Source of the DNA: Candidatus Dormibacteria bacterium
GTDB taxonomy: Bacteria; Chloroflexota; Dormibacteria; DASZGP01
Length of the DNA stretch: 64,000 nucleotides
Assembly (NCBI GenBank): GCA_046262455.1
Contig: JBHEMS010000002.1
Location: 1,889-65,888 of the forward strand
Direction of reading: 5' to 3'
Shown here: in pieces, positions 1 through 64,000 of the stretch
How the letters are laid out: each line of letters opens with the position of its first letter
How positions within the stretch are numbered: the first letter of the stretch is position 1
Notes under the pieces: model-generated
What the model was told of the DNA's origin: nothing
Database searches by the model: none
Seen by the model: only the letters and a program-made list of their open reading frames with translations
Position numbers and translations under genes: made by a program

Positions 1-108
1 GATGATCAGGGTGCCTTGGCCGGAAAGCCCGGTGACAAAGAACCCGACGATTCCAACCAGCAGGTAAACAGCGCCAAAGACGCCCGCTGCGAGCTTGGAA
101 AGCGGCAT
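1..108 (-). CDS. DUF4383-like small membrane protein, N-terminal 36 codons only (gene runs off the window start)
   Basis: ATG at 108 with GGAGGT about 7 nt upstream. Translation MPLSKLAAGVFGAVYLLVGIVGFFVTGLSGQGTLII fits the conserved N-terminus I recognise for DUF4383. Different frame from track ORF 6..278. Confidence 0.6.
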   Translation of the reverse strand, partial: MPLSKLAAGVFGAVYLLVGIVGFFVTGLSGQGTLII

Positions 109-225
109 GTTGGGAACCTCCAAATTTGGTGACCGGCGGATACCGGCGTACCTCTCTTGCCCGTAATACGCGACCTCCGGCTGGGTCGGATCACCACGGC
201 GGCGCCGACGCTAGGCTTGCCGGAG

Positions 226-1110
226 ATGCCTGGCGTCTCCCGGGTCCTGGTGGGGACCTGCAACTGGTCTGACCACAAGCACTTCTACCCGCCTGGCCTG
301 CCCGCGGGCGAGCGACTGGCCCACTATGCGCGCCTGTTTCCAATCGTCGAGGTGGACACCACCTTCTACGGGATCGCCAAGCCTGAGACGGGGGAAAGGT
401 GGGCGGCGGCAACGCCGCCGGGGTTCGCGTTCAACGTCAAGGCCTATCGCAGCCTGACCCTGCATGAGCGCGACGGGACCACCCCAAGGCCGCCGACCCG
501 CGAAGAGGAGCGTGATTTCATGGCCCTGCTCCAGCCCATCCGCGAGGCGGGCAAGCTGCGCGCCGTCCACTACCAGTTCCCCCCATGGTTCAAGGCGTCA
601 GCCCGGAACATGGACTTCGTCTCCAGGCTCCCCGACCGGCACCCCGACGACCAGGTCATCGTCGAGTTTCGGCACCGCTCGTGGGCCGAGCCCGAGCGCT
701 TTGATGTCGTGACTGAGCTGCTCTCCGAGGCCGGCATGACGTACTGCGTGGTGGACGCTCCGCAGGTGGGATCCGCGACCATGCCGCCACACATCGTGGT
801 GACCAGCCCCCGGCTCGCCGTCATCCGTTTCCACGGCCACAACACCCGCAAGTGGTACGTCAAGAACGCCCGCAGCTCGACCGAGCGCTTCGACTACCTC
901 TACAGCGAGGAGGAGCTGCGCCAGTGGGTGCCCCGGATCCGTGACGTGGCAGCCGAGGCGGAGGAGGTGCACGTCCTCTTCAACAACAACCGCTCGAATT
1001 ACGCGGTGCACAACGGGCTGCAGATGGCGCACCTCCTGGAGCTCGGCCTCCCGGACCCAGGCACCGTGCCCCCGGTTGTGGAGGCTGAGCAGGACGAGCT
1101 TCCGCTCTAA
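226..1110 (+). CDS. DUF72 (UPF0759) family protein
   Basis: Track ORF 157..1110. VLVGTCNWSDHKHFYPPGLP...FPIVEVDTTFYG is the typical DUF72 N-terminus. ATG 226 preferred; TTG 157 is an alternative start. Confidence 0.85.
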   Translation: MPGVSRVLVGTCNWSDHKHFYPPGLPAGERLAHYARLFPIVEVDTTFYGIAKPETGERWAAATPPGFAFNVKAYRSLTLHERDGTTPRPPTREEERDFMALLQPIREAGKLRAVHYQFPPWFKASARNMDFVSRLPDRHPDDQVIVEFRHRSWAEPERFDVVTELLSEAGMTYCVVDAPQVGSATMPPHIVVTSPRLAVIRFHGHNTRKWYVKNARSSTERFDYLYSEEELRQWVPRIRDVAAEAEEVHVLFNNNRSNYAVHNGLQMAHLLELGLPDPGTVPPVVEAEQDELPL

Positions 1111-1913
1111 GGGCCCTCCCCGCCCTCGATCACCACGGGCAGACGCTCCTGCGGGGCCACCGCCCAGGCCGCGAGGAATGCCTCCCGGCTGGCGTACGAG
1201 AGATCCATGGACACCGCTGGAATGGAGGTCCTGAACGGGGTCACCAACAGGGGGTAGGGGTTGAGGGTGTAGCGCCCGGGCGCGACCATCGCGACCTTGA
1301 GTGCGACGGTGTCGCCGCCCGCGTAGCATGCCGGCACCGGTGCATAGTCCATCACCCACGGCTCCTCGCGGGACTGGCGGCAGATGTCGAGGGAGATACG
1401 GTCCCACAGCTGAAGCCACTTGTAGTTCGCCTCCAACAAGGCCTCGTCAGCGTCGGACGGCGGAAGCTGCCGGCGCAGCACCTCCTGGCGATTGCGCTCC
1501 TCCTCGACGAAGGCGCGCAGGGCCATCCCCTGGGCGCCGGGAAAGCGGTCCGGCGTCGCGAACGGCTGCCACCCCCAGTGGGACGTGAAGAACCCCGAGT
1601 AGTGCAGGCTGACGAGCAGCCCGGCGTACGGGTCGATCGCGGTGATTGCGCTGACCCCCGCCGCGTACATGGATGACGTCCTGACGCGGTCAACCTCATT
1701 GAAGCTCAGCGGCCGCCCATCGCGAACCTCCGGGGCCTCGTCGAACACTAACCATGCGTCATCGTGCAGCCGCGCACCGACGGTCACCGCAGGGTACGGC
1801 CGCGGCCGCTCCCATGGGGCCTGCCCCCACGCCGCCGCGAGGCTGCCGGAGAGCTCAGCGTGGTCCGCCTGACGGACGATGACGAGCCGCTCGCCTTCCT
1901 GGCGGACGATCAC
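1107..1913 (-). CDS. DUF3891-like hypothetical protein
   Basis: 268-aa ORF. N-terminus MIVRQEGERLVIVRQADHAELSG resembles DUF3891 proteins. High GC3. 4-nt convergent overlap with DUF72. Confidence 0.7.
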   Translation of the reverse strand: MIVRQEGERLVIVRQADHAELSGSLAAAWGQAPWERPRPYPAVTVGARLHDDAWLVFDEAPEVRDGRPLSFNEVDRVRTSSMYAAGVSAITAIDPYAGLLVSLHYSGFFTSHWGWQPFATPDRFPGAQGMALRAFVEEERNRQEVLRRQLPPSDADEALLEANYKWLQLWDRISLDICRQSREEPWVMDYAPVPACYAGGDTVALKVAMVAPGRYTLNPYPLLVTPFRTSIPAVSMDLSYASREAFLAAWAVAPQERLPVVIEGGEGP

Positions 1914-1925
1914 GGCTCGACGGCG

Positions 1926-2669
1926 TTAAGCCCGTTCGGTTGAGGGTGGCGGGACGTCGGTCTCGACGTCCTCGGACCCGTGGATCAGGACACGCTCGTA
2001 GAGCATCCCGGCGGCTACGGCGCCGAGGACCGGGGCAGCCCAGTAGAGAAGGAAGTGACGACCGTCAAGCGCGCCCCCCAGCAGGGCCGGCCCAAATGCG
2101 CGGGCAGGGTTCATGGCGGCGCCGGTGAGCGGACCGCCCATCAAGATGTCGAAGAAGAGCACGAAGCCGATGCCGAAGCCGGCGATCTTGCCGAAAGCGC
2201 CTCGAGGGTCGACCGCGGTCGCGAAGACCACCGTCACCAGGAAGAAGGTCAGGATGACCTCGATGACCATGCCGTGGATATTTCCGAGGCCCCCCGCAGG
2301 GACGGGGGCGCCCAGCTTCACAGCGGCGGTGACGGCGTCGGGAAAGATGTACCGGAGCAGGCCCGCGGCCGCGACCCCGGCGACGAGCTGGGTGACCACG
2401 TACATGCCGGCCAGCGCCGGGGCGATCTTTCGGGCAACCGCCGCGGCGACGGTAACCGCGGGGTTGAAATGAGCGCCGGAGATGTGCCCGAGTGCGGTGA
2501 TCATCACCCCCAGCACCATGGCGTGCGCGGTCGCGACGAGCAGGAGGTCTCCGGGACCGAAGGGTATCGGGCCGCGCACGAAGGCGTCGGCGCAGATCGA
2601 CCCGGCGCCAAAGAATGTCAGGGCAAAGGTGCCCAGGAACTCCGCAGTGAGGACGCGCGCGTGCTTCAT
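1926..2669 (-). CDS. MIP-family channel (aquaporin/glycerol facilitator)
   Basis: Two NPA boxes (HFNPAVT, MNPARAFGP) and six hydrophobic segments. ATG 2669 is preceded by GGGAGG; the track start at 2741 is probably too long. Confidence 0.9.
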   Translation of the reverse strand: MKHARVLTAEFLGTFALTFFGAGSICADAFVRGPIPFGPGDLLLVATAHAMVLGVMITALGHISGAHFNPAVTVAAAVARKIAPALAGMYVVTQLVAGVAAAGLLRYIFPDAVTAAVKLGAPVPAGGLGNIHGMVIEVILTFFLVTVVFATAVDPRGAFGKIAGFGIGFVLFFDILMGGPLTGAAMNPARAFGPALLGGALDGRHFLLYWAAPVLGAVAAGMLYERVLIHGSEDVETDVPPPSTERA

Positions 2670-2794
2670 CCGACCCTCCCAGAGCTTCAGATCGCCCGAA
2701 GTATATCGGCGCCTCCGGGCCCCGGAGACAGCTAATATCACCCGGCCCGAGCCGGTGGAAAGACGCCGTGGGAGGCCGAACTTGGAGGTGCTGG

Positions 2795-3547
2795 ATGCGA
2801 TTTGACAACCGGGTGGCCCTGGTCACCGGCGGCGGCCGCGGGATCGGGGCGGGAACTGCCAGGCGGCTGGCGTCAGAGGGTGCGACGGTGGTCGTGGCAG
2901 ACCTCGACCAGGCGCCCGCGCAGGAGGTGGTCGCGGAGATCGAATCCACTGGCGGCAAAGGGCTTGCGCTTGCCTGCGATGTGACCGAGCGAGCATCGGT
3001 GGAGGCCATGTTCGACCAGGCCATCGCGAAGTACGGCCAGCTTGACATCCTGGTCGCCTGCGCGGGGATCATCCGCGACAACCTGATCCACAAGATGACG
3101 GACGACGACTGGGATGCGGTGATCAACACCCACCTCAAGGGCACCTTTTTGTGCGCCCAGGCCGCCCAGAAACACATGACGCCGCGGAAGTACGGAAAGA
3201 TGGTGTTCCTGTCCTCCACCTCGGCGCTGGGGAACCGCGGCCAGACGAACTACTCGACGGCCAAGGCCGGCCTGCAGGGAATGGCGCGCACCCTGGCGCT
3301 GGAGCTGGGGCGTTTCAACATCAATGTGAACGCGGTCGCCCCGGGCTTCGTCGACACCCGCATGACCCAGGCCACCGCCGAGCGCATGGGCGTCGACTAC
3401 GAGCAGTTCAAGCAGGGCGCGGCGGCGATGATCCCTCTCCAGCGGGTCGGCACCCCGGAGGACCTCGCCGGTGCGATCGCCTTTCTCTGCAGTGACGACG
3501 CGGGCTTCATCAGCGGACAGGTGCTGTACGTCCGTGGAGGGCCGTAG
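2795..3547 (+). CDS. fabG: Short-chain dehydrogenase/reductase, 3-oxoacyl-ACP reductase-like
   Basis: TGGGRGIG Rossmann motif, NNAG-like ACAG, YSTAK catalytic motif. GGAGGTG RBS before ATG 2795. Confidence 0.9.
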   Translation: MRFDNRVALVTGGGRGIGAGTARRLASEGATVVVADLDQAPAQEVVAEIESTGGKGLALACDVTERASVEAMFDQAIAKYGQLDILVACAGIIRDNLIHKMTDDDWDAVINTHLKGTFLCAQAAQKHMTPRKYGKMVFLSSTSALGNRGQTNYSTAKAGLQGMARTLALELGRFNINVNAVAPGFVDTRMTQATAERMGVDYEQFKQGAAAMIPLQRVGTPEDLAGAIAFLCSDDAGFISGQVLYVRGGP

Positions 3548-3550
3548 GCG

Positions 3551-4036
3551 ATGCCCGCCAGGCGGCCGGCGCCACCAAAGCCAACGCCGCCCCACCGCCC
3601 CGGTGCCGTGTCGGGAACTCCAGCGATCCTGTCGGACCTCCTCCGGGGACCGCTGCAGATGGTCGGTCAGGCAACCGGCCTGGACAGCGCGGCGCGCTCC
3701 ATGGAGCGGCTTGCAGCCTCCGCCGACCGCGCCGCCACGATGCTGGAAACCCTCGACGCCAAACGGCTCGACCGGCTGGTGGCCTCCGCGGAGCGCGCCG
3801 CGGCCGTGCTCGATCGCCTCGAGCGGGAGGTCGGCGTGGACCGGGTCATCAGCGTCCTTGAACGCCTCGAGCGCCTGAGCGAGACGGCGGACCAGATGAA
3901 CCGCAGCCTCCGCGCCGTCGAGCGCCTGGCCCTCGACGTGCAGAAGCGCGTCGTAGAGCCACTTGACCGGTTGCCCATTCCGCGGGCGCTGAGAACAGGC
4001 CTGGGGGGCGGGTCGAAGAAGAAGCCCGGCCGCTGA
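3551..4036 (+). CDS. Hypothetical protein with repeated LERL/DRL helical motifs
   Basis: 161-aa ORF filling the gap between fabG and the FAD oxidase. High GC3. Pro-rich N-terminus, then repeated L(E/D)RL heptad-like segments. No family recognised. Confidence 0.6.
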   Translation: MPARRPAPPKPTPPHRPGAVSGTPAILSDLLRGPLQMVGQATGLDSAARSMERLAASADRAATMLETLDAKRLDRLVASAERAAAVLDRLEREVGVDRVISVLERLERLSETADQMNRSLRAVERLALDVQKRVVEPLDRLPIPRALRTGLGGGSKKKPGR

Positions 4037-4038
4037 GC

Positions 4039-5667
4039 GTGACCGCCGACGCGCCCCGGGTGCGTTCCTGGTGGGGATGGGGCTGGGAGGATGCCGCGCT
4101 GGCCGGGGCGGAGCTGGAGGCGCTGGCGACGACGGTCGCGGCCCTCACCGGCGCGACCCCGGAGGTTCGCCGGCCGCCGGCCGTCGAGGACCTGGTCCTG
4201 CGGGCGCCCCGGGTCACCCCGCCCGGCGCGCTTCACGAACTGTGCAGCCAGGCTCCTCACGACCGCGCCGGCCACGCGCACGGCAAGGCTTTCCGGGATG
4301 TCGCTAGGAACCTCCTGGCGGATGTCCAGGACCCGCCCGACGTCGTCGCGCGGCCCCGCGACGAGGATGACGTCATTGCGCTACTCGAGTGGTGCTCTGA
4401 GGCCGGCCTGGCCGCGATCCCCTACGGCGGGGGTTCCTCGGTGGTGGGCGGAGTCGAACCCAGGGTCGGACCCGGCTTCGCGGGGACGGTCTCCATTGAC
4501 CTGGGCCTCATGGACCGCGTGCTCGAGGTAGATGCCATCAGCCAGTCGGCGCGCATCCAGGGGGGTGCCCTGGGTCCGTGGCTGGAGGAACAGCTGCGAC
4601 CCCACGGCCTGACGCTGCGCCATTTCCCGCAGTCCTTCGAGTTCTCGACCCTGGGCGGCTGGCTGGCCACCAGGGCCGGAGGTCATTTCGCCACCCTCTA
4701 CACCCATATCGACGACCTGACCGAGGCCCTGCGCGTGGTGACGCCGGCGGGGGTGGTGCAGACGCGGCGTCTGCCTGGCTCGGGCGCGGGACCGGCGCCC
4801 GATCGCATGTTCCTCGGCTCTGAGGGCGCCCTGGGGATCATCACCGAAGGTTGGATGCGCCTCACGCCGCGGCCGCGTTGGCGGGCTTCCTGCTCCATCC
4901 GGTTCGACAACTTCGAGGCCGGTGTCGCCGCCACACGAGCGGTTGCGCAGGCTCGCCTCTATCCCTCGAACTGCCGACTCCTCGACGGGAATGAGGCCGC
5001 GCTGTCGGCCGGCTCGCCCGGGGTGGGTGCACTGCTGGTGCTGGCATTCGAGTCCGCCGACCACCCCGTGGGCGGGTGGCTGGACCGGGCGCTGGAGATC
5101 TGTCGCGACGGGGGAGGACGGCCGGACGAACCGCGCGTGTCAGACGCCGGCACGGGTGCCGAGGCGGCGGGGCGTGAGGGGGCCACGGGAGCCTGGCGCC
5201 AGGCGTTCATGCGGGCACCCTACACGCGTGACGCGCTGGCGCGGATGGGGATGGTGGTCGAAACCTTTGAGACCGCGTGCCCCTGGGACCGCTTTGGGAC
5301 ACTGCATTCAGGGGTCATCGAAGCCGCCCGGGCCGCGACCGCGGCGTCATGCGGCGGGACGGCTCTCGTCACCTGCCGCTTCACCCACGTTTACCCCGAC
5401 GGGCCGGCACCCTATTTCAGCGTCATCGCGCCTGGCCGCTGGGGTGACCAGGTGGCGCAGTGGGACGAGATCAAGGCGGCGGTGTCCGAGGCGGTGCTGG
5501 CCGCGGGTGGCACAACGACCCACCACCATGCGGTGGGCCGCGACCACCTTCCCTACTACGAGCGGGAGCGCCCGCCGCTCTTCGGCAAAGCCCTGGAAGC
5601 GGTGAAGACGACGCTGGATCCCAGCGGAATCCTCAACCCCGGGGTCCTGGTTGCCCGCGACCGCTGA
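4039..5667 (+). CDS. FAD-binding oxidoreductase (FAD-linked oxidase, alkyl-DHAP-synthase-like)
   Basis: GTG start. WWGWGWED N-terminus, PYGGGSSVVGG FAD-binding motif, C-terminal HHHAVGRDH...LDPSGILNPG. Confidence 0.9.
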   Translation: MTADAPRVRSWWGWGWEDAALAGAELEALATTVAALTGATPEVRRPPAVEDLVLRAPRVTPPGALHELCSQAPHDRAGHAHGKAFRDVARNLLADVQDPPDVVARPRDEDDVIALLEWCSEAGLAAIPYGGGSSVVGGVEPRVGPGFAGTVSIDLGLMDRVLEVDAISQSARIQGGALGPWLEEQLRPHGLTLRHFPQSFEFSTLGGWLATRAGGHFATLYTHIDDLTEALRVVTPAGVVQTRRLPGSGAGPAPDRMFLGSEGALGIITEGWMRLTPRPRWRASCSIRFDNFEAGVAATRAVAQARLYPSNCRLLDGNEAALSAGSPGVGALLVLAFESADHPVGGWLDRALEICRDGGGRPDEPRVSDAGTGAEAAGREGATGAWRQAFMRAPYTRDALARMGMVVETFETACPWDRFGTLHSGVIEAARAATAASCGGTALVTCRFTHVYPDGPAPYFSVIAPGRWGDQVAQWDEIKAAVSEAVLAAGGTTTHHHAVGRDHLPYYERERPPLFGKALEAVKTTLDPSGILNPGVLVARDR

Positions 5668-5723
5668 GCGGGTTTACAAAGATTTACGGCTAACTGGTGA
5701 TCCTTTAGGAACACGACTCTACC

Positions 5724-6761
5724 GTGGAGTCAGTGACCTGGGGGACAATCAAATCCACGACATGGGCGCGGCTCGGCGCTCACATCGGCATCCTGCTGGC
5801 GGTGGCGGGACTGTGGCTGGTGCCGAACGGGCACGCCCGCATGTCGGCCGATAGGGAGCGGGTCAGCCCGGCTATCCTCGACGCTCGTGTGACGCCCGCC
5901 CCCCCGGCCGAGGGCGCCGGGCTGACGGCATCTGCGAAACAGCCCTCCGCCCTCCCGCTGGCAGCCGCCGACGTGCAGTACGTGCCCGTGCCAACGGCCG
6001 AAAGACCCGGGCACTATACGGCTGCGCCCGCGCATGCCGCTGCCCCCGCCGGGAGGTCCGCAGGTGCGCCGGCGCCACCGCCTGCGAGTGGAGGCTGGGG
6101 TTACGACATCTCCTGGCCGCAGTGTGACGGGTCCTACCCGACCACGGCCGATGTGCTGACCGTGGGGGTTACCAACGGCCGGCCCTTCACCACCAACCCA
6201 TGCCTGGGGACGGAATGGGGCTGGGCCCGCACGAGCAAATTCGCCGGTGGGTCCCAGGCGTACATCAATCTTGAGCTGGACGGAACCTCCAGCGGCCCTC
6301 ATGCTTGCGCCGCAGAAGATCATGCCTGCCGCGCGTATGACTACGGGATGATCACCGCCCGCGACGCGATCGGCCGCGGCACCTCCCAGGGTGTTCGCCC
6401 TGACTTCTGGTGGCTGGATGTCGAGGTCGGCAATAACTGGTCGGATGACCAGCCCGACTGGAACGCCCGCGCGGTGCAGGGCGCCATCGACGTCTTCCAG
6501 CAGCGCGGCCTGCCGGTGGGCGTGTACTCGAGCTACGACCAGTGGACGCAGATCGTTCCGGATACATACCGCCCGGCGGTGCCGGTTTGGCGCGCGGTCG
6601 TGGGCGACGCCTCAATGGCGGCCTCGATGTGCGCGCAGTCTCACTCCTTCACATCGGGGTCGGTCTTCATGGTCCAGTACGACGACCATGGCTTCGACCA
6701 GGACTACATCTGCCCTGCGGGGCAGGCCGCCTTCCGAACAGGTGCGGCGCACCCACACTGA
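5724..6761 (+). CDS. Secreted glycoside-hydrolase-like protein (DUF1906/GH25-like)
   Basis: N-terminal hydrophobic anchor (ILLAVAGLWLV), an Ala/Pro-rich linker, then a GYDISWPQC...FWWLDVE core typical of lysozyme-like DUF1906 domains. Confidence 0.7.
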   Translation: MESVTWGTIKSTTWARLGAHIGILLAVAGLWLVPNGHARMSADRERVSPAILDARVTPAPPAEGAGLTASAKQPSALPLAAADVQYVPVPTAERPGHYTAAPAHAAAPAGRSAGAPAPPPASGGWGYDISWPQCDGSYPTTADVLTVGVTNGRPFTTNPCLGTEWGWARTSKFAGGSQAYINLELDGTSSGPHACAAEDHACRAYDYGMITARDAIGRGTSQGVRPDFWWLDVEVGNNWSDDQPDWNARAVQGAIDVFQQRGLPVGVYSSYDQWTQIVPDTYRPAVPVWRAVVGDASMAASMCAQSHSFTSGSVFMVQYDDHGFDQDYICPAGQAAFRTGAAHPH

Positions 6762-6777
6762 GGCCCGGGTGCGGGGG

Positions 6778-6854
6778 TGGCGACCCCGACCGGACTTGAA
6801 CCGGCGACCTCCGCCTTGACAGGGCGGCGCGCTAACCAACTGCGCTACGGGGCC
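6778..6854 (-). tRNA. tRNA-Asp (anticodon GTC), CCA encoded
   Basis: Reverse complement GGCCCCGTAGCGCAGTTGGTTAGCGCGCCGCCCTGTCAAGGCGGAGGTCGCCGGTTCAAGTCCGGTCGGGGTCGCCA. It folds by hand into a cloverleaf with anticodon loop CTGTCAA. Confidence 0.95.
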
Positions 6855-6908
6855 ACGCCAGTGAGCCGGCCGTCGAGCCGGGACAGCAGATTATAGGAGC
6901 CGCCCCGC

Positions 6909-7703
6909 TCAGGTGAGGTAGCGGCGGACCAGTTCGGCGATGCCATCCTGGCCGGGCGGTGCGACCGTTGCGCCGGCGGCGGCGAGGACCTCGGGACGCG
7001 CGTCGGAGGGTGCCACCGCCAGGCCGGCGTACTCGAAAAGCTCGAGGTCGTTGGGGCCGTCACCGGCAGCGATCACCTGCTCCCGGCTGATCCCGTGGCG
7101 GTCGCAGACGAAGTGCAGCGCGGTGGCCTTACTCACGCGGGCGTCGATGACCTCCAGGAACTCGGGCATTGAGTAGGTGGCACGCGCCGCGGGGGCCGTC
7201 GCACGGCGGACCACCTCCTCATGTGCCGCCAGCTCGTCGTGGGGCGCCACGAACACCGCCTTGGTCGAGCCCCGCGACGCCACCTCGGCGAGGTCCGGCA
7301 CCACGGTCGGGTCAACCTGCGCGACCTCGGAGTAACGTCGGGCACCCCATCCCAGCTCCTCAACGTAGAAGTTGTCGTCGTGGTAGAGGTTGAGATGGAG
7401 GTGAGCCCGGCGCGAGACGTCCACGCATGTGCGCGCCGATTTCGCGTCCAGGCCCACCTCGCGGAGGAGCTCGCCGTCGGGGCGGCGCACCACCGCGCCC
7501 TGGTAGCAGATCACCGGCTCGGGTGTCCCGATCTGCTCGGCATACGGCAGTGCAGACCGAAACATGCGCCCGGTGGCGAGGACCACGCGCACCCCCCCGG
7601 CGACGGCACCGTGCAGCGCCTCAAGGTTGGCCGGCGTTATCTGCAGGCTGGAGTCCACCAGGGTGCCGTCAACGTCGATGGCCAGCAGTTTGAACCGGCT
7701 CAA
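6909..7703 (-). CDS. Cof-type HAD-IIB phosphatase
   Basis: LLAIDVDGTL motif I, TGR motif II, GDGPND motif IV. Confidence 0.9.
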   Translation of the reverse strand: MSRFKLLAIDVDGTLVDSSLQITPANLEALHGAVAGGVRVVLATGRMFRSALPYAEQIGTPEPVICYQGAVVRRPDGELLREVGLDAKSARTCVDVSRRAHLHLNLYHDDNFYVEELGWGARRYSEVAQVDPTVVPDLAEVASRGSTKAVFVAPHDELAAHEEVVRRATAPAARATYSMPEFLEVIDARVSKATALHFVCDRHGISREQVIAAGDGPNDLELFEYAGLAVAPSDARPEVLAAAGATVAPPGQDGIAELVRRYLT

Positions 7704-8653
7704 CGCGCGAGCACCTCGGGGTTCACGGCGTTAGGGGGTATTTCTCCGGTCAGCGCCGCCACCAGGTTCACGGCCGCCACCCGCGAGATCTCTGAGCGCG
7801 CCTTTGTCGTGGCGCTGCCGAGATGGGGAAGCAGCACGACATTCTCCAGGTCGAGTAGGTCCGGCTCGACGGCGGGCTCGCGCTCGTAGACGTCCAGCCC
7901 GGCACCCGCGATCCAACCTTCGCGCAGCGCGCGCGCCAGGGCCGCCTCGTCGACCACGGGACCACGGGCGGTGTTGACGAGGTACGCGGTTGGACGCATC
8001 TTGCGAAGGGCGCCCTCATCGACCAGGTGACGCGTCTCGGGCGTCAGTGCGACGTGGACGCTGACGACGTCGGCGGTTGCCAGCAACTCTTCCAGCTCCA
8101 CGCGCCGCGAGCCGAGCGCCTCCGCCTCCGGGTGTTCTCGCCGCGAGGTGTGGACCAAATGCATCCCGAAACCGCGGGCTCGGCGGGCCACGGCCAGGCC
8201 GATCCGCCCCATCCCCAAGATCCCCAGCATCGCGCCCTCAAGTTCCAGGCCCAGCAACATGTGGGGGTTCCATGACCACGGCCGGCGGGAGCGCACCAGG
8301 CGCTCTCCCTCACCCACTCGCCGGGCGCAGGCCAGCACCAAGGCCATGGTGAGGTCGGCGGTGGCAGCGGTCAGGACGCCGGGGGTGTTCGTCACCACGA
8401 TGCCCCGCCGGGTGGCCTCGCCGACGTCTATGTTGTCGTAACCGACGCCATAGTTGGCGATCGCGCGCAGGTCCGGAAGGCGCTCCAACAGGGCGGCATC
8501 CACGCGGTCGCGCACCAGTGTCAGCAGCCCCGCGCAGTCCTCCGCCCCGGCGGCGATGGCATCGGCGTCGGGCACCGGCTCCGCCGGGTGGACGCGCGGG
8601 GCGAACGCGCGCGAAAGAATCTCCACCCCCGGCTCGGGGATGGGGTACGTCAC
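7700..8653 (-). CDS. D-isomer-specific 2-hydroxyacid dehydrogenase (glyoxylate/hydroxypyruvate reductase-like)
   Basis: GILGMGRIG NAD motif and the conserved R/E/H triad region. GTG 8653 (VTYPIPEPGV) lies just after the upstream hisC-like stop. The track start at 8815 overlaps that gene. Confidence 0.88.
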   Translation of the reverse strand: MTYPIPEPGVEILSRAFAPRVHPAEPVPDADAIAAGAEDCAGLLTLVRDRVDAALLERLPDLRAIANYGVGYDNIDVGEATRRGIVVTNTPGVLTAATADLTMALVLACARRVGEGERLVRSRRPWSWNPHMLLGLELEGAMLGILGMGRIGLAVARRARGFGMHLVHTSRREHPEAEALGSRRVELEELLATADVVSVHVALTPETRHLVDEGALRKMRPTAYLVNTARGPVVDEAALARALREGWIAGAGLDVYEREPAVEPDLLDLENVVLLPHLGSATTKARSEISRVAAVNLVAALTGEIPPNAVNPEVLAR

Positions 8654-8672
8654 GAAAACGGGCGGCTTCAGC

Positions 8673-9707
8673 TCAGTCCTGCAACGCGTCCAGCATGGCG
8701 CGGCACTGCTCCCGGGTACCGATCGATATCCGCAGTCCCTGCCGCACCGCGGGGCGATCGAAATAGCGCACCAGGACGTGCCTGAGGAGCAGGTGCTCGT
8801 AGACCTCGCGGGCATCCCCGGGGGGGACGCCGAAAATGAAGTTGGCGCCTGACGGCAGAACGGTCCACCCGCGCTGAGCCAGCTCCTCGCTGAGCAGGCG
8901 ACGGTTGAGGATGATGTCGTCCACGCAGGCCTGCCAGTGGGGCCGGTCCTGCAGCGCAGCCACCGCCGCAGACATGGAAAGACGGTCCATGTTGCAGACG
9001 TCCTTCACCGCCCACAGGTCGGCCACCAGGTCAGGCGCGCCAACGGCGTAGCCGACGCGCAGGCCCGCCAGGCCGTAGGACTTGGACAACGAGCGCACGA
9101 GCAGGAGATTCTCGTGGCGGTCGAGGATCTCGAGCCCGGACCGTGGCGCAAAGTCGACGTAGGCCTCGTCCAGGAGCACGACGCCCCGGGATCGCCGGCA
9201 GAGGTCCTCGACGTCGTCCAGCAAGATCATCGTCCCGGTTGGCGAGTTGGGATTGGTCAGGAACTTCAGCGACGCATCAGAGTTGACGAAGGTCTCCGGC
9301 AGCGTGTAGCCGTCGGCGAACAGGTGCTCCTCGCCTGCAACGCCATTGATCTCCAGGAGCTTGGGGACCAGGGTGTACGACGGCTCGAGGTACGCCGCGC
9401 GGTCGCCGGTCGCCACAAATGCGCGCACTGCCATCGCCAGTACCTCGTCGGCGCCATTGCCGCCGACGACCATCTCCGGCCGCACGTCGAGGGCCTGCGC
9501 CGCAGCCTCGCGAAAAGCACCCTGGGTGGGGTCGGGGTAAAGCGGCAGGAGGTCAATCATGGCATTCACGGCGTCGCGCACACCGGGTGCCGGGGGAAAG
9601 GGGGACTCGTTCGTGTTGAGCTTGGTCCATTCCTCGCCGTCGGCCGGTTGGATCCCGGGGACGTAGGGCTCGAAGGCTGCCAGGCCGGGTTTGCGAAACC
9701 GCGACAT
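8673..9707 (-). CDS. hisC: Histidinol-phosphate aminotransferase family (class II PLP aminotransferase)
   Basis: LNTNESPFPP, YPDP and SLSKSYGLAGLRVGY (PLP lysine). ATG 9707 overlaps the holB stop as TGATG. Confidence 0.85.
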   Translation of the reverse strand: MSRFRKPGLAAFEPYVPGIQPADGEEWTKLNTNESPFPPAPGVRDAVNAMIDLLPLYPDPTQGAFREAAAQALDVRPEMVVGGNGADEVLAMAVRAFVATGDRAAYLEPSYTLVPKLLEINGVAGEEHLFADGYTLPETFVNSDASLKFLTNPNSPTGTMILLDDVEDLCRRSRGVVLLDEAYVDFAPRSGLEILDRHENLLLVRSLSKSYGLAGLRVGYAVGAPDLVADLWAVKDVCNMDRLSMSAAVAALQDRPHWQACVDDIILNRRLLSEELAQRGWTVLPSGANFIFGVPPGDAREVYEHLLLRHVLVRYFDRPAVRQGLRISIGTREQCRAMLDALQD

Positions 9708-10795
9708 CACCGGCTCGCCGCGCGCTGGACGTCGGCCATCAAGACCTCTATGGCCAGGCGGGGGTTGACGTTGTTCTCCACCCGGTCCGCCGCCTCGCGG
9801 ACGCTCGTCCACATCTCGACCAGCGACGGCAGTCCGACGCCCGACCAGGCAGGGTCGCTGGCCTCAGCCCACACCGCGGGAGGCACGCTTGGCTCGGAAT
9901 CCGCGGCGCCCGCAAGCGCGCTGGTATCCGGCTGGGTTGGGCCCTCGGTCGTCTCGGCCGCGCCGGCGCGGCCCGCGGTGAAGTCGCGGATCCAACTCTC
10001 CCAGCAGTCCAGCGCCTCACGGGCGAGGGCGCGGTTGGCGGCACTGTCCGAGCCCCCGAATCGCGCCCCGAGGCGCACGATGTCCAACCATGTGCCGGCC
10101 GCGGCGGCCTCCAGCGCCGCGCCCCAGTCGAGCCGGCGGCGCGCCGCGGCGGGGTCAGCCGCCAGGACCAGGGCGAGCCCCGGGCGACCCTGGGCCAAGC
10201 GCAGCAGCGGGCCGGGAAGGTCGACACCCTGGCGGTCCAGGAAATCGCGCATCTCGACGTCGGAAAGGCGGTAGAAGTCGATTACCTGGCAGCGCGAGCG
10301 TATCGTTGCCGGCAAGAGGTCGCCCGCCTCGGCACAGAGGATGAGTACCGCACCGTCGGGGGGCTCCTCGATGGTCTTGAGCAGCGGCGACGCCGCAGCC
10401 TCCTTGAGGCGCTCGGCGCGCGCGATGACTGCGACCCTGCGATCGGTGTGCATTCCGCGCAACGACAGGAATGCCTGCAGCGCCTGTCCCGGGACGCCGA
10501 GCCTGGCCGCCTCCTCGCTTGGCCGCCCGGCCCTGCTGTCCTTGCGAATGACATCGATGCTGATGCTCTCGGTGTCGCTGTCCTCGATCCAGAGGTCGGC
10601 GTGTAAAACACCGTCCTTGAGAGGCGGGCTCCCGGCGGCCTCGAAGAGGTCCCCGGCCAACGCCAGCGCGGTGGCCGTCTTGCCCACCGACGGGGGGCCT
10701 AGGAATAGGTACGCGTGCGACGGCCTTCCCGTCGTCACGGCCCGACGGAGGGCGGCGCGGGCGCGGTCGTGGCCGGCGATCTGGTCGAGGAGCAT
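9707..10795 (-). CDS. holB: DNA polymerase III delta-prime subunit
   Basis: [15 protein letters not shown]...[15 protein letters not shown], then a clamp-loader SRC motif (IRSRCQ). ATG 10795 preferred; ATG 10813 and GTG 10822 are possible. Confidence 0.85.
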
Positions 10796-10799
10796 GACC

Positions 10800-10806
10800 G
10801 ATAATC
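10800..10806. promoter_or_regulatory. Shared AT-rich -10 element for divergent holB and glyA (candidate leaderless promoters)
   Basis: GATAAT (10800..10805, + strand) sits 6 nt before the glyA ATG at 10812. Its complement GATTAT (10806..10801) sits 5 nt before the holB ATG at 10795. Confidence 0.4.
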
Positions 10807-10811
10807 TTCCC

Positions 10812-12098
10812 ATGCAGGTCACCCGCAGCCCGCTCGCCGACGCCGTCAGCGGCCCCTCGATGGCCGAGGTGGACCCCGAGGTTCACGGCCTGATCGAGCG
10901 CGAGATCGACCGCCAGCAGACCAAGCTCGAGCTGATCGCCTCCGAGAACTTTGTCAGCCGCGCGGTGCTGCAGGCCGCCGGCTCGGTCCTCACCAACAAG
11001 TACGCCGAGGGCTACCCCGGACGCCGCTACTACGGCGGGTGCGAGTTTGTCGACGAGATCGAGCAGCTGGCCATCGATCGGGCGAAGGAACTCTTCGGAG
11101 CCGACCACGCCAACGTCCAGCCCCACGCCGGCGCCCAGGCCAACACCGCGGTGTACTTCGCCGCGCTGCAGCCGGGCGACACCATCCTCGGCCTGGCCCT
11201 ACCGCACGGCGGCCACCTCACGCACGGGCACGCGATGAATTTCTCCGGGAAGTACTTCAAGGTCGAGGCCTACGAGGTCGAGCCCGGCAGCGAGGTCCTG
11301 GACTACCACAAGTTGCGCGAGACCGCCAGGCGGGTGCAGCCGAAGATGATCGTCGCGGGCGCCTCCGCCTACCCCCGCACGTTGGACTTCGAGGCCTTCG
11401 GCTCGATCGCGCGGGAGGTTGGCGCCCTGCTGTTTGTGGACATGGCCCACATCGCGGGTTTGGTCGCCGCCGGCCTGCACCCCAGCCCCGTCCCTCATGC
11501 CGACTTCGTGACCACCACCACCCACAAGACGCTGCGCGGCCCGCGCGGCGGGATGATCCTCTGCACGGCGGAGTGGCAGAAGAAGATCGACTCCGCGGTG
11601 TTCCCGGGTATCCAGGGCGGGCCCCTCGAGCACATCATTGCGGCCAAGGCGGTGGCCTTCAAGGAGGCCCTCACGCGGGACTTCAGGACCTACCAGGGGC
11701 AGATCGTGCGCAACGCCAAGGCCCTGGCTGAGCACCTCTCCAGCCGCGGCCTGCGCCTGGTCGCGGGAGGCACCGATACCCACCTGATGCTGGCCGACGT
11801 GACCGCGGTGGGACTGACCGGGAAACAGTCGGAGAGCCTGCTCGACAACGCCGGGATCACGGTCAACAAGAACACCATCCCCTTCGACCAGAACCCCCCG
11901 ATGACAGCCAGCGGCATCCGGGTGGGGACCCCGGCGGTGACCACCCGCGGGATGGTCGAGGCGGACATGGCGCAGGTCGCCGACCTCATCTCCGAAGTGC
12001 TGCTCAACCCCGAGGATTCATCCCGCCACAAGCGCGTCGCGGAGCAGGTTCGTGAGCTCTGCGCAAAGTTTCCCCTGCACGTCCCCGTGGGGAATTGA
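10812..12098 (+). CDS. glyA: Serine hydroxymethyltransferase
   Basis: [30 protein letters not shown] and [14 protein letters not shown] (PLP lysine). The first 157 aa of track ORF 10341..12098 are antisense to holB. ATG 10860 is an alternative start. Confidence 0.95.
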
Positions 12099-12141
12099 CC
12101 GTTCGTTGACTTTGTGATATCAGAGCAGTCAAGCTGAGAAC

Positions 12142-13338
12142 ATGAGGCTTGACACTCGCGGCGCCCGCGGCTCGAACCTCAGGAGGTCGCTGGGGCTGGC
12201 GGGCCTGCTCGCCGTCACTGCCTTAGCCCTGATTGATCCAACGGCGGCGTTGGCCGTCACCGGAACGGCTCCCGGCCTGGGGGTGGCCACCAGCTTTGCT
12301 GTCCTTGCCGGCAGCGCGGTCACCAACACCGGCGCCAGCGTGATCAGCGGCGACCTTGGCGTCAGCCCTGGTAGCGCGGTGACGGGTTTCCCTCCCGGCA
12401 CGGTTGTCAACGGCACGATGCACGTCACCGACGCGACCGCGACCCAGGCGCAGAGTGACCTGGCAACCGCCTACAACAACGCCGCGGGCCAGCCATGCAC
12501 CGACGAGAGTGGCAAGGTGCTGGGCCAGGACATCGGTAGCAACAGCGCCAGTGCTCTCCCTCCCGGCGTGTACTGCTTCTCCACTTCGGCCCAGCTGACC
12601 GGGGCGCTCCACCTCAACGGGCCGGGGGTGTACATCTTCCAGATTGCCACGACTTTGACCACGGCACCCGCGTCCAGCGTGGTGCTCGAAAACAACGCGT
12701 CATCCTGCCAGGTTTTCTGGCAGGTTGGTTCCTCCGCGACGCTGGATACCACGACCGCGTTCGCAGGCACGATCATGGCCCTGGCCAGTATCACCATCAA
12801 CGACGGCGTCGTCCTGGACGGCCGCGCCCTGGCCCGCAACGGCCAGGTGTCGATGATCAACGACAGGATCACCCGGCCTTCGTGCGGACAGGCGTCCAGC
12901 AGCACCACGGTGACATCGTCGGCCAATCCCTCCACGGCGGGCCAACCCGTGACGTTCACCGCCACGGTGAGCGGAGCATCGTCGGGCACGATCACGTTCT
13001 ACGATGGATCCAGCCGGCTCGGCACTGTGCCGGTCGACGCCTCGGGTCACGCCACCCTGACAACGTCCAGTCTCACGCCGGGCACGCACACCATCACCGC
13101 GGTCTTCTCAGGTACGCCTGGCCTGCTCAACAGCAGCTCGCCACCCCTCGTGCAGGTGGTACCCCCTGCCAATGTTCCCGGGATCCCGCGCGCGGGCTCG
13201 GGACCGGGCGCCGCAGGCATGCCCTGGTCACCATGGTCGGGCGCGATGCCCTTGGTCGCAGCGGCCCTGGGCGCTGCAGCGCTTGTTTGGGCCACGTTAC
13301 TTAGTAGCGGATCACCCCTGCGAGGGCCTCGTCGATAG
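12142..13338 (+). CDS. Secreted DUF3494 (ice-binding-like beta-helix) protein with an Ig-like domain and a C-terminal membrane anchor
   Basis: Signal peptide. SFAVLAGSAVTNTGASVISGDLGVSPG...TATQAQSDLATAYNNA is typical of DUF3494. The TVTSSANPS...THTITAVFSG segment is Big-like. The C-terminus is a TM helix plus RGPRR. Confidence 0.85.
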   Translation: MRLDTRGARGSNLRRSLGLAGLLAVTALALIDPTAALAVTGTAPGLGVATSFAVLAGSAVTNTGASVISGDLGVSPGSAVTGFPPGTVVNGTMHVTDATATQAQSDLATAYNNAAGQPCTDESGKVLGQDIGSNSASALPPGVYCFSTSAQLTGALHLNGPGVYIFQIATTLTTAPASSVVLENNASSCQVFWQVGSSATLDTTTAFAGTIMALASITINDGVVLDGRALARNGQVSMINDRITRPSCGQASSSTTVTSSANPSTAGQPVTFTATVSGASSGTITFYDGSSRLGTVPVDASGHATLTTSSLTPGTHTITAVFSGTPGLLNSSSPPLVQVVPPANVPGIPRAGSGPGAAGMPWSPWSGAMPLVAAALGAAALVWATLLSSGSPLRGPRR

Positions 13339-14263
13339 CCGACAGCGTGGCCGCGTCAAGGCGGACCTCCGCGGCCTTGATGTTCTCCTCCACCTGGGCC
13401 GGGCGCGTCGCCCCGATGATCGCTGACGTCACGTTCGGCTGGCGCAGGACCCAGGCGATTGCCATCTGGGCCATCGTGATCCCGGCTTCCTCGGCGATGG
13501 GCCGGAGGCCCTGGACGGCCTTGAGCATGTCCTCCTGGAGGTAGCCCTGGATCGGGCGGCTGGCGCGCTCGTCGGCACCCCGGCTGTCGGGGGGGATCGG
13601 CTCGCCGGGCTTGTACTTGCCGGTCAGGACCCCCTGCGCCAGCGGCGACCAGACGATCTGGCCGATGCCCTCCTTCTCGCACAGTGGGATGACCTCCTTC
13701 TCGATGACCCGCCAGACCATGTTGTACTGCGGCTGCGAGCTGACGACCTGGTCGAGGTCGTGCTCCCGGGCGCAGTCCACGGCGGCCTGGATCTGCTCCG
13801 CCTTCCACTCGCTGACCCCGGCGTAGAGGACCTTTCCCGAAGTGACGAGGTCGTCAAGCGCCCTCAGCGTCTCGTCCAGCGGAGTCTGGTCGTCAAAGCG
13901 ATGGCACTGGTAGATGTCCACGTAGTCGGTCCTGAGCCTGCGAAGGCTCTTGTCGATGGACTCCATGATGTGTTTGCGCGACAGACCGCGGTTGTTGGTG
14001 TTGTCGCTCATCGGCCAGAAGACCTTGGTCGCCAGCACGTAGTCCGACCGCTCGATGCCCTCAAGGGCATGGCCCAACTCCGTCTCGCCGGCGCCGACGT
14101 GGTAGATGTCCGCGGTGTCGAAGAAGTTGACACCGAGGTCGAAAGCGCGGCGGATGGTCGCCGCGGAGGTGTCGCGGTCGACCTGGTTACCGTAGGTCAG
14201 CCAGGAGCCCAGTCCGACAGCGCTGAGGCGCATACCCGCACGTCCAAGGTGCCGATACTGCAT
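13301..14263 (-). CDS. Aldo/keto reductase (Kv-beta-like)
   Basis: MQYRHLGRAGMRLSAVGLGSW...FFDTADIY, with the AKR catalytic D/Y/K/H pattern. Confidence 0.92.
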   Translation of the reverse strand: MQYRHLGRAGMRLSAVGLGSWLTYGNQVDRDTSAATIRRAFDLGVNFFDTADIYHVGAGETELGHALEGIERSDYVLATKVFWPMSDNTNNRGLSRKHIMESIDKSLRRLRTDYVDIYQCHRFDDQTPLDETLRALDDLVTSGKVLYAGVSEWKAEQIQAAVDCAREHDLDQVVSSQPQYNMVWRVIEKEVIPLCEKEGIGQIVWSPLAQGVLTGKYKPGEPIPPDSRGADERASRPIQGYLQEDMLKAVQGLRPIAEEAGITMAQMAIAWVLRQPNVTSAIIGATRPAQVEENIKAAEVRLDAATLSAIDEALAGVIRY

Positions 14264-14266
14264 CGC

Positions 14267-15118
14267 TTAGAGCGTAGCGGGTGGGGATGGATTGCTCGGC
14301 CGCGCGCCTGGGACTGACGGTGCCGCCCCCGCGACCTGGTCCGCGAGGTGCTCGAGCGCGGCCAGCGGGCCCTGCGCCGCCACAACCGAGGGCAGCGCGC
14401 GCGCCAGGCCCGCCCGTGCCGACTCGGCCAGCGATTCGCGCTGAACCTGCGCCAGGCGCGGCCGCCGGGCGGCGTAGGCCGTCACGAAGTCGCGCAAGGG
14501 TGGTTCGAGGTCACGCAGCGCGCGCTGGCGCACAAATGCCGCTTCGGTGGCAGGCGCGCCGTTGGGACCGCCGGGGGCCCCGTGCGCGACTGACAGAGTC
14601 TGCTCTGCCATGGCGACGAGCCGCGAGAGCGACAGGCTCGCGCGCTCCCTCACCACCACGGTCCCCGCCGCAAGGTCGCCCAGGCGCTGGCCGCGGCCGT
14701 TGACGAACAGGGCCACGATCCCGATCCCATAGAGAAATGGAAGGAAGTCCAGGTTGCGAACCAGGTTGCGCATCAGGGCCTGCTCGAAGGTGATGGGCTG
14801 CCCCGAGCTGCCCACGGCGCGCAGCCGAGCCGCCTTCTTGCCGGGGGTCTGACCGGACCACAGCCCCTCGAAGAAGATGAAGTAGACGTTGAAGATCACG
14901 GTGAAGGCGATGAAGACGATGACCGCCGCCGCCGGCCCCCCCAGGCCGGTGGCGACGGTGACCAGTGAGAAGAGGGTCAACACCACGGCCAGGATCACGC
15001 TGTCGAGGAAAAGCGCCAGGAAGCGGCTGCCCAGACCTGCCAGCTGGTAGCTGAACGACACCCGCTCCGGCGTGGCGATGAAGAGTCCGTCGAACTGCGC
15101 CTGGCTGGCCACCACCAC
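14267..15118 (-). CDS. RDD-family membrane protein
   Basis: The RDD core starts at AGLGSRFLALFLDSVIL. One of three tandem GTGs (15118/15115/15112) is preferred because the track start at 15322 overlaps the divergent gene by 178 bp. Confidence 0.75.
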   Translation of the reverse strand: MVVASQAQFDGLFIATPERVSFSYQLAGLGSRFLALFLDSVILAVVLTLFSLVTVATGLGGPAAAVIVFIAFTVIFNVYFIFFEGLWSGQTPGKKAARLRAVGSSGQPITFEQALMRNLVRNLDFLPFLYGIGIVALFVNGRGQRLGDLAAGTVVVRERASLSLSRLVAMAEQTLSVAHGAPGGPNGAPATEAAFVRQRALRDLEPPLRDFVTAYAARRPRLAQVQRESLAESARAGLARALPSVVAAQGPLAALEHLADQVAGAAPSVPGARPSNPSPPATL

Positions 15119-15144
15119 CAGTATGGCGAGGTATAACCAGCGCC

Positions 15145-16122
15145 ATGCGTCCGGAGGAGTTCGTGCTCGAGCGCCGCGCGGAGTGGCTGGAGATGGAGAG
15201 GCTGGTTCGCCGGGCGTCGGGCTCCCGCCTCGGTGGATTGCGCGCCGAGGAGGTGCTGGAGCTGGCAACCCACTACCGCCGGGCCGCGGCGGACCTCGCG
15301 CGCGCCCAGCGAGATTGGCCACAGGAGCCGGTCACGCTCTACCTCAACGGCCTGGTGGCCCGCGGCCATGGCGTCGTGTACCGCCGCGGCGGGGCCGTGC
15401 TCAGTCGCCTGGCCACCTTCTACTGGCGTACCCTGCCACGCACTTTCCGGGCCTGCGGCGCCTACCTCGGCATCTCGGCCCTCCTGGTATTTCTCCCCGC
15501 CCTGGTCGCAGCCGTGGCCATCGCCAGCCACCCGCAGCTGGCGGGGGGGGTGCTCCCGGGACGGTTGATCACCGCGGTCAAGCACCACGAACTCTGGACC
15601 CAGATCGCCCGCGAGGAGCGGCCGCTGATGGCGGGCTACATCATGACCAACAACATCAGGGTGGCGGTGCTGGCGTTCGCGCTGGGGCCCCTGATCACGA
15701 TTCCAACGATCCTTCTGCTGGTCTTCAACGGCGTGAACCTCGGCGCGGCTTTCGGCTTGACCTACGCCTACGGCCTCAGCGGCGGCCTCTTGGAGTTCGT
15801 TGTCGGCCACGGCGTGATCGAGCTGTCGGTGGTCATCGCCGCCGGCGCCGCGGGTCTGATGATGGGTTGGGCCGTTTTGGTGCCCGGCGTGCGCACACGG
15901 GGAGACGCGCTGCGGATCGCTGGTCGCCGGTCACTGGTGCTGATCACCGGCCTCGCCCCCCTGCTGGTGATCGCCGGCATCATCGAGGGCCTCATCAGCC
16001 CGTCCACCGACCTGCCCGCCTGGCTGCACTACGTCGTGGGCGCGGCCACCGGGATCCTGATGTACGGGTACCTGCTGCTGGCGGGGCGCGGCGGCGACCT
16101 CAGACCAGCGACCGATCCTTGA
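15145..16122 (+). CDS. Stage II sporulation protein M-like (DUF95) membrane protein
   Basis: N-terminal soluble helix (RAEWLEMERLV), then polytopic segments with FTNNIRVA-like MTNNIRVAVLAF and GVIELSV motifs. Confidence 0.85.
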   Translation: MRPEEFVLERRAEWLEMERLVRRASGSRLGGLRAEEVLELATHYRRAAADLARAQRDWPQEPVTLYLNGLVARGHGVVYRRGGAVLSRLATFYWRTLPRTFRACGAYLGISALLVFLPALVAAVAIASHPQLAGGVLPGRLITAVKHHELWTQIAREERPLMAGYIMTNNIRVAVLAFALGPLITIPTILLLVFNGVNLGAAFGLTYAYGLSGGLLEFVVGHGVIELSVVIAAGAAGLMMGWAVLVPGVRTRGDALRIAGRRSLVLITGLAPLLVIAGIIEGLISPSTDLPAWLHYVVGAATGILMYGYLLLAGRGGDLRPATDP

Positions 16123-17452
16123 GCTCGAGGTAGCGCTCAACGACCAGCGGGCTGAGTTCGCCTGCGCGCGCCTCGAGCCAGTGCACGCCACCACGCCGAA
16201 GCACTTCGAAACTCTCGCGCCGAGCGGCCATCAAGTCCTCCACGGCGGCCCACCGGTAGGCGCCGTCAGCGTCGGATATGGGGCTGTCGCGGACGGCCAG
16301 CAGGGCGGGATCGGTCAGTGCCACCACCAGCACCAGGTGCCTCCGCGCCAGGCGCACCGCGTGGCCGACCAGCTCCCGAGACGCCTCCTTCTCCAGCAGG
16401 TCGGTGAGGACGACAACCAGGGAGCGGCGCCCGGCGCGGGTTGCGACCATCGCCATCGCGGCCCCGAAGTCCGGCTCCGTGTACTCGCCGCGCAGACGGT
16501 AGAGGACCTCGTTTAACGCGCGCATCTGACCCTGGCCCGGCCGCGGCGGCAGGTAGCTCTTGACCCTGTCACTGAAGGTGACGAGGCCGACCCGGTCCCC
16601 CTGCGACTGGGCGACCCAGGCCAGCAGGAGCGCGGCGTTCACACCGTGGTCCAGCTTGGTGAGGGTCCCGGCGGGCGCGGTCATCAGACGGCCGGTGTCG
16701 AGCAGGATGATCAGCTGCTGCCCGCGGTCGGCCTCGAACTCCATGGTGACCGGGCTGTCCCGGCGCGCCGTGGCGGTCCAGTTGATGCGCCTGATGTCAT
16801 CCCCAGGGAGGTAGTCGCGCAACGAGGCCAGTGAGGCCGCGCTGCCACGAACCATGGCCCGCCGAGTGCCGCTCAGCGGCGCCAGCCCCCGCCTGGCCCG
16901 CATCTCATGCCGTCGCACCGCGACGGTGTTGGGATAGACCGCCACCTGTTCGCGGAGGTCGACCCGCGCCTGCCGCCACCACAGGCCGTTCGCCTGCCGG
17001 CAGCGCAGCTCGACGGCCCCGAACGCGAATGCACCGCGGCGCGGCGGCTGCACGGTGTACGTGACGGAGGCGCGGCCAGCGACGTCGAAAGTGGTCGCCA
17101 GGACCCGCCGGTCGGGGGCGAGCTCCGCAGGCACGTGGTCGGCCACCTCCAGCACCTTCAGACCGGCGCCCGCCCCAGTGACCGTCACGGTGACGAGCTC
17201 GCGCTCGCCGAGCGAGAGGGGTCGCGGAAGGTCACGGTGGCAGCGGAAGGCGCCGGGCGGGGCCAGCGCCCGGATGTCGCGCAGGGTGAGGAGCGCGAGC
17301 CCCAGGACCCCCGCAAGGAAGAGAACCCACGCCGCGGCGGTGAAAATGGCCAGCGCGGGGAGAGCGGCCACCGTACCCACGGCGACGATCGTTGCCCGTC
17401 GCGGCACCAGGTTCAGCCGCGACCGCGCGAGCCAGGCGCTCAGCCGCCTCAC
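16100..17452 (-). CDS. DUF58 (vWA-like) protein
   Basis: SLRDYLPGDDIRRINWTATARRDSPVTMEFEADR is the DUF58 signature. Two N-terminal TM helices. 4-nt overlap with the moxR stop. Confidence 0.92.
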   Translation of the reverse strand: MRRLSAWLARSRLNLVPRRATIVAVGTVAALPALAIFTAAAWVLFLAGVLGLALLTLRDIRALAPPGAFRCHRDLPRPLSLGERELVTVTVTGAGAGLKVLEVADHVPAELAPDRRVLATTFDVAGRASVTYTVQPPRRGAFAFGAVELRCRQANGLWWRQARVDLREQVAVYPNTVAVRRHEMRARRGLAPLSGTRRAMVRGSAASLASLRDYLPGDDIRRINWTATARRDSPVTMEFEADRGQQLIILLDTGRLMTAPAGTLTKLDHGVNAALLLAWVAQSQGDRVGLVTFSDRVKSYLPPRPGQGQMRALNEVLYRLRGEYTEPDFGAAMAMVATRAGRRSLVVVLTDLLEKEASRELVGHAVRLARRHLVLVVALTDPALLAVRDSPISDADGAYRWAAVEDLMAARRESFEVLRRGGVHWLEARAGELSPLVVERYLELKDRSLV

Positions 17453-18396
17453 CGCGGGGGCGTCACCCGCGCCGCGACGCCCTCGAGCACGCTGTCGGCC
17501 GTCTGCCCGGCGACCTCGGCTTCTGGCCGAAGCAGCAGGCGGTGCCGAAAAGCCGGACGCAGCAGGCTCTTCACGTCGTCCGGCACCACGTAGTCCCGGT
17601 CCTCGAAGGCCGCGGCGGCCTTGCCCGCGAGCATCAGCAGCACCATCGCCCGGGTGCTGGCGCCAAGGCTGACCTCGGGCGCAAGCCGCGTCGCTTCCGC
17701 CAGCTCCAGTATGTAGCGACGAATGCTCTCGTCAGCGGTGACGCCGGTGACCTCCTTGCGGCAGGCCAGGACGTCTTTCGCGCCAAGCACCGCGGTGACA
17801 CCCGCCGCCGCCGGGTCACGCAGCTCGACACCGGCGTTCCACCGCGCGAGGACCTCGGTCTCCGCCTCGGCGCCCGGGTAGTCCATCAGGACCTTGAACA
17901 GGAAGCGATCCTGCTGTGCCTCCGGCAACGGGTAGGTGCCCTCGTACTCCACGGGGTTCTCCGTCGCCAGGACCATGAACGGGTTGGGCAGCGGCCTCTG
18001 CTCCCCCTCCAGGGACACGCCGCGTTCCTCCATGGCTTCGAGCAGTGCCGCCTGGACCTTGGCAGGCGCGCGGTTGATCTCATCGGCCAGCAGGATGTTG
18101 GTGAAGATCGGTCCCGGCCGCACCCGGAAGCTGCGGTCCTTGAGGTCGTAGATGGCGGTGCCGACGATGTCGGCGGGCATCAGGTCAGGCGTGAACTGCA
18201 CGCGACCAAACTGAAGGTCCAGCAGGCAGGCGACGCTCTTCGCGAGCAGCGTCTTACCGGTCCCCGGGACGCCCTCCAGCAGGACGTGGCCGCCCACCAC
18301 CAGGGCGATTGCACACAGGCGAACTGCCTCGTCCTGTCCGACCACCGCCCTGGCAGCCTCGGTTCGGAACTTGTCGTAAAACTGCTTCGATCGCAT
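17449..18396 (-). CDS. MoxR-family AAA+ ATPase
   Basis: VVGQDEAVRLCAIALVVGGHVLLEGVPGTGKT (Walker A), LLADEINRA (Walker B). Confidence 0.95.
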   Translation of the reverse strand: MRSKQFYDKFRTEAARAVVGQDEAVRLCAIALVVGGHVLLEGVPGTGKTLLAKSVACLLDLQFGRVQFTPDLMPADIVGTAIYDLKDRSFRVRPGPIFTNILLADEINRAPAKVQAALLEAMEERGVSLEGEQRPLPNPFMVLATENPVEYEGTYPLPEAQQDRFLFKVLMDYPGAEAETEVLARWNAGVELRDPAAAGVTAVLGAKDVLACRKEVTGVTADESIRRYILELAEATRLAPEVSLGASTRAMVLLMLAGKAAAAFEDRDYVVPDDVKSLLRPAFRHRLLLRPEAEVAGQTADSVLEGVAARVTPPR

Positions 18397-19548
18397 TCAG
18401 CTATTCCTCCGTGTCGGTTGGTCGGTGATCGCGGGGGCGGGACCCAGGGCGGGGTGGGCGAGCCGGTGCAGCGCCTCGGCAGCCACCGCCAGGGAGCGTT
18501 CGTCCTCGACCGTCCCCGCCCTCCCGACGGCGCGCTGCAGCGCATCCGCCAGGGCCGGCCAGCGCTGCCGCAGCGCCCTCTCCACCTGGCCCGCGTCGGC
18601 GGCCTGGCGCAGGCCCGTCTGAGCGGCCACCGCAGCGCGGGTTGCCAACACCAGGCGGTCGATGGTCTGCCGCCTCGCGCCGGCCCGGCGCAGCATCGCA
18701 CCCACCGCCGTCGTGAACTCCGATGAGGCTGGATCCACGGCGGGCTGCAGGGGCACCCGAGGACCGAAGGCGCGGCCGCCCAGCGCGAGCAGCGCGAACA
18801 CCAGGACGACCTCCAGCAGGATTGACAGCCCCCAGGGCGTCAGGAGCCAGCCAAGTGAGCTCCCCTCCCCCGCGCCGCCGGCGTGGTGATACTGGTCGAA
18901 GAGGACCGGGGCCGCCGGCCCCGCTGCCGCCAGCAGGTCTCCGGCGAGCCGCCAATTGCCGTCCAGCCCGATCGTCTCGTTGTCGAGCAGCGTGGTTGAC
19001 GCCAGGGCAAAGTAGCGACCCCCGCCGAGCGAGCCCTGGATACCCACGATGCGCTCGTCGGGCGTGCTGCGGAGCAGGACCACCTGGCTCCCGGAGGGCG
19101 GTTTGAACGCACTGGTCGGTCCGGTACGGACGGTGGTGACCCCGGCCAGGACAGGCGTACCGGCCACGGCCTCGGCGGCGGGGTCGAACACCGGCGAGGA
19201 CTCGACCCGGGCGATGCCCAACGCCCCCTCGAGACCCTGGTTGGGCAGGGTTGCCGCGTACACCAGGACGCCCCCACCCCTGACCCAGTTGACCAGCTCG
19301 TCGGACTCGGAGGGCCTGAACGGGATCTCCGGGCCGAGCACAAACAGCACCCCCGATTTCCCCGGCGGGCGGAAGGTGTCGCGCAGGAGCACGCTGTGGT
19401 GGCCCCGCGCGTCGGCCAGCTGGCGCAGCGCGGACGTTCCGTTGGGGTCATCGCTCTCCGCATCGCCGGTCTGTGCCAATGCGGTGGTCGCCATCCCAAC
19501 GCAGGCCATCGCCGCCAGGCTCGCTGCGACCAGGAACCGCGGCATCAC
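18397..19548 (-). CDS. DUF4350-like secreted protein
   Basis: Signal peptide MMPRFLVAASLAAMACVGMATTALA and a C-terminal TM helix. Sits in the canonical position downstream of DUF4129 and upstream of moxR. Confidence 0.75.
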   Translation of the reverse strand: MMPRFLVAASLAAMACVGMATTALAQTGDAESDDPNGTSALRQLADARGHHSVLLRDTFRPPGKSGVLFVLGPEIPFRPSESDELVNWVRGGGVLVYAATLPNQGLEGALGIARVESSPVFDPAAEAVAGTPVLAGVTTVRTGPTSAFKPPSGSQVVLLRSTPDERIVGIQGSLGGGRYFALASTTLLDNETIGLDGNWRLAGDLLAAAGPAAPVLFDQYHHAGGAGEGSSLGWLLTPWGLSILLEVVLVFALLALGGRAFGPRVPLQPAVDPASSEFTTAVGAMLRRAGARRQTIDRLVLATRAAVAAQTGLRQAADAGQVERALRQRWPALADALQRAVGRAGTVEDERSLAVAAEALHRLAHPALGPAPAITDQPTRRNS

Positions 19549-20387
19549 GCCGCCACCCCGGTCCCCGCCGAGCCGAGGCTGGCCTGGAAGGCGCGGGCGG
19601 CGGCGGAGGCCGCCAGGTAGTCCGCGGCGGTGGGCTCGTGGTGACCGTAGTAGGACCGTTCGAAGGCCAGCAGCAGCGGCCGCAGCACCGGCCCCGTCCC
19701 CGCCCGGCTGAACGTCTCCCGCACCGTCAGCGGGCTGGCGGCGAAGCTACGGTTACCGGAGATCAGTTCCATCGTCCCCGCGGTCAAAGCGCGTATCGCG
19801 CCCCCATGGTCGCCGCGGGCCGCGCTCGCCTCCGCCTCGCGGAAGTACTCCGGAATCACATCGGCGGCTGGCGCTCCCAGGCCACTGTCCTTACGGCGGC
19901 GCAGCAGCGGACCTCGCAAAGCAGGCACCAGCAGCGCTATTGCCAGCAGGGTCAGCCCGGCGACCAGGAGGATGAGGATCCACTTGAAGAGGGCGGCACC
20001 GGGCTGCGTCAGCCAACCCAGGAACCGCGTGAAGAGCTCGCGGACGAACGCCAGCGGGCCCTGGTCCGGGTGGTACCGGGACTCCGCGAGGATGCCCTGC
20101 AGCCTGGCGTTGGTCGCGGCCGGGTCGGGGTCCGTTGCAACCTGGTCCAGGGCCCGCAGGGCGGCGTCGACACGCGACTCAGCCTCGGCCAGGCGGGGCG
20201 GCTGGGCTTCGACGGCGCTGATCGCCTCGAGCTCGGTGGGCGCGCCCTGGTGGAGAACCCGCGCCGCTTCGGCGGCGCGCCGCGTCGCGTCCGTGCCGGT
20301 CGCCGCGCGAAGGACCTCACGGGACCTGGCCAGTGACATGCGGTAGGCGAGCTGGTGGGTGTCCGCGGGAGCCGCGGCGGCAGGCAT
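19545..20387 (-). CDS. DUF4129-like membrane protein (conservative ATG start; probable true start CTG 20456)
   Basis: Central TM helix (WILILLVAGLTLLAIALLV) and a DUF4129-like C-terminus. The in-frame upstream sequence encodes a signal peptide (see findings). Confidence 0.75.
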   Translation of the reverse strand: MPAAAAPADTHQLAYRMSLARSREVLRAATGTDATRRAAEAARVLHQGAPTELEAISAVEAQPPRLAEAESRVDAALRALDQVATDPDPAATNARLQGILAESRYHPDQGPLAFVRELFTRFLGWLTQPGAALFKWILILLVAGLTLLAIALLVPALRGPLLRRRKDSGLGAPAADVIPEYFREAEASAARGDHGGAIRALTAGTMELISGNRSFAASPLTVRETFSRAGTGPVLRPLLLAFERSYYGHHEPTAADYLAASAAARAFQASLGSAGTGVAA

Positions 20388-20452
20388 CGCCAGGACCAGC
20401 AGGAGACCCGCGGTAGCCCCAAGGCCGGCGAGGCGGCGCCGGTGCTTGGTGG

Positions 20453-21334
20453 TCAGGCCGAGGGGGGCGGTAGGTTGGATGGAGACGAATGCTCGGCGGC
20501 GATGCCGGCCTCCCCGGCCATCAGCTGCAGGTCGAGGCTCTCTTTGCGAACGCGCATATCGAGGTAGAGCAGCGTCGTCGCCACCGCCTTGAAGGGCAGC
20601 ACCAGGGCCTGAGTGATGCTCGACAGCAGCCCTTCCACGCCGTTGCGCACCAGCCCGGCCGGGGCCGCCAGGGCCAGCAGCCCTGTCATCACGTCAACGA
20701 CGAGGGTCAGTACCAGCGGGATCACGATGACGACCAGGAGGAGGATCCCGAAGACTCGCCACCAGCTGCCCTTGACCAGGGCGGAGCTGCGCGTCAGGGA
20801 ACCGCCCACCCCGGCGTGCTCGAGGTACAGGACCTGGTAGCGGAAGGCCCAGCGGACCAGGACCAGGATGACGAAGGGGATCGAGATGACCGCAAAGGAT
20901 GTGAGCTCGAGCAGGACATAGATGATCCCGATCGCCCACAGGCGCCAGTAATTTCGCAGGGATTCCCGCAGGATCGACCCGACGGTCGCGGGAAGGCCCA
21001 GGGTGACCGCGCAGGCGGCGAAAATCGGCGCGCCGCTGGAGATGGGGAACGTCACGATGCCGAGCACTATCCCGACTCCGACCAGCCAGATCAGCGAGGT
21101 GTCCGGGGCCGCCACCTGGCCCCCGCCCAGGGCGGCGGCATACTGCCGCTGAAATGAGCCAAAGGCCCCCCCGGAGCCCGAGCCGATGGAGGTCACCAAC
21201 GCAGGCGCGGTGGCCACCAGGGCGACCCCGAACATCAGGGCGAAGTTGGCGCGATAGATGCGGAAAGCCTCATCCAACAACTCGCCGAGATCCAGCGGTC
21301 GGACTCGGTACGCGGGCGTGATGGAGGGCGCCAT
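20453..21334 (-). CDS. Polytopic membrane protein (DUF975/GPDPase-membrane-domain-like)
   Basis: YRVRPLDLGELLDEAFRIYRANFALMFGVALV N-terminus followed by at least 6 TM helices. ATG 21334 preferred over the track start at 21406. Confidence 0.7.
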   Translation of the reverse strand: MAPSITPAYRVRPLDLGELLDEAFRIYRANFALMFGVALVATAPALVTSIGSGSGGAFGSFQRQYAAALGGGQVAAPDTSLIWLVGVGIVLGIVTFPISSGAPIFAACAVTLGLPATVGSILRESLRNYWRLWAIGIIYVLLELTSFAVISIPFVILVLVRWAFRYQVLYLEHAGVGGSLTRSSALVKGSWWRVFGILLLVVIVIPLVLTLVVDVMTGLLALAAPAGLVRNGVEGLLSSITQALVLPFKAVATTLLYLDMRVRKESLDLQLMAGEAGIAAEHSSPSNLPPPSA

Positions 21335-21455
21335 GGTCCCGCCATGATAGGTTGCCGCGGCGCTCTTGTGACCGGGGCGGGGACCGGGCGTATCCTCTCT
21401 GCACACAACCTGACAGTGCCGTCACGTTGGACGGCCGGGATGAGAGGACCGCCTG

Positions 21456-22643
21456 ATGGATTTTGAGCTGACCCCCGAGGATGCCGCCTTCCGCGACGAG
21501 GTGCGGCAGTGGCTGAGCGACCGGAAAGATCGCATCGAGGAGGTCCGCGGATTCACCCGGACCAACCCTGGCCGCGAGGCCTTCGACAAGGCCCGCGAGT
21601 GGGAGAAAGAGCTGTATGACGGCGGCTGGGCGGGTGTCGCCTGGCCCAAGGAGTACGGCGGCCGCGGCGCCAGCCTGGTGCAGCAGGCGGTCTTCACCGA
21701 GGAGTACTCACGCGCCGAGGCGCCTGACCGCATCAATCGGCTCGGCCTCGGCCTGCTGGGTCCGACCCTGATGGTGTTCGGGACCGACGCGCAGAAGGAA
21801 CGACACCTTTCCAAGGTGCTGGCGTGCGAGGAGATCTGGTGCCAGGGATTCAGCGAACCGGGCGCGGGCTCCGACCTGGCGTCGCTGCGCACCAGGGCCG
21901 AGGACAGGGGTGACCACTGGCTGGTCAACGGCCAGAAGGTCTGGACCTCCCTGGGGGCCTACGCGGACTGGATTTTCGCGCTGGTGCGAACGGATCCTGA
22001 GGCACCCAAGCACAAGGGCATCACCTTTTTGCTCATCGACATGAAGTCACCGGGGGTGGAGGTGCGCCCCATCCGGCAGATCAACGGCTCGCCGACGTTC
22101 GCCGAGACGTTCTTCACCGACGTCAAGGTGCCCAAGGAGAACGTCGTGGACGAGGTCAACAACGGCTGGAAGGTCGCCATGACCACCCTCAGCTTCGAGC
22201 GTGGTACGGGCCTGGGCTCCCCGGTCGCCTTCAACAAAATCTGGAAAGAGGTCGTCGACATGTCGAAGACCGAGAAGCGCTACGACCTCATCGGCTCGGA
22301 CGACCCCGACGTGCGGCGCCGCGTCGCCCAGGGTTACATCGAGACGCGCGTCTTCCAGCTCAACACTCAGCGCGTGCTGAGCAAGCTCTCCAAGGGCGAG
22401 GCGCTGGGGCCCGAGGCCTCCCTGTCGAAGCTGTACTGGTCGGAGATGGAGGCGCGGCTCTTCGAGCTGGGCAACGACGTCGTCGGCCAGAAGGCCGAGC
22501 TGGTCGGGGGTCCCGACTCCCCCCAGGATGGCAAGTGGTTCCACGACTACTGGTACGCGCGGGCGTCGATGATCTACGCGGGCACCAGCGAGATCCAGAA
22601 GAACATCATCGCCCAGCGGGTGCTGGGCCTTCCGAAGGAGTAG
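21456..22643 (+). CDS. Acyl-CoA dehydrogenase
   Basis: WCQGFSEPGAGSDLASL, GQKVWTS and C-terminal IYAGTSEIQKNIIAQRVLG. Confidence 0.93.
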   Translation: MDFELTPEDAAFRDEVRQWLSDRKDRIEEVRGFTRTNPGREAFDKAREWEKELYDGGWAGVAWPKEYGGRGASLVQQAVFTEEYSRAEAPDRINRLGLGLLGPTLMVFGTDAQKERHLSKVLACEEIWCQGFSEPGAGSDLASLRTRAEDRGDHWLVNGQKVWTSLGAYADWIFALVRTDPEAPKHKGITFLLIDMKSPGVEVRPIRQINGSPTFAETFFTDVKVPKENVVDEVNNGWKVAMTTLSFERGTGLGSPVAFNKIWKEVVDMSKTEKRYDLIGSDDPDVRRRVAQGYIETRVFQLNTQRVLSKLSKGEALGPEASLSKLYWSEMEARLFELGNDVVGQKAELVGGPDSPQDGKWFHDYWYARASMIYAGTSEIQKNIIAQRVLGLPKE

Positions 22644-22649
22644 GCGGGT

Positions 22650-23678
22650 ATGGACTTCGATTTCTCCGAGGAGCAGTACATGCTCCGCGACGCTGTCCGC
22701 GACTTCCTGCAGAAGGAGTCCACTCCCAAGGCGGTCCGCGCGGCGTGGGAATCGGAGACTGGGCGCTCACCCGAGCGCTGGCGCAAGCTCGGTGAGATGG
22801 GTGTCCTCGGGCTGACAATCCCGGAGGACGCGGGCGGTGCCGGCATGGACGAGATCGACATGGTGCTGGTGCTGGAGGAGGCCGGCCGGCATGTGCTCCC
22901 GGAGCCGCTGCTCGAGCATGCGGTGGTCGGGGCGCCGTTGCTGGCGCGCGCGGGCACTGAAGAGCAGAAGGCCAGGTGGCTGCCCAAGCTCGCCACCGGC
23001 GAGGCCACGGTCACCGTCGGCCTGGCCAGCGAGCCCTACGTGCAGGACGCCACCGCCGACCTCGTGATCATCGAGCAGGACGGTGAGCTGCACGCGGCAA
23101 CGCAGGACCGCCTGTCTCTCACACCGCTGCAGTCGGCCGACGGCGCGCGCCGCCTCTTCAAGGTCACCGCGGAACTGGATGACGCCACCCGTATGGGCCC
23201 ATCCGGCGAGCATGCTAAATGGGCCTTCGAGCACGCCGCGGCGGCGACCGCGGCGCAGCTGGTCGGCATCGCCGATGCCATGCTCCAGCAGACCGTCGCC
23301 TACGCCAAGGAGAGAGAGCAGTTCGGGCGCAAGATCGGCTCCTTCCAGGCCGTGCAGCACAAGCTCGCGGAGATCTTTTTGCTGGTGGAATCGGCGAAGT
23401 CGGCCATCTACTACGCGGCCTACGCCCTGGCACACGACGAGCCGGATGCCCACATCCACGTTTCGGTTGCCAAGGCCTACGCCGGGGACGCCGAGCGGCG
23501 CGCCAACTACGAGTCCCTCCAGCTCCACGGCGGCATCGGCTTCACCTGGGAGCACGACCTGCACCTGTGGCTGAAGCGGGGGCGGGCGCTGGAGGCCCAG
23601 TACGGGGACAGTGACTGGCATCGACGCCGGATCGGTGACTGGGTCTACGCAGAAGGGGGTGCGGGCGTCACGGCCTGA
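22650..23678 (+). CDS. Acyl-CoA dehydrogenase family protein (shorter paralogue)
   Basis: FGRKIGSFQAVQHKLAE and LQLHGGIGFTWEHDLHLWLKR. Starts 6 nt after the preceding ACAD. Confidence 0.9.
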   Translation: MDFDFSEEQYMLRDAVRDFLQKESTPKAVRAAWESETGRSPERWRKLGEMGVLGLTIPEDAGGAGMDEIDMVLVLEEAGRHVLPEPLLEHAVVGAPLLARAGTEEQKARWLPKLATGEATVTVGLASEPYVQDATADLVIIEQDGELHAATQDRLSLTPLQSADGARRLFKVTAELDDATRMGPSGEHAKWAFEHAAAATAAQLVGIADAMLQQTVAYAKEREQFGRKIGSFQAVQHKLAEIFLLVESAKSAIYYAAYALAHDEPDAHIHVSVAKAYAGDAERRANYESLQLHGGIGFTWEHDLHLWLKRGRALEAQYGDSDWHRRRIGDWVYAEGGAGVTA

Positions 23679-23693
23679 CCAAACCGGGGGGAC

Positions 23694-24380
23694 ATGAGCA
23701 AGGACGCGGGCGCTAGCCAGAGCACCGGGGGTTTCCTGGGCGGTCTGACCGAGTCCGAACGCGACGGGCTGCTGGAGCGCGGCCGCCGGCGCCGTTACTC
23801 GAAAGGCGACACCTTGTTCCACGAGGGCGACGCGTCCGACTGGGTCGCGGTGCTCCTCAAGGGCCGGGCCAAGATCTCCTACGACTCTGAGGCCGGGACG
23901 GAGGTCGTGCTCGGCGTGCGCGACCCCGGCGAGCTCCTGGGCGAGCTGTCCGCGCTGGACGGGGCACCACGCTCAGCGACGGTAACCGCCATGGAGCCGG
24001 TCGAGGCCCTGGTCCTCACCGCGGGCGCCTTCCGCATGTACCTCGAGTCGTACCCGCGGCTCGCGCTCCAACTGATCCAGTCGCTCATGAGCCGCCTGCG
24101 AGACGCCGACGTCAAACGCGTGGAGTTTGGGACCTACGACAGCGTGGGGAGGGTGGCGCGTCGCCTCGTCGAGCTGGCCGAGCGTTTCGGACGCGCCGGG
24201 CCGGACGGCGTGGTCATCGAGCTCCCCATCACTCAACAGGAGCTCGCCGGCTGGACCGGCACATCACGCGAATCGGTGGCCAAGGCGCTCCACGCGCTGC
24301 GGCGGCTGGAGTGGGTCGATACCGGACGGCGCCAGTTCGTGATCCGCGACCTCGACGCGTTGCGCCGGCGGGGTATGTAA
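23694..24380 (+). CDS. Crp/Fnr-family transcriptional regulator (cNMP-binding domain plus HTH)
   Basis: The cNMP-binding beta-roll (GELLGELSALDGAPRSATV) and C-terminal HTH (QQELAGWTGTSRESVAKALHAL). Confidence 0.92.
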   Translation: MSKDAGASQSTGGFLGGLTESERDGLLERGRRRRYSKGDTLFHEGDASDWVAVLLKGRAKISYDSEAGTEVVLGVRDPGELLGELSALDGAPRSATVTAMEPVEALVLTAGAFRMYLESYPRLALQLIQSLMSRLRDADVKRVEFGTYDSVGRVARRLVELAERFGRAGPDGVVIELPITQQELAGWTGTSRESVAKALHALRRLEWVDTGRRQFVIRDLDALRRRGM

Positions 24381-24383
24381 ACA

Positions 24384-24419
24384 GGTACCGGGCCCCACCC
24401 TCAGGCAGGACCCGGTACC
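24384..24419. terminator. 9-bp perfect inverted repeat between convergent genes (possible bidirectional terminator or binding site)
   Basis: GGTACCGGG (24384..24392) and CCCGGTACC (24411..24419) with an 18-nt loop and no U-tract. Confidence 0.3.
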
Positions 24420-24442
24420 GGGGATGCTGGAGAGCTCCGAGC

Positions 24443-25309
24443 TCAGTGCAGGGGAGTCCGCACAGAGCTGCTGCCGGCGGGAAGGCCGAGCATCTTCCAG
24501 CCAAGGTCGACAGTCACTTCGGGGCTCAGCTTCGCAAGGGCCTCGGCATCCGGGGCGGCAGCGGCGCACGCGGCATCGTCATTGCCGATGCTCAGCACGC
24601 AGGTGCTGCCGGTCGCGTTGTAGCCGTAGGAGATGGCGAGGTCGATGTTGCCGGCCGCGCCCGGGACCACCACGGGGATGTCCAGGCTGTCGAGCTTCAG
24701 CGACGTCGAGTAGACGTTCACCTGGTTACCCGACTGCTGCCCGTCGACAAAAATCTGCAGGGCGTACATCCGATCGGACATCTTGTGGGACTTGATCTCG
24801 ACCGAGTGCGCCGTGACGTTGGCGGTGTCGAAGCTCACGGAACGCTGCAGCAGTTGCCGCTCGTTCCACTGCGCCGGGCCCACCGGGCTGGGGACGTCTG
24901 TGGATGCGGCTCCGCTGGTCGCTGCGGTGGGATCGACAACAGCCTTGGCCGTACCGGCGGTGGCCGCGGCCACGCTCAGCGCACCCTGGGCGGTGTCGTT
25001 TATGGTCTTGACCTCGCCGTTGGCGATGTCCGTGGCGTTCGGGGCGGCCGCGCCGGCGAGGTCGAGCGCCTGCTGTGCCGTGGCGTCCGCGCTGTCGAAG
25101 GTCGGGTCGAGCTGCGGCCGCGGAACCACGGTCCGCACCTGCTGGTGGTTGACATCTCCCTGGACGGAAAGCCCGTCCGTGCCGAAGATCCCGTCGAGCA
25201 CGCTGTTGACGGGCTGACGGACTGGGCCGGTGATGCCGGCCTGGACACCGAGGCAGCCGGCGGCAAAGGCCAGCCCGGCGGCACCTGGGGCAAGAAGCTT
25301 GCGGTTCAT
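24443..25309 (-). CDS. Secreted protein / possible lipoprotein, no recognised family
   Basis: GGAGGAGGG RBS before ATG 25309. MNRKLLAPGAAGLAFAAGC is a signal peptide with a lipobox-like AAGC. High GC3. Confidence 0.75.
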   Translation of the reverse strand: MNRKLLAPGAAGLAFAAGCLGVQAGITGPVRQPVNSVLDGIFGTDGLSVQGDVNHQQVRTVVPRPQLDPTFDSADATAQQALDLAGAAAPNATDIANGEVKTINDTAQGALSVAAATAGTAKAVVDPTAATSGAASTDVPSPVGPAQWNERQLLQRSVSFDTANVTAHSVEIKSHKMSDRMYALQIFVDGQQSGNQVNVYSTSLKLDSLDIPVVVPGAAGNIDLAISYGYNATGSTCVLSIGNDDAACAAAAPDAEALAKLSPEVTVDLGWKMLGLPAGSSSVRTPLH

Positions 25310-25340
25310 GGAACCCTCCTCCGGGCCTTGGCGGCCCTGA

Positions 25341-26639
25341 ATGTTTTTCGATGGGTTCAATGTCGCCGGGATCGGCCTCGCACTCCACGTACTTCGACAC
25401 AGTCGCGCCGTAAGATTCCGCGCCGTGGTACTTGACCCCCACGATCGATTCGACCGCCTGCGCGCAGAGTGGGCCGCCCTTGCGGATCGCTACCTGCCGG
25501 TGGTGACGCCCGGCTCACCATGGCGCAGCAGCGTGGCGGGCACCCCGTCTGATTTCCCCGACCAGGGATGGAAGCTCCATCTCTCGGCGACGATCCTGAG
25601 CGCGCCGCGACTCCTCCGGCGCGCCGGACCGGTCCTGCGTCGTCATGGGGCCGTGTTCAAGGGCCCGGAGGACCTGGTGTTCCTGGACCGTCTGAACACC
25701 GGCCTGGACGGGTTCAGCCAGATCGGCAAGTGCCTAACGGTCTACTGCCGCAGCACCACTGATGCCGCTGAGCTCGCGCCCGCCTTGCACCAGGCGACGC
25801 TTGGCCTGCCGCATCCCGCGGTCCCTTTCGACCGCCGCTACCGGGAGGGCAGCGCCGTCTACTACCGGTACGGCGCCTTTCAGGAGGACTTCCTTGTCGA
25901 CCCCGAGGGGCATGCCGCGCCGGATCGCAGGGAGTCGGGACGCGCCGTCCCGAACTGGGTATCAGATCCACTCGCGGGTCAGACAGTGCCGGCCGCGCCG
26001 CCGGCGCCCTCCCCCCTCGCGGAGAAGTATCGTGTCTTTCAGGCGCTGCGCAAACGAGGAAAGGGCGGCGTGTTCCTCGCACTCGACGTTACCGCCTCAC
26101 CACCCCGCCTCTGCATCGTCAAACAGGGTCTGAAGCACGGGGAGCCGGGCCCCGACCGTCGCGACGGACACTGGCGTGTACGGCGCGAGGCGCGCGCCCT
26201 GCGCAGCCTGCGCCGCCGGGGCATCCCCGTTCCACAGGTGTTCGCCGAGTTCGACGTGGAGGACGGCCATTACGTCGTCCTAGAGCACGTCGAGGGGACG
26301 GGCCTGGACCAGGTCATCTCCGCCGGCATCACCGCGCTCCAGGCCCGGCGCCTGTCGCGCGAACTGTCGCAGTTGGTGAGGGCGATCCACAATGCCGGTT
26401 GGACGTGGCGAGATTGCAAGCCGGAGAACATCATCGTGACCGGGTCGGGCGAGCTGAGGCCCCTGGACTTCGAGGGCGCATCCCGCAGGGGCGAGAAGCC
26501 CGCATACCCGTTTAATACCCCGTCATACCGCGCTCCTCTGCCCGCACCGGGTCGTCCATCGAAACCCCACGTCGAGGATCGGCACAGCCTGAGATTGGTC
26601 CGCCGCGAACTCATGGATGCGGCGGGTTTGACACGGTAA
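25341..26639 (+). CDS. LanKC/RamC-type N-terminal lyase-like domain fused to a Ser/Thr kinase domain; no LanC cyclase domain
   Basis: Lyase-type core: GWKLHLS...SQIGKCLTVY...AVYYRYGAF. Kinase core: GKGGVFLA, CIVKQG, WRDCKPENIIV, LDFEGA. Start uncertain (ATG 25341, or an in-frame GTG near 25425). Confidence 0.8.
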   Translation: MFFDGFNVAGIGLALHVLRHSRAVRFRAVVLDPHDRFDRLRAEWAALADRYLPVVTPGSPWRSSVAGTPSDFPDQGWKLHLSATILSAPRLLRRAGPVLRRHGAVFKGPEDLVFLDRLNTGLDGFSQIGKCLTVYCRSTTDAAELAPALHQATLGLPHPAVPFDRRYREGSAVYYRYGAFQEDFLVDPEGHAAPDRRESGRAVPNWVSDPLAGQTVPAAPPAPSPLAEKYRVFQALRKRGKGGVFLALDVTASPPRLCIVKQGLKHGEPGPDRRDGHWRVRREARALRSLRRRGIPVPQVFAEFDVEDGHYVVLEHVEGTGLDQVISAGITALQARRLSRELSQLVRAIHNAGWTWRDCKPENIIVTGSGELRPLDFEGASRRGEKPAYPFNTPSYRAPLPAPGRPSKPHVEDRHSLRLVRRELMDAAGLTR

Positions 26640-26715
26640 CCAGCGGACTATATCTTGTACCGCCGAAGGGCGGTTGCCGAGTCGGCGGCCTCAACTGCGA
26701 GAAGGGAGGACCATT

Positions 26716-27111
26716 GTGAAGCTCCACGAAGTGATCAGTCGTGCCGCCGAGGACAAAAAATTCGCCGCCGAGCTGCGAGACCTGGCGTATCGCGCCCGCG
26801 ACGAAGGTATGAAGAGCGCGGCGTGGGCGGAGTTGTTGGAGCACGTCGTCGAGACTCCCAGCGACATGCTGGCGATGAACACCACGGTCGGTTACTCACA
26901 GATGATCACGGCGACGACCAGCAAGAACGCGCTACTCTGCAACGTCATCAGTCAGATCACCGGTGGCACAGGCTTCGCATTCAGGCCCGCTGCGGTTCCT
27001 TCGACTCGAAAGTCCTCTCCTCGAAAGAAGACCGTTTCAAAAAGCAAGCCGGCCAACAAGCCAGCGTCGGCGAGGGCCAAAAAGTCGTCCGCGAGGGGAT
27101 CCAGTAAATAG
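26716..27111 (+). CDS. 131-aa Ser/Thr-rich protein with a helical leader-like N-terminus and a K/R/S/P-rich tail (candidate kinase-lyase substrate)
   Basis: GGGAGGA then 6 nt then GTG 26716, in frame with track ORF 26674..27111. Contains AEDKKFAAEL, a GG at residues 83-84, and an SPRKK-containing tail. Confidence 0.6.
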   Translation: MKLHEVISRAAEDKKFAAELRDLAYRARDEGMKSAAWAELLEHVVETPSDMLAMNTTVGYSQMITATTSKNALLCNVISQITGGTGFAFRPAAVPSTRKSSPRKKTVSKSKPANKPASARAKKSSARGSSK

Positions 27112-27112
27112 C

Positions 27113-29908
27113 TCAGTAGGGCGATAGGAGCTGGAGGGCCTTGTCAACAGCGCTCTCCAGCCCCAACCTTGCGCCCGCGTGAAGCTCCAGGTCCAACTCA
27201 GCGGGCTGGAAGACTTCAGTCAGCCGCGCCAGCAACCCGGCACGCATCGCAACTGCGGCCGGCTCCACTAGCCCGGCAGGAGGCTGCCTGCCACCCGTCG
27301 CGCCCAGGAGGTGCGCGCTGGTTGTTGGCTCCCCGGCGTCGGCCGCGAGCACAGCCGCCACCGTCAGACCGGCTGCGATCTCGCGCGGCTCATCGATCTG
27401 CTGCGCGAGCTTGATCCCGTCGGCGAGGTGAGCTGCCGCGTTTGACGCAGCGCCGTCCAGCACGCCAACGCGACCCAGTTCAATGAGGGCAACAGCCAGG
27501 TTCAGGCGGTCATCGACGCGCCGCAGGACGTCTGCGGACTGGGTCAAAGTCGTCCCTGCAAGGGCCGTGTCACCGCGCGCCAGTTCCGCACGACCGCGCA
27601 CGAGGAGACCGAAACCGACGTCACGGTCGTCGCCCAGGGAGTTGGCGATGGCGATGCCTTCAGTCACCAGGTCCGTCGGATCCCGTCCGCTCTCCACGGC
27701 GCAGTGCGCAGCATCCAACAACGCGACTGCCAGCAGATATGGGTCTGTGCTGGCCCGCGCACGCGCGATCGCATCGGCAAACGCTTCAGTGGCTTCCTGC
27801 AATCGGCCGGCGAAATGTGCGGTCATCGCCAAATACCTGGTCGCCTGGGCGGCGCGCACTGCCAGGTTCTCGGACTCCGCCAGCTGCAGCGCCGCGCGGT
27901 GGAATCCCTCCGCAGCGGGGATGTCGTACATCTGCTGGGCCAGCCGACCCGCACCCATGAGCGCATCAGCGCGAAGGTCGGGGCTGGCTCCCGGGCTCGC
28001 CGCGAGCGCCGCCTCGATCCACGACCTTCCCTCCGATAGCATGCTGCGGTAGAGCCAGTACAGCCGTAGGGACCCCGCAACCTCAAGACCCTCCGGAAGC
28101 CGTCTCGAAATCGCCAGCTCCAGCGCAGCCCGGATGTTCTCCACCTCGGCGTCCAGTTGCTCCAGGGTCGCTTCCTGGCCGGCGCCCTTCAGCCGTTCGG
28201 CAGACTCGCGGGCAAGGCCCGTGAACCAGCGCAGATGCTCCCGGCGGACCGCCTCCAGGTCCCCCGACTCCTCCAGCTTCTGGAGCGCGTACTGACGGAT
28301 CGGCTCGAGCAGCCTGAACCGGCTGTGCCCCCCTCCCGCATCGCGAACAACGAGCGACTTGTCCACCAAGCGGCCCAGCAGGTCAAGGATGTCCTCGGCA
28401 GGACCTCTGCCGCATACCGCTTCGGCAGCCTCCAGGCTCCAACCTCCCGAGAAGACCGCCAGGCGGCGGAACACGGCCGCCTCCGCCGCATCCAGCAGGT
28501 TGTGGCTCCAGTCGACGGTCGCCCTCAGCGTGGCCTGTCGGGAAAGTCCAGGCCGCACCGCGGATGTAAGCAAACGGAACTGGTCATCGAGGCGGTCGGC
28601 AATCTGCTGCACGCTGAGAACGCGCACCCGGGCGGCCGCCAGTTCGAGCGCCAGCGGGATGCCCGACAGGCTGGCACAGACCTGCGCGACGGCGGCCTGG
28701 TTCGCGGCGGTCACTGTGAACTCGCGGTCGTGGAGGCGCGCGCGGTCGATGAACAGTCGAACCGCCGGAAACGCGCCGAACTCTTCCAGACGAGGCAGGT
28801 GTGCCGGGTTCGGCGCCGCCAGCGAAGGCACCCGCCACGACACCTCGCCCGGGACGCCCAGCAGCTCGCGGCTGGTCGCCAGGACGGTCAGTCCGCGCAC
28901 CGCCTCCAGCAGCTTTGATGAAGTTTCGGCAACGGCGCTGAGCAGGTGTTCGCAGTTGTCCAGGAGAAGCAGAGTCCGACGGCCGGCGAGATGCGCTACA
29001 ACCGCGTCCCGGACGGCGGCGCCCGGGTCCGCAGCGGCGGCACTCCCGGGCGGCGCCGGCCGCTCGCCAATGCCGAGCGCGGCCGCCACCACGCTGCTGA
29101 CGAGGGCCGGCTCCGTCGTAGAACTGAGCTCCACGAACCACACCCCGTCGGGAAACGCGTCGCTCAGCCCCGCTGCGACTTCCAGCGCCAGTCGCGTCTT
29201 GCCACACCCACCTGTACCAGTCAGGGTCACGAGGCGTGATCCCCTGAGGATGTCCGTCAGGTCGGCGACCTCCCTATCGCGGCCGATGAAGCTCGTTAGC
29301 TTCACGGGCAGGTTGTTGGGGACGGCCTCCAGGCCTCTCAGTTCCGGGAAGTCCGAGGGCAGGTCGGGGTGCGAGATCTGGTAGATCCGCTCCGGTTCCG
29401 TCAGGTCCTTGAGGCGGTGCGAGCCGAGGTCGATGAGGTAGGCGCCCTCGGGCATGTGCTGGGCGGTGCGCGCCTGCGCGGCAGCGGACATCAACGTCTG
29501 TCCACCGACCGCCAGCGACCGCAACCGCGCACACCGGTTGACGTCCGAGCCGTAGTAGTCGCCCTCCCGGAGCTCCGCCTCCCCGACGTGCAACGCGATC
29601 CGGACCTTGAGCGAGAGACCTGCGGGCCAGGGCTCGGCCGCCAGGCCGAGCTGGATATCCACGGCTGCTGCGGCCGCGGAGATCGCGTCGCCAAATACGG
29701 AGAAGGAGCTGTCGCCCTCACCTCGCGACCGCAGCAGCTCGCCGTTGTGGCGCGTGACCGCCTCCTGGATGAGCGCATCGTGGCGCGATAGCGCCGCCCG
29801 CATGGCGATGGCGTCGCGCTCCCACATCCTGGTCGAGCCCTCGACGTCCGTGAGCATGAACGTGATCTCGGCTCTCGCCGCCTTCGCCTCGTCGCGTGCG
29901 ATAGTCAT
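27113..29908 (-). CDS. Class III adenylate/guanylate cyclase domain - P-loop STAND NTPase - TPR repeat protein
   Basis: Cyclase domain: ITFMLTDVEGSTRMWE...GDSSFSVF...YGSDVNRCARL. P-loop: GTGGCGKTRLALEVA. Long helical-repeat C-terminus. ATG 29908 has an AAGGGA RBS. Confidence 0.9.
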   Translation of the reverse strand: MTIARDEAKAARAEITFMLTDVEGSTRMWERDAIAMRAALSRHDALIQEAVTRHNGELLRSRGEGDSSFSVFGDAISAAAAAVDIQLGLAAEPWPAGLSLKVRIALHVGEAELREGDYYGSDVNRCARLRSLAVGGQTLMSAAAQARTAQHMPEGAYLIDLGSHRLKDLTEPERIYQISHPDLPSDFPELRGLEAVPNNLPVKLTSFIGRDREVADLTDILRGSRLVTLTGTGGCGKTRLALEVAAGLSDAFPDGVWFVELSSTTEPALVSSVVAAALGIGERPAPPGSAAAADPGAAVRDAVVAHLAGRRTLLLLDNCEHLLSAVAETSSKLLEAVRGLTVLATSRELLGVPGEVSWRVPSLAAPNPAHLPRLEEFGAFPAVRLFIDRARLHDREFTVTAANQAAVAQVCASLSGIPLALELAAARVRVLSVQQIADRLDDQFRLLTSAVRPGLSRQATLRATVDWSHNLLDAAEAAVFRRLAVFSGGWSLEAAEAVCGRGPAEDILDLLGRLVDKSLVVRDAGGGHSRFRLLEPIRQYALQKLEESGDLEAVRREHLRWFTGLARESAERLKGAGQEATLEQLDAEVENIRAALELAISRRLPEGLEVAGSLRLYWLYRSMLSEGRSWIEAALAASPGASPDLRADALMGAGRLAQQMYDIPAAEGFHRAALQLAESENLAVRAAQATRYLAMTAHFAGRLQEATEAFADAIARARASTDPYLLAVALLDAAHCAVESGRDPTDLVTEGIAIANSLGDDRDVGFGLLVRGRAELARGDTALAGTTLTQSADVLRRVDDRLNLAVALIELGRVGVLDGAASNAAAHLADGIKLAQQIDEPREIAAGLTVAAVLAADAGEPTTSAHLLGATGGRQPPAGLVEPAAVAMRAGLLARLTEVFQPAELDLELHAGARLGLESAVDKALQLLSPY

Positions 29909-29948
29909 GCGGTAATCCCTTGGGTCCCTTCCTTCGGCCCTCATTATC

Positions 29949-30830
29949 GTGGCAGCACTGCAATCACATCCACGCGTCGACTCGGACGTCTCATCCTGGG
30001 TGACCCGCCTCGGCATCCCCGGGATCTTCGACATCCACGTCCACTTCATGCCCGACGCCGCGCAGCGGGCGGTCTGGAGGCACTTCGACGCGCTCGGCGG
30101 CTGGGAGATTCGCTACCGGACCGACGAAGCCACACGCCTCACCACTCTTCAGGAACTCGGGGTGCTCCGTCACACCGCCCTCGCCTACGCGCACAAGCCC
30201 GACATGGCGGCGTGGCTCAACGAGTACACCCTGGGTTTGGCCGAGCGCGACAACCGGACGATCTCGACGTTCACGTTCTACCCCGAACCGTCTGCCGGCG
30301 ACTATGTGCGCGTCGCGCTGGAGCAAGGCGGCCGGGTGGCCAAGGTCCACCTCCAGGTCGGGAAGTTCGACCCCGCGGATCCCCTGTTGGTCTCGGTGTG
30401 GGATCGACTGGAGTCAGCCGGGACCGTCGTGGTGATCCACGCCGGCGCGGTTGCCGACGGCTCGGGAGGAGAGGCGTGGTGCGGGATGGCACCCGTGCGA
30501 CGCCTGCTGCTGGCGCGTCCAGGACTCAAGCTGGTGCTGGCGCACCTCGGCGCCCCCGACTACGCGGACGCGGTGGCGCTGGCAGAGGAGTTCCCCCAGC
30601 TGCTCATGGACACTGCGATGGTCCTGGTGGAGGGCACGGGGTTCAGCTACCCGCCGGACCTGATGGCCTGGCTGCAGGCCTCGCCACGGCGGATCCTCTT
30701 CGGGTCTGATTTCCCTTCGTTCCCCCACGACTATGCCGCACAGCTGCGGGGCCTGGCGGCCACCGGCTTTGGCGAGGCGTGGTTGCGGCGCGTGCTCTGG
30801 CACAACGCCGCCGAACTGTTACCGGGCTAA
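29949..30830 (+). CDS. Amidohydrolase-2 (TIM-barrel metal-dependent hydrolase) family protein
   Basis: IFDIHVHFMPD metal-binding motif, VIHAG, LAHLG, GSDFP. GTG 30000 is an alternative start. Confidence 0.85.
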   Translation: MAALQSHPRVDSDVSSWVTRLGIPGIFDIHVHFMPDAAQRAVWRHFDALGGWEIRYRTDEATRLTTLQELGVLRHTALAYAHKPDMAAWLNEYTLGLAERDNRTISTFTFYPEPSAGDYVRVALEQGGRVAKVHLQVGKFDPADPLLVSVWDRLESAGTVVVIHAGAVADGSGGEAWCGMAPVRRLLLARPGLKLVLAHLGAPDYADAVALAEEFPQLLMDTAMVLVEGTGFSYPPDLMAWLQASPRRILFGSDFPSFPHDYAAQLRGLAATGFGEAWLRRVLWHNAAELLPG

Positions 30831-30864
30831 AGACTCCGTTCCCGCGCTCCCGCGGGGTCCGGCG

Positions 30865-31392
30865 TCAAGCGCGCTCGGGCGGGAGACCGGGGTCCATGTG
30901 CTGCTTGATCAGCTCGGTGCGACGCTGGCGGCTCTCCCGGCGGATGCGGGCGTGTGTCTGGCGGCGCACCTCGTCTTCGGTCTCCACCACCAGCGGCGGG
31001 ACCTGGGTCGGCCGCCGGGCCTCGTCCAGTGCCACGAAGACCAGGTAGGCGGAGCTGGTGTGCACGGCCTTGCCCGTACGCACGTTCTCCGACTCCACGC
31101 GGACGCCCACCTCCAGCGACGACTTACCCACGTCATTCACCGACGCGTGACATGTCACCAGGTCGCCCACGTGGACCGGGTGCAAAAAGGTCATCGAGTC
31201 GACGGTCGCGGTAACAACGCGAGTCCGGCAGTGTCGCATGGCGCAGATCCCGGCCGCGGTGTCGACCAGCTTCATGATCGTGCCGCCGTGCACGTCGCCC
31301 GAAGGATTGGCATCGCCGGGGTTCATCTGCACGCTGATGGTTACCCGGGAGCCGGCGGCGGGGCGCGGGATCGTGCGGTCGATGTCGTTCAC
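30865..31392 (-). CDS. Acyl-CoA thioesterase (hotdog fold, YciA/ACOT-like)
   Basis: DANPSGDVHGGTIMKLVDTAAGICAMRH...VGKSSLEVGVRV. Confidence 0.9.
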   Translation of the reverse strand: MNDIDRTIPRPAAGSRVTISVQMNPGDANPSGDVHGGTIMKLVDTAAGICAMRHCRTRVVTATVDSMTFLHPVHVGDLVTCHASVNDVGKSSLEVGVRVESENVRTGKAVHTSSAYLVFVALDEARRPTQVPPLVVETEDEVRRQTHARIRRESRQRRTELIKQHMDPGLPPERA

Positions 31393-31415
31393 GGGAACCT
31401 CCTGTCCACCCAGTG

Positions 31416-31970
31416 TCAGCGCTCGCCGGGTGGCTCGTCAAAGGCGAAGAGTCGCTTCTTGCGCACCAGGTACACGACCACGACGATGTTGATCACCAGG
31501 GTTACCAATTTGAGCGGTGTCACGTGGTGCACCACCTCGTACGCCTCGAGCGGGATGAAAAAGGCCGTGGCGAGGACAACGAGGTACTCCGCCCAGCGTC
31601 GCCGCAGCAACAGTCCGACCGCCTCGGATGCCTCGATCACGCCATACAGGAACGAGCCCGCCGCCAGCGCGACCAGGTGAGAGTGCGACATGCCGGCAAA
31701 GCGCAGGATCAACTCGAAGATCGCCCGCCGCAGCACGTTGGACCCGGAATCGAGGCTGAACTGCTCGACGAACCGATTGCCGACGGCGTTGAGCCCGGTC
31801 CGCGCGTGCACCCCGACGTAAAGGGCCACCACCAGCAGCAGCAGCCCTTTTAGGCCGCGCTCCACGATCAGGTACCAGAGGACAAAGCCGCGGTGCTCGA
31901 TGCGCAGGCCCAGGTCGCGGCGCAGCCGTTGCCACCACGACGCCGGCCGCCGCGCCGCGGCCTCAGCCAC
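31416..31970 (-). CDS. DUF2127-like membrane protein
   Basis: ERGLKGLLLLVVALYV and C-terminal PLEAYEVVHHVTPLKLVTLVINIVVVVYL. GTG 31970 overlaps the pgsA stop as GTGGCTGA. Confidence 0.75.
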   Translation of the reverse strand: MAEAAARRPASWWQRLRRDLGLRIEHRGFVLWYLIVERGLKGLLLLVVALYVGVHARTGLNAVGNRFVEQFSLDSGSNVLRRAIFELILRFAGMSHSHLVALAAGSFLYGVIEASEAVGLLLRRRWAEYLVVLATAFFIPLEAYEVVHHVTPLKLVTLVINIVVVVYLVRKKRLFAFDEPPGER

Positions 31971-32703
31971 CCGCCGGCTCGGGGCCGCGCACCTCACGTT
32001 CGAGACGCGGCTCAACCGCGACCGCGGCTGGCGGCGCCAACGCCGCCGGCCCCGCAGCACTGCCCTCGAGCTCGTCGCGGAGCCGCGCCTGGGACTGCCG
32101 CCACACTATCCACACGCGCTGAAGCGCGGTGAGGTTGGTGAAAACCGCGAGGAGCAGCACGATGACCAGGAGCACGGTCGTGTTCCAGGGTGTCAACAGC
32201 AGGCCGCCGACCGTGAGGAGGACGCGCTCCGGACGGGCCAGCAGACCACCGTCACAGGTGAACCCGAGGCTCTGCGCGCGGGCCCGGACGTAGCTCACCA
32301 GCAGCGAGCCGCAGGCGGCGAGGACCACCAGCACCGGGCCCACGAACACATGGTGGCGCTGGAAGTACACGACCAGGGCAACCATCACCGCCGCCTCGGA
32401 CATCCTGTCGGTGGTCGAGTCCAGGAAGGCGCCGTAGGGGTAGGAGCGATTCGAGGCACGCGCCAGGGCGCCGTCAAAGATGTCGAAGACGCCGGCGAAG
32501 AGGAGTACCAGCCCGCCGCTGAAGGGGTGATCGAGCACGATCAGGACGGCGGCGAGGATGGTCATTAGGAACCCGCTGACAGTCAGCTGGTTGGGCGTGA
32601 TGGGCAGGCTGCGCAGCCGCGCCGCGGCGCGCAACGCTAGGCGCCTAACCCAGGCCTGGAACTGCGTCGTGAACACGCTCTGGCTCCTTTGCCACGGGGG
32701 CAA
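31963..32703 (-). CDS. pgsA: CDP-alcohol phosphatidyltransferase, probable phosphatidylinositol-phosphate synthase
   Basis: DGALARASNRSYPYGAFLDSTTDRMSEA matches D-G-x2-A-R-x8-G-x3-D-x3-D. Context includes ino1, pimA and patA. GTG 32676 is an alternative start. Confidence 0.88.
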   Translation of the reverse strand: MPPWQRSQSVFTTQFQAWVRRLALRAAARLRSLPITPNQLTVSGFLMTILAAVLIVLDHPFSGGLVLLFAGVFDIFDGALARASNRSYPYGAFLDSTTDRMSEAAVMVALVVYFQRHHVFVGPVLVVLAACGSLLVSYVRARAQSLGFTCDGGLLARPERVLLTVGGLLLTPWNTTVLLVIVLLLAVFTNLTALQRVWIVWRQSQARLRDELEGSAAGPAALAPPAAVAVEPRLEREVRGPEPAGG

Positions 32704-33901
32704 TCCCGTGGCGCAACGCGACGGTCTGCGCCAGCTGACGCTGACTTCCCTGGTTGAACGGGGTGCGTTGGTAGCGGCGGACGGCGTCCTCGTAGGACCC
32801 CACCAGTTGGTCGACGACCCGCTGCCAGGAGAACGCCTGGGCGCGACGCCGGCCCGCCTCGCCGAGCCGCGCCCTCAGCTCGGCGTCGCCTGCGAGCAGG
32901 GTGAGTGCGGAAGCCAGGCTCAAGGGGTCGTCACGGCGTACGAGGATGCCCTCGCGGCCGGGGGTGATCAGCTGCGCGAACCCCGGGATGTCCGAGGCCA
33001 CCACCGGCACCCCACTGGCCATCGCCTCGAGCAGCACGATGCCAAAGCTCTCCTTGCCGGTGTTGGGCGCGCAGTACACGTGGGCGCTGGCGAAGTATCG
33101 AGGTTTGTCATCGTCACTGACAAAGCCCGTGAAGACGACATCGCGTATCTCTTGCGCCTCGACAAAGGTCTCGTAGCGGCGCCGGGCGCGGTCCTGGGAG
33201 CCGCCGACGATGACCAGCCGCAGCTCGGGCATGCGCTCCTTCACCTGGGCGTATGCCCGCAGCAGCACGCCGAGACCCTTCCGCTGCTCCAGCCTTCCGA
33301 GAAAGAGGATGTTTATCTTCCCATCCATCAACCGCGGGATTGGCTCGACAGCGCGCCCGAAGCGATCCAGGTCGACGCCGTTGGGCACCACTGAGTACTG
33401 TCCACGAAAGTAGCGTCCAACGAAGTCGCGCGCGGGCTCGCTGACAGCCACCAGGCCGTGGAGCTTGCGGTGATACCGGCGCATCATGCTCCGGCCGTAG
33501 TAATAGGCGTAGCTGCTCTTAGAGTACGCATGGAACGTGCCGACGTTGCACGTCTTGCTGGCCCGCAGCACTGTTATCGGCAGCGCCGGCATCAGGGGCT
33601 CGTGGTAGTGGATGAGGTCGAAGCGCTCCTTGTCCAGGATGCGGTTGATGTACCGGCTGAGGTGAAAGCTCAGCGTGATCCGCGCGATGCTGCCGTTGGC
33701 GGGCACCGGGATGACCCTGCCGATCCGGTAAAAATCCTCCTCTGCGGCCTCGCTGATCTCCATCGGCAGGTCTCCCGACGCCGGCGCCATCAGCTTCACG
33801 TCGGCTCCGCGCGAGCGCAGCATCGGTGCCAGGTGCAGGATGTGCTCGGTGACCCCGCCCGGGTGGCTCAGGTCGTAGGGACTGACGAGACCAATCTTCA
33901 C
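32645..33901 (-). CDS. pimA: GT4 glycosyltransferase, PimA-like phosphatidylinositol alpha-mannosyltransferase
   Basis: MKIGLVSPYDLSHPGGVTEHILHLA and VYCAPNTGKESFGIVLLEAMASG closely follow the mycobacterial PimA pattern. Confidence 0.9.
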   Translation of the reverse strand: MKIGLVSPYDLSHPGGVTEHILHLAPMLRSRGADVKLMAPASGDLPMEISEAAEEDFYRIGRVIPVPANGSIARITLSFHLSRYINRILDKERFDLIHYHEPLMPALPITVLRASKTCNVGTFHAYSKSSYAYYYGRSMMRRYHRKLHGLVAVSEPARDFVGRYFRGQYSVVPNGVDLDRFGRAVEPIPRLMDGKINILFLGRLEQRKGLGVLLRAYAQVKERMPELRLVIVGGSQDRARRRYETFVEAQEIRDVVFTGFVSDDDKPRYFASAHVYCAPNTGKESFGIVLLEAMASGVPVVASDIPGFAQLITPGREGILVRRDDPLSLASALTLLAGDAELRARLGEAGRRRAQAFSWQRVVDQLVGSYEDAVRRYQRTPFNQGSQRQLAQTVALRHGIAPVAKEPERVHDAVPGLG

Positions 33902-34626
33902 GCGCCCGTCCTCATGCGCTGCACCATGTGAGCCGGGCCGCGGCGCACGTTGCTGCGAAAGGAGTCGAACTTTCGACGGGCCACCAGCGCATGCGTCGCG
34001 AGGTCCCAGTGCACGCCCCCCGGCTCGGTCTCGCCGTTGGTCACCGCGCGACGGTAGTCGGCGGCAGTCCGGCCCTCGAACACCGTGTAGGCGCTGCCAA
34101 CACCCTCGAGGTGGTGGGCGTCGGAGTTGCCGACCTCCGGCAGGTGATAGTGCTCCTTGTTGAGGCGCCGCAGCTTGGCCTCAGCAATGCGGCCGGCATA
34201 GCTTGGGTTGAAGGTCTCAACCGCATCGAAGAAAATCTCCGAACTCGGGTTGCGCATGATGCGCTCGAACGACCAGCGCCCGATGCTGCGGGTCAGCATG
34301 GACATCGGGTGCGGTGCGACGACCACGCCGCCCTGCTCGTGGGCCTTGCCGATCGTCCACTCCAGCGACCTCCACATCTTGATGGGCCGGTCGATGAACA
34401 GGCAGAGACAGTGACCTTCGATGGTGGTCATCTCGACCCCCGGGACGACTTCGAAGTTGTAGTCGCCCTGCATCTGAACGGCCTCCTGGGCTCCGCGCAA
34501 GCGGTCGTGGTCGGTGATCGCCACGACGTCGAGGTCGGTCCTCTCGCGCACAAAGTCGAGGATCTCGCGTACCGATGCCGTCCCGTCGTTGCGACTGGTG
34601 TGCACGTGCATATCCGCCTTACCCAA
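33898..34626 (-). CDS. PHP-domain metal-dependent phosphoesterase
   Basis: DMHVHTSRNDG...AITDHD...VAPHP...GNSDAH motifs. TTG 34626 is preceded by GGAGGAG and overlaps the upstream stop. Overlaps the pimA start by 4 nt. Confidence 0.85.
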   Translation of the reverse strand: MGKADMHVHTSRNDGTASVREILDFVRERTDLDVVAITDHDRLRGAQEAVQMQGDYNFEVVPGVEMTTIEGHCLCLFIDRPIKMWRSLEWTIGKAHEQGGVVVAPHPMSMLTRSIGRWSFERIMRNPSSEIFFDAVETFNPSYAGRIAEAKLRRLNKEHYHLPEVGNSDAHHLEGVGSAYTVFEGRTAADYRRAVTNGETEPGGVHWDLATHALVARRKFDSFRSNVRRGPAHMVQRMRTGA

Positions 34627-35560
34627 CGGACTCCTCCAACTCCGCCACCGCCGGGGCACGCTGCGGAAGGGCAACGGTGCGAACCTCGGGCTGGAAGATC
34701 GGGACCATCACGTGCCACTGGTCGGGAAAACGCTTGATGAGCGCTTCGAACTGCAGCAACACCGCCCTCACCGCGGCGTCGACGGCGCCCGGTTCGTCGC
34801 CGATCCAACTCGGCTCCATGCCGACAAAGACGTAGCGGTCGTCTTCGGTGCGATAGCAGATGACCGGAAGCACCGCCGCGCCGGTGCGCTGGGCGATGTC
34901 GAATAGCCCGGTCGGAACGTTGATGGCCTGTCCGAAAAACGCGAACGGCCTCCCCGAGTTGAGCAGGTCACGATCGATCGCGCCGACTACCATCTCATTC
35001 CGCTGCAGCCGGCGCAGGATGTCGCGGGGAGCGGTGCGGTTGAGGGGAATGACCGAGATTCCGCTGGATTCGCGCAGTTTCAGCACCTTGGCCCAGAGCT
35101 CCGGGGGCTCGAGCTTCTCCGCGATCAGCCCCGTCGGCCAGGGCGAATTGTTGCCCCACCACGACGCGGCGCCCTCCCAGCCGCCCATGTGGATGGTGAC
35201 GACGACAGCGCCCTTGCCGCCGGCCATGGCCCGCTCGGCGTTTTCCCGGCCGTCGATCGAGGCTAGTTTCAGTTTCTCGTCGAGCGGTACCCGGGGCATC
35301 TTGAAAAGGTCCACCCAGAACTTGCCGTAGTTCTTGGCGTTGCGCTGCATCAGGTCGGTGATCTGCGCCGGTGTGTAGTCGGGAAACACGTGCTCGAGGT
35401 TGCTCCGCAGCCCCGCGACCCGGCTGGGGAAGATGGTTGCCACCACCCAGCCGACCACCGCCATCAGGACGTAACTGACCAGCCGCGGTAGCCAACCGAA
35501 AAGGGCGTCGGCTAGGGCCAGGCCCAGCAGCCGGCGCTGGTTGTATGCGAAGTTGGTCAA
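34619..35560 (-). CDS. LpxL/HtrB-family lysophospholipid acyltransferase (PatA-like), copy 2
   Basis: Lauroyl-acyltransferase fold with the HMGGWE motif. TTG 35560 overlaps the upstream stop as TTGA. Confidence 0.85.
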   Translation of the reverse strand: MTNFAYNQRRLLGLALADALFGWLPRLVSYVLMAVVGWVVATIFPSRVAGLRSNLEHVFPDYTPAQITDLMQRNAKNYGKFWVDLFKMPRVPLDEKLKLASIDGRENAERAMAGGKGAVVVTIHMGGWEGAASWWGNNSPWPTGLIAEKLEPPELWAKVLKLRESSGISVIPLNRTAPRDILRRLQRNEMVVGAIDRDLLNSGRPFAFFGQAINVPTGLFDIAQRTGAAVLPVICYRTEDDRYVFVGMEPSWIGDEPGAVDAAVRAVLLQFEALIKRFPDQWHVMVPIFQPEVRTVALPQRAPAVAELEESVG

Positions 35561-36492
35561 GGCGTTACCAGGGCCCCCGCGCCCGCGCCGCTGCCGGTCT
35601 GGCGCCCGTCGCCCTGCGGGGTGGTTTCCGCCTCCCACATCGGCGAGAACAAATACCACTGCTCGGGGTGGCGCAAGAGCACGGGCTCGAACCGGTCCAT
35701 CATCGCCTGGGCGAGGGAAGCGACATCAGTGTCCCTGTCATCTCCTCCAGTGAGGGTGAAGGGGATCGCCGGCTGTACCTCGAGCAGGTAGCGATTGTCC
35801 GCCTGCCGGCGACAGAGGATTGGGACCACGGGTGCCCCGCTGCGCAGTGCCAGCAGCGCCGGTCCTGCGGGCACCATCAGGTGCTGGCCTGCCACCCCCA
35901 CGCGCACGTTGCGCCCATCCTTGGCCAGGTCGCAGACCAGCGCCACCACCTCGTTGCGACGGAGGGCGCCGAGTACCGCCCGGCCCGCGGCGACACCCAG
36001 GGGCACGACGTTCACCCCCGCGCGTTCGCGCGCGGCGGTAACCCGGCCGTTGAGGTCATCGTCGCCGTACCGGTCGGTCACGGCGGTGACCTTGAGCCCG
36101 CGCGCGGCCGCGGCAGCCGCGGCGACGTCCCAGTTTCCGAAGTGCGGGGTCACCACGACCACGCCCCTCCCCAGGTCCAGGGCCTGCTGGATGTTTTCAA
36201 AGCCGCGCCAGTCGACCATCCTCATCACCTGGTCGCGGTTCAACCGCGCCAGCATCAGGAAATCGGCCATCAGCTTGGCGTAACCCACCACCGCCTCCTG
36301 CGCGACTCGACGCACCTCCGGGGAAGTGACCGGCTGATGGAGGATGCCGGCGTAGTTCTCCAGGGCCTGCCGGCGCATGGACGGCAGGATGGCGTACGCG
36401 GCGCGGCCCGCCAGGCGGGCTCCCCCGTACCGCAGCGATGGTGGAAGCGAGGCGGTGACCCGGCCCCCGGCATCGAACAGTCGGCCGATCAA
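35557..36492 (-). CDS. LpxL/HtrB-family lysophospholipid acyltransferase (PatA-like), copy 1
   Basis: The HFGNWD motif and NRDQVMRMVDWRGFENIQQAL. TTG 36492 follows a GGGGGA RBS, 32 nt after the ino1 stop. The track start at 36648 overlaps ino1. Confidence 0.85.
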   Translation of the reverse strand: MIGRLFDAGGRVTASLPPSLRYGGARLAGRAAYAILPSMRRQALENYAGILHQPVTSPEVRRVAQEAVVGYAKLMADFLMLARLNRDQVMRMVDWRGFENIQQALDLGRGVVVVTPHFGNWDVAAAAAAARGLKVTAVTDRYGDDDLNGRVTAARERAGVNVVPLGVAAGRAVLGALRRNEVVALVCDLAKDGRNVRVGVAGQHLMVPAGPALLALRSGAPVVPILCRRQADNRYLLEVQPAIPFTLTGGDDRDTDVASLAQAMMDRFEPVLLRHPEQWYLFSPMWEAETTPQGDGRQTGSGAGAGALVTP

Positions 36493-36526
36493 GGTTGTCC
36501 CCCGGCGTGCATCCGGCAGGCCCGGC

Positions 36527-37885
36527 TCAGCGGCGCGCCGCCGCCCTCTTCCGCACAGCGGGCTTGACCGGCGCCCTGCGGCTGCGTGCCACGACGGGCG
36601 CGGCCAGCGCCTCCTCCGCGAGCACACCGTTGCCGTTGCCATTGCCATCGCCGCCGCCCTCCCCGGCCGCGTGGTGCCCCGCGAATGGACTGTGCCAGTC
36701 GCGGCCGACAGCCTCGGGCCTGCCGACTGGGCGCAGGATGAACTCCTCGGCCAGGCGATGGGCCACGTCGTCGGTGTACTGGGCGGGCGGAGATTTCATC
36801 AGCCAAGAGCTGGGGCCGAACAGAGAACCCTTGATGCCGTTGTCCAGCGCCAGCTTGCAGAAGCGAACGGCGTCGATGACAATGCCGGCGCTGTTGGGGC
36901 TGTCATGCACCTCGAGTTTCAGCTCGACATTGAGGGGCACGTCACCGAAGGATTTGCCCTCCAGGCGAATGAACGCCCATTTGCGGTCGCTGAGCCAGGG
37001 CACATAGTCCGATGGGCCGACGTGCACGTTCCTGGCCTCGATGTCCTTGTCCAGCTGGCTGGTGACGGCGTTGGTCTTGGAGATCTTCTTGGACTCCAGG
37101 CGCTCGCGCTCCAGCATGTTCAGGAAGTCGGTGTTCCCGCCGAAGTTCAGCTGGTAGGTGTTCTCCAGCTGGACGCCACGATCCTCGAAGAGGCGTGTGA
37201 GCACGCGGTGGACGATGGTTGCGCCGACCTGGGACTTGATGTCGTCACCCACGATCGGCAGACCGGCGTCCTCGAAGCGCTGCTGCCAGTACTCCTCCCG
37301 GGCGATGAACACCGGCATGCAGTTGACGACGGCAACACCGGCGGCCAGCGCCTGCTCCATGTACCAACGCGTGGCATCCTCCGAGCCGACCGGAAGGTAG
37401 TTGACAAGCACGTCGGCCTTGCTCTTTTTGAGGATGCCGACGACGTCGTCCGTCTTGCCCGGGGCCTTGTGGATCACTTCCTTCAGGTATTTGCCCAACC
37501 CGTCGAGGGTCATTCCACGGTGGACCTTGACCCCCATCCTGGGGACATCCGCGAATTTCACAGTGTTGTTCTGGCCGCTGAAGATGGCCTCCGAGAGGTC
37601 TTTGCCCACTTTCTCGCGGTCGATGTCGAAGGCCGCGACGAACTCGATGTCGCGGACGTGGTACCCGCCGAGGTCGACGTGCATGAGCCCCGGGACGGTG
37701 TCGGTCTGCTTCGCGTTGCGGTAGTAGTGGACGCCCTGCACCAGGGAACTGGCGCAGTTGCCGACGCCGACAATCGCGACCCTGACCTTGCGGTGGCCGC
37801 TACCCTTCGCCCTGGCGTTCCCGTTGACGGATGCCTTGACCTTGCCGTTGAGCTTGCCGTTGGAATTGCCGTTTTTAGATGGCAT
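36527..37885 (-). CDS. ino1: myo-Inositol-1-phosphate synthase with low-complexity N- and C-terminal extensions
   Basis: [22 protein letters not shown] and the [20 protein letters not shown] core. N/G/K-rich N-terminus and a GDGNGNGNG plus basic C-terminus. Confidence 0.93.
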
Positions 37886-38222
37886 TGACTGTCTCCTTAC
37901 TCACTGGGTCGCTGATGGCGTTGCTGCGCGCCGGCGCGGCGCCCAGTCGCGCTCCCGGCATTCCGATCAACTGGTTGAACCGTTCCTGGATCTGGCGGAT
38001 GGACTCGCGATCGAGGCCACAGGACATCTCCCGGCCGCGCCGGCGGGTCTCGATGAGACCAGCGCGCCGCATCACCCGCAGGTGCCAGGACAGCAGTGGC
38101 TGGCTGAGCTTGAGCTCGCGGGCGATCTCGGAGGCGCTGACCTCGCCGTCCACAAGGATCGAGACGATGGCCAGCCTGGTCGGGTTGGCGAGGCCGATGA
38201 AGTGGGCCTTCAGGTCGCGCAT
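37875..38222 (-). CDS. ArsR/SmtB-family transcriptional regulator
   Basis: [47 protein letters not shown] is a winged HTH. ATG 38222 preferred. Its 3' end overlaps the ino1 start by 11 nt. Confidence 0.88.
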
Positions 38223-38275
38223 GGTCGCGGCTGCTGACAAAAAGACTGTCCCTCGACCCCCGTCTGGGGGGATCC

Positions 38276-38306
38276 ATAAAGAAAGATTTGATAAACGATT
38301 CTTTAT
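38276..38306. promoter_or_regulatory. AT-rich 8-bp perfect inverted repeat upstream of arsR (candidate operator)
   Basis: ATAAAGAA (38276..38283), 15 nt, then TTCTTTAT (38299..38306), 54 to 84 nt upstream of the ArsR ATG. It is the most AT-rich stretch I noticed in this part of the window. Confidence 0.35.
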
Positions 38307-38417
38307 GAGTCTAGTCGCGAGGACGACGTTGCGCAAGCGAAGGACCCAGATGCGGGCGCCGCTCCTTATAGTGTCTCAGTGTGAGAAGATGACACTGATC
38401 CCTTCAGGAGGTGACGC

Positions 38418-38645
38418 ATGCTCTGGATAATCCTGCTAATCGTGGTATTGCTGCTGCTGCTTGGCGGCGGTGGTGGCTACTACCGGCGCCGGCGCGTCAT
38501 CGCGCCGCCAGTGACGCCGATGGTTGTGGCCAACCCGGTGGTGACGACCCCTGTCGTCCAGACCCCTGTCGCAGAGACCCCGGGCGCGACGACCCCGACG
38601 GTGCAAACGCCACCCCCGGCCGCACCGGGGACAAGGGTCGAGTAG
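38418..38645 (+). CDS. 75-aa single-pass membrane protein with a Pro/Thr/Val-rich tail
   Basis: GGAGGTG RBS 5 nt before the ATG. MLWIILLIVVLLLLLGGGGGYYRRRR, then (P)VVTTPVVQTPVAETPGATTPTVQTPPP. Confidence 0.7.
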   Translation: MLWIILLIVVLLLLLGGGGGYYRRRRVIAPPVTPMVVANPVVTTPVVQTPVAETPGATTPTVQTPPPAAPGTRVE

Positions 38646-38678
38646 CCGGCGCCTGCCCGGGCTGTACGTCAGCCCAGG

Positions 38679-38840
38679 TCAGCAGATCCCGGGGCAGTTC
38701 CCCGCCCGCGCGACCGGGCACTGACTGGAGTAGCGGCAGTCCGACTGGCGGCGCCGCAACTCCTGGCGTAGGGCCGCCTGCAGGCGGCGCTGGGCGGCGC
38801 GGGTATCCGCGCGCTTGCGACTGGGCGACTTGTCGTCCAT
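38679..38840 (-). CDS. 53-aa basic, Cys-rich small protein
   Basis: AAGGAGG RBS 6 nt before ATG 38840. MDDKSPSRKRADTRAAQRRLQAALRQELRRRQSDCRYSSQCPVARAGNCPGIC. This is only the last 53 codons of track ORF 38679..39359. Confidence 0.5.
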   Translation of the reverse strand: MDDKSPSRKRADTRAAQRRLQAALRQELRRRQSDCRYSSQCPVARAGNCPGIC

Positions 38841-38964
38841 GAAGGCCTCCTTGAAGACGTTTGCAGAGCGTGGCCTTTGTCCTGGGCGGAGTATGCGCGC
38901 CGAGGCTCCATTCCGCAAAGGTGATAACGGTGGTGGTACCTTCAAAGCTCGCAGGAGGTAACCA

Positions 38965-39528
38965 GTGAGAAACGGAAGGACCAAGCAGGTCGAAGACATA
39001 GTCGACACGGTGATGAAGGAGCTGCAGAAGCGCAGCGAAGACGGCGCGAGCATCGCCGGCGACGCCATGGGCGACGCGATGGATAGTGCCGGCAAGGCGG
39101 CAGGCAAGGCCGTGAAGTCCGCCGGCAAGGCGGTCAAGGATGCCGACATCAACGACAAGGTGGAACGGATCCTGGAGTTCATCGAGCAGAACACCACGGT
39201 CCTGGCCAAGGTGGGCAAGAAGCTCGCCGGCGACGCCGCTGATGCTGCCCCCGGGGCGGCCTCGGCTGTCGGCGAGGCGGTTTCGGGGGCCGCCGAGGCG
39301 GGCGCCGAGGCGGTCAACGATGCCCTGGAGACGCTCGGGAAGGAGGTGTTCAAACCCACTGTGCGATACGGACGCGGAATTCGCCACGGCCTGGTGATCG
39401 GCGCCGTGCTGGCGATGCTCTATACCCCCTGGCCGGGCAAGGTCCTCCGCGAGAAGCTCACCGGGTTCGGCCGTGAGGTGGTCGACCTGGTCGACGCCAT
39501 GCGGGCCGGCGCGTCGGACGCGGCCTAG
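38965..39528 (+). CDS. Hypothetical Ala/Gly/Lys-repeat protein with a YtxH-like C-terminal hydrophobic segment
   Basis: GGAGGT RBS before GTG 38965. Repeats GKAAGKAVKSAGKAVKDA. LVIGAVLAMLYTPWPGKVLREKL resembles the YtxH motif. Confidence 0.7.
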   Translation: MRNGRTKQVEDIVDTVMKELQKRSEDGASIAGDAMGDAMDSAGKAAGKAVKSAGKAVKDADINDKVERILEFIEQNTTVLAKVGKKLAGDAADAAPGAASAVGEAVSGAAEAGAEAVNDALETLGKEVFKPTVRYGRGIRHGLVIGAVLAMLYTPWPGKVLREKLTGFGREVVDLVDAMRAGASDAA

Positions 39529-39539
39529 AGCCAGTTCAA

Positions 39540-41960
39540 CTAGGCCTGGTCCTGCGCCTTCGGGCCCAGGACCAGTCGCCTGCCCGGCGGCGTCGCGCCA
39601 AAGGGCAGCGGCTCCGACCGGGCGGCGAGCCAACCATCGATGAGGTCGGCGTAGTTCGCGCTACCGGGGTGACCCGATTGCCCCGGGGCGTGGCCCCATG
39701 AGGACCCTTCCCCGCGCAGGTCGTACACCGCGCGGTAGAACGCTGCAGTCACCTTTCCCGGACCGGAGTCGGCGGCGGTGACCGTGCCCACGCGCACCGT
39801 GTCGGCGTCCCCGGGGGCTTGGAAGGGCCCCCGCGACAGCACCGGCCGCAAGGCGCTCACCGCCTGGGCGAGCGGGTGCTCGAAGGCAAACGCCCGGAGG
39901 CTGCCCAGGCGCCAGGCCGAAGGACTGGTCCCCTGGGTGGCCGCGAGCTCGGCCCAGGCCTGGTCGAGGCTGACCCATAGGACTTCCGGGCCTGCCTCAA
40001 CGCCATCCAGACGGCCGCCGTCCACCAGGCGGGCGCAGATCGTAAGCAGCCCCGGGGTCAGGCGGCCGCTGTACGGCCCGTCCGGGAACACATCGGTGGC
40101 TCCCGCACCCAGCAGGTAGCGACGCATCGTTGGGCTGAGGCGCCGGCCAACCAACTGCTCGAAGAGATGGGCCGTGGCCCGCTCGTAGAGGGCGGCCTCG
40201 GCCGACTCGAGATCCAGCCGGCAATCCCATCCCCGCAGGAGCTCCACCGCTGCTTCCGGGCGTCCAGCTGGCAACCTGGCGGCAAGGCTGAGCACGATCT
40301 CCCGAAAACGAACCGCCGCCGGGCTCATGGTGTCCGCCTGGAGCGCCTCACAAAGCTCCGGCGTCACCACGTCGGCCGCCATCAGCGCCTCGTGGATGCG
40401 GCTGGCACGGAAGCCGCCCGACGGCTCGCACACCAGCGGGTGCGGGGTGGTATCCAGCGCGACCGGCTGGTTGGCCGCGATCACCTCGCCCGTCGGCGGG
40501 TTGAAGAGCTCCGGCATCTCCTCCAAGGGGATGAACCCAGCCCACTCGTCAGCGGCTGCCCAGCCCCTGGCCGGAACCCGCCCCTGACCGGCGCGCCGAA
40601 GCGGGATGAATCCCCCCAGCCGATACCCAATGTTCCCCTCGACGTCCGCAAAGGTCATCCCCAGCGCCGGCGTCGGACAGCTCGAAACCGCGGCGCGAAA
40701 GCCACGCCAGTCGGAGGCCAGGTTGAGGCGGCGGAGCCAGCCGATGCTGTCGACCTCGGAGTCGAACCCCACCCAGCGCAGGGACATGGGAGGCTGCGTG
40801 CCACCCACCGCGGGGCTGATGATCGGCCCCCGGCGGGTGACCAGCACATCCTCCACCACGGGCTTGCCTCCGCGAACCCTGATGACCTCGCGGAAGCGGA
40901 CCGCGTCCCGCCACTCGCCACGGTCGTCGAACTGCAGCGGGTTGTTGGGGTTGAAGCGCTCGACGTAGAGGTCCTGGACGGAGACGTTGGCGTTGACCAT
41001 TCCCCACGCCATCCGTTGGTTGCGGCCGAACAGGAGGTAGGGGGCGCCACAGAATGTCAGACCGGCGAGCTCTTCCCCACCGGCGCGGATGCGAGCACGG
41101 TACCAGGGGCTGGGTATGCCGATCGGCGCGTGAGGGTCATTGGCGAGGATCGCGCCCCCACCCAGGGTGCGCGACCCGTGGACCGCCCAACTGTTGCTGG
41201 CGGGGGCCCACGCGCTGAGTCCGAGGAGGTCTTCGGCCGCGCGCATCTCGTCGAGCCACTCGGTGGACGGGTACACACCGGCCGCGGCGAGGTCGTCGAG
41301 CGGCTGAGCTGCGCTGCCGGCGAATACCGGGTCCAGCGTCGCGGTGAGGTCGGGACCGAGTTCCTTGAGGAGGCGCATCCGGATCAGCTGCGCCTCCCAG
41401 TTACCCGCCTGGCTGAAGCTGAGCACCCGCCCGATCGCCAGCGTGTCCTCAGGTGTCCACGGCTCGGGCCGGTGACGGATGATCGTGAACTCCGCAGGCA
41501 GGGGGCGGTCGCGCAGCGCGGCATTGACGCCGTCGGTGTACGCCAGCACCTCCTGCCTGAGCTCCCCGGCGGCATGGGTCACGTGCCATTCCGCCTCGGA
41601 GACGCGCCGCATGCCCAGCCGGCGCATCAGCCGGTCCACCCCGACTGCGCGCGGACCGACCACCTCGCTGAGCCGCCCGGCGGCCAGCCTCCGCTGCAGT
41701 TCCATCTGCCAGAGCCGGTCCTGTCCGTGCAGGAAACCGAGCGCAAGGCAGGCATCCCGGCGGTTCTGCGCCACCACCAACGGCACGCCGTGCCCGTCCC
41801 GTGTGATCTCCACCTCGGCAGAGAGCCCATCGACCGCCATTCGGCCTTCGGTGCGCGGCAGGGGACGTCGAAAGATGACGTGGTAGGCCGCCGAGATGCC
41901 GCCAACGCCCAGCGCCAGCGCCAGGAGCAGGAACAGAAGCGGCGTCAACATGGTTCGCAA
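39540..41960 (-). CDS. Penicillin acylase family Ntn-hydrolase
   Basis: N-terminal TM/signal. LGFLHGQDRLWQMELQRR and the nucleophile motif SNSWAVHGSRT. Confidence 0.92.
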   Translation of the reverse strand: MRTMLTPLLFLLLALALGVGGISAAYHVIFRRPLPRTEGRMAVDGLSAEVEITRDGHGVPLVVAQNRRDACLALGFLHGQDRLWQMELQRRLAAGRLSEVVGPRAVGVDRLMRRLGMRRVSEAEWHVTHAAGELRQEVLAYTDGVNAALRDRPLPAEFTIIRHRPEPWTPEDTLAIGRVLSFSQAGNWEAQLIRMRLLKELGPDLTATLDPVFAGSAAQPLDDLAAAGVYPSTEWLDEMRAAEDLLGLSAWAPASNSWAVHGSRTLGGGAILANDPHAPIGIPSPWYRARIRAGGEELAGLTFCGAPYLLFGRNQRMAWGMVNANVSVQDLYVERFNPNNPLQFDDRGEWRDAVRFREVIRVRGGKPVVEDVLVTRRGPIISPAVGGTQPPMSLRWVGFDSEVDSIGWLRRLNLASDWRGFRAAVSSCPTPALGMTFADVEGNIGYRLGGFIPLRRAGQGRVPARGWAAADEWAGFIPLEEMPELFNPPTGEVIAANQPVALDTTPHPLVCEPSGGFRASRIHEALMAADVVTPELCEALQADTMSPAAVRFREIVLSLAARLPAGRPEAAVELLRGWDCRLDLESAEAALYERATAHLFEQLVGRRLSPTMRRYLLGAGATDVFPDGPYSGRLTPGLLTICARLVDGGRLDGVEAGPEVLWVSLDQAWAELAATQGTSPSAWRLGSLRAFAFEHPLAQAVSALRPVLSRGPFQAPGDADTVRVGTVTAADSGPGKVTAAFYRAVYDLRGEGSSWGHAPGQSGHPGSANYADLIDGWLAARSEPLPFGATPPGRRLVLGPKAQDQA

Positions 41961-42013
41961 AGATATCCGCGCGACGGTTGAGCCGGGCAGCCAGGGGGAA
42001 AACTAGAATCGAA

Positions 42014-42652
42014 ATGATGCAACCAGAGGTCACCATCTACACCACTCCGACCTGCACTTATTGCGCTGCTGCCAAGCGCTGGTTCAAGGAGCACGGCGTG
42101 ACATACACAGAGCACGACGTGACCCGGGACCCCGTCAGGGCCGCGGAGCTCCAGCGTTTGACGGGGCAGACCGCGGTGCCGGTGATCCGCGTCGGGGGCC
42201 AGGTGATGGTCGGCTTCGACCCTCTCCAGTTGGCCAGGTTGATCCCGGCCAACCCCGACCCCGCGGACGGTGGGGCAGCCTCCCCGGCGGGACCGCGTCT
42301 GAGCCTGGGCATGGCCGCGCAGTCCCTGACCGCCGAGCGCGCGGCGGAGCTGGGCCTGCCCGCGGCTTTCGGCGTGGTGGTCGGCCCGGTCAGGGCGGGG
42401 GGGCCCGCCGAGGCGGCGGGCATCCAGGAGGGTGACGTCCTGACGGGGCTGGGCAGCTACACCCTGCAGGACCTCTCGCAGCTGCAGCGCGTCGTCTCCC
42501 TGAAGCAGCCAGGAGACTCGCTGGCCCTGAAAGTGTGGCGTGACGGCGCCGAGTTGGAACTGACCCTGCACTTCCCGGCGCCCGAGGTCGCCACAGCGCC
42601 GTCCACGCCGGCATCAGCCTCCCCGCCGGAACAGCAGCCCCTCGAGACCTGA
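42014..42652 (+). CDS. Glutaredoxin/NrdH-like redoxin fused to a PDZ domain
   Basis: VTIYTTPTCTYCAAAKRWFKEHGVTYTEHDV...TAVPVIRVGG is a CxxC redoxin. GVVVGPVRAGGPAEAAGIQEGDVLTGLG...LKVWRDG is a PDZ domain. ATG 42014 preferred. Confidence 0.85.
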   Translation: MMQPEVTIYTTPTCTYCAAAKRWFKEHGVTYTEHDVTRDPVRAAELQRLTGQTAVPVIRVGGQVMVGFDPLQLARLIPANPDPADGGAASPAGPRLSLGMAAQSLTAERAAELGLPAAFGVVVGPVRAGGPAEAAGIQEGDVLTGLGSYTLQDLSQLQRVVSLKQPGDSLALKVWRDGAELELTLHFPAPEVATAPSTPASASPPEQQPLET

Positions 42653-42686
42653 ACTGGGGCTGCGGGAGCGCTTTCAGCCGGGGACG

Positions 42687-43415
42687 GTGCTCCTTGGTGG
42701 CCACCGAGGCAACCCCTTCGAGCACCCCGAGAACACCCTGGCGTCCTTTGCGTCCGCGATCGACCTCGGGGTTGACGTGATCGAGTGCGACGTCCACCGG
42801 ACCGCCGACGGCCACCTCGCGGTGATCCACGATCACACCCTGGAGCGCACCACCAATGGCCGGGGACGGGTGGGGAGCCGGACGATGGCGGAGTTGCGGG
42901 CGTTGGACGGCGGTAGGGGCGAGCGCATCCCCGAGCTCGCAGAGGTCCTGGAACTAGCCCGCGGCCGCGTGGGGGTGGCGATCGAGATCAAGAGCCTGCC
43001 GGTGCACTACCCAGGTCTAGAAGAACTGGTCGTGCAGACGCTGCGCGACCTGCGCATGGTCCAGGACTCCGCCGTCATCTGTTTCGATCACCGCGTCATT
43101 CGCAGGGTTCGAGATCTTGAGGAGGGCGTCGTTGTGGGCGCGCTGGTGGCGGGGCGGCCGCTGCTTTTGCCCGAGCTCCTGGCCTACTCCAGGGCCGAGG
43201 TGTATTCCCCTCACTGGAGCTTTGCCGACGAGGAGGTCGTCGGGGAGGTGCACGCGTGTGGGGCCGTCGTCGGAGTCTGGACCGTGGATGACGAAGCCAC
43301 CCTCGACGACGCGGTTGCCGCGGGCGTGGACGCGGTGTACAGCAACCGTCCCGGGGTCATCGCCAGGGTCCTCGGGGAACGCGGCACGCCGCGACCGGGG
43401 GTCGCCCCGACCTGA
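42687..43415 (+). CDS. Glycerophosphodiester phosphodiesterase
   Basis: GHRGNPFEHPENTLASFASAIDLGVDVIECDVHRTADGHLAVIHD. Confidence 0.92.
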   Translation: MLLGGHRGNPFEHPENTLASFASAIDLGVDVIECDVHRTADGHLAVIHDHTLERTTNGRGRVGSRTMAELRALDGGRGERIPELAEVLELARGRVGVAIEIKSLPVHYPGLEELVVQTLRDLRMVQDSAVICFDHRVIRRVRDLEEGVVVGALVAGRPLLLPELLAYSRAEVYSPHWSFADEEVVGEVHACGAVVGVWTVDDEATLDDAVAAGVDAVYSNRPGVIARVLGERGTPRPGVAPT

Positions 43416-43442
43416 GTCTCTCCCGATCGACGGGAGTGGGGT

Positions 43443-43712
43443 TCAGGCCGCGGAGCGGCGCCTGGTGGGTGGGAGGGCCATCGGGGTGAGGAACGGCTCC
43501 TGGGCTCGAAAGACGAGGTCGATCAGTTCGCTGACGGGGGCCTGGTCCCTGCAGGCTACGCCGGCGCGGCGCAGGCGTGCCGTCAGGCTTCGGGGCAGGG
43601 AGTGGGCGTCACGGAGGTTGAGCACTTCCAGGTCGGCAAGGATGGCGTCCAGGTTATGCAGCTGGTGGCGTCGGTAGAGCTCGGAGTTGTTCGTAAGAGT
43701 GGTGTTGAGCAC
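43443..43712 (-). CDS. Hypothetical 89-aa protein
   Basis: ATG ORF with GC3-rich codon usage consistent with coding. No family recognised. Confidence 0.45.
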   Translation of the reverse strand: MLNTTLTNNSELYRRHQLHNLDAILADLEVLNLRDAHSLPRSLTARLRRAGVACRDQAPVSELIDLVFRAQEPFLTPMALPPTRRRSAA

Positions 43713-43778
43713 CTCTCCACAATGGCGGGGGCAACAGGGCGGGGCAGCGAAGACTCGGCCAAGACTTGTTAAGAAACG

Positions 43779-45224
43779 TCAGGTGTTGGTCGGGACGGCG
43801 GGCGCCGGGGAATCGGCGACCACGGCCTCGGCGGCAGCGCGAAGCAGCGGCGCCTCGGCCTCCTCGAGGGCGAATACCCTCAAGACCGAGTTGCGGACGG
43901 GCAGGCGGGCCAGCAACTGGGCCGCGGCATCGGGCCTCAGGCTGCCGTCAAGGGGGTCGAACAGCAGGGCGGAGTAGCGATCTGCGGCAGGGTCGTGGGG
44001 CCGCGCGTCTAAGGAAGCGATGTCAACCTCGAACTCGACCTGGCTTCCGGGCGGCAACTCGGCCTGCAGGCGCTGCCTGAGCTCCTGGGGTGTCAGGACA
44101 AAAACCCCGGGCGCACGGCCGCGGTACTCGAACGCCGCCTCGTACGCGAGCTTCCACTTCAGGTCGCGCCTCCCGGTTATCCGCGCCCACTCCACCGCGA
44201 GGCTGTGACGCCGCGAGCCCGGGGCCTCGGTGCGCAGCCAGCGGTCCACCTCGTTCAGCAGGTGCCAGTCGTTCAGACCGACGTATGCCTCGAGGTCGTC
44301 GAGCGGGTTGGCGCCGCCCATCAGCTCGTCGACTGTGCTCCGAAAGATCTCGCGCATGTGGAGGTCGATCCGTCTCACCGTGCGGTGGTGGTAGAGGTTG
44401 TTGTAGAGGTACATGCGCGAATTGAGGAACAGCAGCATGGCCTCGGCGCCGTGCTGGTGGAGGGCCATTCCCTCCGGCGACACGAAGGTGTAGTGGATGA
44501 TGCGGCGGACATCCACCGGGCCCACGCTCACGCCGCAGGCATACGCGTCACGGGGGACGTAATCCATGTTGTCAGCGGCAAAGCTGCCGCAGAGGACCGG
44601 CTTGAGCAACTCGAGCCAGCGCGGTGGCGAGAAACCCTCCAGTTCCTCCTTGGAGATGACGTAGGCCACCCAGGCCGGGTCGACGCGCTCACCTGGCTCG
44701 AAGGCGGCATGGGGGCTGGCCTCCAGGCCGGCGACGAGTGGCGCGAGCTCACCCTGGATGAGCCGTTGCGAGATGGTTTCGTGCGTGACACCGAAGTGCG
44801 CCAGGTACTGCTCATCGAAAAAATGGCCGAACGGACCATGGCCCACGTCGTGGAGCAGACCGCCGAGTCTGAGGGTCTCCTCGACGACCGCCGCACTGGG
44901 GGCTTCGGTGGCCAGGCGCAACGAGGGATAGAGATGACGCGCCCACTCCCCGGCGAGGTGCATGGCCCCCACCGCGTGCTGGAAGCGCGAATGCTCGGCC
45001 GCCGGGAACACCCACCAGGCGCTCTGCAGCTGGTGGATTCGCCGCGCGCGCTGCAGCCAGCGATTGTCGAGCAGATCCTGTTCCGCGGTCACGCCGGGGT
45101 CGGTCCCGTCGCGCCGGGGGGCCTTGGTGATCTCGACGTACCCGTAGATCGGGTCAGCCACCAGGTTGACCCGGGTGTAGCGGGCGACGAACTCGGGGTC
45201 GAGGGGGGTCTTTGCGGGCGCCAT
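43779..45224 (-). CDS. HD-domain phosphohydrolase (COG1078/dNTPase-like)
   Basis: RFQHAVGAMHLAG...LLHDVGHGPFGHFFD. Confidence 0.9.
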   Translation of the reverse strand: MAPAKTPLDPEFVARYTRVNLVADPIYGYVEITKAPRRDGTDPGVTAEQDLLDNRWLQRARRIHQLQSAWWVFPAAEHSRFQHAVGAMHLAGEWARHLYPSLRLATEAPSAAVVEETLRLGGLLHDVGHGPFGHFFDEQYLAHFGVTHETISQRLIQGELAPLVAGLEASPHAAFEPGERVDPAWVAYVISKEELEGFSPPRWLELLKPVLCGSFAADNMDYVPRDAYACGVSVGPVDVRRIIHYTFVSPEGMALHQHGAEAMLLFLNSRMYLYNNLYHHRTVRRIDLHMREIFRSTVDELMGGANPLDDLEAYVGLNDWHLLNEVDRWLRTEAPGSRRHSLAVEWARITGRRDLKWKLAYEAAFEYRGRAPGVFVLTPQELRQRLQAELPPGSQVEFEVDIASLDARPHDPAADRYSALLFDPLDGSLRPDAAAQLLARLPVRNSVLRVFALEEAEAPLLRAAAEAVVADSPAPAVPTNT

Positions 45225-45277
45225 GGAGCAAGTGTGTCAGAGCGAGGGCGACATCCCATGACCTTTTTGCCGGCGAG

Positions 45278-45303
45278 GGAACCAAATCGTCCTCGATGCC
45301 GTC
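45278..45303 (+). promoter_or_regulatory. Candidate autoregulated ECF promoter (GGAAC-N17-CGTC)
   Basis: GGAAC at 45278..45282, a 17-nt spacer, CGTC at 45300..45303, followed by AGGAG and ATG 45319. Confidence 0.4.
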
Positions 45304-45318
45304 ATAACTACAGGAGCG

Positions 45319-45885
45319 ATGGACGATGAAACGGAGCTCGAGCTTGTTGAACGCTGCAGGGCAGGGGACGGCGACGCCTTCCGTCTCCTGCTGGAGCGAC
45401 ACCAGGGCCGATTGTTCGGCCTCGCCCACCGCATCGCAGGTAACCGCGAGGATGCCCTCGATGTCCTGCAGGACTCCTGCCTCAAGGCGTGGGGTGCGAT
45501 CGGGGAGCTGCGGGGCAGCTTCCGAAGCTGGATGAGCACGATCGTCACGCGCACCGCTCTCGACCGCGTCCGCTCGCGCCGACCGGCCAGCCCACTGGAG
45601 GACGACGAGGGCCTGGTGCTGCTCCCCGACGCGGCGCCTGGGCCTGAGACAACGGCCCTTTCGCGCCAGCGGGTGCGCATGATCGAAGCGGCGCTGCGCC
45701 GGCTGAGCCCGGACCACCGCGCCATCGTCCTGATGCGAGACCTCGGCGACCTGAGCTATGAGGAGATCGCCGAGGGCCTGGGTGTCCCCCTGGGCACGGT
45801 GCGCTCACGCCTGGCCCGGGCGCGCCTGGCGCTGCAGGCGGAGCTCCTCCGCCACGATCCCGACATCCTGGAGGCGCTGGCTTGA
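45319..45885 (+). CDS. ECF-type RNA polymerase sigma factor
   Basis: Region 2 (DALDVLQDSCLKAW) and region 4 (SYEEIAEGLGVPLGTVRSRLARAR). Confidence 0.92.
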   Translation: MDDETELELVERCRAGDGDAFRLLLERHQGRLFGLAHRIAGNREDALDVLQDSCLKAWGAIGELRGSFRSWMSTIVTRTALDRVRSRRPASPLEDDEGLVLLPDAAPGPETTALSRQRVRMIEAALRRLSPDHRAIVLMRDLGDLSYEEIAEGLGVPLGTVRSRLARARLALQAELLRHDPDILEALA

Positions 45886-46745
45886 TGCCCCACGCTACCG
45901 ATGAGGTCCTATCCGCCAGCGTTGACGGGGCGTTGGAGCCCGCCGAAGCCGACCAGCTCGACCGTCACCTCGGCGAGTGCGAGGTTTGCCGGCGGCGTCG
46001 TGACCTGCTGCGGGCGACCTCGCAGGCGGTGGCGGCGCTGTCCGACGATCCCAATCCGCCGGCGCTGGACCTCTCGTTCCTCGAGGACGCCCCCGTCGCG
46101 CCCAAGGTGATCACCGTGCCCACGGCCCGGTGGCGTCCCCCCGCGTGGATGGTGCCGGCCGCCGTGGCGGCGGCGCTGCTTATCGCCGCCGTGGGACTGG
46201 GGCCGTCGCTGCTCAGCAACGGTGGGCGCAGCGCTTCCACGGCGGCCGGCAGCCTCGGGTCCGCCGGGCTTGGTCCCAACGCGGCGGACCGGGCGCCCAC
46301 TGTGCCCGGGTCGACGGCGCCTGAGGCGACCACGGCCCGCGGCGCCGCTGCTGGAGCGCCGGCCAACAACGGTTCCCTGTCAGGGTTCGCCGGCAGCGCA
46401 CCCGGGAGCGTGACCGACGCCAGTGGGCTGACGCTGACGCTGATGCCGGCCACCACGTCCACACGCACCGGGCAACCAACCGGCCTGACCCTGGAGGCAC
46501 GCGCCGGGCAGGCGGTGGCCCTGCGCCGCCTCAGCATTCTGGTGCGTGGGAACGGCGGCTCGCAGATCATCGCCGGGGAGTCGGCGGTGGCCCTGGCGGC
46601 GGGGCAGAGCACGGTGCTCTCGGCGACCTGGGCGGCCGGCCAGACGTCGGGGCCGCCGCGCGGCGGGGACTACCTGCTGGAGGGCCGCGCCACCCTCGCC
46701 GACGGCCGCGACGTCGTCGTGACCGTTACGGTCCGGGTGACTTAG
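45882..46745 (+). CDS. Anti-sigma factor (zf-HC2) with a TM helix and extracytoplasmic domain
   Basis: HLGECEVCRRR motif, a TM helix (WMVPAAVAAALLIAAVGL), and a 4-nt overlap with the sigma gene. Confidence 0.8.
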   Translation: MMPHATDEVLSASVDGALEPAEADQLDRHLGECEVCRRRRDLLRATSQAVAALSDDPNPPALDLSFLEDAPVAPKVITVPTARWRPPAWMVPAAVAAALLIAAVGLGPSLLSNGGRSASTAAGSLGSAGLGPNAADRAPTVPGSTAPEATTARGAAAGAPANNGSLSGFAGSAPGSVTDASGLTLTLMPATTSTRTGQPTGLTLEARAGQAVALRRLSILVRGNGGSQIIAGESAVALAAGQSTVLSATWAAGQTSGPPRGGDYLLEGRATLADGRDVVVTVTVRVT

Positions 46746-47008
46746 TACCCACCCGTGATCCGCACCTGGAGCATCTCGAGGTCGGGCGCCTCTGCCACCA
46801 GTTTTCGGACGCAGGCGACCACGTGGCGGCCGTCCCCGGGCTGAAGCACGAGTTGACGCCCACCAGCGCCAGTGTGTGAAACGTCCACGGGCTGGGCGAG
46901 GTGGTTGACGAGGCGGGAGTGCAGCTCGACGTCCTCGCTCTCGACGGTACCGTCTTCGTATACGTCCGCGGTGCTGTCACCGCAGCCGATCGTCCAGACC
47001 ACCAGCAT
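46742..47008 (-). CDS. Hypothetical 88-aa protein
   Basis: ATG 47008, 23 nt after the upstream stop. MLVVWTIGCGDSTADVYEDG... has a plausible composition. The upstream part of track ORF 46742..47314 is Arg/Pro/Gly junk. Confidence 0.5.
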   Translation of the reverse strand: MLVVWTIGCGDSTADVYEDGTVESEDVELHSRLVNHLAQPVDVSHTGAGGRQLVLQPGDGRHVVACVRKLVAEAPDLEMLQVRITGGY

Positions 47009-47031
47009 GGGCGAGATGGGGGGCACAGGGA

Positions 47032-47607
47032 TCAGCCCTCCCCGCGCGGCGCCCGCAGGCGATCCTCGATCGCGGCGCGGAAGGCTTCCGGCTCCCGCAG
47101 CGGCCCGATTCGCATCCGCCTCGGTTGACCCTTGGGCCCGGGCTCGCGCAACTCCAGGACGATCGTCGCCGCACCGGAGAGGCGGGCGACGGCGCGGTCC
47201 GTCATCCCCTCCTCCATGTGGGTGCCGGCCACCGACGCCAGCTCCACGGGGCGCCAGGGGACGTCTCGCTCGACGGCGCCGATCAGCAGGCGGCGGTCGG
47301 TGAGCACGTAGCACTTACGGCTGCCGCGCGGACGGACCTCGCTGTCCGAGGCATAGAAGGCGAAAAGGAGCGCACAGAAGCCGAACAGACCAATGGTGAC
47401 GGGCAGCGAGCGGAATTCCAGCTGCCCGAGCGTCACGAAGGCCAGGCCCGGGAGCCACCAGATCACCACCGTGCGCCACTGCCACCCCAGCATCACGCCG
47501 TCGGCCCGGCGCACCAGGGTCTCACCTTCGGCCAGGACTGGCGCGCCGCCCGGCTCCGGCCCCTGTCCGGCTGCGGGACTAATCTCGGCGCTCGCCACGT
47601 TAGGCAT
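47032..47607 (-). CDS. Membrane protein with a PH-like (YdbS/bPH-type) topology
   Basis: Two adjacent TM helices (VVIWWLPGLAFVTLG, VTIGLFGFCALLFAFY) followed by a soluble domain. Confidence 0.65.
   Translation of the reverse strand: MPNVASAEISPAAGQGPEPGGAPVLAEGETLVRRADGVMLGWQWRTVVIWWLPGLAFVTLGQLEFRSLPVTIGLFGFCALLFAFYASDSEVRPRGSRKCYVLTDRRLLIGAVERDVPWRPVELASVAGTHMEEGMTDRAVARLSGAATIVLELREPGPKGQPRRMRIGPLREPEAFRAAIEDRLRAPRGEG
47576..47601 (+). promoter_or_regulatory. Candidate SigR/SigH-type promoter (GGACT-N18-GTT)
   Basis: GGACT at 47576..47580, an exact 18-nt spacer, GTT at 47599..47601. ATG 47611 lies 9 nt further on. Confidence 0.4.
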
Positions 47608-47610
47608 TGT

Positions 47611-48249
47611 ATGGAGAGCGTGTTCAATCTCCCGGTTGCGCCCGTGGCCGGCGAGGGCCTAGCTTTGCGAGAGATGGCACAGGACGCGGTCACCACGGCT
47701 GCAAACGAGGATTTCGACTTCCCTGCCGCGGTCGCGGAAAACATCGACGCCCTCTACCGCGGGGCGCTGCGGATGACCGGCAGCCGTGAGGAGGCCGAGG
47801 ACCTGGTTCAGGAGACCTTCTTGCGCGCCTATCGCTTTCAGCACCAGTTTCAGCCAGGCACCAACTTCAAGGCGTGGCTGTTCAAGATCCAGACGAACAT
47901 CTTCCGGTCCCGGTATCGCAAGCTCTGGAACAGTCCCCAGAGCCTCGATGACACCGAGGAGTTCTACCTCTACCAGCACCTCGGCCCCGACACCGCTCCC
48001 GGTGAAGACCCGGCGGCCGACGTCCTGGACAAGCTGGGAGTGGACGAGGTGCGCCGGGCGATCGAAGACCTACCGGCTGTCTACCGCGCCGCGATCCTGT
48101 TGACCGATGTCGAAGGTTTCAGCTACAGGGAGACGGCGGACATTTTGGAAATTCCGGTCGGCACGGTGATGTCGCGGTTACACCGCGGCCGGCGGAGGCT
48201 GCAGAAGCAGCTCTACGACTACGCAAAAGAGAGCGGGGTGGTGACATGA
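47611..48249 (+). CDS. sigH: SigH/SigR-type ECF sigma factor (second in-frame start at 47674)
   Basis: IDALYRGALRMTGSREEAEDLVQETFLRAY...GTNFKAWLFKIQTN...VGTVMSRLHRGRRRL. The first roughly 160 aa of track ORF 47125..48249 are antisense junk. Confidence 0.9.
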   Translation: MESVFNLPVAPVAGEGLALREMAQDAVTTAANEDFDFPAAVAENIDALYRGALRMTGSREEAEDLVQETFLRAYRFQHQFQPGTNFKAWLFKIQTNIFRSRYRKLWNSPQSLDDTEEFYLYQHLGPDTAPGEDPAADVLDKLGVDEVRRAIEDLPAVYRAAILLTDVEGFSYRETADILEIPVGTVMSRLHRGRRRLQKQLYDYAKESGVVT

Positions 48250-48488
48250 AGCCAGGGAGCGGCGAGTGCGTCGACTGCGCGGGGGCGATGGACAAGCTCC
48301 ACGAGTACGTCGACCGTGAGCTCACCAGCGACGAGCTCAGCCAGGTCCGGGCCCACCTGGACGACTGTCCGCCATGCCAGCGCCACTTCGAATTCGAGGA
48401 GCAGCTGAAGCTGCTGGTTCACCGTAAGGCCTGCCCGGAGACGGCACCCCAGCACCTCTTGGCGAAGATCCTGGGTAGCCTCAAGTAA
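48246..48488 (+). CDS. rshA: Redox-sensing anti-sigma factor (RsrA/RshA type, zf-HC2)
   Basis: ECVDC...HLDDCPPC...KACPE cysteine pattern. 4-nt ATGA overlap with sigH. Confidence 0.88.
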   Translation: MKPGSGECVDCAGAMDKLHEYVDRELTSDELSQVRAHLDDCPPCQRHFEFEEQLKLLVHRKACPETAPQHLLAKILGSLK

Positions 48489-48572
48489 CGATCCCGTCGC
48501 GGGGATTGCCGAAAAGGTGGTAGTCCTGCTATAACCATCTCTACATTTGCGCGACATGTGAGAGGTTGATCG

Positions 48573-49520
48573 TTGCTCGCTGAGCCGGGGTTGATGGATT
48601 TCGAGGACGGCATGCCGGCCTACGTGCCTCCCCCACCGGGCTACTTTGCGCCCCCGCCGCCGCCGCGGGAGGTGATCGGGCTCCGCCCGGCCACCCTGGC
48701 GGACAGACCCCGTGTCGCCGAGATCTGTAGCCAGGTGTTCAAGGGCGACGACCCATTGCCGCAGCGTTTCAGCGGCTGGGTGGAGGATGTCGACGCCAGC
48801 TTCCTGGTGGCCGAGGTTGACGCGCGCCTTGCCGCGATGCACCGCCTGGTACCCGATGGCGACGCTGTCACCTGGTATGAGGGGTTGCGGGTGGCCCCGG
48901 AGTATCGCCGGCGCGGGCTCGGTCGGACCATGGTCGAGATGGGCGCGGCCTCCGCGCAACGTCGCGGGTCCATGGAGATGCGCCTCCACGCGGGCCCTGA
49001 ATGCGGGGCCTTCTTCGAGTCCGTCGGGTTCAAGCCCATCCTGCAGGTCGCACGCTGGGATGCGGACCCGAAGCGGCGCGGCCACGTCCCCGCCGTGGTC
49101 ACCCCCGAGCACACCGACGTGGCCCTGGGCTGGCTGCGCCAGGACGACGCCTTCAATCACTACCCGGGCATCAAGCCGGTGTTCGGCCGCTCGGCCGCGG
49201 GCGACCGGCGCAACGTCGACCGCATGGCGCGAGAGGGAACCCTTCGCTTCACGGGGGCAGTTCCCGCCTTCGCCGCCGTCCGCCCCACCCCCGACGAGCC
49301 CCTGCGGGTGACGTTCCTGGCGGGGAGTGGAGAGAGCATGTGCGACCTGCTGCAGGGAATTCGCCACCAGGCCCATGTCGAGGGTACCGAGCGAGTTCGC
49401 GTCGTGGCCCCTGCCGACCATCCCTGCGCGGCCGAACTGGAGGCCGCCGGCTACTCCATCAGGGACGACTTCAGGCTCACGGTCTACTCCAGGCCGCTGG
49501 TGGCAGGGCCCCACAACTAG
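48573..49520 (+). CDS. GNAT-family N-acetyltransferase
   Basis: LRVAPEYRRRGLGRTMV acetyl-CoA motif. Pro-rich N-terminus. TTG 48573 or ATG 48594. Confidence 0.8.
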   Translation: MLAEPGLMDFEDGMPAYVPPPPGYFAPPPPPREVIGLRPATLADRPRVAEICSQVFKGDDPLPQRFSGWVEDVDASFLVAEVDARLAAMHRLVPDGDAVTWYEGLRVAPEYRRRGLGRTMVEMGAASAQRRGSMEMRLHAGPECGAFFESVGFKPILQVARWDADPKRRGHVPAVVTPEHTDVALGWLRQDDAFNHYPGIKPVFGRSAAGDRRNVDRMAREGTLRFTGAVPAFAAVRPTPDEPLRVTFLAGSGESMCDLLQGIRHQAHVEGTERVRVVAPADHPCAAELEAAGYSIRDDFRLTVYSRPLVAGPHN

Positions 49521-49533
49521 CCCGGCATAAATA

Positions 49534-49565
49534 GAGAGGGCCCCGCACGAATGCGAGGCCCTCTC
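49534..49565. terminator. Strong hairpin between convergent genes (candidate bidirectional terminator)
   Basis: GAGAGGGCC/GGCCCTCTC (9 bp) plus an inner CGCA/TGCG stem around a CGAA loop. Confidence 0.5.
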
Positions 49566-49583
49566 CGCGGGGTGGGAGGTGAG

Positions 49584-49988
49584 CTAGCTGGCCTTCGACG
49601 CGGGGGTCTTCAGGCTGACGGAGGTCTGACGACGGCGCCCGGCGCCGGACCGGCGGGTGCTGCTGCGCCGGGTCGTCACCCGGACCTGCGGAGCCTTCCG
49701 GCGCGCGCTCGTCGCGGTTCGACGGGCGGTGCGGGTAGCGGTCCTGCCCGCCGTCTCCGCCTTCTCCTCGGCGAGGCCGATGGCGCTCAACGCGCTATGA
49801 CGAACCTCTTCGACGAGGCCGTCGATGCGGCGCTGGTAGGGACGGACCTGGAGCCTGCCGCTCTGGGCCAGCTTGCCCCCACGCCGCTCGGCCTTCTTGA
49901 GCCAGTTCTGCAGGCGGGCGGGGCTGGTCACGAAATCAACGGCCAGCGCGGTGGCGCCGATGCCGGTGTAGACAGTCTCTCTGATCAC
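49584..49988 (-). CDS. Hypothetical basic protein (HbhA/phasin-like N-terminus, Arg/Thr/Ser-rich tail)
   Basis: AGAGG RBS before GTG 49988. IRETVYTGIGATALAVDFV followed by an RTATRTARRTATSARRK...RRSSTRRSGAGRRR tail. Confidence 0.6.
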   Translation of the reverse strand: MIRETVYTGIGATALAVDFVTSPARLQNWLKKAERRGGKLAQSGRLQVRPYQRRIDGLVEEVRHSALSAIGLAEEKAETAGRTATRTARRTATSARRKAPQVRVTTRRSSTRRSGAGRRRQTSVSLKTPASKAS

Positions 49989-50117
49989 GATGAGCACCTC
50001 TGTTCTTGAACTTTGTGCCCAATTTATAACACAGTGCGTCATGTATCTGCAACGCGTCATGACAGTCCAGTCAGGACGTGAGGCGTCGGGGAGCTGGGCG
50101 AACCCACCCGGCGCCCC

Positions 50118-51164
50118 TCAGAGAGCGATGCGGATCTCCCCCGCCATCCCCTCGACCAACTCGCCCACGTCCATGGCCGCCACCCCCGCCGCCGCCATCT
50201 CCGTCTCCAACCGGGTCGTACTCTCACGGTCGACGGCGATGAGCAGGCCCCCCGAGGTCTGGGCATCGGAGAGCACCAGGCGCTGCCATTCCTGGACGGG
50301 CCCCGCCGCGCGACTGTAGGCCCGGGCGGCGTCCAGGTTGCGCTGCGTCCCGCCGGGCACAGTACCCTTGCGCGCCAGGTCCTCAACGCCACCCAGCACC
50401 GGCACCTGGGAATACCGGATAGAGGCCGCCAGCCCTGACCCCGCGGCCATCTCGTGGAGGTGACCCACAAGGCCGAACCCGGTCACGTCGGTGGCCGCGC
50501 GGGCACCGGCGGCAAGCATCGCCCGGCTGGCGTCCCGGTTGGTCCGCTTCATCTGTTCCAGGGCAGGGCCCAGGGCGCCGGCATCGATGGCATCGCGCTT
50601 GACGGCGGTCGTCAGGATGCCGACCCCCAGGGGTTTGGTGAGGTAGAGGCGGTCACCGGGGCGCGCCCCGGAGTTGCGGATCACGCGCTCCGGGTGGACT
50701 CGCCCGACGACCGAGAGCCCGAACTTCAGCTCCGGGTCGTCGATCGTGTGCCCGCCCACCGTGAGTGCGCCCGCCTCATGGACGACCGCAGCGGCAGCCG
50801 AGAGGATCTCCTCCAGGACGATCAACTCGAGCGCCTCTCGGGGAAACCCAGCGAGGTTGAGGGCCACCAGGGGCTCACCACCCATCGCGTAGACGTCTGA
50901 CAGGGCGTTGGCCGCGGCGATGGCGCCAAAGTCGGCGGGGTCGTCGACCACCGGGGTGATGAAGTCGGCCGTCAGCACGATGGCCAGCTCGGGTGTGAGC
51001 CGGTAGACGGCCGCGTCGTCGCTGGTGCCTGGACCAACGAGGAGGTCGTCGTGGACTGGCGCGGGCAGGTGGCTCAGGACCTGAGCCAGGTCACCAGGAC
51101 TCAGCTTGCAGGCTCAACCAGCCCCGTGAGAGAAGGCGGTCAGTCGCGGACGCTTCGCGGGCAC
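50118..51164 (-). CDS. selD: Selenide, water dikinase with in-frame TGA (selenocysteine) at 51116..51114
   Basis: Track ORFs 50118..50978 and 51114..51614 share one frame. Read-through gives RLTAFSHGAG-U-ACKLSPGDLAQVL...LLVGPGTSDDAAVYRL...TADFITPVVDDP, colinear with E. coli SelD (GAGCGCK). GTG 51164 preferred start. Confidence 0.85.
51071..51104 (-). other. Candidate SECIS hairpin(s) downstream of the selD UGA
   Basis: Hairpin A: mRNA positions +10 to +33 after the UGA, CUGAGUC/GGCUCAG 7-bp stem with a 10-nt loop containing GGU. Hairpin B: GGCUCAG-GUC-CUGAGCC at +27 to +43. Hand-folded only. Confidence 0.4.
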
Positions 51165-51209
51165 CGGTCGATTATGAGCCGCTCGGTCTCCCACTAGACT
51201 GGGCGAGCT

Positions 51210-52598
51210 ATGAGCATGGGCGAACTCGCGAGACTGCTCCCCGCCGCAACCCTGGTGGTCTCCGGCGAAGAACTCAAGGACTACGCCGGCGACTGGTCCT
51301 CGCAGTCCATCCTGCGCGCCCAGCGCGGGGGCCTCGTCATGCCCGCCGCGGTCCTGCGCGTTTCCAGCGCCGAGGACGTCGCCACCGCGCTGAGGTGGGC
51401 AACGGGGTCCGGCACCGCGGTCGTGCCGAGCGGCGGCCGATCGGGCGTCAGCGGGGGCGTGCTGACCCACGGCGGCGAGTTGGTCCTGGACCTGCGGGGT
51501 CTCGACCGGGTGGTGGACCTCGACGAGCTCAGCGGGGTCGTGCGCGTCGAGGCGGGCATCCTCGGCACCGACCTCGAGCGCTGGCTGAACGAGCACGGAT
51601 ACACGCTCGGCCATTTTCCCCAGTCGATCGCCCTCTCGACGGTCGGCGGCTGGATCGCCGCCCGCTCGGCAGGGCAGCTGTCCAGCGGCTACGGCGCGAT
51701 CGAGGACCTCGTGGTGGCGCTGACCGCTGCCCTACCCGACGGGACGCTGGCAACCTCTCTGCTCACGCCCCGAACCGCGGCGGGAATCCAGCTTCACGAA
51801 CTCTTCCTCGGTAGCGAGGGAACGCTGGGCGTCGTCACCGAGGCCTGGCTGCGAGTCCGGCGCGCCCCCACCGCGCGGAGTTTCGCGTCACTGGGCTTCG
51901 CGAGCTTCAGCGAAGGGCTTGGTGCGGTCCGCCGGATGGCCCAGGGCCGCGGGTTGCCGGACGCGGTGCGGGTTTACGACGATTCCGACACCGCCATCCA
52001 ATTCCGGGCCTTCGAGCCCGCGCCCACGGGCTGCACAGCGGTGCTGGTTACCGAGGGGCTGGAGGCTGCCGAGACCGATCGCCGGCTGGCCGCGGCACTG
52101 CGCCTGGCCGCGGGAACCGAGCTCGCGCAAAACCTTGCCGGTCACTGGTGGGAACACCGCAACGACGCCGCGGGAACCTACCGGCGTGTCCTCTCGGGCG
52201 AGCTCCTGGGGCCTGACGTCGCCGCCGACACCATCGAGGTGTCCGCACTCTGGTCCCGCGCGGAGGCCGTCTACGCGGCGGTGCGGGACGCCCTGTCACC
52301 GCACGCTGAGGCGGTCGGGTGCCACTGTTCCCACGCCTATGAGACCGGGTGTGCCCTCTACTTCACGTTCGTCATTCGCTCCGCCAACCGGGAGGAGGCG
52401 ATCGCACGCGCCTGGCACGACGCCCTCGACGCGGTCACGGCCAGCGGCGGGAGCATGACCCATCACCACGGCGTGGGTCAGCTGAAGTCCGCCTGGCTGG
52501 CACGGGAGCTAGGGGCATTCGCCCCCTACCTTGAGCGCGTGCAGCGAGCCTTTGACCCGGCAGGCATCATGAACCCAAACACGCTCAGGGCGCCCTAA
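51210..52598 (+). CDS. FAD-binding oxidoreductase (GlcD/FAD-linked oxidase family)
   Basis: VVPSGGRSGVSGG FAD motif and C-terminal HHHGVGQLK...FDPAGIMNPN. Confidence 0.9.
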   Translation: MSMGELARLLPAATLVVSGEELKDYAGDWSSQSILRAQRGGLVMPAAVLRVSSAEDVATALRWATGSGTAVVPSGGRSGVSGGVLTHGGELVLDLRGLDRVVDLDELSGVVRVEAGILGTDLERWLNEHGYTLGHFPQSIALSTVGGWIAARSAGQLSSGYGAIEDLVVALTAALPDGTLATSLLTPRTAAGIQLHELFLGSEGTLGVVTEAWLRVRRAPTARSFASLGFASFSEGLGAVRRMAQGRGLPDAVRVYDDSDTAIQFRAFEPAPTGCTAVLVTEGLEAAETDRRLAAALRLAAGTELAQNLAGHWWEHRNDAAGTYRRVLSGELLGPDVAADTIEVSALWSRAEAVYAAVRDALSPHAEAVGCHCSHAYETGCALYFTFVIRSANREEAIARAWHDALDAVTASGGSMTHHHGVGQLKSAWLARELGAFAPYLERVQRAFDPAGIMNPNTLRAP

Positions 52599-53347
52599 TG
52601 GAACTGACTTTCCTGGGGACCGGCGCGGCTTTTGCCGGCGACGCCAACAACGCGGGTTACATCCTCGATCGCCGGGTGCTAATCGACGCCGGTGCGCCGG
52701 TCCACGTGCTCATCCACCAGACCGGGCACGATATCGGGGCGATCGAGGCGGTGGTCATCACCCACCAGCACGCGGACCACACCTTTGGCCTTCCCTACGT
52801 CATGGCGACGCGGGCCATCGAGGCGCCTTCGGCGCGCCCATTCACCATCGCCGGGCCCCCAGGCTTCGAGGCGTACATCGAGAAGCTGTTCGTGCTGGCC
52901 TGGGGCCAGAAGCTGAAGGCGATGGTCTGGGAGCGCCTGCGCCCGACCTTCGTCGAGCTGACGCCCGGCAGGGACAGCGAGGTGGCGGGCTTCGCCGTCC
53001 ATACCGAACGAATGGTCCACGTTGATGACTTCATCTGCAACGGCTACCACTTTTACCGGGACGGCGTGAGCTTCGCGTTCTCCGGTGACACCACGGACTG
53101 CCCAGGCCTGCGGGCCCTCGTGGAATTGAGCGACTACGTCCTCATGGAGATGACCGCGACCATGGAGGGGGACCCTTCGCACCTGTCGCTGGCCCAGGCG
53201 CGGGCGATCGTTGCGGCGAACCCCGGCAAACGTTTCTTCCTAACGCACCTGAACCGCCGCCAGCTTTACTACGTCGAGCAGGGTGACGTCGAGGGCGCCG
53301 AGCGCGCCGCCGACCTCACGACTGTGGAACTGGCGCCCCGGTCGTAA
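52598..53347 (+). CDS. MBL-fold metallo-hydrolase
   Basis: ITHQHADHTFGLPY (HxHxDH) motif. Its start overlaps the previous stop. Confidence 0.88.
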   Translation: MELTFLGTGAAFAGDANNAGYILDRRVLIDAGAPVHVLIHQTGHDIGAIEAVVITHQHADHTFGLPYVMATRAIEAPSARPFTIAGPPGFEAYIEKLFVLAWGQKLKAMVWERLRPTFVELTPGRDSEVAGFAVHTERMVHVDDFICNGYHFYRDGVSFAFSGDTTDCPGLRALVELSDYVLMEMTATMEGDPSHLSLAQARAIVAANPGKRFFLTHLNRRQLYYVEQGDVEGAERAADLTTVELAPRS

Positions 53348-55649
53348 GCACTCGCACGAGGCGGGCGCGCACGGCGCTCCATGCCTCGGACCTGCCATCG
53401 TCCACTGCCGCTCCCCCCTTCCCGTACAGCTGACGGCTGTACGCACGCCCGAGGGCGATGATGTGCGGCGCCAGTTCCGGCAGGCGCTGGGCCAGCCGAT
53501 CGGCGAACTCCAGGGGCGTGTCACTTCGTCGCCGGCGCACGCCCACGCGGCGGCCCAGCCATCCCAGGCGGCTCCACGCCAGGGCGATGTCGTCGGCGGT
53601 CGCCGGGCCCCGGACGATCCGCGCCAGGACCAGGCCCAGCAGCCCAGCCGCCAGGATTACCAGGATGACACCCGCGAGGGCGGGCACGGGCCAGGTCGCC
53701 GTTTGGCGCGGGACCGGCACCGGGACGGGCGGGGCCGCCACCGGCGGGACCTCCACCGGGGCGGGCGCGGAATTCCCGGACGGAGCGCTGGTGCCGCGGG
53801 TCAGCGCGGGGTACAGGGGGTCGGGGGTCGGCTCGAACGGCACCCACCCGTAGCCCGGGAAGTACACCTCGACCCAGGTATGGGCGTCCGACGCCCGGAT
53901 AGTGCTGATCGTCGCACCGGCGTCCTGGCTGCGCTTGAACTGCCGGTCGATGTCCTGTTTTGGCGTCAGCTGACCCGGCCCGTAGCCGCTGACCAAGCGC
54001 ACCGGGACGCCAAGGCTGCGGACCATCTGCCCCATGGCCGAGGCGAAGTACTCGCAATAACCCGCGTGGGAGGTGAAGAGGAAGTAGTTCACCGGGTCGA
54101 CGCCGCTGGGCGGGGCGCTGACCTTCAGCTGGTAGCGCTCCTGGGTGCGCAGGTAGGTCTCGATGGCCTTGACGCGGTCGTACACGTTCCCAGGCCCGGC
54201 CACCCTGGTGGCCAGGGCGGCGATCTCGGGGGTGATGGGCGTCCCCGCGCGCGAAGGCCCACGAGCCAGGTTGGTGAGCCGCAGCACCCCCAGCGGGTAA
54301 TCCGTGCTCGCCCGCCGCAGCTCGTCCTCGCTGGCGATGGAACTGCTGGCCTCGACCGTGTAACCGTTGCCGGGTCGGATCGCGTCGACCGCGTAGGCGG
54401 CCTCCACCGTGGCGACGCCCCCGACCGGCCCTCGGCGGTCGCCGCGAACCACGGTGGCGAGGTCAGCTTTGACGGGCTCACCCGGCCAGAAGATAGTCTG
54501 CTGGGCCGCGCCCAGCACCCGCACCGTTGCGTGAACCGACTGACGCTGGATGGATGCCCCCTCATCGAGGGGCGTTTGCGGGCGCACGGTCGCCGACACC
54601 CGGCCCGCTTCGCCGCGCGTCCAGGTGCCGTCGCTGACGGCGTAGAGGTTGATGCCGCGCCAGTAGACCGATCGAGTGAAGTCGCTGCTGACTTCCATGA
54701 CCGGGGTTGAGCTCCGCACCAACGTCCCCCCAGGCGCGACGTGGTCGGCGTAGCCGGTGGTCGTGAAGTCCGCCAGCGGAACGTTGCCGCGGCCGGCGGC
54801 GGCCCCGTCGGCTGGGCCCTGGCCCTGGTTGGGGTCACGGCCGTGGAACATCGCAACGCTGAGGTCGACGGTGTTCAGTGGAGGTAGGAAGACCGCCACC
54901 ACGAGCAGCACGATGACCAGCGCGGCGCCACGCGAAGAGATGAAGATCCACACCTGGGCGTCGGCCATGTCGCGCCATCGCTGGCGGATGCGGGCGGCGT
55001 GCATGCGCAGGAGGAGCACGGTAGCCAGCAGGATCCAGAACACCGTGAGCTCGCCGGTCGCTGACTGCCCAGGGTCGTTGAGGATCTCGATCGACAGCGC
55101 CACCGCCAGTGGCGCGAGGGCAATCGTGGGATTGGCGCGCCGGCTCACCCAGTAGGTCGCCCAGGCGACCGTGATCCAGCCCGCCCCGGCCAGGCTCACC
55201 AGCGCGGCCGTGCCCACCGAGGCGCGGATCAACCGCACCCACCGAACGAAGTCCTCGGGCGGTGAGGAGACGTGCCTGGCGGTGAACATAAAGAGGCCGA
55301 CCAGGGCGGCGACCTCGACCGCCAGCCAGTAGGTGGTCCCCCGCGGCGACACCTTGGCAAGCAGCAGGCATACCACGCTCGCGGTCACCGTCATCGGCAC
55401 CAGCACGCTGCCACCGGGCACCCACCCGGACCCCGAGATGAGAAGCGCGGTGATGGCGACGATCCCTATCATGCAGGCATCCGCCAGCACGCCCTCGCGC
55501 AGGTCGACCCGGACGCGGCGTAACTCGCGCTCCCTGTCGCCGATCGCCAGGGTCAACCCCCCGTCCGCGTGCTCGAGGCGCAGGACGCCGGCGAGCGCCA
55601 GCCCGGCGACCGCCAACACGATGACCGCGCCGAGGCCGAAAACGCTCAC
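53316..55649 (-). CDS. Transglutaminase-domain membrane protein (TgpA-like)
   Basis: Multi-TM N-terminus. Transglutaminase core HAGYCEYFASAMGQMVRSLGVPVRLVSGY...DAHTWVEVYFPGYGWVPFEPT. GTG 55649 overlaps the DUF58 stop as GTGA. Confidence 0.9.
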   Translation of the reverse strand: MSVFGLGAVIVLAVAGLALAGVLRLEHADGGLTLAIGDRERELRRVRVDLREGVLADACMIGIVAITALLISGSGWVPGGSVLVPMTVTASVVCLLLAKVSPRGTTYWLAVEVAALVGLFMFTARHVSSPPEDFVRWVRLIRASVGTAALVSLAGAGWITVAWATYWVSRRANPTIALAPLAVALSIEILNDPGQSATGELTVFWILLATVLLLRMHAARIRQRWRDMADAQVWIFISSRGAALVIVLLVVAVFLPPLNTVDLSVAMFHGRDPNQGQGPADGAAAGRGNVPLADFTTTGYADHVAPGGTLVRSSTPVMEVSSDFTRSVYWRGINLYAVSDGTWTRGEAGRVSATVRPQTPLDEGASIQRQSVHATVRVLGAAQQTIFWPGEPVKADLATVVRGDRRGPVGGVATVEAAYAVDAIRPGNGYTVEASSSIASEDELRRASTDYPLGVLRLTNLARGPSRAGTPITPEIAALATRVAGPGNVYDRVKAIETYLRTQERYQLKVSAPPSGVDPVNYFLFTSHAGYCEYFASAMGQMVRSLGVPVRLVSGYGPGQLTPKQDIDRQFKRSQDAGATISTIRASDAHTWVEVYFPGYGWVPFEPTPDPLYPALTRGTSAPSGNSAPAPVEVPPVAAPPVPVPVPRQTATWPVPALAGVILVILAAGLLGLVLARIVRGPATADDIALAWSRLGWLGRRVGVRRRRSDTPLEFADRLAQRLPELAPHIIALGRAYSRQLYGKGGAAVDDGRSEAWSAVRARLVRVLTTGAPVPQS

Positions 55650-56818
55650 GACGCGAACCCTGTAACCGCGGGCTCCCCGGCCAGACCCAGGTCCCACCAG
55701 GTCATCTCCCCCAACATGCGCACGCGCGGGTCGGTGCCGGTGCCGTGCCCCACGTGGAGGATGGTTGTGCGGCGGCCTCGGTCGCCGCTGTGGGCGAGGG
55801 TGTCCACCCAGCGGCCCGGGGCTGACGGCGTGACCACGACAAGGCTCTGCTGCGATGCCCTGCCCGTCGAGCCCGAGAGCACCGACTCGAGTGACGCGGT
55901 GCCGGATGCCCGCGCGACCGCCAGGAACTCGAGGATGCGGCGGAGGTGTGCCGGCCCGCTGCCCGCGGGGAACCTGGTGCCGGCGGCGTCGTTGCAGCGC
56001 ATCGCGATGGACTGTCCTTTCTGCAGCGCTGCCATCGCCACTGACGCGGCCAGGGTGACCGCGTACTCCAGCGTCGATTCGTCGCCCGTGCCCCGGTGGA
56101 CGCCCAGGGCCAGGTCGAGGATGACCAGCGTGTCGGCGCCCTCGTAACGCTCGAAGCTACGGCTCATTGGCCGTCCCAGGCGCGCCGTTGAAGGCCAGTG
56201 GATCCGGTTGAACCCGTCCGATGGATCATGCTCGCGGATGCCAAGGGCATCTGGGGGAGCGTCGGTATATCGCCCGAACACGCGCGCCTCACCACTGCTG
56301 TGCGTCGACCCGGGCAGGTATGCAGTGACATCGACCAGTCGCGGATACACCGTTATCGCAGCCTCCACCGCCGCAGTGTGCGTGCGCTGGAAGAACCCGA
56401 AGGGATCCCCCGTGGTGACCCTGATGGGCCCCAGGGCGAAGCGCCCGCGACGGGTGAATCGACCCTGGCTTGTCCAGCGCCTGGACCCGCGACCGGCGAG
56501 GCTGAACACCCGGCTGGCGTCGTAGCCCGGTATGCCCGACCGATCCTCGACCACCACCCAGGGGATGCCCACCAATGACGCGTTGTGCACGTCGAGCCGC
56601 TCCCGGAACTCCTGCCCCACCTCGTACGCGCCCTCGTGTGCCTCACGGGTGACCGCCAGGCCGCGGCTGGCCAGCCGGGTCCAGGCCCAGCACACGGCCA
56701 GAAGCATCAGGGCGAAGTAGGCCAGCGTGAAGGCCAGGCGGATGGCTGTCAGGTAGGCGAAAAAGAGGAGCACGGCGAGGCCGCCGGTGACCAGGAGTCG
56801 CCGCAGCAAGCGGCTCAT
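55646..56818 (-). CDS. DUF58 protein (second copy)
   Basis: GIREHDPSDGFNRIHWPSTARLGRPMSRSFE signature and two N-terminal TM helices. ATG 56818 lies 13 nt after the moxR stop. Confidence 0.9.
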   Translation of the reverse strand: MSRLLRRLLVTGGLAVLLFFAYLTAIRLAFTLAYFALMLLAVCWAWTRLASRGLAVTREAHEGAYEVGQEFRERLDVHNASLVGIPWVVVEDRSGIPGYDASRVFSLAGRGSRRWTSQGRFTRRGRFALGPIRVTTGDPFGFFQRTHTAAVEAAITVYPRLVDVTAYLPGSTHSSGEARVFGRYTDAPPDALGIREHDPSDGFNRIHWPSTARLGRPMSRSFERYEGADTLVILDLALGVHRGTGDESTLEYAVTLAASVAMAALQKGQSIAMRCNDAAGTRFPAGSGPAHLRRILEFLAVARASGTASLESVLSGSTGRASQQSLVVVTPSAPGRWVDTLAHSGDRGRRTTILHVGHGTGTDPRVRMLGEMTWWDLGLAGEPAVTGFAS

Positions 56819-56831
56819 TCGCCGGGCTCCA

Positions 56832-57869
56832 TTAAGACTTCGGGCGGCGAGCTCCCTGGGGGACGGCCACAGAGTCGATGAGGTCGGCCAGCAGCCGGCC
56901 GCGGTCAGTGCCCCGCATCTCCGCCGAGGGCTTGAATACCAGCCGGTGAGCGAGCACCGGCTCGGCGAGGTTTTTGATGTCATCGGGGAGGACGTAATCG
57001 CGTCCTTCCTCCGCGGCCAGCGACTGCCCCAGGCGCACCAGGGCCAGCGACGCCCGGGGGCTGGCGCCCAGGCTGAGGTCCGGGTGGGTACGGCTGGCAC
57101 CCACCAGGGTGACCACGTACTCCTTGACCTCGCGGCTGACGTACACCGTGGCGATGGCGTCCTGGGCCTCGCGGATGTCGTCCTCGCCCGTCACCGCATC
57201 GAGGTCGTCGAGGGGGCTCTCCCGGTGCTCGAAGCGGCCCAGCATCTCCACCTCGGCCTGGGGGCTGAGGTAACCCAGGCTGACCCGGGCGCTGAAGCGG
57301 TCCAGCTGGGCCTCGGGCAGCGGGAAGGTACCCGAGAACTCCACCGGGTTCTGCGTGGCGAGCACGATGAATGGGCTCGGGACTGGGTGGGTGACGCCAT
57401 CCAGCGTGACCTGGCGCTCCTCCATGCCCTCGAGGAGGGCCGACTGGGTCTTGGGGGTGGCGCGGTTGATCTCGTCGGCCAACAGGACATTGGCGAACAC
57501 CGGCCCCGGCCGGAAGTGAAAACCGCCCGCGGCCGGGTCGAACACGTTCACGCCCAGGACGTCCGAGGGCAGCAGGTCCGGTGTGAACTGAATGCGCTCG
57601 AACCTCCCACCGATGCTGGTGGCGAGCGCCTTGGCCAGGGTAGTCTTGCCCACCCCGGGCACATCCTCGATGAGGGCGTGGCCGCGGGCCATCAGGCACA
57701 GGACCGCGAGCCGCACCTGTTCTCGCTTGCCCACGACGACCAGCTCCACGTTCCGCACAACGGCGTGCATCAGCTTGGCTGCGCGCTCGATGGCCTCGAT
57801 GTCCGGCGTCTCGGGATCCCGGACCAAGTCCGGGCGGGGACTACGCCTTGCCGCCTGCGCTCTTGCCAC
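56832..57869 (-). CDS. MoxR-family AAA+ ATPase (second copy)
   Basis: HALIEDVPGVGKT (Walker A), LLADEINRA (Walker B). GTG 57869 with a GAAGGA RBS. Confidence 0.93.
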   Translation of the reverse strand: MARAQAARRSPRPDLVRDPETPDIEAIERAAKLMHAVVRNVELVVVGKREQVRLAVLCLMARGHALIEDVPGVGKTTLAKALATSIGGRFERIQFTPDLLPSDVLGVNVFDPAAGGFHFRPGPVFANVLLADEINRATPKTQSALLEGMEERQVTLDGVTHPVPSPFIVLATQNPVEFSGTFPLPEAQLDRFSARVSLGYLSPQAEVEMLGRFEHRESPLDDLDAVTGEDDIREAQDAIATVYVSREVKEYVVTLVGASRTHPDLSLGASPRASLALVRLGQSLAAEEGRDYVLPDDIKNLAEPVLAHRLVFKPSAEMRGTDRGRLLADLIDSVAVPQGARRPKS

Positions 57870-58359
57870 TGTTCCTTCGGCGCGGGGCCCGGACCCGCTG
57901 CTCGATCAGCCCTGCGATCAAACCCCCGAGGCTGGCGAAGAAAAGCTGGGGCACGTCGGCGGCGAAAACCCGGTCGACACGCATGGGGCCCAGGCCCAGG
58001 GGGCCGACGATCTTGACCTTGACCAGCTCGCTGTTGAAGGTCAGCACGAACCCGACCATGATGTAGATCACCGCCACAAGTGGCCCGTTGAGAACGCCGT
58101 ACTTGGGTTCGATCATTCCCGCCGCCAGGCCGCCCGAGAACATGGCGACAACGCTGACCGCAAAATAGGCCCCGGAGCTTGCGGCGAGCTGGCCGCCGGG
58201 TGACGGCACCAGCGAGCCCAGGACGAGGTACACGGCCATGGCGACCGCGAAGCCAACTGCAACCGCCACGTAGTTGATGCGCCGGAAGAACGCCGGGTCG
58301 CCTTTGATTTCCACCCGCTTGTCGGTCGTCGGGCGCGGGCGCGGGCCCTGTGCACTCAC
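57841..58359 (-). CDS. Hypothetical multi-pass membrane protein
   Basis: 172-aa ORF with 4 hydrophobic helices and a basic C-terminus. No family recognised. Confidence 0.65.
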   Translation of the reverse strand: MSAQGPRPRPTTDKRVEIKGDPAFFRRINYVAVAVGFAVAMAVYLVLGSLVPSPGGQLAASSGAYFAVSVVAMFSGGLAAGMIEPKYGVLNGPLVAVIYIMVGFVLTFNSELVKVKIVGPLGLGPMRVDRVFAADVPQLFFASLGGLIAGLIEQRVRAPRRRNSGKSAGGKA

Positions 58360-58420
58360 CCCGAAAGAATAGCCCGGGTCATTCCCGGAGGGCCGGAATG
58401 AAGCTGGCTGATGCGGCCGC

Positions 58421-58750
58421 TTACAGACGTTCGAATCTTTCCACGTCGAGGACGAACACGATCGCCCCTCCCACCTCCACCTCCACCGGGTAGGGCACGA
58501 ACATGTCGCCCGGCTCGACCATCGGGGGCACCGGGTTGAGGAGCTCGGTCCGTCCCTCGCAGTGCTCTCGCAGCACCTGGATCACGACCTCCACCTGCTG
58601 TTCGGAGACGCCGCAGAGAAGGGTGGCGTTGCCCTTCTGCAGAAAGCCTCCGCGAGAGTCCAGGCGGGTGGTCGGGATGCCCCGGTCGGCCAGGGCGTCG
58701 ATGCAATCGGCGGCGTCGTCACCATGCATCACCGCAATGACCATCTTCAC
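58421..58750 (-). CDS. darA: PII-like cyclic-di-AMP receptor (DarA/YaaQ)
   Basis: TRLDSRGGFLQKGNATLLCGV and FVPYPVEVEVGGAIVFVLDVERFERL closely parallel B. subtilis DarA. Confidence 0.9.
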   Translation of the reverse strand: MKMVIAVMHGDDAADCIDALADRGIPTTRLDSRGGFLQKGNATLLCGVSEQQVEVVIQVLREHCEGRTELLNPVPPMVEPGDMFVPYPVEVEVGGAIVFVLDVERFERL

Positions 58751-58769
58751 GAGTTGACGTCGGACCTGC

Positions 58770-59414
58770 TCACGGATCCCTCCTCACACCATGCGCGGCG
58801 GCGCGCTCAAGGGTAACCCGCAGCAATTCGACCGCCACCGCATCTGGACCCTGGGTTGCATCCACGACGTAGTACCGGTCGGGGTCGCGGCGAGAGAAGT
58901 CCAGATAGCCCGCGCGCACCCTGGTGTGGAAGCTGAAGTCCTCCTGTTCGATGCGGTCTGGCGCATGTCCCTTCGTCGCCGCCTGCCGGGCCAGGCCCAC
59001 CGCCGGCGGCAGGTCCAGGAGCAGGGTGAGGTCCGGCCGGACCTTGAGCACCATCTGCATCGCCGAGAGGACGGCCATCTCCAGGCCCCGTCCCGCACCC
59101 TGGTATGCAAATGTGGAATCGACGAAACGGTCGGCGACCACGATCGTCCCCCGGGCCATGGCGGGGATGATCACCTCCTTGAGAAGCTGTGCTCGGGCCG
59201 CGGTGTAGAGGTTGGCCTCGGCCCACGCGGCCATGTCGTGGTGTTCAACGGAGAGGAGGACCTGACGCACCGCCTCGCCCAGCATGGTGCCCCCCGGTTC
59301 CCGCACCGGCAGCACCGGAAGACGCTCGGCTCGGAGCCCCTCGACCAGCCGCGCGGCCTGCGTCGATTTGCCGCTACCCTCGACCCCTTCAAGAGTGACC
59401 AGGTATCCCCTCAC
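58770..59414 (-). CDS. tmk: dTMP kinase
   Basis: YLVTLEGVEGSGKSTQ P-loop, VADRFVDSTFAYQG, and a LID region. Confidence 0.95.
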   Translation of the reverse strand: MRGYLVTLEGVEGSGKSTQAARLVEGLRAERLPVLPVREPGGTMLGEAVRQVLLSVEHHDMAAWAEANLYTAARAQLLKEVIIPAMARGTIVVADRFVDSTFAYQGAGRGLEMAVLSAMQMVLKVRPDLTLLLDLPPAVGLARQAATKGHAPDRIEQEDFSFHTRVRAGYLDFSRRDPDRYYVVDATQGPDAVAVELLRVTLERAAAHGVRRDP

Positions 59415-59426
59415 AGGGGGGGCATT

Positions 59427-60866
59427 CTACTGGTCGGGCGACTCCTCGTCGCGCGCATCGTCCTGGATCTCGTAGATCCGACGCAGCACCGTCTCGACCT
59501 GGGCCGCGCTGTTGGTGCGCAGGACCTCGACCGGCGTGCCGTGGGATTCCGCCTGCTGGATGGGGGAGTCGCGGCGGCGATAGTAGTTCTTCAGGGTCAG
59601 GACCAGGTCGGCATCCTCCGGGTGGTGAAGGATGCGCACCGGGATCCCCAGGTCACGGACGGTCTGTTCGACGTGGCTGCGGCTGACCCCATAGGGAAAG
59701 ATGCTGATGGGCTCGTACTTCGCGCGCTGACGCTTGCCGCCGCCAGGGCTCACCACTGACGGCCGTAGCCGGCGCGGCACCGCGGGACCGGCGGCGCCGG
59801 GACGCCGTGGACCGCGGTCGTGGGGAAGGGGGGCGACCTGTGTCACGACCGAGCCATCAGGACGCCGGAGTCGCAGCTGGGGCGCCCTGAACTGACCCCG
59901 CAGGGCCAGGTCCACGACCTCATCCAGTGGGGTATGGACCACCAGCTGATCGCGTTCCTGGATCTCCACCAGCACGTCGAACGTCGGCGGTGCCTTGCGC
60001 TCCTGCACCGACTTCTGGCTGCCGCGGCGGCGCGCCTCCTCGTCTCCCAGGGTGACGGTCTGGATACCACCCAGCAGGTCGTTCAGGGTGGGATTGACGA
60101 GCAGGTTGTCCAGGCTCTGCCCATGCGCCGTGGCTACCAATTGCACACCACGTTCGGCGATCGTTCGTGCCGCAGTGGCCTCCAACTCTGTGCCGATCTC
60201 GTCGATCACGATGACCTCGGGCATGTGGTTCTCGACAGCCTCGATCATGACGGCGTGCTGCAGGTTCGGGGTGCGCACCTGCATCCGCCGCGAGCGGCCG
60301 ATGCCCGGGTGCGGGATGTCCCCGTCGCCCCCGATCTCGTTGCTGGTGTCAACAATCACCACGCGCTTGCGCTTCTCATCCGAGAGCACACGTGCGCATT
60401 CGCGGAGCATTGTTGTCTTGCCCACCCCGGGCCGTCCCAGCAGCAGGATCGAACGTCCACTCACCACCAGGTCCTTGATCAGGTCGACGGTGCCCGTCAC
60501 CGCGCGCCCCACGCGGCAGGTCAGTCCGACAATGTCACCCCCCCGGTTGCGGATGGCCGAGATCCGGTGCAGCGTCTGGCCGATGCCCGCGCGGTTGTCA
60601 TCGCCAAACGAGCCGACCCGCTGGGAGACGTAGTCCAGGTCGGACGAGGTCACGACCTCATCGCTGAGCACGACCTCGCCGTCGGCGAAGCGGGCCTCGG
60701 GCTGGCGCCCGAGGTCGAGGACGACCTCGAGCAGCTCGGACCGCCGGCTCGAGGTGGCGACGCGCGCGGCATCGCGGATATTTGGCGGCAACGCACTGAA
60801 CAGCAGGTCAAGCTCCGCCGCCCAGTCCTGGGCCCGGTCCTCCGCGCGCGGCGGCCGGGGACTCAC
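59427..60866 (-). CDS. AAA-type ATPase (SpoIIIAA/Ycf45-like) with a C-terminal R3H-like nucleic-acid-binding region
   Basis: LLLGRPGVGKTTMLRE, VVIVDTSNEIGGDGDIPHPGIG, VIVIDEIG. Confidence 0.85.
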   Translation of the reverse strand: MSPRPPRAEDRAQDWAAELDLLFSALPPNIRDAARVATSSRRSELLEVVLDLGRQPEARFADGEVVLSDEVVTSSDLDYVSQRVGSFGDDNRAGIGQTLHRISAIRNRGGDIVGLTCRVGRAVTGTVDLIKDLVVSGRSILLLGRPGVGKTTMLRECARVLSDEKRKRVVIVDTSNEIGGDGDIPHPGIGRSRRMQVRTPNLQHAVMIEAVENHMPEVIVIDEIGTELEATAARTIAERGVQLVATAHGQSLDNLLVNPTLNDLLGGIQTVTLGDEEARRRGSQKSVQERKAPPTFDVLVEIQERDQLVVHTPLDEVVDLALRGQFRAPQLRLRRPDGSVVTQVAPLPHDRGPRRPGAAGPAVPRRLRPSVVSPGGGKRQRAKYEPISIFPYGVSRSHVEQTVRDLGIPVRILHHPEDADLVLTLKNYYRRRDSPIQQAESHGTPVEVLRTNSAAQVETVLRRIYEIQDDARDEESPDQ

Positions 60867-61894
60867 CCGAACACCGGCGCGAAGGCTTTTTCCTTCTTGG
60901 GGTTACGAACCGCTGCCGCAACCCGGGAGCGCATCTCGCGCACCAGCAGGTCCTGCCCGGCCAGCGCCTCGAAGCCGGCGTCCTGGAGGGCCCGGGTGGT
61001 CGTGGTGTCGTATGCCCGCACGTTGCTCCAGACGGCGCCGCCGTGTGGCGACAGGGTGCCGAGCGCATCGGAGATCAGCGCTTCCTGGAGATGCTCCTCC
61101 GGCGCCTGGTCCTGGCGCGTGGTGGCGGCGATAGTGTGGGGCCGCCCCGGTGAGCCCAGCTCCACGCCGAGCCATGCGACGACCTCGTTGTTGCGTTCGA
61201 GGACCATGCTGCGGTTGCCGCGACGGCTGAAGCGGTGGAGCCACTCCCCTTCGTGGACCGCCTTCCACTGCTTGAACTCCGGCGCCTCCACCTGCGAGAC
61301 CGACCGGGGCGTCGCCGCCAGGTACAGCGCAAACAGCCCGAGCGCATCCTTGCGCGTGGCGGGCCGCAGGCCGGACATCGGCTCGGGGGGGAGCCCCACC
61401 CGGCTGATGTCGCTGAGGAGGAAGACGCGATCCCGGGCGTAGGGGGTGAACCCGTGCGCCTTGAAGCTCTCCATGACGGCGTGACCCTCCGGGATGCGGA
61501 CGTAGATCCTTGCCACCCCCATGGCCACGGCCTCGCTGCAGAGGTGGTCGATCAGGGCACCGCCGCCCGCCCCCGACAGTTCGGGCGCGAGCGACAGGTT
61601 GAGCACCCGGACGGCGTCGGGGCGCCGTCGGCGGGTCCCCGGGAGCCGGGTGTCGGTTCCGCCCAGGACCTCCGCCTGGATGAACCCGGTGACCCTGCCG
61701 TCGTCGTCCTCGAGGACGTAGAGCATCTCGCTCGGTATCGACAGCGGCAGCAGCGAGCTGAGGGTGCGGGTGACGATCTGCCACAGGCGCACCGGGTGGG
61801 TCGACCCCTCGCCCTGCAGCGACAGCTGCAAGCCCTCGGTGTAGATCTCGTCGATGCGCCCCCAGTCCGTGACCTGGGCGCTGCGGATGTTCAA
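60863..61894 (-). CDS. GNAT-like acetyltransferase (tandem GNAT folds)
   Basis: GGGALIDHLCSEAVAMGVARIYVRI...FKAHGF. 4-nt overlaps at both ends. Confidence 0.7.
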   Translation of the reverse strand: MNIRSAQVTDWGRIDEIYTEGLQLSLQGEGSTHPVRLWQIVTRTLSSLLPLSIPSEMLYVLEDDDGRVTGFIQAEVLGGTDTRLPGTRRRRPDAVRVLNLSLAPELSGAGGGALIDHLCSEAVAMGVARIYVRIPEGHAVMESFKAHGFTPYARDRVFLLSDISRVGLPPEPMSGLRPATRKDALGLFALYLAATPRSVSQVEAPEFKQWKAVHEGEWLHRFSRRGNRSMVLERNNEVVAWLGVELGSPGRPHTIAATTRQDQAPEEHLQEALISDALGTLSPHGGAVWSNVRAYDTTTTRALQDAGFEALAGQDLLVREMRSRVAAAVRNPKKEKAFAPVFG

Positions 61895-62499
61895 GCGCCC
61901 CTCGCCGCCGAGCGCGCCGACGTGGTGACGGTGTCGAGGAAGAGGCCATGCAGTCGATCGTCGCCGCTGAGCTCCGGGTGGAAGGCCAGCCCCAGGACCG
62001 GGCCCTTGCTCACCGCCACGATGCGCCCTTCGTGGGCCGCCAGCACGTCCAGCGAAGGGTCAACGTCCTCGATCACGGGCGCGCGTATGAAGACCGCTTC
62101 GAAAGGCCTGTCCAGGGTGTCCACCTCGATGGCCGCCTCGAAGCTGTCTGGCTGCCGTCCGTAGCCGTTACGGCGCACTGTGATGGGGAGGATGTCAAGG
62201 CACTCCTGGTCGGGTAAACCGTCGACCACCTCACGGGCGAGCAGGATGAGCCCGGCGCACGTTGCCATCGCGGGCATCCCCGCCAAAAGCCGCCGCCGTA
62301 ACGGTTGTTGCAGGTCGAACTGGCGCAGGAGTTTGTCCATCGTCGTGCTCTCGCCGCCAGGCAGGATCATGCCGTCGGCCTCGGCCAGCTCCGCCGCGGA
62401 GCGCACCGGGAAGGCCTCGGCCCCCAGCCGCTGCAACGCCAGGATGTGCTCGCGAAAGGCGCCCTGCAGGGCGAGCACGCCAACCCGCGGTGGGCTCAA
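61891..62499 (-). CDS. pdxT: Pyridoxal 5'-phosphate synthase glutaminase subunit
   Basis: VGVLALQGAFREH, GESTT, TCAGLILL (catalytic Cys), FHPE. Confidence 0.95.
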   Translation of the reverse strand: MSPPRVGVLALQGAFREHILALQRLGAEAFPVRSAAELAEADGMILPGGESTTMDKLLRQFDLQQPLRRRLLAGMPAMATCAGLILLAREVVDGLPDQECLDILPITVRRNGYGRQPDSFEAAIEVDTLDRPFEAVFIRAPVIEDVDPSLDVLAAHEGRIVAVSKGPVLGLAFHPELSGDDRLHGLFLDTVTTSARSAARGA

Positions 62500-62514
62500 T
62501 GTGGGCGCGTCGGG

Positions 62515-63441
62515 CTACCAGCCTCTCGAGGCGAGTAGCTCCTCCTGGGGAATGGTGGCGATCTCGATCCCCTTCATCGCGGCGCCCAGTCCCCGGCTCA
62601 CCTCGAGGATGACGTCGGGCTTGTCGAAGTACGTCGTGGCGGCGACGATGGCCTTGGCCATCCGCGCCGGGTCCTCGGACTTGAAGATGCCCGACCCGAC
62701 GAAATTGCCATCGCACCCCAGCTGCATCATCAGCGCGGCATCGGCAGGGGTCGCGATGCCACCGGCGGAGAAATTGACCACCGGCAGCCGGCCCAGCCGC
62801 GCCGCCTCGGCGACCAGGTCGTAGGGTGCCTGGAGCTCCTTCGCGGCCGTGTAGAGCTCCTCCTTGGCCATGCCGTGGAGGCGACGGATCTCACCGCTGA
62901 CGGCGCGCATGTGGCGCACTGCCTCAACCACGTTGCCGGTGCCGGCTTCCCCCTTGGTGCGGATCATCGCCGCGCCCTCGGCAATGCGGCGGAGCGCCTC
63001 TCCGAGGTTGCGCGCGCCGCAGACGAATGGGACCTTGAACTGCCACTTGTCGACGTGGTGCTCCTCGTCGGCGGGGGTCAGGACCTCGGACTCGTCGATG
63101 AAGTCGATCCCGATCTCCTCGAGGAGCTGAGCCTCGACGAAGTGGCCGATCCGTACCTTGGCCATCACGGGGATCGTCACCGCGGACTGGATCTCGGCAA
63201 TCAGGCTGGGGTCGCTCATGCGCGCCACACCGCCGTCACGACGGATATCGGCAGGAACGCGTTCCAGGGCCATCACCGCGCACGCGCCCGCCTCCTCGGC
63301 GATGCGGGCCTGGTCGGCGTTGACCACGTCCATGATCACACCGCCCTTGAGCATCTCTGCAAGACCGGTCTTGATCCGCAGCGTGCCGGTTTCACGGTGC
63401 CCATTGGCACTGGCCTTGCCGTTGGTGTCGGTCTTCGCCAT
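62515..63441 (-). CDS. pdxS: Pyridoxal 5'-phosphate synthase lyase subunit
   Basis: [14 protein letters not shown]...[10 protein letters not shown]...[10 protein letters not shown]...[11 protein letters not shown]. Confidence 0.97.
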
Positions 63442-63517
63442 CTAGATCGGATTCTACGCCGGGTTCCCTTGCCGCGAACCGACTACACGGACCTGGCCCA
63501 GGGACCCTTGCAGCAGC

Positions 63518-64000
63518 CTACAGGCCGAGGGATTTCGAGATCAGGTAACGCTGGATCTCGGACGTACCCTCGACGATGCGCAGGATCCGCACGAAGCGGT
63601 AGATGCGCTCCAGGCCGAGCTCCCGTGTCAGGCCCATCCCGCCGTGCACCTGGATGGCGGTGTCGGCGGCCCGGCCCACCATCTCGGTCGCGAAGAGCTT
63701 GGAGTACGCGGCTGCCTGGATCAGCGGGTCGCCCTGGTCCGCCAGCCACGCCAGTTTGTAGGCCAGCAGTCGGGCCATCTCGACCTCCATCGCCATGTCC
63801 GCCAGCTGGAAGGAGATGCCCTGCATCCGGCCGATCGGCTTGCCGAACTGCACCCTGCTCCTGGCGTATTCCACCGAAGTTCGCAGCAGGTAGTCCCCGA
63901 AGCCCACGCACATAGCGGCGATGTTGGCGCGCCCGCCGGTGAGGAACCCCATGGCGTTGTAGAACCCCATGCCCACCTCACCGATGACGTTCTCCTCGGG
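63518..64000 (-). CDS. Acyl-CoA dehydrogenase, C-terminal 160 codons (gene runs off the window end)
   Basis: PEENVIGEVGMGFYNAMGFL...FGKPIGRMQGISFQLADM...IQVHGGMGLTRE...IVEGTSEIQRYLISKSL. Confidence 0.9.
   Translation of the reverse strand, partial: PEENVIGEVGMGFYNAMGFLTGGRANIAAMCVGFGDYLLRTSVEYARSRVQFGKPIGRMQGISFQLADMAMEVEMARLLAYKLAWLADQGDPLIQAAAYSKLFATEMVGRAADTAIQVHGGMGLTRELGLERIYRFVRILRIVEGTSEIQRYLISKSLGL

Follow-up and report, generated by a model that had tools for sequence, protein, structure and literature searches.

Whether a lyase-kinase that stops short of the cyclase domain of a lanthipeptide synthetase modifies the small protein encoded beside it is the question raised by this locus. 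It lies in a 64,000-nucleotide stretch of DNA (the window) from a soil bacterium of Candidatus Dormibacteria. The original prediction described a lyase-kinase without a cyclase next to a leader-bearing, Ser/Thr-rich ORF and took the two for an enzyme and its substrate. The arrangement was confirmed in the sequence, and the pairing was strongly supported by comparative genomics of 80 independent loci from several phyla and by look-ups that started from the peptide. The two genes probably make up an enzyme-substrate module of the lanthipeptide class IV type, guided by the leader and naturally without a cyclase. As such a pair, they most likely generate dehydroalanine or dehydrobutyrine and perhaps one thioether. 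Because the enzyme-peptide pair is present at about 90 loci in several phyla, it seems to represent a family of systems for peptide or protein modification that has gone unrecognised.

A two-domain lyase-kinase

The enzyme gene occupies 25425..26639 on the plus strand and encodes 404 aa from a GTG at 25425. The ORF is open back to an ATG at 25341, which gives the 432 aa originally proposed; an ORF of that length is present, but the real protein is likely to be the shorter one. The GTG start is preferred because homologues begin there, residues 1-28 of the longer ORF are disordered in the AF2 model (pLDDT <50), and the GC3 of their coding stretch is 0.64 versus 0.80 in the rest of the ORF. The 28 extra residues were rejected on these grounds, and the NCBI call (P0002) also starts at GTG 25425. 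Residue numbers below follow the 432-aa ORF (25341-26639, plus strand).

The phosphoSer/Thr lyase domain (25542..25988, plus strand, aa 68-216) matches Pfam RamC_N at 1.4e-31, and the compact Ser/Thr kinase domain (26013..26621, plus strand, aa 225-427), delimited by Pkinase (2.7e-11), alignment A2 and AF2 secondary structure, follows it. All motifs on which the lyase and kinase had been recognised were found, namely GWKLHLS (aa 76-82), SQIGKCLTVY (126-135) and AVYYRYGAF (172-180), and after them GKGGVFLA, CIVKQG, WRDCKPENIIV and LDFEGA. The lyase motifs QGWKLH (K78, H80), GK130 and YYR176YG are invariant in alignment A2 of 19 relatives and align residue by residue to 8CAR, and the catalytic Lys and His are kept. 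The same holds for the kinase residues, including the Gly-loop G240/G242, K261, E283, RD358-C-K-P-E-N363 and D376-F-E. In NCBIfam, the enzyme scores higher against LanL (6.4e-81, 272.9 bits, over positions 17-382 of 851 only) than against LanKC (NF038151, 189.1 bits, positions 51-422 of 833). Both scores are under the cutoffs, which are 650 bits (equivalog) for LanL and 575 bits for LanKC.

The AF2 model of the enzyme has a mean pLDDT of 85.5. The predicted structure superposes on the lyase and kinase part of CuvL (8CAV, TMq 0.71-0.72, TMt 0.38) and ThurKC (TMq 0.73), the top Foldseek matches, and also matches the CurKC kinase fold. CuvL is the best sequence match as well (8CAR, 3.6e-32, 29% identity). 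The kinase domain stops after one C-lobe helix (409-427) and is without the last ~50-60 residues found in relatives of ~470 aa; enzyme length is 402-424 aa in Dormibacteria versus a median of 472 aa elsewhere. Among the candidate homologues, 1194 proteins had E <= 0.001; the lengths of the 120 best all lie between 395 and 553 aa. All relatives listed carry the lyase and its kinase in one polypeptide. Homologue lengths indicate that the truncation is not a one-off and that the two-domain form characterises a large clade.

Absence of a cyclase

About 470 bp had been estimated between the enzyme and the convergent gene; the distance from the enzyme end at 26639 to the convergent stop codon at 27113 is 474 bp. 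A frameshifted or hidden cyclase was rejected, since only these 474 bp are available, the conserved peptide gene takes them up, and the orthologues all terminate at the same position. The claim that the 64 kb contain no LanC-like ORF also held. A zinc-motif regex over all six frames of the window gave no LanC, a Pfam scan found no LANC_like match in ten ORFs of 246-479 aa that had no other identification, and the remaining large ORFs were recognisable, on reading, as housekeeping genes. Within 8 kb either side of the enzyme in ~90 loci, no cyclase, protease or exporter was found, and no locus showed a conserved LanC partner in that range. The missing protease and exporter, first noticed at this locus, proved to be a property of the whole family.

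The peptide gene and its product

The small ORF lies at 26716..27111 on the plus strand and is supported by phmmer, profile search and adjacency to the enzyme. As described earlier, it opens with a GTG at 26716, 76 nt past the enzyme stop codon, and has 131 codons. It is judged to be a real gene because orthologues were recovered with phmmer E-values of 4e-20 to 1e-11, the GC3 of its leader is 0.82 versus 0.55 in the alternative frame, and its position is conserved in five further Dormibacteria loci (L001, L002, L003, L004 and L007). A Shine-Dalgarno sequence, GGGAGGA (26704..26710, plus strand, by sequence reading), precedes the GTG by 5 nt rather than by the 6 nt first given, and orthologous loci carry G-rich sequences of the same kind (e.g., GGGAGG/GGAGG) before the peptide start codon. 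A sigma-70-like promoter, TTGACA-N17-TATCTT (26628..26656, plus strand), overlaps the enzyme stop codon upstream of the peptide gene and matches the consensus at 10 of 12 positions, against 0.1 such sites expected. Its -35 element is kept in all loci read there; the -10 element is TATCTT in four of five and TAACCT in the fifth.

The product can be divided into three parts. The leader-like helical region (26716..26886, plus strand, aa 1-57) includes AAEDKKFAAEL (aa 11-21) and ETPSDML; AF2 predicts helices at residues 3-12, 14-30, 35-44 and 48-57, with pLDDT 77-90 over residues 1-50. The flexible core (26887..26967, plus strand, aa 58-84; pLDDT 54-59) contains Y60, T65/T67/T68/S69, the single Cys75 (codon 26938-26940), Ser79 (codon 26950-26952), T82 and G83-G84. 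The K/R/S/T/P-rich basic tail (26968..27108, plus strand, aa 85-131) includes SPRKK and is predicted to be disordered (pLDDT <50). The original prediction had named AAEDKKFAAEL, the single Cys, the GG and SPRKK, and all are present; the GG at 83-84 is not conserved across the family. Among the Dormibacteria orthologues, mean identity drops from 56% over the leader to 40% over the core and 13% over the tail.

Every sequence in alignment A4 has the Cys, which is near-invariant family-wide and is the only Cys of each peptide. Of 65 family members, 94% have Ser or Thr at Cys+4 (C75/S79 here); among the six distinct Dormibacteria orthologues, L001, L002 and L007 lack it. Conservation suggests that the C-x3-(S/T) motif is more likely than the tail to be the family-wide target. 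The Ser/Thr-rich basic tail exists as described, but it is specific to Dormibacteria and hypervariable and is less likely to be the family-wide target. It was downgraded as the main substrate region; some orthologues (e.g., L001) have few Ser/Thr there, and the tails of other clades are acidic. The net charge of aa 76-131, which follow Cys75, is +14. All Dormibacteria tails are basic (+4 to +17), and other clades average -3.

The peptide has no match in Pfam or NCBIfam. A phmmer search with it against 1.84 billion representatives gave 13 matches, and a profile search gave 66, all annotated as 'hypothetical' and none with a Pfam domain. Judged from these searches, the product belongs to a new, unannotated family. 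A word-indexed search with the single peptide recovered only the peptide itself, and Foldseek of its model against the PDB gave nothing better than E = 6. The broad peptide alignment A1 has no segment conserved enough for a pattern search; a search built on the tighter A3 hit 134 stretches of metagenome contigs, none of which was confirmed. P0128 (1227 aa), which matches the peptide core, is an ankyrin-type repeat protein and was rejected as a compositional match.

Pairing of enzyme and peptide across genomes

The 131-aa ORF family does occur with such kinases, as the original prediction required. In 72 of 80 loci retrieved by the enzyme alone, one homologous peptide gene adjoins on the same strand. 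An iterated peptide HMM found exactly one match in 79 of 88 sources, and the peptide was always on the enzyme's strand wherever the enzyme ORF was anchored. The peptide gene lies just upstream of the enzyme in 64 loci (median gap ~27 nt) and just downstream in 7. In five Verrucomicrobiota loci a divergent peptide occupies the equivalent position, and in one of the five it is duplicated in tandem. The reverse search agreed, as all three peptide-first look-ups landed beside a RamC_N/Pkinase gene. The hosts are Dormibacteria, Acidobacteriota, Chloroflexota, Cyanobacteria and Verrucomicrobiota.

These loci show generic features of a RiPP pair, with same-strand adjacency across taxa and a conserved leader followed by a more variable C-terminal part. 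The variability of the core has a caveat, as Acidobacteriota cores share the motif RAYLVxNxxCxxxT around the Cys and are not hypervariable there. Distant members (L024, L059 and P0130-P0132) keep the leader with poly-Thr cores and a Cys. Tandem or multiple precursor genes are present in L075 and L071.

Proposed mechanism

The 131-aa product would dock on the lyase-kinase through its helical N-terminal region. ThurKC holds its leader in the lyase/kinase groove (PMC10604976), and the class IV enzyme CuvL binds its leader around the kinase N-lobe (PMC11330476); both leader-binding regions are retained here. The kinase domain would then phosphorylate Ser/Thr in the flexible segment past the leader. 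Ser79, at position +4 from Cys75, is the leading candidate, and T65-S69 and T82 are possible additional sites. The lyase domain would eliminate the phosphate to give dehydroalanine or dehydrobutyrine. Cys75 may add to the dehydro residue and form one small thioether (lanthionine) ring without LanC, which is the weaker step; alternatively, the electrophile may stay free. The peptide gene has its own conserved promoter, and the surrounding cAMP/TPR signalling genes probably control the pair.

Dehydration without a cyclase has a precedent in the engineered proteins VenL-deltaC (residues 1-513) and SgbL-deltaC, which are active, monofunctional, leader-dependent dehydratases that fully dehydrate their peptides without cyclisation (PMC2843593; PMC8341899). 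VenL-deltaC shows no detectable non-enzymatic cyclisation (PMC2843593), which weakens the thioether step. In class III, the lyase-kinase di-domain of ThurKC alone is inactive without its cyclase domain (PMC10604976), so the activity of the enzyme here cannot be assumed.

Several observations were counted against the enzyme-substrate module. Absence of protease, exporter and cyclase is unusual for a secreted RiPP, and the conserved Cys region in Acidobacteriota suits a conserved protein substrate equally well as a RiPP core. The shortened kinase C-lobe in Dormibacteria, the Dormibacteria orthologues without Ser/Thr at Cys+4, and the lack of support for NHLP membership at the curated threshold were counted likewise.

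Comparison with known systems

LanL enzymes (VenL, SgbL and CuvL) share with this enzyme the N-terminal phosphoSer/Thr lyase, the following Ser/Thr kinase, the same catalytic motifs and an adjacent leader-bearing peptide gene with Ser/Thr/Cys. In contrast, the enzyme here has no zinc-dependent LanC-like cyclase domain and falls far under the LanL equivalog cutoff, its kinase C-lobe is shortened in the Dormibacteria clade, and its precursors, which form a different family, are ~100-130 aa in length and have one Cys behind a long helical leader. The LanL enzymes known so far are mostly from Actinobacteria and Firmicutes (PMC7268733). VenL-deltaC and SgbL-deltaC have the same architecture as the natural protein, but they are laboratory constructs of three-domain enzymes, whereas the two-domain form is natural, ancient and accompanied by a dedicated peptide family. 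The LanKC enzymes (RamC/AmfT, ThurKC, CurKC and PneKC) have a homologous lyase-kinase half, as the NF038151 score and the ThurKC overlay indicate, and differ by their metal-independent cyclase domain, on which ThurKC depends. SapB-type products are morphogens rather than antibiotics. On reading the 131-aa peptide, the (I/L)LELQ-type leader motif was found to be absent.

PoyF (polytheonamide) and EmbM (phospeptin) are also natural synthetase relatives without a cyclase domain that act on leader-bearing precursors, and their linear products are dehydrated with PoyF (NHLP leader) and phosphorylated with EmbM (PMC9505594). Their logic matches that of the proposed mechanism. However, they have the class II (LanM) dehydratase fold, which is unrelated to the lyase and protein-kinase fold, and their clusters hold further tailoring enzymes and proteases. 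The EmbA precursor has no Cys, whereas the Cys is invariant in the peptide family here.

NHLP/Nif11 leaders (proteusins, prochlorosins) resemble the peptide in having a structured helical leader of >50 aa followed by a flexible core. The proposed resemblance to these leaders stood as weak similarity: the peptide motif AxxDxxFAxEL resembles the NHLP motif, and the NHLP-clan model NF038399 matched weakly in three of 14 A1 members (best E = 0.0072) and in the L059 relative (2.3e-4), whose 21.2 bits, the best match, are below the cutoff of 40. The NHLP/Nif11-type leader is a three-helix bundle with a beta-hairpin (PMC12537861), while the peptide is predicted to have four helices (residues 3-57) and no strands. 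The family also differs in having no conserved double-Gly site and no PCAT/C39-peptidase ABC exporter within 8 kb of the enzyme.

OspF, SpvC and HopAI1 share the homologous lyase fold and the chemistry, an irreversible beta-elimination of phosphate from pThr/pSer (PMC2843593; PMC4159009). They are secreted as stand-alone lyases, and their targets are host MAP kinases that other kinases have phosphorylated, whereas the lyase here shares a polypeptide with its kinase and lies beside a gene for a putative dedicated small substrate.

Significance

Genome mining for lanthipeptides is usually seeded on the LanC-like cyclase domain (e.g., PMC7268733), and a family without that domain is therefore invisible to it. 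Searches on natural cyclase-less LanL/LanKC, RamC_N and Dormibacterota RiPPs returned no prior description in the literature covered, from which subscription-only journals were excluded. The two-domain lyase-kinase is natural, abundant and phylogenetically broad over soil phyla in which natural products have been little explored, and it is firmly tied to a peptide family that had no annotation before and in which Cys-x3-Ser/Thr is conserved. If the enzyme-substrate reading is true, the pairs would constitute a new RiPP or protein-modification family that makes linear dehydrated or single-thioether peptides without a cyclase, and would supply a compact natural Ser/Thr dehydratase for peptide engineering. 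The family raises the question of whether class III/IV synthetases arose from such a module plus a cyclase (cf. Goto et al. on stand-alone ancestors), and of why the module is consistently linked to TPR signalling proteins.

Neighbouring genes and alternative explanations

A 978-aa signalling protein is encoded convergently at 27113..30049 on the minus strand. It combines an adenylate/guanylate cyclase domain with a STAND NTPase and TPR repeats (Pfam Guanylate_cyc 8e-7, AAA_22, AAA_16, nSTAND1 and TPR_MalT; partial NCBIfam matches to AfsR, HaaT and FxSxx_TPR). By synteny, it is a conserved neighbour in Dormibacteria, and it is the counterpart of the Ser/Thr-kinase-TPR proteins of Acidobacteriota. 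A Crp/Fnr-family cNMP-binding transcription regulator (23694..24380, plus strand; NCBIfam CRP 2.1e-24) is conserved upstream in L001, L002, L003, L004 and L007 and not in L005. Neighbourhood clustering of the 80 loci identified only peroxidase-like, Ser/Thr-kinase-TPR and ECF sigma genes as recurrent. A Ser/Thr-kinase-TPR gene abuts convergently in 58 of 76 assessable loci, and an ECF sigma gene occurs in 61; the window has the cyclase-STAND-TPR and Crp genes instead.

These neighbours favour an explanation in which the chemistry is the same and the purpose regulatory. The small protein would stay full length and intracellular or cell-associated, and would be phosphorylated and then irreversibly 'eliminylated' as a signalling switch, much as OspF and SpvC act on MAP kinases. 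The circuit would include the cyclase-STAND-TPR protein and Crp in Dormibacteria and the Ser/Thr-kinase-TPR protein and ECF sigma factor in Acidobacteriota. The lack of protease and exporter in every locus, the folded helical region of ~57 aa and the conserved motif around the Cys agree with this explanation. In Dormibacteria, the consistently basic H1-like tail, with SPRKK and PAKK-like repeats, would bind DNA or another polyanion. However, regulators are common passengers in RiPP clusters, and adjacency alone does not prove a circuit. The poly-Thr hypervariable cores (L024, L059, P0130 and P0132) and the tandem or multiple precursor genes (L075 and L071) resemble natural-product precursors, and the tails outside Dormibacteria are acidic. 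No Crp box (TGTGA-N6-TCACA, <=2 mismatches) was found near the pair, and sites in the window were fewer than expected by chance. This explanation is considered unlikely, although it survives better than the other alternatives. A more specific form, in which one Ser/Thr of the small unprocessed leader-bearing protein becomes a dehydro-amino acid or a Cys thioether that is read by, or controls, the adjacent TPR protein, acting in Dormibacteria through the basic DNA-binding tail, is somewhat more doubtful. If true, 'eliminylation' would be the basis of a regulatory post-translational modification module that is widespread in bacteria.

It is very unlikely that the small protein is an accessory subunit, activator or specificity factor, the real target being another protein such as the adjacent kinase, a sigma factor or a foreign protein. 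Its N-terminal region is folded and conserved, ThurKC is allosterically activated by leader binding (PMC10604976), and stand-alone phosphothreonine lyases of the same fold target protein kinases (PMC4159009). On the other hand, the family-wide conserved features (the Cys and the Ser/Thr at Cys+4) are in the flexible part, where a substrate site is expected, the Thr-rich cores of distant members make sense only as substrates, and characterised relatives all act on the adjacent peptide.

Least probable is an ordinary split class III/IV system, in which a LanC-like cyclase, protease and exporter encoded elsewhere in the genome would yield a conventional ring-containing lanthipeptide: a (Me)Lan ring could arise from the invariant Cys and C-x3-S/T, dehydration by ThurKC requires the cyclase domain, which may be supplied in trans (PMC10604976), and the visible portion of the MAG is only 64 kb, but the window holds no LANC_like domain, the 80 loci have no conserved ORF within 8 kb of the enzyme beyond the three recurrent neighbours, the two-domain form typifies a large clade, and each peptide has only one Cys.

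Upstream of the enzyme and divergent from it, a lipoprotein-like protein of ~289 aa is encoded at 24443..25312 on the minus strand, with the N-terminus MNRKLLAPGAAGLAFAAGC. It has no Pfam or NCBIfam match, and its membership of the system is uncertain. Minus-strand genes for 277-288 aa, likened to it by size and position only, are found at the same place in L002, L003, L004 and L007.

A lyase-kinase without a cyclase domain

The forward-strand ORF at 25341–26639 encodes an enzyme of up to 432 aa and holds all the lyase and kinase motifs named in the original prediction. Pfam analysis of this protein placed RamC_N, the lyase domain of class III/IV lanthipeptide synthetases, at residues 68–216 (1.4e-31), with a Pkinase domain C-terminal to it (2.7e-11). 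Among the NCBIfam models, the class IV family LanL matched with 6.4e-81 and 272.9 bits, at model positions 17–382 of 851 only, and the class III family LanKC matched with 189 bits. Lacking the cyclase third, the protein scores far under the equivalog cutoff of both models. The enzyme therefore lies outside LanL and LanKC as those families are defined; of the two classes, class IV is the nearer.

The open ORF is as long as first described, but the start is probably the GTG at 25425, which gives 404 aa. This start is the one placed by the NCBI entry, and the N-termini of aligned homologues coincide with it. In addition, residues 1–28 are predicted by AF2 to be disordered, and GC3 is 0.64 in the first 28 codons versus 0.80 in the remainder. 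G+C across the window is 66–72%. Two NCBI proteins, P0001 and P0002, from a 72-kb contig of a Candidatus Dormibacteria MAG are identical to the small protein and the enzyme of the window. Residue numbers follow the 432-aa form.

Across 19 aligned relatives, QGWKLH (K78, H80), GK130, and YR176 of the lyase domain do not vary, so the expected catalytic Lys and His are kept. The kinase motifs G240xG242, K261, E283, RD358-x-K-P-x-N363 (the catalytic loop), and D376-F-E are likewise invariant. The catalytic motifs match the solved synthetase 8CAR residue for residue (E = 3.6e-32). The AF2 model (mean pLDDT 85.5) has a lyase domain at about 33–200 and a kinase domain at 225–427. Foldseek aligned it with CuvL (8CAV; TMq 0.71–0.72, TMt 0.38, 29% identity), a class IV enzyme (PMC11330476), and with the class III enzyme ThurKC (TMq 0.73). 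The model thus spans exactly the lyase-kinase half of both. By these comparisons, the enzyme is a complete and apparently competent lyase-kinase rather than a broken LanL.

Dormibacteria enzymes stop about 50–60 residues before other relatives, after a single C-lobe helix (409–427), and are approximately 402–424 aa long versus a median of 472 aa elsewhere. The window and five further Dormibacteria loci (L001, L002, L003, L004, and L007) share this early end, with the peptide gene directly next. The short kinase form is therefore a trait of the clade rather than an artefact of sequencing.

The two-domain form is widespread. A protein search gave 1194 matches at E ≤ 0.001 among 8000 scored candidates. 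The best 120 are all 395–553 aa and carry RamC_N with protein-kinase-type families (Pkinase, PK_Tyr_Ser-Thr, Kdo, APH, ABC1) in precomputed Pfam annotation. When one genome per species was scanned, 341 relatives came to light. Of these, the best 80 loci belong mainly to Acidobacteriota (Pyrinomonadaceae, Blastocatellia), and the remainder to Chloroflexota, a cyanobacterium, a Propionibacteriales MAG, an Alphaproteobacteria-labelled MAG, and Verrucomicrobiota. The six-frame enzyme ORFs in these loci range from roughly 360 to 590 aa owing to upstream in-frame extension or contig truncation; if the enzymes are taken to begin where the HMM match does, the lengths are about 433–523 aa.

The partner peptide and its gene

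The small ORF (26716–27111, forward strand) begins with GTG 76 nt past the enzyme stop codon and has 131 codons, as originally described. The GGGAGGA ribosome-binding site lies 5 nt ahead of the GTG, not 6. A convergent gene of 978 aa has its stop codon two bases beyond the end of the ORF. Between the enzyme end and the ribosome-binding site, a sigma-70-like promoter, TTGACA-N17-TATCTT, is predicted at 26628–26656. Its −35 element is kept in five Dormibacteria loci wherever the region was read, and its −10 element is TATCTT in four of the five and TAACCT in the fifth. The enzymes of these loci share no more than about 52–57% identity, yet the promoter is kept, and the peptide gene therefore has its own conserved promoter.

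AF2 (42 sequences) predicted N-terminal helices at 3–12, 14–30, 35–44, and 48–57, with pLDDT 77–90 over residues 1–50. Residues 58–83 follow at low confidence (pLDDT 54–59), and a disordered tail comes after them. Dormibacteria orthologues share on average 56% identity over the leader, 40% over the core, and 13% over the tail. Two residues never vary in the family, the Gly G31 and a Cys that is C75 in the window. Of the 65 members that a regular expression could anchor, 94% have Ser or Thr at Cys+4, versus 0–45% at other offsets. The window peptide reads C75-N-V-I-S79 here, and the Acidobacteriota motif is RAY(L/I)VxN(A/G)xCxxxT. The tail has a net charge of +4 to +17 in Dormibacteria and a mean of −3 in other clades; the basic tail is Dormibacteria-specific.

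No Pfam or NCBIfam family, leader models included, matched the small ORF. The NHLP/Nif11-like character proposed for the leader is a real but weak resemblance: the best score of a family member with the NHLP-clan model NF038399 was 21 bits (2.3e-4), where the cutoff is 40, and weak matches came from 3 of 14 members. The predicted fold contains no beta-hairpin in the AF2 model and has no PDB analogue by Foldseek (compare the NHLP leader fold, PMC12537861).

Pairing of the enzyme and the peptide

With phmmer, run exhaustively on 1.84 billion representatives, just 13 proteins matched. Seven are close Dormibacteria-type orthologues, and two are the query itself (P0001) and a spurious entry (P0128). 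The other four, P0130–P0133, are distant members that keep the N-terminal 55 residues and have unrelated C-terminal regions. These regions are Thr-rich, with long poly-Thr runs in P0130–P0132 and a Cys in all but P0131.

A peptide HMM was built from these peptides and run, with one iteration, on the six-frame ORFs of all loci found through the enzyme alone. Exactly one peptide match was found in 79 of 88 sources, always on the strand of the enzyme wherever the enzyme ORF could be anchored. The peptide is immediately upstream of the enzyme in 64 (median gap about 27 nt) and immediately downstream in 7, the latter being Dormibacteria. The exceptions are one truncated contig, seven Verrucomicrobiota loci, and L071, from the Alphaproteobacteria-labelled MAG. 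In five of the seven Verrucomicrobiota loci, a divergent peptide of about 100 aa (FAxFF...CxSYLAPTxxEL...CTDSG) occupies the same upstream position. In one locus, L075, this type is present as two tandem paralogous copies upstream of the enzyme (7113–7421 and 7572–7877). Such duplication of a precursor gene is a usual feature of RiPP loci. L071 lacks the long peptide and has four short ORFs around the enzyme (7036–7875, 9769–10005), which share a leader-like motif, (I/V)(K/R)LxDLxPxxDxKGG, followed by short Cys/Ser/Thr-containing ends. By their sequences, they look like multi-copy precursors of the double-Gly type.

A profile search of the peptide family returned 66 proteins, all annotated as hypothetical and without a Pfam domain. 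In the reverse direction, three of three peptides looked up directly adjoin a RamC_N/Pkinase gene that the source pipelines had called on their own. Together with the one-match rule in 79 sources, this result indicates that the pairing of the peptide family with cyclase-less lyase-kinases is far beyond chance.

Proposed function

In class III/IV synthetases, the kinase phosphorylates Ser/Thr of the core, and the lyase removes the phosphate to give Dha or Dhb (PMC2843593). Engineered enzymes without the cyclase, VenL-deltaC (residues 1–513; PMC2843593) and SgbL-deltaC (PMC8341899), carry out full dehydration. Two results call for caution: the VenL-deltaC products do not cyclise spontaneously (PMC2843593), and the ThurKC di-domain is inactive without its cyclase (PMC10604976). 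Since the window enzyme is closer to class IV, cyclase-independent activity would be favoured by analogy. The leader is held in the lyase/kinase groove of ThurKC (PMC10604976) and around the kinase N-lobe of CuvL (PMC11330476), and both regions are also present in the window enzyme. Natural cyclase-less relatives are PoyF, which gives a dehydrated product, and EmbM (phospeptin), which gives a phosphorylated one (PMC9505594); these have the LanM fold, which is unrelated.

In function, the enzyme would correspond to the dehydratase half of class IV lanthipeptide synthetases. Guided by the leader, it may phosphorylate and then eliminate on the flexible segment of the 131-aa product. The family-wide C-x3-S/T signal makes S79 the most likely modified site, and addition of Cys75 could form one thioether. 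The system has the adjacent precursor gene and the conserved leader with a variable core of RiPP loci. The enzyme-substrate pair first proposed agrees with both the pairing and the Cys+4 signal, and a dehydration module with the small protein as substrate is the likely reading.

As originally noted, no protease or exporter is present beside the pair. Clustering of flanking ORFs found no protease, ABC exporter, or LanC-like protein recurring next to the enzyme in any clade. The lack of a protease and exporter, together with the constant presence of a TPR signaling protein, would also fit a second, clearly less likely explanation, a regulatory one: the small protein would not be cleaved, and irreversible eliminylation would switch it. 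It is improbable that the small protein accompanies the enzyme as a partner that is not its substrate.

The absence of a LanC-like ORF from the 64 kb was upheld. A six-frame regular-expression search of the window found no LanC zinc motif, and a Pfam scan of ten otherwise unidentified ORFs of 246–479 aa found no LANC_like; these matched glycosyltransferase, acyltransferase, PHP, Ice_binding, GNAT, amidohydrolase, and similar families. By reading, the other large ORFs are recognisable as housekeeping genes. No LanC-like domain is recorded for the best 120 of the 1194 homologues either. A split system served by a remote LanC is improbable.

The catalytic domains and their chemistry are already known; new are the natural two-domain architecture, the family of partner peptides, and the wiring in the genome. 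Among 8 million open-access papers and preprints, searches found none that describes LanL/LanKC enzymes naturally without a cyclase, or this peptide family. The main large-scale lanthipeptide survey was seeded on LANC_like and found LanKC and LanL mainly in Actinobacteria and Firmicutes (PMC7268733); the two-domain family would therefore have escaped it.

Genomic neighbourhood

All flanking ORFs were clustered, and cluster representatives were scanned for domains. The Acidobacteriota order is an animal-haem-peroxidase-like protein, the peptide, and the lyase-kinase, with a convergent Ser/Thr-kinase-TPR protein and an ECF sigma factor on the opposite strand. The peroxidase-like protein (about 490–530 aa; partial PF03098 match, 2.5e-11, e.g., L088 6505–7968) is directly upstream of the peptide on the same strand in 53–55 Acidobacteriota loci (among L008–L070 and L088/L089); neither the window nor any Dormibacteria locus has it. 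A tailoring role, such as cross-linking of Tyr or Cys, is possible. Of 76 assessable loci, 58 have the gene of the kinase-TPR protein (about 860–920 aa; its middle region is FlgO-like) right beside the enzyme, and the ECF sigma factor (TIGR02999) is present in 61 loci; examples of these genes are L009 9362–12136, L016 9559–12150, L030 11924–12493, and L088 9763–12922. By sequence reading, Verrucomicrobiota flanks (L075, L076, L077, L085, and L087) contain ORFs of about 580–680 aa with a hydrophobic start and a shared KSIAVLPF motif.

In L001, L002, L003, L004, and L007, the order is two acyl-CoA dehydrogenases, a Crp-family regulator, usually a lipoprotein-like gene, the enzyme, the small ORF, and a convergent STAND-TPR gene (about 930 aa). 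The convergent gene of the window (27113–30049) encodes an N-terminal Guanylate_cyc domain, a STAND NTPase, and TPR. The other Dormibacteria STAND-TPR proteins have no cyclase domain recorded, and a separate cNMP_binding gene of 146–151 aa, absent from the window locus, is next to them (L001 10537–10977, L002 10585–11040, L007 10545–11000). This looks like a swap of cyclic-nucleotide modules. A Crp-family regulator is also upstream of the enzyme in the window, and no Crp box was detectable near the enzyme-peptide pair. Divergent from the enzyme, the window has a lipoprotein-like gene (24443–25312, reverse strand; about 289 aa, MNRKLLAPGAAGLAFAAGC...) with no family match. Similar-sized genes hold its position in L002, L003, L004, and L007, and not in L001.

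In L005, a Dormibacteria-related forest-soil contig, a 570-aa protein (5176–6888) is encoded between the enzyme and the peptide gene, with a 4-bp overlap with the enzyme stop codon. It has no Pfam family and weak BNR/Asp-box hints only. The L005 enzyme (461 aa) retains the full kinase C-lobe.

Elsewhere in the window, sequence reading suggested MoxR-type AAA ATPase, DUF58, and DUF4350-like genes (16100–20387, reverse strand) and, in a separate set, a DUF58-like gene beside a large transglutaminase-like membrane protein (53316–57100, reverse strand). It also identified a gene for an ECF-type sigma factor with an anti-sigma-like gene next to it downstream (45319–46745, forward strand), positionally unrelated to the enzyme-peptide pair. 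A secreted protein at 12142–13338 (forward strand) combines an Ice_binding domain (PF11999, 4.4e-54) with a bacterial Ig-like domain C-terminal to it. It is possibly an ice-binding protein or adhesin and may be informative on the habitat of the organism.

Follow-up and report, generated by a model that had tools for sequence, protein, structure and literature searches.

Does an in-frame TGA near the start of a selenophosphate synthetase gene mark a broken gene, or a codon that is read as selenocysteine (Sec)? The question is raised by one locus in a stretch of 64,000 nucleotides (the window, i.e., the whole of the DNA that was analysed) from a soil Candidatus Dormibacteria bin of 1.96 Mb, roughly 80% complete and with 68% G+C. 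When sequencing runs were searched, just 4% of the sampled words were present in two soil runs. On the minus strand of the window, a plain ORF listing gives the ORFs 51114..51614 and 50118..50978. An earlier note on this DNA had proposed that they lie in the same frame, split by the TGA at 51116..51114, and together make selD. The two do share one common frame, and this TGA is the single internal stop between the GTG at 51164 and the stop TGA at 50120..50118. The note had also warned that standard gene callers would truncate such a gene or label it a pseudogene; selenoprotein genes of this well-known kind are split by gene callers as a matter of routine. We conclude, with a probability of about 95%, that selD (51164..50118, minus strand) is a functional gene and that its UGA at codon 17 is decoded as selenocysteine. 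The gene is laid out as follows.

50118..51164, minus strand: selD, selenophosphate synthetase (selenide, water dikinase), with predicted Sec at codon 17; from TIGR00476, the AIRS domains and the alignment with 3U0O.
51164..51162, minus strand: GTG start codon of selD; from the frame and the ATG starts of relatives.
51114..51116, minus strand: UGA, the predicted Sec codon (codon 17); aligned with the catalytic Cys17, with TGA or TGC in relatives.
50120..50118, minus strand: TGA stop codon of selD; from the frame.

The read-through product, with TGA translated as U, is a complete SelD. It has 348 residues, starts with VPAKRPRLTAFSHGAG-U-ACKLSPGDLAQVLSHLP and contains RLTAFSHGAG-U-ACKLSPGDL. Its match to the selD profile TIGR00476 reaches 387 bits (cut-off 125) and covers profile positions 1-310 of 311, i.e., the full length; the earlier note had called 348 residues from the GTG at 51164 a normal length for SelD. 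A second profile, NF002098, gives 381 bits (cut-off 299), and Pfam places AIRS (PF00586) in the N-terminal part and AIRS_C (PF02769) in the C-terminal part. The GTG start lines up with the ATG starts of relatives from the same genus (MPxxRPRLTAFSHGAGU).

The protein is collinear with E. coli SelD (PDB 3U0O, E 6e-83) over residues 7-344, and the two share the AIRS domains and the loop SHGAG-C/U-xCK. U17 stands opposite Cys17 of the E. coli protein (SHGAGCGCKISPKVL) in this alignment and K20 opposite Lys20, so that the replacement of the catalytic Cys17 by U, proposed beforehand from the letters of the DNA, is recovered. The E. coli enzyme differs in having Cys17 where Sec is predicted here, and for this reason E. 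coli selD needs no SECIS element. The closer parallel is the Sec-type SelD of Aquifex aeolicus (PDB 2YYE/2ZOD), with which our protein shares the TIGR00476 match, the length, the position of Sec and the Lys three residues further on. Haemophilus influenzae SelD is another bacterial protein of the Sec type. As in Sec-type bacterial selD genes, the SECIS hairpin (here a predicted one) lies inside the coding sequence soon after the UGA; unlike in the known examples, the host is a member of Candidatus Dormibacteria. Sec-type SelD is already well known, and the earlier note had remarked that such variants exist. According to Mariotti et al. (PMC4561486), Sec occurs in 19% of the SelD genes of prokaryotes, without exception at the position seen here, and a 2026 review (PMC13188914) describes only one prokaryotic selenoprotein family as more widespread than SelD.

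If the TGA is a Sec codon, then it should be a property of the lineage and not of one assembly. We searched 41 genomes, i.e., that of the window and 40 relatives, and found a SelD orthologue in 34, of which 24 have exactly one in-frame TGA (our genome counted in both). The codon position was located in 30 fetched selD loci, 22 of the Sec type and 8 others: it is TGA, within GAG-U-ACK and at the same codon, in 22 of 22 Sec-type loci, and TGC in 8 of 8 of the others. The alignment with relatives that had been suggested as a check thus gives TGA or TGC, in the same frame and at the same codon. Outside Dormibacteria, seven SelD sequences have TGA at this codon and the other homologues TGC or TGT; the residue aligned with U17 is Cys or Sec without exception. 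Identity to Cys- and Sec-type SelD from outside the class is about 45-56%. The TGA form also goes together with selA: of the 24 genomes whose selD is of the TGA type, 21 have selA, and the three without it are incomplete bins; none of the 7 genomes without selD has selA.

These patterns bear on the reading of selD as a pseudogene or as an N-terminally truncated enzyme (starting, e.g., at the GTG at 50978), in which the TGA would be a genuine stop or the result of misassembly. Such a reading would fit the 286-aa ORF that standard ORF calling opens at 50978, as well as the origin of the sequence in a metagenome bin that is roughly 80% complete. However, a truncated SelD would lose the catalytic loop with Sec/Cys17 and Lys20, and the 16 codons before the TGA are kept as protein (PRLT[AES][FWY]SHGAG; PRLTAFSHGAG here) across three Dormibacteria families. 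All 22 Sec-type genomes read, which were assembled independently, share this TGA, and the genome of the window has both the Sec machinery and a second selenoprotein (below). The conservation of the TGA, the conserved peptide upstream and the co-occurrence with selA therefore largely refute a pseudogene or an assembly error, and we regard either as very improbable.

The genome encodes the components required to decode UGA as Sec. A tRNA-Sec on contig C41 matches RF01852 with 66 bits (cut-off 47); ARAGORN also calls it tRNA-SeC, with anticodon TCA (UCA in RNA), and its 8-bp acceptor stem can be read in the sequence. On contig C57, selA (profile match of 489 bits, 453 aa) is directly followed by an abutting selB (326 bits, 625 aa), whose product has an EF-Tu-like part and the domains SelB-wing_2 and SelB-wing_3, i.e., the winged helices that bind SECIS RNA. 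The earlier note had proposed a search for these genes and had taken the lack of selA, selB and tRNA-Sec as a sign of a pseudogene; all three are present in the bin. We found no selU (ybbB) in the genome. The SelD search of the assembly returned no Cys-type SelD copy, the remaining SelD-like match being a weak one to the AIRS family (E 1e-13).

A further alternative is that a standard amino acid (Trp, Gly or Cys) is inserted at the TGA, by code reassignment or by near-cognate read-through. In other systems, near-cognate read-through or insertion of Cys is known to happen at Sec codons to a small extent. Yet TGA closes 1111 of the 1892 long open frames of this genome, selD among them, and is thus its commonest ordinary stop, which means that the code is not reassigned. 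The aligned residue of the homologues is always Cys or Sec, and the TGA form co-occurs with tRNA-Sec, selA and selB. We consider a standard amino acid at codon 17 highly unlikely, and decoding as Sec remains our preferred reading.

The search for other selenoproteins, likewise proposed in the earlier note, revealed an Rdx/SelW-like gene with an in-frame TGA at G000:C41:3375-3677 (-). Around this codon its product reads SVEFCVP-U-NYVPRAVGL, which includes the redox motif CVP-U, and the match to the Pfam domain Rdx (65 bits) runs across the TGA. Among the Rdx genes of Dormibacteria relatives, 22 of 23 also have one TGA; the remaining gene has Cys and comes from a genome with neither selD nor selA. 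A hairpin, CCGUC-GGUCU-GACGG, lies 24 nt past the UGA. The apparent start of the gene is a Leu codon (LINPTH), which stands opposite M(A)INPTH in relatives. SelW-like proteins are among the selenoproteins listed by the 2026 review (PMC13188914).

When the genome was screened for in-frame TGA codons with a GGU- or GGUC-apex hairpin behind them, only selD and the Rdx gene came up. Two other screens were discarded. A log-odds screen of codon usage around every TGA gave 155 and 133 candidates; neighbouring genes in the same frame pass it, and selD is missed because only 16 codons precede its UGA. Requiring a Cys no more than three residues from the U left 58 candidates but no additional selenoprotein that we could support; the nine that we read are, by appearance, antisense frames or ordinary gene junctions (e.g., the stop of a WXG100 protein, the junction of RseP with IspG and the stretch preceding lpd). 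A search of the 80%-complete bin for formate dehydrogenase found one molybdopterin-family match, which lacks an internal stop, and no Sec-FdhA. The genome thus holds at least two selenoproteins, SelD and the Rdx/SelW-like protein; since the bin is incomplete and the screen heuristic, further ones are possible.

Bacterial SECIS elements are hairpins just downstream of the UGA, and two hairpins can form there. We number nucleotides from the T of the Sec TGA (nt 1), so that the window coordinate is 51117 minus n.

51070..51088 (nt 29-47), minus strand: HP2, UGGCUCAG-GUC-CUGAGCCA, the probable SECIS; from covariation and the bSECIS criteria.
51081..51104 (nt 13-19 paired with 30-36), minus strand: HP1, CUGAGUC, a 10-nt loop and GGCUCAG; from its fold, and probably non-functional.

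The general bSECIS model of Zhang and Gladyshev, as summarised in PMC13188914, has a stem of 4-16 bp, a distance of 16-37 nt from the UGA, a minimum free energy (MFE) of at most -7.5 kcal/mol and a loop of 3-9 nt with a G in its first two positions. HP2 agrees with all of these criteria: it folds into an 8-bp stem at -11.6 kcal/mol (z = -3.2 against shuffled sequences), and its loop, GUC (or GGUCC, giving a GGUC(C) apex), starts 33 nt after the UGA, within the allowed range. It resembles the SECIS of E. coli fdhF and the bSECIS model in being a stem-loop inside the ORF with a GGUC-type apex and an 8-bp upper stem; it differs from them in having no bulged U and no Rfam match. Its loop lies some 14 nt further from the UGA than that of E. 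coli fdhF. An Rfam scan of 50900..51300 at E <= 10 returned no SECIS family and a single chance match to a snoRNA. The apex of HP2, A-GGUCC-U, resembles that of the Rdx hairpin, C-GGUCU-G, as expected if one SelB has both as its targets.

Comparison across genes points to the same hairpin. In families f1 and f3, no Sec-type sequence has fewer than seven of the eight HP2 pairs. The hairpin is also kept in other phyla: outside Dormibacteria, seven or eight pairs are present in three sequences of the Sec type (L053, L071 and L125), including one from Clostridiales in which the stem is fully compensated (ACUCAA-GUU-UUGAGU). The mean in 63 Cys-type sequences is 4.3 of 8 pairs, with some Cys-type genes nonetheless scoring 7-8. 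In the alignment of 29 Sec-type sequences, both sides change in five of the eight pairs, and none of 500 shuffles attains the covariation score. The register matters: pairing is 76% in place and 24-40% in slid registers. Part of this conservation acts at the level of the protein, because HP2 overlaps the conserved peptide AQVLS. On this evidence, HP2 is likely to be the SECIS.

The earlier note had put HP1 first and mentioned HP2 as an alternative. Both fold, as it had said, but the covariation falls to HP2, and HP1 is neither conserved nor consistent with the loop rules. A selenoprotein whose SECIS is HP1, or a two-part element of HP1 and HP2, in place of HP2 alone, would be in keeping with the perfect 7-bp stem of HP1 in this gene (-9.1 kcal/mol) and with its GGU at nt 22-24 after the UGA, the distance seen in E. 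coli fdhF. However, no other sequence has all seven pairs: the count drops to 6 of 7 among members of the genus and to 5 of 7 for family f3. HP1 also lacks covariation, its score being attained in 418 of 500 shuffles, and it departs from the bSECIS model in that its 10-nt loop starts with CU and has no G in its first two positions. The two hairpins exclude each other, because both need GGCUCAG. A role of HP1, by itself or in a two-part element, is thus unlikely, though less so than the readings without Sec, and HP2 alone remains the better candidate.

One observation that would favour an element like HP1 comes from family f4, whose Sec-type selD genes (L034, L037-L041, L044 and L045) keep only 2-5 of the 8 HP2 pairs. 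These genes apparently use an extended hairpin that begins straight after the UGA and is built from GCCUGC/GCAGGU and AGCUC/GAGCU; its apex has GGU at nt 21-23. HP2 is thus not shared by the whole class, and sister families seem to serve the same Sec codon of selD with different SECIS architectures.

The check proposed in the earlier note, to fold the region after the UGA, holds in that the hairpins form, but the whole 57-70 nt folds no better than shuffled sequences (z about +0.45), a measure that is uninformative because the genome has 68% G+C. Sec and Cys forms have the same MFE over the 66 nt that follow the codon (-24.1 vs -24.1 kcal/mol), and the two forms are told apart only by the position-specific pair counts.

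Sec has been replaced by Cys in SelD within a family and even within a genus, as seen in L021 and L022 (genus g4) and in L032 (G001). G001 belongs to the same genus as the window; its selD has a TGC codon and a decayed HP2. The Cys-type SelD of genus g4 retains an HP2-like hairpin, GCCGAG-GUC-CUCGGC, with two compensated pairs, and the g4 genomes still carry selA and a Sec-type Rdx gene. This hairpin may be a fossil SECIS or may have arisen by chance, since its synonymous codons, CUC and GCC, are common in G+C-rich genomes; it might also have a second, regulatory role in binding SelB.

Following the established bacterial pathway, SelD, whose N-terminal catalytic loop would contain Sec17 and Lys20, would make selenophosphate, which SelA would need for turning Ser-tRNA(Sec) into Sec-tRNA(Sec). 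A complex of SelB, GTP and Sec-tRNA(Sec) would then bind HP2 in the coding sequence through the C-terminal winged helices of SelB, and SelB would deliver Sec at the ribosome once UGA17 occupies the A site. As the assembly yielded no Cys-type SelD copy, synthesis of SelD would itself need pre-existing SelD activity, a self-dependence already discussed for other Sec-type SelD genes.

The region upstream of selD suggests where its transcript begins. The divergent intergenic region, 51165..51209, has just 45 bp and contains the following element.

51171..51176, minus strand: -10-like box CATAAT, ending 6 nt before the GTG; TANNNT is conserved in relatives.

Of 13 selD loci from Dormibacteria (families f1 and f3), 11 have a TANNNT box 6-7 nt before the start codon and the other two have ACAAT; the flanks of the box differ between loci, and the background frequency of TANNNT in this genome is about 0.001 per position. 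No full sigma-70 consensus was found. The position of the box suggests that the selD mRNA is leaderless, which would put both the Sec UGA and the SECIS no further than ~95 nt from the 5' end of the mRNA.

The significance of this selD is chiefly one of annotation, as standard callers would split the gene or label it a pseudogene; the understanding of Sec decoding is unchanged by it. Along with tRNA-Sec, selAB and the Rdx selenoprotein, the gene indicates that an uncultured soil lineage uses selenium. A full-text literature search found no paper naming both Dormibacter and selenocysteine; 11 papers combine Dormibacter with some selenium-like word, but their titles point to other subjects. The record of selenocysteine for Dormibacteria may thus be new, although the kind of gene is not. 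More tentatively, and with less than even confidence in the picture as a whole, one could propose a class-wide and so far unreported use of Sec in Candidatus Dormibacteria (at least in SelD and the Rdx/SelW-like protein), combined with a leaderless selD mRNA, SECIS architectures specific to families, switches from Sec to Cys within genera and a hairpin kept in g4.

The genes around selD are of other kinds. Downstream, the ORF 49584..50060 (minus strand) encodes 158 aa (134 aa from a later start) with a long tail rich in Arg, Ser and Thr; it matches no Pfam family, its one sub-threshold match being due to chance. Divergent from selD, and with no obvious link to selenium metabolism seen for either, are a FAD-linked oxidase at 51210..52598 (plus strand, 462 aa, with the domains FAD_binding_4 and FAD-oxidase_C) and a protein with a metallo-beta-lactamase fold at 52598..53347 (plus strand, 249 aa), whose gene overlaps the stop codon of the oxidase by one base.
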